A DNA stretch of 64,000 nt from Podarcis cretensis (Eukaryota), in NCBI GenBank assembly GCA_951804945.1, contig OX638164.1:25606001-25670000 (forward strand), written 5' to 3'. Shown here piece after piece: positions 1 through 64,000 of this stretch. The notes under the pieces were generated by a model. The model was given only the letters and a program-made list of their open reading frames with translations. It had not been told where the DNA came from and searched no databases. The position numbers and the translations under genes are program-made. The number at the start of each line of letters is the position of its first letter. Within the stretch, counting starts at the first letter, position 1.

Positions 1-2178
1 TTGGAAATCAGTTCCTCATTTGTATATTGTTTCCAGTGTTGGACACGTTGGACCCTGAGGTGTGTGATTAGGGCCATCTGAAGGCCCCTACCTTTGAATG
101 AAATAGGGAGGCAGAGTTTGTCCGCATCACACTAGGAGTCCATGTCAAGCTGCTTCTAGTAGCACAGGTCATGCAAGGTAAACTGGGAGCTCGCTCTCCA
201 GCATAATGCAGTGTGTTCACCACTGGACCAAAGTCTCTATGATGCCTGTACAACTGCAGCATTTATCCAGTCATGCCGTCTGCTGACCAATGCCACATGG
301 CACTTTCATGCCTTGGCTTAGAACTATGCAGTTGGGAGATAAGACTAAACAAACAGCTCTGTTACCAAACTCTCTTTGAGTTTCGCTTCAAAGTTTATGA
401 AACTTCACAAGTGAACAATTATGCTCAAGAATATATGAGGCTTGTTAGTCTGAGATGTGATTCTTTGCAACGACACAGTTGGAAACCTAGCTTGTGTCCC
501 TCTGTGCTCCATGGAAAAGTAGTAAGAGCAGCTCTTTTAGAGAGGCCATTATGAAGTAATAGTCAGTGCACCTTACTATGCTAATAGCAAGTGTGCATGA
601 AGTCATGCTGTACAAATCTTGCATTACAAACATTATGCAAACGTTGTATGTTAAACTTTTGACAGCAGTATTTGACGGAATAAAGTGTTGAGAGAACTGG
701 AAACATACACTAGCTTGTCTCCTGGAGGCTTTTAAACCAAGAATACTATACTGGTTCACATTGGCACCCTTAGGATCCTTTGTTTCCGCTATCATGCCAG
801 CTTTGCAGGTGACATTAAAATGTACAAGGGCACAAATGGGCACTTGCATTCGCTCCATTGTGTCCTCTTCACCAAGCTGCTTAATTGTTCACCTCTGCGT
901 TTGCTCTTCAGCTGTGAGTTCTGCCCTTGAAGCTGTTCTTACTATGCAGGTTATCTTTTGGCTCATTTTAAGGCTCTCACATTCAGGGTTCTTGGGAATG
1001 GATCTGCAATGCATATAGGTGGGCTGGTAGTAGTTAACACAGTTGCAACTTCCTGCTGAGAGTTTTCATCACATGGCAGAGACCCCATGCTGAGCAGAAC
1101 TTGGAGTACCCAGAGAAGAGTGACAAGAAGGGGGTAGGAAAACAGGAATCCAGACCCCACCCGCATTGTCAGGATCAAGGCTAAAAACTGCTTGCAGATT
1201 CCTAACACCATCATCACAGACACCTGTGATTGTTCCAGCCATGTCTTCCAGAAAAAAAAATCTTTTTCATAGGATCAAACAAAATGAGTGACCATGGACA
1301 ACACCATTGTGTAAAATTGTACCCTGTTTCTACAGTGTCTTTATAGCTTTAGGCTAATTGTCTTAGCTGTGTGCGAGTTACACATCTCTGATTGATATAT
1401 AAACATAATTGGGGCTATACGTAGTACCTGCACAGTGAAGTCACAGTACTTAATTGTACTCAGGAGCACCAACAGCACAAGCAGCCTTTAATGGAAACTC
1501 ATAAACTGATGGTTCAGTGCAGCTCCTAACGTTAGTTCGTAACAGGAAGGGAAGGAGATGTATTTCCTGTACTACTCTGTGTCTAACCTTTGATGGTGCT
1601 TGGTATGAACCAGGCCTGGCCACTGATAAGGCAGAGCAGGGTGAGGCACCCGCCCCAAGCAGTGGAAGCTCAAGAGGCAGTGCCCATCTCTCCTCTGCTA
1701 CCCATCCTACCACTTCCAGAGGGCATGAGATGCCAGCAAGATCTCAGTGGAAGGCACCACTGCTGCTGTTGCTTTGTGGGTAAGAGAAGTGTGGCAGCAA
1801 GGGCATGTTGCCATTTCGCCTCAAGTGGCAAAACAGGGCATGGTGCACCAGTATGAAGTTAATATGACTTGCCTTCATGGTGTGGGGTCTGGTTAAAATG
1901 CCATGATGGGAGAAGTCTGCTCCTGGATTTTCTTCCTCGGGATTTGAACTGTTTTGCTGGAGCCCAAACTCTTATAGAGGCGTTAGAGAAAATATCTTGA
2001 GCTGCTAAGATGTGAACAAGGATATAGTGTTTTTGTATATCGTTTGGGCTCAAACCAGGGCCCCCACAAGTGCAAAGAGCTCACAGGGATTTGGGGGCTT
2101 AATATACATTAGGTTCCATTTTGTTTTGTTGAGCATACCAGATAAATACATTCAGCCTGCACTTAAAAATATAGCTAA

Positions 2179-30429
<28,251 letters not shown>

Positions 30430-33400
30430 CAAGTTTTTGGAGTGTTGCAGATGGAAGGTGGATTGTTTGAAGTGAAGGACGGAAATGCATGTGGATTTCC
30501 ATGTACGTCCCATCCCTAAAATTCATGGTTTGTGACCCAACCCTTGACTTTAACAGATGACTATACAAACCCTCCTAAATTGGTACTAGCAGGGAAATGA
30601 CTGAGCATCACTCGCTCTGCAAGGAAACTCGATGGCAGGGGTTGTGGAGGCAAGGTACTGCACTTTCGATAGAAGAGGGGACTACTTTGAAAGGAAAGAG
30701 GCGACACACTTGCAGGGAAGAAGGAGATCTGCAAACCATGCAGCCCCTGTCGGAGGAAGCCTGGAAGGGATCAAGAAGAGTAGCGAACATGGGACGACAC
30801 CTTGCTACTTGGCAATAAAAGCAATACATTTTTCATTGGAACGCTGCAAAGTTGTGCGCTGATATTGAAGCAAATCAGGAATGTAGCGTGCTGGGGATTG
30901 AACAACCTTTCTCTGAGCTGCTGGTGTAGAACTTGACTGCAGCTGATCCTCATAGGACTCACATGGCGCCTCTCACAATCTCCACTTCCTTCTGTTGACT
31001 CTCGCCAGGAAATTCCTGATCTTTATGAACCCTGACAAGCCCCTGGATCTTGTGACGAAAGGGTCCATATACCGTTGTCAAAAGAAGGCTGGAGTTGGAC
31101 GTCCAGGATTTTCATAGAACTTAAGTGTGTGTTGGAAGCCCCTCCAGAGATCAATGGACAAGAATTGGGAGGTGGGGGGGGGGAAAGCCAGGGGTGTGTG
31201 GGGAGGCTATACAACGTTGCCCCTTGGGGGAGCATGGGGGGAGCTGTGATCACTGGAGAAGTAGTTATAAGCTGCCCTTTGTTGCTTTTCTGTTTTAAAA
31301 GAAGAAGCAACTTTACTTTGGACTAAGCAGTGTGTATTGCTTTTGGTTTCTTAGGCTTTGTATATTTCGACAGTTATTTAGGGAATTAGCATTTTAAGGA
31401 CGAAACAAAATGAGCTTATCAGAAAACCCATGTGAAGTGATAGTGCTGTGCCTTTTTGGGTTCATTTTGAGACTCTTACGCTTTTTCTTTTTCTTTTTCT
31501 GAAGTAGAAAATACCCCCGTTTATGTCCATGCTGACGCCAAAGTCCCTTCAGAGCTCAAATTCCACCATGTGGAATGCAGGTTTAACGTTCTCCTTAAGT
31601 GTTTCTGACTTGTTCATCATTAGTATATCTGAAATGTTAAAAAGTATTACAGCAATATTTAGGATCAATAACTGTTGACTTGTAACCACTTCAACAGGCA
31701 ATCTGCTCTATCAAGAGTTTGGCCGAGACCTTTTGCGATGCATGACACGCTGGCCACAGAACCATAGGAAAGAATACAGAGGATCCCTTGAATTTGTCAC
31801 GTAAGAGGATTTAGATAATAATAAATGCCGTGACAGTGTTAGGAAAGGCACTACGGGTTACTGAGCATCCTGCTGGGAGCAGATGAAGATTTAAGCACAA
31901 CACAGATTTGTTTTAAGCACAAAGAACAATGGATTAGCAAAGTCGATCTGGCTGAAGACAAATGTAGGCCTGGTTCTCAACTGAGGGGCTCAACTGGCAC
32001 CTGAGCTGCACCACTTTGGGCTGCAGGTGTGGCCGTGCCCCATCTGGGCCCTTCTGGGTGTGGGGCAGCAGAGGGAAGGCAGCTGACAGGAAGCAGCTGG
32101 CAATAGGACCTCTGCAGCAGCTACCACCTGTTTTCAAGATATTCAGATGCTTTAAAGAAAAGAAGCACAAACCTCAAGCCCTCTCACTCCCCAAGTTGCT
32201 GAAATGGTGCCTTGTCAGGCTTCCCAGTTTTCTAAACAAAAGGTTCCCAACGGAGAACTTCCAGTTCAGCCCTAATTTGGAGGGGGCTTGTAAGGGGGAA
32301 CATTCCATCCTGTCAGCCCCCCTCCAGCCCTGACCCCCCCCTACAGTCTGAAATGGTGCAGCCCAGCTTGGTGGTGTGAACTGTGCCTCTCTTCTTCAAG
32401 GGGAAACTTTACCCCTCCCCTCCCGACCCATTTTCGTCCATGTGCCGCATTCACACTGTGCGATGCTTAAACTTCCCGTTTTAATTGCCACACCAACTGT
32501 TTGCTCCTAGCTGCTGTCTTTGCCATTAATCCCCCCCCCCCCCCCCGCCTCAGCCAAGTTTTGAACTCTCAGAGAAATGAGTGACTTGGAGACAGGCTTT
32601 GATTCAGCAAGGAGCTGTGTCCTGAAGAGACCTCTTGCCTTGCGGAATTCCTTCCTGTGGACAATCCTTGCCCTTAGGAACCGGGACCTTTGGGTTCTTG
32701 AGAGGCGAGCCAGGAATTAATAACCTTCCGTTGACTTGTAAACTGCTGAAGCACGCTGACTTAAGGTGCTTTTCCCGCAAGGAAATCCTTTCCTGCTATA
32801 TCCTATGCACTTTGGGTGGGGAGGAGAGGTCAGCCAAGCTGACGCCAACTGCCTTATTTCCTTGTAAGCAGTGGGAGGAACCCCCACTGGCCCTTGAGAC
32901 CTGCCCACCCAGCTGCTAACCTCTTACTTTATTCAGTTTGCATATGGTGGTGGTGCTGTGAGCAAGCTTAGGTCAGCCATTCCTCTCCCCTTTGCTCTGT
33001 GGAGAAGGCAACCTCAGCCTTTGGACCCTGTCCAGCCCACAGAGGCTTTTCACCGGGGGCATTGCAGCAACGGTCTGTGTTAGCCAAAACCTTGATGGGC
33101 TGGACGCCACGTTCAGACCTTGCGTTGTCTACTCTACACCCCATGTTCTTAGTCTCCGGAGCTGTTTCCCACAATAGAAGGAGGCTTTCATTGTGCGTGG
33201 AAGATATAAGCGCTGGTACTGTATGTTGGTGGTCCTTGATTTAACGCCCAGGAGATTCGTGAGCTGGCGTCTCCTTTGCAATACGTTACTCCGTGGCGAC
33301 TGGGGAGTAAGGTTTGTTAGGATCCCAGCTCACGTCCTTGCAGAGGGCAGCCAAAGAGCAGAGATCCACCAAGGAATAACATAGCTTTGGCTTGCACAGC

Positions 33401-33688
33401 TTTTCCTTCCCCTGGGTGGGGCGGGGGCACCCAGAGCACAACCTGTAGCCAGCCTCAGGAGGTGGCTGTAGCTCCATATCCAGGTGCAGAGAAGTGATAA
33501 GCATCACTTTCCTTGGCAGTCGCTTTGTACCTCAGCAGATGGGGCAGAAGTTCTGAATGTTGAACTATATCAGGCATAGCTAACCCCTTCTGCTTAACAG
33601 CTTGTGTTTCGGAACATTTGTTGTCATTTATATTACAACAGAGGAATCCATTTTTCTTAACTCTACATATCCTTAGCGCACTTGCCTG

Positions 33689-33691
<3 letters not shown>

Positions 33692-33740
<49 letters not shown>
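33692..33740. repeat. (CT)n microsatellite in the putative SIK2 3' UTR
   Basis: About 24 TC units. Confidence 0.95.
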
Positions 33741-33743
<3 letters not shown>

Positions 33744-34120
33744 CTGCTCCTTCAGAATAGCCGCTTCTTCTGTCGAGTCTGCTGTTGATGTCTGTTGTTA
33801 GAGGATTTGTGTATACTACTGTATAACAATTACTAGCTTTATTAGTTTTAATACAGGTTCCTTTGAAGAGACTTTGGTGAGATGTACATGGGGCGGGGCG
33901 GGGGGGTTAAACAAATTTTTCATATGGAGACAAGTGCAATATGTGTGTGTGGTACGTTCTTTAATGTATTTTTTTAAGAAGAGTTAAAAGGGTTTTAGTC
34001 TTCGCTTTGGGAGAAATGCACTAGTTTGGTCAGCGCCGGTTTTTGGCGCATCCATCTGTAGAATCAACATGCAGTTGGTATGCTGGACTCTGTAAAAGCA
34101 ATTACCGTGTATTAATGCAA

Positions 34121-34126
34121 AATAAA
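34121..34126 (+). terminator. candidate distal SIK2 polyadenylation signal
   Basis: AATAAA with upstream TGTA motifs and downstream tggttttttt. Confidence 0.55.
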
Positions 34127-35891
34127 GAACATGGACCTTCTGGTTTTTTTATATATATACACATAAAAAAAAAAATTGGTGAGCTGCAGTGGCCTTCTCT
34201 GTTCCTTTGCATGCCATGTTTGGTAGCCTTTCCCCTGGAGGAGATTCTGCACGCAAAAGGCACCTGTAGGCAACAAATTGAAAAACCCGATTCTCAAAAG
34301 GCTTCCTTCCCAAGTCCTGTAAGAATAGTCAGCCACCTTTGGGTCTGGAAGCAAACAGTGAGAAGAGTTTTTACTTTGCAGGCAGCTTGCCAGAAAGAGA
34401 CTGAGCAAGGAGTGATGTCCTGGACTGCAGAAGCACCTACTGCATAGGCATTTTCTCTCTTGGGACTCCACACCTTCACCCCTGGAAAATAACCAGGCTT
34501 TTTAAGTTGCAATAGACTTTGAGCAGTCTTTGTGGAATTGTCAAGTTGCCTGGGGTAGAGCAAAGCTAGGAGACGGCTGAATGCCTAGGTAGCACTGGGG
34601 CAGGAGGGAGTGCCTCTGCCCCTTTACCTTTAGGATCAAACCATTAATGGGAAATATATTGTTTCCCTTTCAGAAATCTAATGTGTGGAGCAAATCTCAC
34701 CCCTGTTTCTCTCCCTTTGCCATGCCCTGACCTTCCCTCCTAATATATTTTTGGTGCCACCACTGGCAGGGAAGTGCAGACATATACTCTGCAGAATATA
34801 TAATATGTAACATGAAAAGCAAACCACCTTCTTGCCAAAGTAGTTTCTTCAGCAAGGTGTCAAGCGGCCCTGTTCAATTCACGCTCTGTTGTTGACATCA
34901 GGGGGAGGATATTATGGTGATGAAAAACAGGAGCAACATTACAAGATGTCATTGCAATGATTCTCCTTTTCTTCTACTTTCTCTCCATTAGGATATAAAT
35001 AATTCTGTTTGCCGGATACGATGGGAGTTGCAAATGGATTCCATAGATTAATTGGGGAACTTAAAAAATAATAAGACTATATTCAGACTTGTTTTTCAGT
35101 GCAAGCCAGAGCCAGGCTTTGCAGAGAAGTCATACGCTAATCAGAAGCTACGTCTAGCAAATCTGAGACATTTGATAAGCAACAACATCTGTGTGTGGTT
35201 ATATAAAATCTTAAGGTCTCTCTACTCAGTAATGTGTGTGATGGAAGAAACTGATTTGAGAAGTTGAAGGAAGAAAATATTAACCATTTGTAATCTGCAC
35301 AGGAACATACATTTATAGCAGGCTAAACAGGTCAGGAGTTCAACTGTGTACATGGTGGCTCCTTTAGCCCCACAGCATTGGCAGGCATGACCTGAGGAGG
35401 CTACTAATTGCAAAGCAATGCCCCTGTCCCATTTCTGTCCTACTTTATCACTGGTATCCATTGTCTCCTACGGCAGGGAGTTCCACCATTCATTGGCTGC
35501 AGTGGATGATGGGTTTTTTTAAGATGGCTGTGTGTGAATCACTGTGTATACCTCCCACCAATACATTTGCCTATGGGGGAATATTTGCAATACGTTATGG
35601 GTTTTCATTTGTAAAGCACAGGCTCTCATTTTACTAACAAGCTAGCCAAGCAGAGGTTTTCCGGAACACCTTAGAGCAGCCTTCACCAACTTGGCAAATA
35701 AATATGGCGTGATGAGCACAGGCTTTATCTACACATTCCTAGTTGGAACTTGCTTGCGAGAAGAAGACAAACCAGTCATATTCATACTGTTTGGCTTTGT
35801 AAATGCACTTGCTATCCTGACAAACTGCTCTTTTGGAAGGTTGCTCTTAAGATAAAATGATGAAGGAGACTTTTTCTCTGAAACAAGAATA

Positions 35892-36041
35892 CCATATTTT
35901 TCTGTGTATAAGACTAGGTTTTTTCCCTAAAAAATGAATTCAAAAATCAGGGGGCATCTTATACACGGATACATCTCTCCCCCATTTTCTTAAATCTGAG
36001 TCCCCAAAAATAGAGGGCGTCTTATACATGGAAAAATGCAG
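35892..36041. mobile_element. older Tc2/pogo-like MITE
   Basis: ta|ccatatttttctgtgtataagac...gtcttatacatggaaaaatgcag|ta. Confidence 0.7.
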
Positions 36042-36282
36042 TATGTAGACTTGAGCTCTTTCTCTGAACACATCATTGTTAATGACCATATCATGTGAGT
36101 TCTTTTAAAATCCTCCATGTGTTAAAAAAGCGATTTAATGTCTACATTTGAAGGGGACAGACATGTCAGTTGTTTGAAACCTTTCCCTCAGATTTTGGAA
36201 CATAAATAGTAGCAACCTGTCTTTTTTTGCAATAATCCATCTAGAGTTTTGGGGAGGGGGAGAATTGGCAACAAGGAGCATA

Positions 36283-36645
36283 AAGGTAAAGGTAAAGGTA
36301 CCCCTGCCCGTACGGGCCAGTCTTGACAGACTCTGGGGTTGTGCGCCCATCTCACTTAAGAGGCCAGGGGCCAGCGCTGTCCGGAGACACTTCCGGGTCA
36401 CGTGGCCAGCGTGACATCGCTGCTCCGGCGAGCCAGAGCTGCACACGGAAACGCCGTTTACCTTCCCGCTGGTAAGCGGTCCCTATTTATCTACTTGCAC
36501 CCGGAGGTGCTTTCGAACTGCTAGGTTGGCAGGCGCTGGGACCGAGCAGCGGGAGCGCACCCCGCCGCAGGGATTCAAACCGCCGACCTTTCGATCGGCA
36601 AGTCCTAGGCGCTGAGGCTTTAACCCACAGCGCCACCTGCGTCCC
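36283..36645 (-). mobile_element. Sauria SINE, full length, young (near-identical to 6607-6970)
   Basis: (AAAGGT)n tail, tRNA-like head, perfect 13-bp TSD aacaaggagcata (36270-36282 / 36647-36659). Confidence 0.92.
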
Positions 36646-37537
36646 TAACAAGGAGCATAGAAGGAAGCAAATTAAACCGGGAAGGCTATTTACTCTCCTA
36701 AATAGTCCAAGATGACGCGCTCTCTCTCTTTCCTTCCTCTGCTTCATGCACTGTGCTCTATATAAAGGGCTAGCCAGCATTTTCAAGCCAGTAAAACGAT
36801 CAGGTGCCTTATATCCTGGAGGCTTCTAGAGAGAATGGAAGCGGAGAATGTGCTCTGAATGACGTCAGCTGGGTAAATAATACCCTGCATTGAAATTGCC
36901 AGAGTATGCATTACCCTTTCAGCGAGGCCCTGCTGAGGCCATCCTACTGCAAAGAAAACTGCACAGGCCAGATGCCTTTTTCTGCAGTATATTTCTTTTC
37001 TCCTTTTTTTGTACAGAGTAGGAATTCAAAGGAGCGGAAAAGAGGGGGAAGGTGCCTGGAGAAACAAAATCTGCCCGTGCTCAGCGTGGAAACACCTTGG
37101 GCAAGAGACATTTTCACTGGCTGCTTTCTGTTTATCTCAGGACTGGCCATATAAAAACGGAGAATCAGCCGGCCACCCATTTCCAAATTCAGCACCCTGA
37201 AGACTGCACATCTCTGTTCCTCGCTTCTTTCTCATTTAACCCCGGAAAATAACAAGGAAACATCTCTGTTGCTCACCTGTTTCTAGCCTCAAAAGTTTCC
37301 AGATAACTTCCAAGTTATTAGTTAACCCAGATTGTGGAAGCAGAATAAATTAAAGCAATATTAAATATTACCTAACAAATTTGGATCTCGGAATTTGTGC
37401 TTCCTGGGGAAAGAATCCATAAAGCTCAGTGTTTGACTGCTGCTGCTTTACTTTATATCTGCTTTGGGGGAGCAAGTAATGATTGACACTGCCCCCCAGG
37501 CCTCTCTTCTTTTAGTGACTGATGGCTCTCTGGATAG

Positions 37538-37891
37538 AAGGTAAAGGTAAAGGGATCCCTGACCATTAGGTCCAGTTGTGGCCGACTGGGGTTGTGGCAC
37601 TCATCTCACTTTATTGGCCGAGGGAGCCAGCGTACAGCTTCTGGGTCATGTGGCCAGCATGACTAAGCTGCTTCTGGCAAACCAGAGCAGCACACGGAAA
37701 TGCCTTTTACCTTCCTGCCGGAGTGGTACCTATTTATCTACTTGCACTTTGACGTGCTTTCGAACTGCTAGGTTGGCAGCAGCAGGGACCGAGCAACGGG
37801 AGCTCACCCCACTGCGGGGATTTGAACCGCCGACCTTCTGATTGGCAAGTCCTAGGCTCTGTGGTTTAACCCACAGCGCCACCCGCGTCCC
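37538..37891 (-). mobile_element. Sauria SINE, second subfamily
   Basis: aaggtaaaggtaaagggatccctgaccattaggtccag...ccacagcgccacccgcgtccc. Confidence 0.88.
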
Positions 37892-40800
37892 TACCAGTCT
37901 GCTTATACAGCACTTCAATTTGCATCTACAAGGCAGTGTAGAAGTCTCAGAGAAAGGGCCCCTGCTCCTTTAGAGTGCCCCTTTTAGCAAGAGAAATTGG
38001 GTGTCAAACCCTTTGGCTGGAGAGTGTTAAACCCTCCAGCTCTCTAATTCCCCCTTGCCATTTCCTCCAGCTGCTAATTCATCTCCGACCTTCAACAAGT
38101 GGCAATCACCTAGGCAGATGTGTTGGCATGGCAACGGCTCCAAGGAGACGCTCTGCTCGCACTTGCCAGTGCCTGACCCACAGTCACCTTGTGCAGGAAG
38201 AGAAGCTGCGGCCCCCTCTCCCCCCACCCCACCCCAGGTTACGGTTACAGCCACACTTAGATTAGTGTGCATAATGCATAAATCTCTATCTCTGCAGCCT
38301 TGCATGCAGCAGCCACAATGCACCTGGGGACTGGATGCAGCGGGGGTTGTTCCCAGAAGAAGCAAAGAAAGCAGTTGATATTCAGTCTGGCCATGTATCA
38401 AGATTCTTGTTCTGGCTGAATCAACCCGTCACAATTAACACTGGTATCTCTGTGTTGTTGATGTACCGGTAACTGGGAGGTGTTAGGAGAGCCTTTCAAC
38501 CCAGCACTTCTTAGCGTATATGTGTTGGCTCAGTAAACCTTACAAGAACACTGTAAGGTAGACCACAGTCATCCCTGTCGTGGAGGGGGCGTTACTTAAT
38601 TGACACAGAAAATCCCACTGGTGAGCTCACAGCAGACACAAGGTTTGAAGCGCAGACATATCGACTCATACATAACTTGCCCTCTTAGCTGTTGACGCTG
38701 CACCAGCTCCCAAATCTGACGGCTGAGACTTGAAACATGTAGAGTTCAAGAGATCAATTTTCCAGATACTGGCTGTGAACCTTGATGGAGATTATATACC
38801 TGCAAGCCAATAATGAATAAGCAGAGGAGGTGAACTTAGAAAGGAGACTAGAAAAGGCTACGTGCCCACATCTGTCCTGAGTTGTCCTTAAGTCTGGGGT
38901 CTTGGCCACTGACCTAGTTGCTGTCTCTTGGCCTCAATGTTGCGTCTGTAAAATGGGAATATATGACCTCTCACATTGCTGTTGTGATTGCAAAGACAAT
39001 AAGCACCTTACAACTACTAAAACGTTTTACCTCAAGTGAGCCTCTTTGGTTCGGCAGAGGGGTCTGAGTTCAAGACCAGTGAATGGCCAGGAAGTGTTTT
39101 GTGACTTGCCGGTTGAGGTGGGTTATTTATTGACACTTGCCTTCCTCTCTTTCTTCCAGTTAGCCTCAAGCTCTGAAGGGTCCGCACAGCCGACACTCCC
39201 TGCCAGAGCAAGCCTGACATCAGCAGTTGCCAAGGAAACGGGTTTATTATTATTTTTATTATTATCAAAGCCACGTTCTTTGGAAATTTAACAAAGTGCA
39301 CATCCGTCATCTCCCTTTCTTGCCACTGTGGGGGCTGGTATCTTGGACAACACCTGGCTGGCATCCTAACCCCTCCAAACAACAACATAACATGTTTGTC
39401 CTGAGAGTCAGTGGCTGCCTCTGCAGGCTTGCTGTGAGCAAAGGGGGGGGGGCATTTGGCATATTGAGTAAGTAGGCTTCTGCTTTGGCTGTCCCTGATG
39501 GATGGGTAGGGGCAGCCATGTCACCTGTCACTGAATCGTAGAAAGGTATCGAGTCAACTACCTGAAGGAGCAGCCTTTCAGACTGGAAGGACAATGCACG
39601 CTTTCTCCCAGGTAAGTGGGGTTACAATGGCAGACTAAACTTTCCGAGTCAAAACAGCCTTATAGCCAGCTTTATCTAGAAACAAATACTGGATCCATTA
39701 ATCCATTAATAACATTAAGTCATTTCAAGCATGTTGGAAACCCGATATATTTCTGTTCTCACCCTTCCGTTTGGGCGTTCCAAGGCGGTTGCTATTTTTG
39801 TGTGGGTTTCCATCACAAACTGGCCAAATCCCGGCTGTACAATTACGGTTGATGGTTGATGATCAGACTTTTACCGTAAGGGAAGTGACTGGGAAACATC
39901 TTGGAAAGTGCAGGCCGACCCTTGCTTTGAGGCAACCTCATCTAATCTCCCCACAAATTGGGATGAGTACTCAGCCAGCAAGTTGTTCAGAAGCATCCTG
40001 TGATTCCCACTGTCTTACCACATAAATTTGGGGTATGGGTCTGCCCAGTAGTACTCTGGCTGGTTATCCAGATTTTAAAAACAAAACAAAACCACCCTGC
40101 AAAGCAATTTACACGCACTTTGTGGTAAGAGGTTGTCTGTAGGATTCAGCCACTGTTTTTTTGTGACTTGACTCCTGGACTTGATGAATGCAGTCCCTCG
40201 TTTTCCGAAGGCCATTCGTACATTACGTGTGTCCGACACATATATTCCTCTCTGTGCCAGTATGCTTTTATTTTCTCTTTCTTGTTCTCCAAAGGGCTTA
40301 CATCAGTGTTTGATTTTTCAAATCTGAACCCTGTGGGAACTGCAGCTGCTTAGAAAATGCAAGCACCTTTGCTAACAAGAGTTCTCACAATAACCCTCCC
40401 TTTTATACCAAAATTCCCAGGGATGCTTTGGAAGCCAGTATCCTTCCAAGTCATCTTAATGTTGTAAGCTTTCAGGCACCCACCTCTACAAAGCAAGGAA
40501 TTATGTGGATATGGGCGGGGGGGGGGGTGTTCTTCGTACCACCAGTTACAAAATATTATGATCATTCCTGTCTCTGCGTGTTCTCCGGCTCTCGGCCTGC
40601 AATTCTTGCCTCGTGCCCCCGATGCACTTCAAAGCCCTTTGGCTCCTGCTCCTGCCTCTCTTTTATCAGATATTTATTTATCCTTGTTCCAGTTCAAAGT
40701 CCAAAACCTTCCAGTCTTGTTTTGTTAACATTTCCCCCCCCCCTCAAAAACAAGCGCATTTTTGATAAACAGCCAGCAGGGCTGGGCTGAGCGTTCTCTT

Positions 40801-41359
40801 TGTGTGGTACCAAGGAGAATTTATTCTGGCACTGCGCGGATCCCATCACAGTTGCTCATGAGGAGCAGCGAAGGTTGAGCAGCTCGCCTTCTCCCTATTT
40901 GTTCCCTACTTAACATGCATGCCAGACCTCTTTATTACTTGCTGTGTTTTGAAAAATAGGGGTCAGGTAAATGGCAAGCCCTTATTGGGGAGCACAGTAC
41001 GATCCCCAAACACCCCACTTCTTCACATTATTAAAAAACGAAACGAAAAGTGAATCTGGTATTCTCGATGCCACGAATAAACTATTAAAGGTATAATAAA
41101 ACACCAAGTGCCGTTCAGTGAAATTAGCAACCGGAAGCCTCTGCCTCGAGAAATTTCCAAACATTCGGCAGCCAGGGAAGTAGACATGGGCAAATACCCT
41201 TATACCAATTTGTGCCAGGAATGAGGGATTTTATGCAAGGGGCTCCCCACATAAAGGGACATTTGAGCAATGGTTTAAAGGAAGGAAAGGTGGTGGCCCC
41301 CTGGCAGAGGCAAGGAAGGGGCCACTGCTGCTTTTGCTTCTCCCCAATTCAATCCCTGG

Positions 41360-41708
41360 GGCACGGCTGGCACTGTGAGTTAAACCACACAGCCTAGGAC
41401 TTGCCGATCAGAAGGTTGGCGGTTTGAATCCCCGCGACAGGATGAGCTCCCATTGCTCGGTCCTGCTCCTGCCAACCTAGCAGTTCGAAAGCACGTCAAA
41501 GTGCAAGTAGATAAATAGGTACCACTCCGGCGGGAAGGTAAACAGTGTTTTCGTGCGCTGCTCTGGTTCGCCAGAAGCGGCTTAGTCATGCTGGCTACAT
41601 GACCTGGAAGCTGGATGCCGGCTCCCTTGGCCAATAAAGCTAGATGAGCGCTGCAACCCCAGAGTCGGCCACAACTGGACCTAATGGTCAGGGGTCCCTT
41701 TACCCTTT
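41360..41708 (+). mobile_element. Sauria SINE, second subfamily
   Basis: Full body with ccctttaccctt tail; 14-bp TSD aattcaatccctgg (41346-41359 / 41709-41722). Confidence 0.9.
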
Positions 41709-41724
41709 AATTCAATCCCTGGTG

Positions 41725-42038
41725 TCAGCTGGTAGGGCTGGGAATGCCCCATCTGAAACCTTGGAGAGCCACTGCCAGTCAGTGCTGGTGAGGCTGAGAT
41801 AGATGCATCATTAGTCTGGCTTGGTAAATGGCAGCTTCCTGCATCTTAAGGGCCATATAGCTCAGCAAGGGGGGATTTGCTTGCCCACAGAAGGTCCCGC
41901 TTCAAATCCCAGCAACTCCCGTTAGGACTGGGGAAACCTCCCGTCTGAAACTCTGTGGAGAGCTGCTGCCAGCCAGTGCGGGCAATGCTGAGCTGGAGGG
42001 ACCGATTCTCTGACTCGGCATATATAAGGCAGCTTCCT
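41725..42038 (+). mobile_element. two tandem tRNA-derived squamate SINE copies (Squam3-like); relatives near 44150-44510 and 63626-63790
   Basis: ggccatatagctcag...gaaggtcc..ttcaaatccc head; ctgaaac..tggagagc..ctgccag body; ggcagcttcct tail appearing twice. Confidence 0.6.
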
Positions 42039-45000
42039 CCCTTTGTCATTTATGTGAGAGAGCAGGCGAGTTGCACGCTGCGAGCTGTTTCCAGCTGGCA
42101 AGCTGCTGCAGCCCCGAGCCCAGCGCGAACTCATTCTTTCCATCTACAGCGAGGCTTCGCAACAGCAGGGGGATTAATGCAAAGAGGCAGCTTGCTCGCC
42201 TCCCTCCGTGCTTCACCCACCAGCTCATCGCCCCCATAAAGAGGGAGGGGAGGTCGTCACTGGAAAGTCAACGTTAGTGCTTCAGACAGAGAGAGGTAGC
42301 CGGGCAGGGTGACCTGTGGACAGAGAGCAGGATTGTCTGTTTTTCTCCTGCAGAGTGAGCGGGCTGAAGTTGTCACAGCGCTCTCTCGGATGCGAATCCA
42401 GAGGGAAACAAGAGCTCTTCTGAACGCAGATTGAGGCAGCAACTGGGAGGCAGCCAAAACCAACGCCAAGGCCTCAGGCTCCCTGGAGAAAGGGTCGCTG
42501 CATTCCTGGCGGCTGCCTGGTCACAAGGTGAGCCTGACGGTGACGCAACGTTGTCTGTTTACTGCCAGGAGTGAGCCCAGGAAAGAGCCTGCCCTGAGCA
42601 GACCCTTGCGGTGCCAAGGCGAACTGAGGTCAAGGCTCCTCCTTCTGGAAGCCAGGCAGGGGGTGACGAAAGACCGTGCTAAGGAGGCAAGGCCTCTCAA
42701 GTGCTGTAAAGGTGGATTTGGTGGGAAGTGAAGGGGGATTTCCCCCTTTTATTCCAATGGCCTAGTGTGTTTTGAGCATAGGGTGTTTTCCAGAGGGGAC
42801 AAGTGCTGGCTGGTTCTCAGGCCCGAGAACTTCTGCTGAGAGGGGGAAGGACAAATTGCATATTTCACGCCTGTAGGGTGGAAGGCAGGGAGACCAACAG
42901 TAGGTGGCGCCAGAGCCAATGAAAGTGGAGCCACCCTGAGCTCTTGTAGGTTGAAAGCAGACAGGTTGCTGGGGCAGTGCCCCCTTTTCCCCTAATGCAG
43001 CAGCCTCTACTGCTCACAACCCCTTCCATGCACAGACTGGCAGGTGGCTTTTCAATGTTGACAATGTCCTCTGCTGTACCTGAAGGCAGGATGAAGAGCA
43101 CCTGTCACACCTCATGGTCCACATAGCTCTGTCCTCCAGTACCACCACCACCCCCTTCCCTTCCCACCCCACCCGAGTGTTGCCCGAGGCAGCTTCCTCC
43201 CTCTACCCGATATTAGGGCTGGCCCTTCTAGTTCCCCAACTCCAGATTACTTCTGTCCCCTAGTGAGCCCAATGAGGGGAGGGACGGGATGGGAGTGATT
43301 TGACCTCTGCAAATCAACAGACATAGTGGCTCTTGGAAAGTGTCAGGCAGTGGGGTTAAGGGGAAAGGATTATCCATAGATAACACATTTTTCAGTAGCT
43401 GTGAGATTTTATCGCGTGTTATTTTGCTGCCTTCGCCTTTTCTTCTTTGAGATTAAGAAATCCACAGGGCGAACCTCTGGATCCAATGCTTTCTCTGGAT
43501 GAATTAGTTTTCTATGCAGTTGAGAGTGTTTCCCCACAAGGGACATTAAAACCTGGACACACACCCTTGGCCTCAGTTGGGATATGCAACCCAGCAAAAG
43601 CTTCCCCATTGATTTTATATATATATATATATAGTGGTCTGAAGAGGGTGACTCTTTGGTAAGTTATCTTGATATTTTTTTGAGAGATTGAAAAGTTGTA
43701 TTGCAAGAAGAGAGAACATTATCCAGCAACCATAGAACAGCAGAGGGTAGGTATTTTGGGGGAGGCAACAGCTCTGCTGGAGCGATATGTTTGCACCACA
43801 AGCTGATGCCTGCCATGCTGACTCACAAGCTTAGTGGGCACAATAGATTGTAACTGGTGTGTGAACTGCTGTAGAGACAACCTGGAACCTCCTCAGAATT
43901 TGGTGCTGGTCCAGAAACCCCACCCTGCTTGTGTTCCAGGGTCTGTCAGTTTGATTCGTAATCCACATGCAGCTGCTTTGTTGTTATGCTTAATAATGTT
44001 AGGCAGCCCTGAGGGAATGCACAATGTTTCACCCATTAGGCTGAATACACCCTGTTGTAAAACACACTTTGATTCTCTTAGTAAGACCTCCTTTGGGCAG
44101 CCCTGCAGTGAGGTTTCTCTCACTGAGAAAAAGGTGTAGAAAATTTGGTCATAGATCATTGGTAGAGCCTCTGCCTTGAATGCAGAAGGCCCTGGTTCAG
44201 TCCCTCCCAACTCTAGGTAGGGTCAGGAGAGAACCAGTTCTGGTTGATGCCCATTGAGACCATTAGGGCAGAAACAAAGCTAACAGGCAGCGCAGCCAGA
44301 GCCAATGGCAGGTAGAGACATCTCTTGATTGGTTGCAAGCAAAAAGGTAGGCAGGTGCAGACTAGCTGAGGTCAGAGCTTTTTAAGGCTGTGCCCTGTTA
44401 GCCCTAACAGAGTAGCCTCCACTAGAGGTCACCCTGCCTGAAACCCTCAAGAACTGCTGCTAGTCAGTGTAGACAATGCTAAACTAGATGGGTCAATGGC
44501 AGCTTCATATCAGTGGACCTGGGTCACTAGCAGGAAGGAAATACTGGCTCCAGGTCTTAGCTGCAAAAGGATTCTTTGGTCATTAATGTGATCGCTCAGA
44601 AGTCGGGGAGGGGGTGTGCCCAAGCTTTAATTGAAGCATGCAAAGTCAGCTTTTTATTGCAAGTTCCTGATAGTGACAAATATTAAAACTCGGGCAACAA
44701 CAAAGTTCTGTACTGGATGTCAAAGGTTAGTTGAGCTGCAGGAGAAGAGGAATTCCTAAGAAGCAAAGAGCCTCTTATTTTCTCTGGCCAGCACCCCCTA
44801 GTTGAGAACTGTGGCAAAAAATAACTGATCTTTATGAGCAGATCTTGTATTGAGGCAGCAGTTTCCTAATCTAATAATAGGCCCCGAGCTTGTTGATGGC
44901 ATGATTCATGCTGCATTGCATAAACCAGCTGGAAGGGTCGCTCCAGTCTCCAGAACATCAGCTCGAGACATCGTGACTAACAAAACTCTCAGCTGCTCTC

Positions 45001-46144
45001 TGCCTTTCTGTACATAGCAAGGCACACGTGAGCCTCTTCTTTGCCCTACTGAGCAAATGGGGACGGAGGCCACGCATGCACGGTTGCACCAATGTGCAAA
45101 AGCTCTTGTGGTGAGGACGATATGCCTTCATGCAGCCTGCTTTGTGTAGCAAGATATTCCTAGCTGTTATGGAGGGTTGAATTTTTTTGCCTTTTGCAAA
45201 GCTGTTACAAGGCACAGGAGAGCACAGCTTTGGGGTGTGGGCAGGAGAGAAGCCAGTGCTGTTTAGAAGGACTAAAAGGGCAATCAGCAAGTACAGTGTT
45301 TAAATGGGACCAGCACTCTCCTATTTCTTCTCTAAAGTATGTTAAAAGGGAAAAAAAAAATCACCAGATTCTGAATCAGGCCACACTGGAGATCCCAGGC
45401 AGCCTCTGCTGTTTCCAAATAGGGACCGACTCAGCTGTGGAGGGAGAGGCTAGCAGCTCTCCTTAAGTCTGTTTCTGACACAACCCTTTCTCTTCTCCTC
45501 TTCACAGCTTTGCCCAGCCACATCTCCTGCCCTTCCTGTGAGGATGATGCGCCAGTTTTCCAGATTCGCAACCTCTGTGTGTTGTTCCAGTGTTGGGGTG
45601 GAGATGTTCATTCAATCCCACTTCTGGCCACCCTGGTGGCAATGAATCTTCAGCCTGCAGCCCTGCTCCCATGTGAAATATTTAGTTACGTTGCATTTTC
45701 TTCCTTACAATTCAGGTGAACAAGGTCAAGTGACCAAAATCAACTCATTTGCTTCTGGGACTGGCTTCCTCAAACATTTCTTCAGAATAACATGTTTTGT
45801 GATTTTTTTTTAACATGCGTAAGTTTAGGGTGAAAAATCATCTGCTGCCTCCCACTTCTTCAGGGCCCCCGGCTAGATGCATTAGCTGTACATGGTGAAG
45901 GATAGTCTCATTGGATGCTTAAAATGTCAGCTCTAGCCTCAGAAGGGAGACCTTGGCCTTCCCGTCATGAAATAAATCACCTGTTGCTCTCACATGTCGT
46001 CAGCACTTTTCTCATCTACTTTTGAGGCTGTGGATGATGCAGTTAGACTGGAGCTTTGGGTGCATGAAAGACAGAGAGAGACCAACACACGCACTTTCCT
46101 TCCACATCTAAAACTGCATTGGGGGGGGGGGTACAAGCCTAATT

Positions 46145-46150
46145 TTTAAT
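46145..46150 (-). terminator. candidate ALG9 polyadenylation signal (ATTAAA)
   Basis: ATTAAA on the minus strand ~860 nt after the ALG9 stop, followed by GT/T-rich sequence (gtgcgtgtgttggtctctctctgtcttt). Confidence 0.45.
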
Positions 46151-47011
46151 CACTAATGACACACTTTCATAGTACATACAGTGCAGACTGAATGAGAAGC
46201 CACTGTATTCCACAGCGAAAGGTGTGCAGTGAGGAGGAGATCCCCCTTCCGCACTTTACAAAGCCAGACATTTCACAAAGAAGCTAGAATGTAGAGGTGG
46301 GTGAAAGGAAACTTAAAACAAAAAAACACCCTACACAAACCTGTGTTTTGGCAGCAGCTGACAAGACAGACAATGGAGGTTTTTAAAATAAAAACCCACT
46401 CATGCACAAGTCAATGTTTCACTAAATTATGTAATTAACAGAGTCACAGTTCTCGAAAGTGCAAGTTATTTCTGCTCCATCTGAGTCAAGGAGGGCCTTT
46501 TCCCCTGAAGACCCACCAGGGAGCGTTGTGCATTCCTGCTGGTGAGGCTGTTTTCTCTCTCCAAAAGGCCTCTTAAAACACACACATACACCCCCCTCCC
46601 AAAATAAAAACTTCCCTCTGGGGTTGGCGAGATGTTCTGTGGTGGAGGGGAAATACTGAAAGACCCACAGCAGCCCCAGGCTACCTCTCAGCCAGGACCT
46701 TGGTAAACGTTCGCACAAACCAAGATTTTTGCTCCTGTTTACTCCTCAGCAAGATGACGCCTTGCTCATACTTTCCAGGAGTTCCTGAAAGCGAAGCAGA
46801 GCCCCCAAACAATGGCAGATCAGGTGGTCAGTAATATTGCAGCACAGCCAGCCAAAAAAGGGAAACCTTCCCAAGCATTTCCCTACCCACCCACCACAGC
46901 CACTGCCACTGCCACTCTTACAAAAAATGGGAGTGGGCAGGTGGGATTGAGACACCTGAAGAAGAAGCCAGCATCTTCGGCCGGTTCTCGTTGGATCCCC
47001 AGAGGCTCGAG

Positions 47012-47135
47012 CTAGCCTCCAGCTTTCTTCCTGGCTTGCTTGAAGCGCCGAGGCTTCAGGATGGTATAGTTCATGTACGTTGTGTGCTGGTGGGACAGGA
47101 AGGGGATGTAGAAGGCCCGAAAGAACTTTGAGGAC
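47012..47135 (-). CDS. ALG9: ALG9 terminal coding exon
   Basis: ttccag|GTCCTCA...; (R)SSKFFRAFYIPFLSHQHTTYMNYTILKPRRFKQARKKAGG*; 124 bp. Confidence 0.94.
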
Positions 47136-50100
47136 CTGGAAAACCAAGGAAGCTTTTGAAAATAAAATGTATGACACACGCATTGCTAGCTATTAATAGC
47201 AAACTTGGTGGTGGGAAGGCACCAAAACAGGCCTACCCACAGAGAAAGTGAGGGTTTCTAAGACTCCCTAGATATGCAGGGGGAAATTGGAACATTAAGG
47301 GCAGTTGAACATCACTTATAGGGAAAGGAGAACAAAAAAGAATTTGACAGGGAGGGCTGGCCTGCTTAAAGCCCCTGGTAGCTTATTGTATGCTTGAGGG
47401 TGTGGGGAAGTGCTAAGGCGGCTAGTGGGGAATGGGGAGGGTCTCCTTGGTTTAAAAGTGCTGGCACATGCCTTTGCTGCCTCAGCTGGGATCCCTAATC
47501 CATCCTGCCCTTTCCTCCCCCAGAACTGGAGCGCTCAGCCAATGCAGAATTAAATGGACCCAGACAAAGCTGCTGCCTGAGTAGCATAATTAGTCGATGG
47601 CTCTGAGTGCTCTCTAATTCAATTAGCAGCACCATTTATCAAAGCCAACTGAGAGTTACCACGGCACTGGCTGACGTCAATGGGGGACTCTTTGTGTCCC
47701 AGAAGCCTCTGGTTCAGCAAGCATGAATCGAGCAGCCAGGGTCATTCAGTTTCCCAGAGAAGAGGAACAGTAGTTGTGAGAAAGATAAAACGCATTCGTC
47801 AGGCAGCAGGCGCAGAGTGGCAGCCCAAAGCAGCAGCCCCCACTGGCTCTCCTGTGTTTGTGCACTGGTCCCTCCTACCCCAGCCTCCAAGCCCAAAATG
47901 TTACTTGAAAACCCATATCTCAGCTACAGCCCTGCTATATTACTACATTTTCACAAATAGTTTCAAGAGCAGAATTGTGGCACTCTCAGGTACAGAATGC
48001 AGCAGGAGCAGCTAAACTTAAGGCCCACCCATGTAGAAATTCCCTGAGAACACTGAGCAGTGGTCATGGTCAGGCTGGTGGTTTTTTATTTACACAGTGC
48101 CTGGAGACCACAAAGGGGGGGCAGAGAAACAGACAGTTGTTAGTCCGCATTCTCCCCTTGAGGGTTCAGGAGTTAGGCAGCTGGCTGCGCTGCAGTGGAG
48201 GTCAGCCGGGCTGAGAGAGGGGCAGCCAGCCAGAAGTTCGAGTCCGTTTGCAAGCAGCCACGTGACCTCCCCTCTCCCTCCATCTCCTCGGTCAAATTCC
48301 AGTCTCTGAAAACAGCCAATAGCTATTAACAGATCCATTCCCCTGCACACACCCGCCACTCTCTCTTTTTGGAACCGCTATGTTTGGATCGACGGAGCAG
48401 CTGCCAGATCTAGAGGCTGCCAAAATCCAGCATGCCCCCGGCTCTCGCTCTTCCTCCCTCTGAACCAGGAGCAAGCAGTAACCAGCTGTCACTGCTACAG
48501 GCAAGTCAATGGAGGGTCTTCCACCAGGTTCCCATAAAAAGGAAGGAGTGGAAAGGGCTCAGGGCTTCAATTCATGCTTGCTGCTTAGAATATTCAGGGA
48601 TTAAACTTATGCCAGGACTGAGCCCCAGTAACTTTTCAGTTTTTAAACCTCCCTTTTCCCTTTGGAACATATAAAATAATGAAAGTGACACTTCCTCTGA
48701 GCGTGTGCAGAACAAACACATCTGACATTTGAGGAAAGGATTTCCCCAAGGTGAGGAGGGCAGACTTAAGGTCAGATATCTTTCTTTTCAGAAACTAAAG
48801 CACTGGAGATATGCATTGACAGTGAGACAAATATGTTTTGCGAATGAATAAGCCAAACCACAGTGAAAAATACCACTTCATCACACATAGAATTATTGCC
48901 AGGCTGCACAAGCTATGGAATATTTAACACCATGTAATTTCTTCAGATTCAGTATTGGCAGAAGTGGCCAAGGATGGAAGCAGCTGCTTCGGATGCTGCC
49001 TCTCTGGGTCGCCAGCACAGTCAGCTGAACCTCTTCCTGCCAACCCCCCCCCCCCCGAGCTGCCAATTGAGATACTCCAGCAAGCTGGTAACCTATTAAC
49101 ACATCTCCCACTGCCACCTTCCTTGGGGAAATTCTCACAGAGCTGGCTTCCCATCCACCCACTGATCAAGCTTTTTATTTATTTTTTTAAAATAACAATT
49201 CTCGATCATGCTCTTATCTTTTAAAATATATAAAGAGAAAAGCGTGGGGAGTGCTGGGGAAGCCAGACAGCTGTGAACACTTCTGAGGAGCCAGACATGT
49301 CGCAGCCATCAACGTGAGGCTGGAAGGGGAAGAGGAAGTGGATTGCATGGGACCCAAAATCCCACCCTCAGTGTCTCATGAGGCTGGCAGATCTTTCCTG
49401 AAAGGTGAGCCCCCCTCGGACCAGTAGACTTGGGAGCAAAACTTCAGCCAGAACAGTTGCCGAGAGGAAGAGGATGACACAGGGGAACTGCAAATTTAGA
49501 AGTGAGGGGATGTGATTAACTTCACACCTCAGTAATCTTTTTAGCAGTCTACAACTCACTTGCAAGGGAAAGGGGGGAAGGAAGGAAGAAGGGTGCTGCT
49601 GGCTGCCAACAGTCCTCCCTGCTGGGGGGGAATTCCTTCCTTCTCGACCTCTAGCATGACTCAAACCCTGGGCCAAGTCATCCCAAAAGGAAACTTTATT
49701 GAAAATCCACCAGCAGTGCAGGCTGTTGCCATTCCAAACACCACTGTCATAAGGAGTAGACAGAGCAGGTGCAGTTTGCCTGTGCAGATTAAGAGCGCAC
49801 ACACATGCACACACACACACATGACTACTGCTCCCTTTTTCAGGTAACGACTTTTCCATCCCTCCCTCCCCAAAAGATGCAAGTTCCCGAATTGAGTTTT
49901 GCAGAGATCCCTAACTAGGCAGAATGCGCCCCCTATAGCCCTCCTTTTCCCCTTGTGCTTTTCAGCATCTTACCTTGAACTATCCAGGAAAGGCTTGTAA
50001 GCGATACTGATCCATTCTTCCCTGTTGGCTGCATACCGTGGCTCCCTGGGTGCTTCGGTTGCAGTGTCTAAATCCACCAGGTAATGGCATTTGGAAATGT

Positions 50101-50580
50101 CAAACTGGAAGGGAGAGAGGACATTTTGGGTTGGTTCCCATCTCCTACAGGGATGCAGCTCACACAGCATTAAGGCTCCTACTCTTTGCAGGGACAACAT
50201 CTCCTTGCCTGTCTCATCAGTAGAAGAACAACACTTGGGATGCTTTTCTGCATTACAGCTGTCTCACATATGGACATTTGGGCCACAGGTTGTACTGTGC
50301 ATAAGAGTTTATGTTTTTAGGACCTGGGTGTGTCTATTCTGCTTGCATCCTGTGACAACTTGGTGACTGAAGTTACGTTTTGTTTTCTTAAAATACTTGA
50401 GTGTCCAGGCACTTATCACGGAAACAGCTTTGTCCAAATGCAGTGGCGTCCCCCAGCTATGGCTGCTTATGTTTAAACAGGTACGTAGGAATCCCCCACA
50501 TGCCAAAGAGAAGTTCTGCCCTGAAAGAAATCAAGAGTGCTATTTCCCATTGGGCACAGCAAGCGTGTCCTGTCCAAGGT

Positions 50581-50620
<40 letters not shown>

Positions 50621-53600
50621 GCCACTTACGTATCTGGAGGGCTCTTCCTGGTTTTGGTCGTTCATGTCTGTTGGAATGATGCGAGTGGCCATTGGTCCCT
50701 TTGCAAATGGTTTTGGCAACTGGCCCCGGAACTCTGATGGAATGAACTGAAGCTGCCAACTGCAGGGAGTAAGAGGGAGGGGGTGATATTAAACCCTGTG
50801 GGCTTTTAACTTGCAAGCAAAACGCCACAGCAATAACCCAGCAAGGCAAAGACTGTGAACACAGCTTGGGGTTGCCAGCTGTCCGCTACAGAACAGCTCA
50901 CCGTAATCTGCAGGCCACAGGAGGAGGATGTGCCTGTGATTCCTTCATGGGTGAATCAGGATTTGGGAGTGGGGTGTGTGTGTATGCATGTTCACAGTCC
51001 CATTATCATTAACTGCTCTTCATGTTACATATTCTAGGGGCTTCCCTCGTCAGAGGGCTGCAGACCATGGGGAAATGGAATGCTACAGTTGTGACAGGCC
51101 ATTGGAGGGGGGCAGTGATAGGGGGAAACGTGCAGCACTCCTGAGAGTGCAAAGAAAACAAAGGCCAGAATCAGGAAAAGAGGAAAACAAACAGGCTCCT
51201 GTAGGTACAAAGCCTTGCTAAATTCACATTTTGCCTACAAGCGCCAAGAAAGTTTGCAGCTCAGGTATCATTCGGAGCCCATCTGCTGCAACAGGGTCAG
51301 AGCAACCCTGGCAGAAGGTGCTTCAGTGGGGCAGGAGATCCAGAAAGCCTTTTTGTCCTTGATGCTCCTTAACTCATGCTCCAGTGACTCCAAGAACACA
51401 GCCCTCGGCTGCTGCCTGAGCCCTAATCACTGGCAAGGCCAGAGCTAATCCCAGCTCTTGCAATGCTGCAGCAGTTTTGACGTAGTCTTGGGCGAGTTTT
51501 GTTCCTCTTAATCATCAATCCCTTGTGACGGTGTTGGGATTTAATGCCTCATTCTCTTTCTCTCTTTTTTTAAAGGTGGGGGGGAGAGATATCCATCTGG
51601 CGCATTATGGTCTAGGTACCGTTAGGTTATTAAACCCTTGAATTTACAGCTACAGTAACGTCTGTGCAGGCAAAGCTGCCTCGGTTTGAAGCTGAAGGGG
51701 CAGGCATAAGCGCAGCCTGACGTGAGCATCAGTGTCACCATGAAAAGCTAAATGCAAAGCTGTGCTAATCAGTAGCACACACAACACACCCAGCCAAAAA
51801 AATCCCACTTGAAATTCTGTCTTCAGCCAAATCAAAGTACATTACTGTAGGAGCTGGATTTGGCCATCTGCACTACCTGAGCAAATCTGAATCATGTCTC
51901 ATCTTTTGAAAAGTCATTTTCTGCAATTATTTGCATAATGGATGCAGATGAGGGGGGGGAACAAGCACCTCACAGAAGCTCCTGTCCCCTTTGTATTATC
52001 GGCAGCCATGAGACCTAGAAACCTTGCTTTGTGGGGTTTTTTAATCCTGAAGTGGGTTTTATAGGAAACTGAATTCTGCTCCTAATTCCACATTCTGCAT
52101 TTTTTTTGCTGCAGTCCTGCAAAATTACTTGTTTCATAAATTTATTTACTGCTTGATTGTAACAAACAAACATGCTCAAAGCGGTTTACAAAAAGAATTG
52201 AGCAATAAATATATTAGTAAAAAAATAAAATGAAACATTCGAAAAATTAAACCTGGCAATAAACCAAAAACACATCAAAATTGCAATCTCAACACAACAC
52301 AACACTGCCCAGTGTTTATGTCACAATGTCCAGGTACTCTCTCCATCTCACCGGCCTCAACACCTTCCTTTGATTCCTGCAGCGGCCAAAAGCAACCCAG
52401 TTCTCATCACCATCGGTGAGCCTGGGGGAACTTGGCCACTGCAGCTGTTAATGAGGTTCTCTCTCAAACTATGGAAAACAGCAGCAGATCCTGGTTTCAA
52501 ATCTTGGTTAAGAGGCAACCTTAGTTAAAAGCTGGCAAACCTGGGAGCCAGAGGAGGACATTGTTCCATGGTCCTCAGTCTTCAGTTGCTGTGTGATCTG
52601 CTTTGAAAACTCAGAATGTAAAAAGAGCTCTGCTGGATTAGGACAAAGATCTAGTCCAGTGACCAACCAGATCCTCATGGGAAACTCTCAAGCAAGACAT
52701 GAGCATAGCAGCAGCATTCTCCCCTCCTGCGATTCCCAGCACCTGGAATTCAGAGGGGAAACTGCTGCTTGTTTATTTTTAACTGATGCTGGTTTGGCTA
52801 GTTAGTTTGCTTTTGTTTCTAAGCAGCATTTTCTCTTGTTTTTAGGTTTTACTTTTATCTTGTGCTGCATTAATTTTGTATAAGCCACCTCATGCGCTTT
52901 TGAAGGAAGATGGGGCATAAATGACCTGGAAGGCTGACAGTGTTGAGCAGCTGGCATGGACACTGGTCCACCCAACTATTTACTCCTGCTCTATGCTCTA
53001 ATTGGTTATCTCTTGTGATGAACAGCACCTGCATCCTTGTGGGATAAACCCTGTTTGTGTCTTGACTTACTTATCTGGCAGGAGGAAGCTGCTGGGGAAA
53101 CGGTGCCATTCCTTCCCCACACAAACGTGAACCGGCCTCCCCTCTGGCACAGTGTGGATTGTGGGATCAGTGGCGATTCTGTGGAATTCTGGATACAGGT
53201 CAAGGGGCCCATGGTAACCTAAGAGGAAGAGACACTGCAAGTGAAAAAAAAGGAAGAAGATTTGGCTGTGCCTTTGTGCCTAAACAATTTTAGGAACCCC
53301 TTCAAGTCAGCATGAGCTTCCCTGAGCTATGATGAACTGCGAAAATGCCCTTCCCTTGCACTCACCAAAGAGAACCAGAAATTTACACTTTGGAAACTGC
53401 TTTGTAAGGAGCCAAGCCACTGGCCCATATAGCTCAGCATCTTATCTACTAGGGATAGAAAACCCCTGGAACTCCAAATATTGGACTATACCACCCAGCA
53501 TCTCTGACCATTGGTAATGGTGACTGGGGCTGATGGGAGTCAGAGTCCAACAGGCTCAGACCAGCAGTGGCTCTCCAACATTCAGTCAGAAGTCAAGACT

Positions 53601-56600
53601 CTCCCAGTCTTACTTGAAATGCCAGAGACAATATCTAAACCAGGGACTTCCTCAGTTTCTTAGCCACTATGCCACACCAGCTCTTATGATAAGGCCTTTT
53701 AACTTCAAAAGGGACTCCTGTATGTGCTTTGCTAAGCATCCTAGGTTAGCTACCCAATTTCAGAAGACATCTGAAGGATTTTACATTAAATCCCAAAGGC
53801 TCTGGGTAGCACACAGTATCCTTAAATCAGGAGAGAAGAAAAAAGGGGCAGGAGAGAAAGAATCAAGAGTTGTTAAAATCCCATGGATACCACCAATATT
53901 AACCACCAGCACAGACCAAAAGGCCTGAAAGACTCCCGAAAGATGACTAGGCTCAGACTTTGGGCAAATGGGAATTCCAAAGTTGTGATTCAGCTACCAA
54001 GAATGCCATTCTCCGCAGATGGCATGCTGATGGTCAGGTGTCTCCTGCTCCATGGTTTCTGGATAAGGGAGGAGTAAGCTACCCCTGAAATCCATAACGA
54101 TGTTTGTTTGTCCACCTGGGACTAATAAGCAGCAGGGCAGCCTCTCCAGAACCCACCTCTGAACAAAGCTACAGAGCGCGACAAGGACAGGAGCCCAAAG
54201 ACAAAGATGGTCCCCAGGGCCAGCCAGTTTGAAGAGACCGTGTAGTGCTCCAGGCGGTAACGTTGAAATATGAAGTGGTAACATTTCTAAGGAAGGGGAG
54301 AGAGAAAAGTAAAATATGAATGTCATTTAGACTACAACAAGGGGAGGGGGGAATAGAGCTCATTTCAATAACCCAGTGGTGGAAGATGGTGGGTGCTGCA
54401 AAGAAGCCTCTAACAGCCTTTCCATAAGATTATATTTCTGCACAAGTTCGGGAAATACAAAGCGGAATGGGATGGTGCAGCTGGCGCTCTCCTTATGTTG
54501 CCATCATCCCTGGCCACTGGGGCTGAAGGAGTTGTGGCTCAAAACCTCTGGAGAGTACTGGGTTGGCAAAGGCTGCACTGGAGCATCACTGGGAGACAAT
54601 AGTGTGGACTTATTTTGGTGCCAGCTGCCCACTTTTATACTTTTTTTTTGGCACAACCCCAGACCAATTTTGAGAGCTCCCAGCCCAGGACTCCTGTTTG
54701 CAGCTGGGACCACAGGAAGAAAAAGGCTCCTTGTGTGTTCCTGGATAGCACAGATTCCTGCAAACCTCTCTCTCTCTCTTTTACTATTGCTTCATGCCAA
54801 CTCTTGAGGATACATGGAAAGCTCATGCGTCAAGAAGGGAACTCAGAGCAATGTGGTGAAGGGGGAACCACCTAGCATGAACATGGCTTTGCTTAGGTGT
54901 GGGCCCTCTCCACCTGCACCCATACTCAGCCATCGCCACCCCCAAACGCACCTGAAGGGCAGAGAGTCCTACAGCGCCACATAGGCAAATGAGGGGGTAG
55001 ATGGGATACAGAAACCTCTCTTCTTTGTGAGGCTGGCTGAAGAAAATCAGGATCCAGATGTACATGGGAGAAAGCGTCAGCCAGTAAGGCCGTCCCAGAT
55101 TCTGAACTGGAAGAAACAAAAAAAAAAGGGGGGGGGGGTTAGCTCCAGAATGGGAGAGGCTCAAGGACAACCAAGGCATTTGGTTCAGGACCCCACCACA
55201 CCCTTATCTTGGAATGCAGCACTTTGCTGTTTATTTCAGCTCTCTGTTGGGCTTTTGGGTGGGGAAATCTGATGCGGGCTTCATAGGCTGCGTACACACT
55301 ATGCCTTTAAAGCACATTTGATGAATGTTTTCTCCCTCAAAGAATTCTGGGAAATGTAATATGTTAAGGGTTGCTGGGAAATGTAACTCTGGGAGGGTGC
55401 CCATAATTCTTTTAGGGAAATAATGAATGTGCTTTAGAGGTATACACAGTCACACATGAAGGCACTGTAACTCTGAAGACCACCACTGGCAGGGGAGGAT
55501 CACTCCTTCATGCTCTGTTTGTGAGCATCCATCTGGCTGCTGCTAGAAATGGAAAACTGGGCTAAGGAAACCCTTGGCCTAATCCAGCAATGCCCCTCTT
55601 GCATCCTTATCATCAGGCATGACCCAGCTTTATGGAGCTTGCTTTATGGAGCTCCGATGTGAACCCTGAGCTGCATAGGTACAGGGGCTTCTGCCATTTC
55701 TCCTCTGTGCCAGTGGAAGTGCCTGGTACACAGCTATTAAATACATCTCAAAGCCACCCGATCTTGGGCAAAGGTATATGATTAATGCATATACCTCAAA
55801 TTTCACAAATAAATACTTTCCCCCAGGCTTATAAGCAGAGCGATAGGAAAAACGAGAACAGTCTTTGATTTACCAGCTACCTGGTAGGTGTTGTGGAAGT
55901 TCATCCAAGGGGGAATTCTAAGGAGCCTAAGATGTTGAAAGAAAAATGTGCTTGCTTAGGGGCGAGCACTTCTAAAACCTCCAACGCTTTGTTACGGCAG
56001 CAACAGAGTACACCGAGAACTCTGAACGCACATTCTCTGTCTTGAAGGAAAACAAAACCAAGGCACCACCTCCCTTGTCTCCCCTCGAATGAAGCAGGAA
56101 GTCATTTATTTGGAAGTAACAGCAATTACTTCAATTTGCAAGGGCTGCAGAGGCAGCTCAATATATGTCAAAATCCTGAATTGCCCCCAAAAGGAAAAGC
56201 TTGGGGTGTTAAAGCAAATCAGGATTGCACAGCGCTTCACAAAGCCCGTGAGAACAAGGCGTGCAACTGAAGGGACCCCCCCTGCCGCCGCTTCGGGACA
56301 CAATCTGCTAAGCAGAAAGGCATGAAATGGGTAGTTACAGCAGCCTCCACTACTGGGCTTGGCTGGCAAGAGGCCTTTATGGTTCCCACAGTGCATGCGG
56401 CGCCCTCTGCAAAACGTGAGCGCTTAGTGCACTCTAGTGGACATCCCTGGAAGTACAAGCCTTCATTTCAGAGATGGGCAAGACAGAAAGACAAACATGG
56501 TCCACCAGTGGACCGCTGGTTAGTATCTGGCAGACACCCCCCTCCCCAGTGCCCCTCTGGTTTCTAGGATTTTTTTGTTTGTTTGTTTCAAAACAAAGAA

Positions 56601-59600
56601 TGCTGGAGTTTTTCAGAGCTTGGTCTGATCCAGAATAGCACTCCTTGTGCTGTTAAGCAGGTGAGCCTTCTCAGGAACACCTAGCAGGAACAAGTTACGC
56701 CTTAACCATTTAGAGATCCGGAGTATATGCTACCACCTTTAAAAATTCACTCACATCAGTGACCTCCAGGGATGCTGGTAACAAATAAATACATTGGGCC
56801 ACAGCAGAGTGAAGCCAGCCCACCCCTGTGGAAAACCAGGCTGGGGTATGTTTTGAGTTACTCTATCCTTGTGGTGTTTTTCAAAACTAAAATGTGCAAA
56901 GAAGGAACTTGCCTGTCTGCCCTGTGGCAAAGCTGGGCTGCTGCCATTTGCAAGTTGTTTAACTTTTATAAATACTGGATAAGCAAGCCTGCAGCTAGCA
57001 AAGAAATTATTTTTTTAAAAAAGTAAAATAAACATTTCTGAGGCATCAGGGCAGTAGGGGACCAGGCAGGGGTTGTGGAGGCAGGCTTGATGCTTTTTTT
57101 AAAAAAGCAGTCCTGATTGGAGAACTGGTGCCCTTTGATTGCACATAGCCACTGACATACAGAACAAGAATTTCAGAATGGGGGGAGAAGAAAACAGAAA
57201 GCAGCGAGGTTGCATAAGCAAGGCACACTTCATTCATGTTAAGTACTTATACTCTGCTTTTAAATTTAACAAAAAGCTTCCAAGGTGAGTAACAGCCACC
57301 AGCACTAGCCAAAGAAGAAGATACAAGGAGTTGCAGGCAGACATCAAAGTTCCTGCTCCCCAGCCTTTGGAAAGTCCTGCTCAAGCTCCACTTGGACTTC
57401 CAGGATTCCAGCAAAAGCCACCTCAAACTTCTAATGCTTTTCTGGCGATCATAAGGGCTAGAATCCTACTTCAATTTTTTGTGGCGGGTAATAGCAGGTT
57501 CTCGGCACACAAAATTCCGCCTGAGGTTCCCTGGCTGCCCTGTCCTTCTGTGGCTGCTCTGAACACTTGCAGTCAGGAAGGATTTGGCCAATTCCACCTA
57601 ATGAAGTTGCGCTTGCAAGCAAGCTGTCGCCTGACAGTCATACCATAGCTTCTAGCTGAGCTCCCAAAAACACACCGCAGCACTCACCATGAAATTTCTG
57701 CAGCAGACTTTCCATGAGGGAGGTCAGGGGTAAGGCCAGGAGTGCCAGCACAAAGGCCACGTTGAAGTTCAGAAAGCCATTTATGAAGTAGAAAGACCAG
57801 GGCTCTGTACCTAAGGGAGGCAAAGAGAGAAGAGAAAATTGGGAGGGGGGGGAATGTTGCAAAGGTGTAATATTTCCATACAGACTCCTGAAGAGGGCTC
57901 GTGATGCCCTTCTGCAGTCAGGGCCTATCACTTGAGACAGAGACTCTCCAAGGCAATAGCAAAGTTCTGGACCCAGCAATTCCTCTGGCCTCTCCAGAAC
58001 ATAAAGAGCAGCCCTCTAGCCAAAAGGTCCAGCAGACGCCTCTGGGAATCCCACATGCTGGGCCTGAATGCCACAACTTTCCCCCATGGTTCCTCCCCAG
58101 CACCCGTTATTTCAAGATATACTGCCTCTAGAATTGGTGGCTTCCTATAGTCATCAAAACCAATAGCTATTATATCCTCCTCACACATTACTTTTTATTT
58201 TTTAAGCTCCTTGCTTATTTGCTTATTTTAAGTGTTCACCTAAGATGTAAATGTGACGTTCAGGTGTGAACTTTCATATCGGACAGAGATGTTTGTCAAG
58301 AGAGCAGGGATGAACTGCAGCTCACTTTTAAGGGGGGGGGGACAACCCATAGTAAATACAGGCTCCTTGCTCAGCAACACCTGAAATGACAACTGACAAT
58401 CTGCAAATTTCAACCAGGAAGCAACAGGTAGCAAGAGTCCAAATATTATTTTCCCCTCAAAACAGGTTAATACGTCCTGTAACATGCTGGCCATAATTAT
58501 CATTGCTCCTTTTTCTTCACATATCAGCCTTCCCCAACATGGTGCCCTCCGGATGCTTCAAATTGCAACAGCCATGCCGGTTGGGGCTGATGGGAGTTGT
58601 TCTTCAAAACATCTGGAGGGCACTAGTTTGGGGAAGGCTGTCACACAGAGTCATGCAGAAAGGGGAAAGGGTGCCTTGCTCTTGGGGTCCTCAGCAATTC
58701 CAAGGCAGCTGACCTTCCCCCCACCTGCCATGGCAAAGAACGAACGGTTCTTCTTTCTCTTCCTCCACCCCTTTAATTCTTTAGCAAAGGTGCTTTCCCA
58801 ATTTAGAAGGCTTGGCAGAGGCACAGGAGATTCAAGGGATTAGAATAGTTCTGGGGTAACGCTGCATTGCGTAGTGGAGCTATAAAAAGCATGCAAGGAA
58901 CAAAAGACATCGCGGTTCCACCTCAATTTAGAACGATTCATCCAGCAGCTGGCTGCAGACAGCCCTGTGAAGCAGACAACCTTCACGACTTGCTTCAGCT
59001 GATCTCTTCTTCTCCTTTAAGACCCATGGCTCTCTCAAGAACAAGGGCAGCCCCCCCCCTTTAAAGAGGTGCAGAAGGTTGCTGGAGGGAAAATGGGGTT
59101 TTCTGCACCCTTCCTAGGCCAGTGTGTATTTGGGGAAGTCATGATCCCCAACAGAGCAAAGTCAACAGCCCAAAGGCCAGCAAGACAGTCATCTATTTGT
59201 GGGGGTTTCTGAACTTGCGGGTGAACATTCTCTAGGAACAGAGGCCTGTACCACCTGCCGCCTAGTAGAGTAAAAAGGATGACATTGTGTGTCTTTGCCT
59301 TGCTTTCGTCTCCTGGGGGGCTTCTTCAGTAGCAAATTGCTATGAGCTTTTGTATCTTTGGAGTGGGGCTTGTTAAGTTTTAGGTCAATATGGCCACCAC
59401 GTTACCCAACACGGTTCTAGCACAAGGTAAGAGCATTGCCACTGCTATGTGGATTATCAAGCAGCATGGAAGCATGGAAGCTAAGAAGCACTCCAGTAAT
59501 GCCAAGAGCCAAGGTCACACTCACTTTAGTCCTCATTGCTTCCTGAAACTAAACCCAAGATTACATTCTTTTCTTACTTCCTTGTCTCCATTTTCCTCTC

Positions 59601-62600
59601 CTCTGTCAATTGCTATGCTTCTGCTTCTCTTCAAAATTTATATCTGATCCACACTGGGCCTATGTTAGCCATGTCTACTCTGAGTAGGACTAAGGTAAAG
59701 GTACAGGGAACCCTGACCATTAGGTCCAGTCGTGACCGACTCTGGGGTTGCGGCACTCATCTCGCTTTACTGGCCGAGGAAGCCAGCGGTACCTATTTAT
59801 CTACTTGCAGTTTGACGTGCTTTCGAACTGCTAGGTTGGCAGGAGAAGGGACCAAGCAACGGGAGCTCACCCCGTCACAGGCACTGGCTAAAACCCTTTA
59901 ATCTTATCTTGGAAGTAGAAAGTATGATGCATTAAACCAGTTCAGGATTCTGCAAGGTGACAGTGGATAATAACGGGTTGCATGTACTGGATCAAAACAA
60001 GAGCATGGTGATGAGGTTTATGGGCAGCAAGAACAGATGACAGCAGCATATCCCAAATTCCAAGGTGCTGGCGTCGCATTTTTCACAGCCTTGGTGACAA
60101 ATATAAATTCCAGCCCTGAGGAATAATTACAGGAAAAGGAAAAGAGTCTTCTTTTTCTGACCATCAGAAGACCTCTTTCAAGCCTTGTTTTGTTTCCCCT
60201 TGCAAACATTTAGCCGCAGCCATGAGATCTAGAAACTTGCTTTTTAAAAACAAAAATTAAAATGCCAGATTCCATGCCTGAGCATTGAACCCAGATGGAT
60301 GAGACAAACACGAAATCTTACTTCAAAGTCAGAACAAACAAACAAAATCCATCCAGACACATCCGACCTTGAGTCATCCTTGAGTGTGTGCCTCGGTGAC
60401 ACTGTCTAAACGCACACAGTATTCTGCTCTTCATCATGTTTCCAGGCGAGACAGTATTAAAGCAGCTCTCTCATTAGCATGAAGATGTTACATAAGCGTC
60501 ATTCTGAGTAAGACACATCAGAATTTCACTGGTCCCCTGAGGACAGCAGAGCCAGCTCATGCTCATGCATGGAATGTGTAAAGGTCAGGCTCAATACAGT
60601 GACAGAGAGAAGAGGCTCCGAGGTCCAACAGTGATGTGTGTCTGGAATCATTGTGCAGAGATGAAGGACTCACAGAAGGACAAAGATCAAGCTGCTGTTA
60701 CAGTCACAGCCACAGAGCCAGAAGCTGCAGTCTTACATACATCATTGCCTCCCACTCAGAGTCTGGGGAACACCTCCAAGACCTGGGATAACCACTGTCA
60801 GTACAGAGTAGCCAGTATGGAGCTAGCTGAACCCAAAAAGTATGACCCCAATGTAAGACAGGTCCTTATAAAGGAATAAATGAAGGCAGTAACCAACTCA
60901 GCCGAAACATCTCACAGGAAACTAAATTTGCTTCCCAACCCGCTGCATAAATGTCCTCATTTTGGACTTATTCACCGGCAGTTTCAGAGAAGGTTAGACT
61001 CACCAAAACCCCTATAGTCCACAAATTCCCATAACTACATACTGCCTGCCTGCTTCCTGCTGTATATTTCAATGAGACCAGCTGTCTGCATGGCGGAAAT
61101 CCCATTTCAAGCCTGCAGGTGGTGCATCTCTTTACCAAGGTAAAACATCTCTTCTTATGCTTCAGATTAAGTTAAGAAGTTCCAAACTAAGAGCAAGTTC
61201 AGGTGTCCCTTGATCCCTCAGAGGCCGCAAGACTGTATCAGCGACTCATGCAGTCTGCTTGAAGTAGCTGTGATTTTAAGGACTTGAGTTGAATCTAAGA
61301 GGTTTGCTCCCGGATTCCTTCGGAGAGGCTGCTGGGGCTTGCACAACCCAAGTGTTTCACGGTATAGCTGCTAGAGGAAGCTCTGCAAACAGGGCCAGCT
61401 CTGGGAACAACCCATAAAACTGTGCACCATTATCACACCTTAGCTTTTGTGGTCCCTACCCAGCACCCCAAAATATTTATGTATGTCCTACAGGTGTGGA
61501 CTCACCATAAAGATCCGGTCCGTGTGGTGTGAAGACGTTGTACAAGACAATGTTGAGAGGAGTAATCACAAGCTTCCCATAGTGGTAACTGTCAACAGCC
61601 ACCAGGGGCACCTTCATTCAACAAGAAGAACACAGCTGTTTCTAGATTGTCTCAATTCCAGGACAGCACTTGCATTTCCCACATTTGGAAACCAAGTGAA
61701 ACAGCGATGCTGACCAGAACTTAGGGCACAACTACAGGCTGTGGCAGATGCAAGGCTGACACTGAACATAGCATCCTCCCATCAAGTGTGTGTGCACATA
61801 TACAGCACCCCCCCCAAAAAAAAAACCGCTGTAGTTATCACTTCTACCATGAAGGGCATTGCAGTGTATGTTGCCCTCCCACAGCCAACACATTATCTAC
61901 TGCTGTCAAGGGAGACTTGTTGGAAACACACACTGTGAAGATGCCACAATATGGGAGGAGACATGAACATTACTGCTCCTTCCCAGGGTGCCTATTTTAG
62001 CCATAGAGAAAATACCTTCCTGTCCAGAAAGCCATGCAGAAAACAATGGGATATGCCCACATGACTTCACTGAGCAGAATACTCCTTTGGAAGGAAGAGT
62101 GGGGGGTCAGAAGTGCAAGAACTATGGGAAAAAGACCCTTCCTCCTCAGTAACCCCTTTGGAAGAACTCGGTTCCCATTATACAGCACTCCCCTCTGAGT
62201 TATTTCTCCACAAATAACTTGGAAAACTCACCAGAAACACTACTAGTGCGACCAGAAACCATTTCAGGAAGCTTCTCCACTTTCTTTTCAGGATGAGGAA
62301 GTCCAGGGCAATAGGAAGCCTGGCAAAAGGAGATGCCAAAAATATTCCCATCTCAACTTGTATTTTAAAAACATTTATCAGTTGACTCTTGCACACTCAC
62401 TCTAGTCCTCCCCCCCCCAAAACCAACTATGTGGAGCCCCACCCATCTACCTTTGAATATAATCCTGTTTCTAAATTAATCAAGGATGCAAAGGAATTCA
62501 TTTTTTCCCCCTAAGAACAGCAGAGGGAGTAGGGAGTAACATTTATGAATCATGGGAATAGATAAATAGCACTGTAACACAGAGCAGCAAAAGGAACAGA

Positions 62601-63477
62601 AATAGAAAAAGCATAGTTTGGAACAATTTGGCTGGATAACTTTGGAAATAGAGGACAAAAAAGGGAGGGGTGCAAAGAGCGGAGAGAGGTAAGTTAGAGC
62701 AATCCTTTTGGAGTAACAGAGGGAATCCCCTTTCCATGGTGAACATAGCAGGATAAGAGCTACCTGTTATCTCTCCTCTCTCTTTTCTAGGGAAGCACTA
62801 CTGCTACAGAAACCTACTTAGTGCCTACAAAGCAGTGTCTTAAGGTATCACTTGTGATGGCAGTATGCAAAGTTCTCTGCTCAGAATTTTATAAATCACA
62901 TGGTGATATAATCTCTTAACTTGAACAATTCCAGTTGCAATAATAGCTGAATGCTTCCAGTTTTACTCTTAACTAATGGAAGCTCTCGCTAATTTTGACG
63001 GTACCTCCCACATATTTCTGAAACTTTCCTCTAGCCACCATGGGGCCTAGGAAGTTAATTAAAGAGTTTTCAATAGCTGAGTGTCACAGCACCTGAATGG
63101 AATGCAAAACAACCAGGTTCCAAAGCACAACATTTACACTTCTTCAAGGAACAACAATTGCGCAGCTACAATCCCAAGCAAATCAAACATTGCAGCCCTA
63201 CTCACAGAGCTATAATAACCTGGGGACAATAGTGAAACTGATCAGTCTTGGAGAGACATCATTGCCCTTGCAGCTGGCTAGGGCCCACCTAGAGCTACCT
63301 GTCCCTGAATGCTTCCACATTCCCCACTTCCTTTTGCTTACCCAAGTGCTGCACTGAAAGGCCAGCCCACAATGGCTCCTGCAGCCACGCCCAGGACCGC
63401 CAGAGAGATTTTATCCATGTACCACCCCGTCATTGCTATTACTGTGCTGTACATGCAGAAGCTGCTGGGGAGGAAGG
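47012..63477 (-). CDS. ALG9: ALG9 alpha-1,2-mannosyltransferase (GT22), 5'-partial multi-exon model: complement(join(47012..47135,49974..50104,50630..50759,53071..53218,54157..54286,54952..55106,57688..57810,61506..61611,62232..62319,63342..63477))
   Basis: Spliced translation contains AFLPSSFCMY, GWPFSAALG, NIVLYNVF, GTEPW..FINGFLNFN, QPHKEERFLYP, VCVGKEWHRFPSSF, SEFRGQLPKPF, MNDQNQEEPSRY and ends RKKAGG*. Phases all compatible. Exons 1-5 lie beyond the window end. Confidence 0.96.
49974..50104 (-). CDS. ALG9: ALG9 exon 14 equivalent
   Basis: ttccag|TTTGAC...TCAAG|gtaaga; 131 bp; FDISKCHYLVDLDTATEAPREPRYAANREEWISIAYKPFLDSS. Confidence 0.95.
50584..50616. repeat. (GA)n microsatellite just inside an ALG9 intron
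   Basis: About 16 GA units, 13 nt from the exon boundary at 50630. Confidence 0.95.
50630..50759 (-). CDS. ALG9: ALG9 exon 13 equivalent
   Basis: ctgcag|TTGGCAG...GATAC|gtaagt; 130 bp; WQLQFIPSEFRGQLPKPFAKGPMATRIIPTDMNDQNQEEPSRY (this frame is not shown in the ORF track). Confidence 0.95.
53071..53218 (-). CDS. ALG9: ALG9 exon 12 equivalent
   Basis: tcttag|GTTACC...GATAA|gtaagt; 148 bp; YHGPLDLYPEFHRIATDPTIHTVPEGRPVHVCVGKEWHRFPSSFLLPD. Confidence 0.95.
54157..54286 (-). CDS. ALG9: ALG9 exon 11 equivalent
   Basis: ccttag|AAATGT...CAGAG|gtgggt; 130 bp; KCYHFIFQRYRLEHYTVSSNWLALGTIFVFGLLSLSRSVALFR. Confidence 0.95.
54952..55106 (-). CDS. ALG9: ALG9 exon 10 equivalent (HKEER motif)
   Basis: ttccag|TTCAGAAT...CTTCAG|gtgcgt; 155 bp; QNLGRPYWLTLSPMYIWILIFFSQPHKEERFLYPIYPLICLCGAVGLSALQ. 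Confidence 0.95.
57688..57810 (-). CDS. ALG9: ALG9 exon 9 equivalent
   Basis: ccttag|GTACAG...TCATG|gtgagt; 123 bp; TEPWSFYFINGFLNFNVAFVLALLALPLTSLMESLLQKFH. Confidence 0.95.
59692..59878 (-). mobile_element. Sauria SINE, 5'-truncated with an internal deletion
   Basis: Matches 37538-37815 but jumps from gaagccagc to ggtacctatttatc. Confidence 0.85.
61506..61611 (-). CDS. ALG9: ALG9 exon 8 equivalent
   Basis: atgaag|GTGCCC...TTATG|gtgagt; 106 bp; VPLVAVDSYHYGKLVITPLNIVLYNVFTPHGPDLY. Confidence 0.94.
62232..62319 (-). CDS. ALG9: ALG9 exon 7 equivalent
   Basis: tgccag|GCTTCCT...TTCTG|gtgagt; 88 bp; LPIALDFLILKRKWRSFLKWFLVALVVFL. Confidence 0.93.
63342..63477 (-). CDS. ALG9: ALG9 exon 6 equivalent
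   Basis: tttcag|CCTTCC...CTTGG|gtaagc; 136 bp; FLPSSFCMYSTVIAMTGWYMDKISLAVLGVAAGAIVGWPFSAAL. Confidence 0.95.
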
Positions 63478-64000
63478 CTGAAAAGCAAAAGAAGCAAAAA
63501 GGAATCAGGGTTTGGGAGAAAGCAGAAAGCATTCAGAGCCCCACAGATGACTTGGGGTCATTTCAGGATTCCTTATCAGCAGGAGATTTTCTCAGCACAA
63601 ACCTAAGAACATGTGACATAGGAAAGGCGCTGTAGCTCAATGGAAGAGCATCTGCTTTGAATGCAGAAGGTTCCAGGTTCAGTCTCCAGTTAAAACTATT
63701 AGATTGGAAAAGAGGGGAAAGAACCCTCTCTGCCCAGGTTGCTGCAAGTCAGAGTAGACAGTACTAGGCTAGATGGGTCAGGGGCTGTACACAATGTAAG
63801 ACAGATTGGCAGGGGTGGGGGTACTTGAGGTTATATATGAACCAACATAACGCTTGGAATCCTTCTGCTGGAAAAGGTGATTCTTAAGCAACCTCTTGCT
63901 AACTGGAGGCTCATTCTTCATCTCTGGAAATGTTCTGCAACAGATGGTCTCTTTTTATGCCAAGATGCAAGGGGCTCAGGGAGCAAGGCAAGTCCCTTAC

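What the first reader, a model, noticed from the sequence alone, without database searches (positions are those of the whole stretch)
34150..46100. PPP2R1B appears absent from its syntenic position between SIK2 and ALG9
Established: in human 11q23 the order is SIK2(+), PPP2R1B(-), ALG9(-), and I recall the same order in chicken. PPP2R1B encodes the PP2A scaffold A-beta, a highly conserved ~15-exon HEAT-repeat protein. Seen: SIK2 and ALG9 are directly convergent, with ~12 kb between their likely polyA sites, no N-gaps, and no PP2A-A peptide (e.g. LYPIAVLIDELRNEDVQ, KSWRVRY, KWRVRLAIIEY) in the ORF track or in my reading of minus-strand splice-bounded segments. The same reading recovered every expected SIK2 and ALG9 exon. 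Inference: PPP2R1B was lost or translocated in this lineage, possibly leaving PPP2R1A as the only PP2A scaffold.
Basis: partly seen in the sequence, partly recalled or inferred. Interest (0 to 1): 0.7.

Follow-up and report, generated by a model that had tools for sequence, protein, structure and literature searches.

The report
Lizard lacks second PP2A scaffold gene
This reptile genome (likely a lizard) has no PPP2R1B gene at its usual place between SIK2 and ALG9 or anywhere else our searches reached, leaving PPP2R1A as the only scaffold gene found for the major phosphatase PP2A, and the loss likely goes back to the common ancestor of reptiles and birds.

Summary
Observation confirmed. SIK2 (+) and ALG9 (-) face each other across about 12 kb without N. 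No PPP2R1B core exon, intact or decayed, was detected there. Three genome-wide searches find one PP2A scaffold gene, an intact 15-exon PPP2R1A on contig C8 (15 of 15 diagnostic sites alpha), so translocation is unlikely. Contigs of four runs from three organisms tile the interval, breaking at repeats. ALG9-PPP2R1B adjacency is old (fused gene models in sturgeon and rabbit), and the end of the SIK2 3' UTR still matches the mammalian PPP2R1B alternative last exon. Real loss: about 0.9. This suggests, indirectly, a sauropsid-wide loss mirrored by alpha loss in teleosts (about 0.6). No bird or turtle locus could be inspected. It is an ordinary kind of event (duplicate lost, paralog kept), not found in print in ten searches, of moderate interest because A-beta is a human tumour suppressor and is needed for mouse sperm meiosis.

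The parts
29746..30429 (+). Open frame of the last coding exon of SIK2, ending in TAG at 30427-30429 (the exon's 5' splice site lies inside this frame and was not fixed)
   Evidence: gene name from synteny and recall
30430..34150 (+). Predicted long SIK2 3' UTR, likely polyA signal AATAAA at 34121
   Evidence: sequence, signal scan; other AATAAA at 30814 and 31820 exist; the end was not mapped with RNA
33995..34089 (-). Homologue of the mammalian PPP2R1B alternative last exon, antisense to the SIK2 3' end: AG acceptor and stop codon in place, 95 nt against 93 expected, frameshifted
   Evidence: tblastn E 0.021; frameshift-tolerant score 62-73 for 5 of 6 mammalian tails against shuffled-window maxima 39-45; the sixth (rodent) scored 49 against 57
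34150..46100 (.). Intergenic interval where the PPP2R1B core exons are expected; none detected
   Evidence: no Rfam family at gathering score in 30000-48000
36280..36655 (.). High-copy SINE-like repeat; absent from a contig of organism B that joins its flanks
   Evidence: X5 record 18
37538..37893 (.). High-copy SINE-like repeat; not bridged by any listed contig piece
41357..41708 (.). High-copy SINE-like repeat, inverted relative to the other two; not bridged by any listed contig piece
46120..47011 (-). Predicted ALG9 3' UTR, likely polyA signal ATTAAA at about 46150
   Evidence: the end was not mapped with RNA
47012..47133 (-). Last coding exon of ALG9 with its stop codon
   Evidence: translation, coordinates; assignment to ALG9 by position and recall
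50624..63481 (-). Internal ALG9 exons matched by sturgeon and rabbit ALG9 sequence

Best explanation
PPP2R1B is missing from the SIK2-ALG9 interval and from the searched assembly, one intact PPP2R1A gene remains on contig C8, and the loss is likely ancient, probably in the common ancestor of reptiles and birds. Inferred mechanism: A-alpha and A-beta are old duplicates (87-89% identical) that scaffold the same PP2A catalytic and regulatory subunits, so A-beta could be inactivated without loss of the holoenzyme; its exons then decayed or were deleted beyond recognition, while SIK2, ALG9 and the constrained end of the SIK2 3' UTR stayed. All PP2A trimers in this animal would be built on A-alpha. 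Shown: absence in the interval and assembly, the intact alpha gene, its splicing in a relative, the ancestral adjacency. Inferred: redundancy as the cause, the age, and deletion versus slow decay (not distinguishable here). Confidence in the loss alone is about 0.9; the figure below is for loss plus sauropsid-wide age.
For: Genome searches: PF22646 gave 3 matches, 2 at C8 and 1 at C1 whose peptide I recognise as SF3B1 (recalled name; neither full-length query hit it); cat A-beta gave 11 of 11 matches at C8; frog A-beta at E<=10 gave 14 of 16 at C8, the other two at E 1.03 and 3.38. C8 gene: 14 exons with AG/GT ends giving 584 codons without a stop, plus a candidate short 15th exon; 97% to rodent alpha, 87-89% to beta; 15 of 15 diagnostic sites alpha; inside the alpha clade, FastTree support 0.936; exons 3-6 spliced in a contig of run X15. 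Ancestral position: gene models fusing ALG9 to A-beta in sturgeon (P0076) and rabbit (P0283). Age: no remnant; same interval in organisms A, B, C; 47 of 47 and 10 of 10 named sauropsid proteins closer to alpha; no sauropsid branch in the beta clade of a 61-sequence tree; a chicken atlas table of 17,394 rows names 12 other PP2A genes and two unnamed alpha fragments but no beta (PMC6081845); 0 of 6 papers with PPP2R1B+broiler are bird studies against 4 of 6 for PPP2R5C+broiler (Fisher p 0.06).
Against: All evidence on birds, turtles and other squamates is indirect. Most sauropsid proteins came from an alpha-exon query. The large canonical alpha and beta clusters never appeared, and frog, fish and mammal beta are 90-92% alike, so bird beta could sit inside an unseen cluster. 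The chicken table also lacks SIK2, LAYN and FDXACB1, so it is incomplete, and the main expression file could not be read. No crocodilian or tuatara protein was recognised. Two SINE junctions in the interval are not bridged by listed contigs. The genome search scores only its best candidates.
Confidence: 0.6

Rival explanations
1. The loss is real but younger: limited to squamates, or to this lizard family, with birds, crocodilians and turtles keeping PPP2R1B.
For: The only loci inspected are from this genome and close relatives. PPP2R1B is not among the 53 genes missing from all 30 annotated squamates in PMC13005343, which fits some squamates keeping it. The unseen canonical clusters could hide bird beta.
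Against: 57 of 57 named sauropsid proteins are alpha; two beta-query searches listed mammal, frog, fish and shark beta but no sauropsid one; chicken atlas and literature control. Absence from the 53-gene list is equally expected if chicken, alligator or turtle lack the gene, as the list required it intact in them. Complete decay argues against a recent loss.
Confidence: 0.3
2. The gene exists in the animal but was dropped from the assembly, for example by collapse between two SINE copies in the interval.
For: The repeats at 37538-37893 and 41357-41708 are not bridged by any listed contig piece. No long reads were available.
Against: No N; 1.51 Gb in 51 contigs. Unique segments are covered in the same sequence by contigs of four runs and three organisms, and one SINE junction is bridged. 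A collapse that removes all 15 exons exactly is unlikely.
Confidence: 0.07
3. PPP2R1B moved elsewhere in the genome and is intact but was missed.
For: The genome search scores only the best candidates (14 and 15).
Against: All candidates of the first look were scored in both searches; a true beta gene would outscore the alpha exons that were found; none appeared.
Confidence: 0.03

Closest known systems
'Ortholog loss with retained paralog' class of squamate gene losses (Salve et al. 2026, PMC13005343; e.g. ADAP2, CAV3, ELOVL3)
   Same: Flanking genes stay syntenic, no assembly gap, searches recover only the paralog.
   Different: PPP2R1B is not in their 53-gene list. Their screen required the gene intact in chicken, alligator and turtle, so it would miss a sauropsid-wide loss.
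Sauropsid-wide loss of the dopamine transporter gene (PMC4894405; search listing and start of abstract only)
   Same: A conserved vertebrate gene absent in birds, crocodiles and lizards, with compensation named in the title.
   Different: That loss is reported across taxa; here only lizard loci were inspected and the wider range is inferred.
Teleost PP2A scaffold set (zebrafish ppp2r1ba and ppp2r1bb; PMC9602556, passages)
   Same: One of the two scaffold lineages is enough for a vertebrate: 32 of 32 named teleost proteins retrieved are beta.
   Different: Mirror image: teleosts appear to keep beta (two copies) and lack alpha; that paper calls them paralogs of PPP2R1A and, in the passages seen, claims no loss.
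Mammalian PPP2R1A / PPP2R1B pair
   Same: The C8 gene is a PPP2R1A orthologue with the same fold family (nearest PDB chains are A-alpha, 164 bits against 140 for the best-scoring A-beta chain).
   Different: Mammals keep both. Mouse A-beta knockout gives male infertility with meiotic arrest (table in PMC12557939) and A-alpha loss is lethal at gastrulation (PMC5483016).

Membership tests
Gene loss with retained paralog | Both flanking genes present in ancestral order and orientation | tested here: met
   SIK kinase(+), ALG9(-), FDXACB1(-), alpha-crystallin(-)
Gene loss with retained paralog | Gene sat at this place in outgroups | tested here: met
   ALG9/A-beta fused gene models in sturgeon and rabbit; homologue of the mammalian alternative last exon at 33995-34089
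Gene loss with retained paralog | No intact copy at the locus or elsewhere in the assembly | tested here: met
Gene loss with retained paralog | Locus contiguous in independent data | tested here: inconclusive
   Contigs of 4 runs tile unique sequence; two SINE junctions unbridged; no long reads
Gene loss with retained paralog | Absence from raw reads and transcriptomes | tested here: inconclusive
   the tool drops human-like records and there was no positive control
Gene loss with retained paralog | Intact paralog retained and expressed | tested here: met
   C8 gene intact; spliced contig in run X15, whose RNA status is the tool's guess
PPP2R1A (A-alpha) orthologues, for the C8 gene | Alpha residues at sites that separate alpha from beta | tested here: met
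   15 of 15
PPP2R1A (A-alpha) orthologues, for the C8 gene | Falls in the alpha clade of a gene tree | tested here: met
   FastTree, 61 sequences, support 0.936
PPP2R1A (A-alpha) orthologues, for the C8 gene | Synteny with PPP2R1A neighbours in other tetrapods | not tested
   neighbours on C8 were not identified
Sauropsid-wide gene loss | Absent at the syntenic locus in birds, crocodilians, turtles, tuatara and other squamates | not testable with these tools
   no other vertebrate genome is held; only protein collections and paper tables
Unitary pseudogene with recognisable remnants | Broken core exons in collinear order at the native locus | tested here: not met
   chain score at background

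The most novel reading that the evidence does not exclude
Vertebrates resolved the PP2A scaffold duplicate in opposite ways: all reptiles and birds run on A-alpha alone, teleosts on A-beta alone, and only mammals, amphibians and some older fish lineages keep both. The mammalian need for A-beta in sperm meiosis and tumour suppression would then be a mammal-specific or expression-level specialisation, testable by swapping paralogs in chicken cells and zebrafish.
Probability: 0.55. Interest if true: 0.55.

Novelty: new member of a known kind. Interest (0 to 1): 0.4.

Why it matters
PP2A is a main serine/threonine phosphatase, and whether its two scaffolds do different jobs is open. In mammals PPP2R1B carries loss-of-function variants in cancers and its knockout arrests mouse spermatocytes (PMC12557939). 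A fertile vertebrate lineage without it is a natural knockout showing that A-alpha can cover these roles. If the loss is sauropsid-wide, chicken cells are ready-made A-beta-null systems, and proteins named 'A beta' in bird and reptile annotations need checking (one such, P0022, is alpha). The kind of event is common, which caps the interest.

Tried and rejected
C1 match to PF22646: its peptide is SF3B1-like (name recalled) and neither full-length A-beta query hit it; rejected as a second scaffold. Possible exon-9 remnant near 37037-37140: score 42, reached by 1 of 200 shuffles but by 2 of 10 real-DNA control segments, and one of 28 exon-strand tests; rejected. The alternative-exon homologue as a relic of a lizard PPP2R1B exon: not excluded, but the frog and fish beta proteins I looked at end without that tail, so a conserved SIK2 UTR end later used by mammals is the simpler reading. 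Three bird fragments scored beta on 1-3 diagnostic sites (P0033, P0046, P0119) and alpha on whole-length identity. Laying contigs on PPP2R1A exons 2-7 at 80% likeness showed no paralogous exon piece in X2, X15, X17, X18; not used as evidence, since human-like records are filtered and X17 and X18 lacked even PPP2R1A. No RNA holder listed for the interval. IQ-TREE timed out; FastTree was used. ESM Atlas could not read the SIK2 exon. Supplement searches without information: PMC6321700 and PMC8040251 held none of the four terms, controls included; PMC4290089 held neither PPP2R1 gene; a chicken chr24 TSS look-up matched nothing because of punctuation. Paper search was swamped by unrelated papers. 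No CpG-rich relic promoter stands out next to the ALG9 3' end. Earlier-findings look-ups gave nothing on this gene.
Full report
Setting. The window is G000:C15:25606001-25670000 in a 1.51-Gb assembly of 51 contigs.

The flanking genes. A SIK-family kinase runs on + (Pfam kinase hits; nearest solved structure SIK3) and stops at 30427-30429, with an AATAAA at 34121. ALG9 runs on -: rabbit and sturgeon ALG9 sequence matches six exons in the window and four beyond it; its last exon stops at 47012-47014 with an ATTAAA near 46150. Beyond ALG9 lie FDXACB1 and an alpha-crystallin gene, the order I recall from human 11q23. The name SIK2 rests on this synteny and on recall. The interval 34150-46100 has 11,951 bases, no N and no frame over 162 aa; about 1,409 bases are repeats; no Rfam family reaches its threshold.

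No PPP2R1B in the interval. tblastn of 120 PP2A-A proteins against the window gave only the ALG9 part of a fused model, one repeat-like tail, and noise at E 0.023 or worse. A frameshift-tolerant alignment of 14 exons from frog and mammal A-beta scored 23-43 in the interval, like shuffles, against 71-371 on the real gene. One exon-9 score (42) was reached by only 1 of 200 shuffles but by 2 of 10 real control segments, and the collinear chain score was reached by 14 of 20 real controls and 29 of 40 shuffles. There is thus no detectable remnant of the core gene.

The gene belonged here. Two database models fuse ALG9 to A-beta, from a sturgeon (P0076) and a rabbit (P0283), which needs the two genes adjacent on one strand in both lineages. 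The 30-residue tail of mammalian A-beta isoforms aligns to 33995-34089 on -, at the end of the SIK2 3' UTR: 5 of 6 tails scored 62-73 against shuffled maxima of 39-45, one rodent tail did not exceed its shuffles. The acceptor and stop are in place, with two extra bases. I read this as a conserved SIK2 UTR end that mammals use as an antisense exon (inference); either way it marks the orthologous place.

Not elsewhere. The Pfam HEAT family matched C8 twice and C1 once; the C1 peptide is SF3B1-like (recalled). Cat A-beta gave 11 of 11 matches at C8; frog A-beta at E up to 10 gave 14 of 16 at C8 and two at E above 1. The C8 gene (17,941,800-17,957,603, -) has 14 exons with canonical splice ends, 584 codons without a stop and a candidate short last exon. 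It is 97% identical to rodent alpha and 87-89% to beta, alpha at 15 of 15 diagnostic sites, and inside the alpha clade of a FastTree of 60 chosen proteins (of 382 then held) plus itself. A contig of run X15 joins its exons 3-6 at the predicted introns.

Assembly check. Contigs of four runs (two samples of organism A, one each of B and C) cover all 30 bins of 33000-47500; the listed pieces of X2 break at a CT microsatellite and at the three SINE copies; one SINE junction is bridged in organism B, two are not bridged by any listed piece, and no piece spans the whole stretch. The best holders may include the source of the assembly. An artefact is unlikely but not excluded.

How old. Of proteins whose listing names a bird, turtle or snake genus unambiguously, 47 of 47 and 10 of 10 more are closer to alpha; entries with truncated names were left out. 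Of 382 proteins, 199 scored beta, 156 alpha, 17 tied and 10 did not align; three bird fragments among the 199 turned out alpha on whole-length identity. In the tree the amniote beta sequences form one mammal-type group with no sauropsid branch. Two searches with beta queries listed mammal, frog, fish and shark beta only. In contrast 32 of 32 named teleost proteins are beta, fitting the two zebrafish genes ppp2r1ba and ppp2r1bb (PMC9602556, passages). A chicken atlas table names 10 PPP2R and 2 PPP2C genes and two unnamed alpha fragments, but no beta (PMC6081845, supplement searches only). Of papers with PPP2R1B and 'broiler' 0 of 6 are bird studies by title, against 4 of 6 for PPP2R5C (p 0.06). 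Against: most sauropsid hits came from an alpha query; the large canonical clusters were never shown and could hold bird beta, as beta proteins are 90-92% alike across classes; the chicken table lacks SIK2, LAYN and FDXACB1 too, two files are cut and the main one is unreadable; no bird, crocodilian, turtle or tuatara locus could be read. I put the sauropsid-wide reading at about two in three, given a real loss.

Mechanism. Inferred: the two scaffolds are interchangeable enough that one can go. A mouse paper states that PPP2R1B can substitute for PPP2R1A in the complex, although alpha loss is lethal at gastrulation (PMC5483016, title and passages). A review gives alpha as ten times more abundant and ubiquitous, beta as enriched in testis, and lists male infertility for the beta knockout (PMC12557939, passages; the primary paper was not read). 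Losing the minor, less essential copy is the expected direction. Whether a deletion or slow decay removed it cannot be told: 12 kb is left, against 15.8 kb for the alpha gene.

In print. Ten searches listed no paper whose title or abstract reports this loss; the library lacks most subscription papers. The 2026 screen of squamate losses (PMC13005343: abstract, first part of Results, supplement search and two parts) holds PPP2R1B only in its list of human genes. The bird missing-gene supplements of PMC4290089 hold neither PPP2R1 gene (supplement search only). Orthology databases may already show the gap; I could not consult them. An earlier scan note on PPP2R2D erosion in a camelid is a parallel only and was not checked.

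Verdict. Observation confirmed; loss about 0.9; sauropsid-wide loss about 0.6; new member of a known kind; interest 0.4.

Noticed in passing
window 10115-10975 (-): 287-aa reverse transcriptase frame (Pfam RVT_1) in a SIK2 intron; looks like a BovB-type LINE fragment (name recalled).
   Followed up: partly
L014:3-5179 (-), G000:C15 about 25,690,000-25,695,200: LINE with two long open frames (664 aa, and at least 1101 aa with endonuclease and reverse transcriptase domains) between FDXACB1 and the alpha-crystallin gene; likely young.
   Followed up: partly
window 36280-36646: SINE present here but absent from a contig of organism B that joins the flanks: a recent insertion marker.
   Followed up: no
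window 33995-34089 (-): The last 100 bases of the SIK2 3' UTR are conserved with mammals, where the opposite strand encodes the tail of a PPP2R1B isoform; acceptor and stop are in place here without the gene.
   Followed up: partly
proteins P0022 and P0400: Misnamed database entries: a bird protein called 'A beta-like' is alpha and a zebrafish protein called 'alpha' is beta.
   Followed up: yes
proteins P0001, P0092, P0116, P0162, P0167, P0172, P0174, P0179, P0281: Several diverged A-beta-like models listed for a Mobula ray with the same longest-contig length, possibly a local expansion.
   Followed up: no
L001:1408-1737 (-), G000:C1 about 127,727,000: HEAT-repeat exons that I recognise as SF3B1 (name recalled).
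   Followed up: partly
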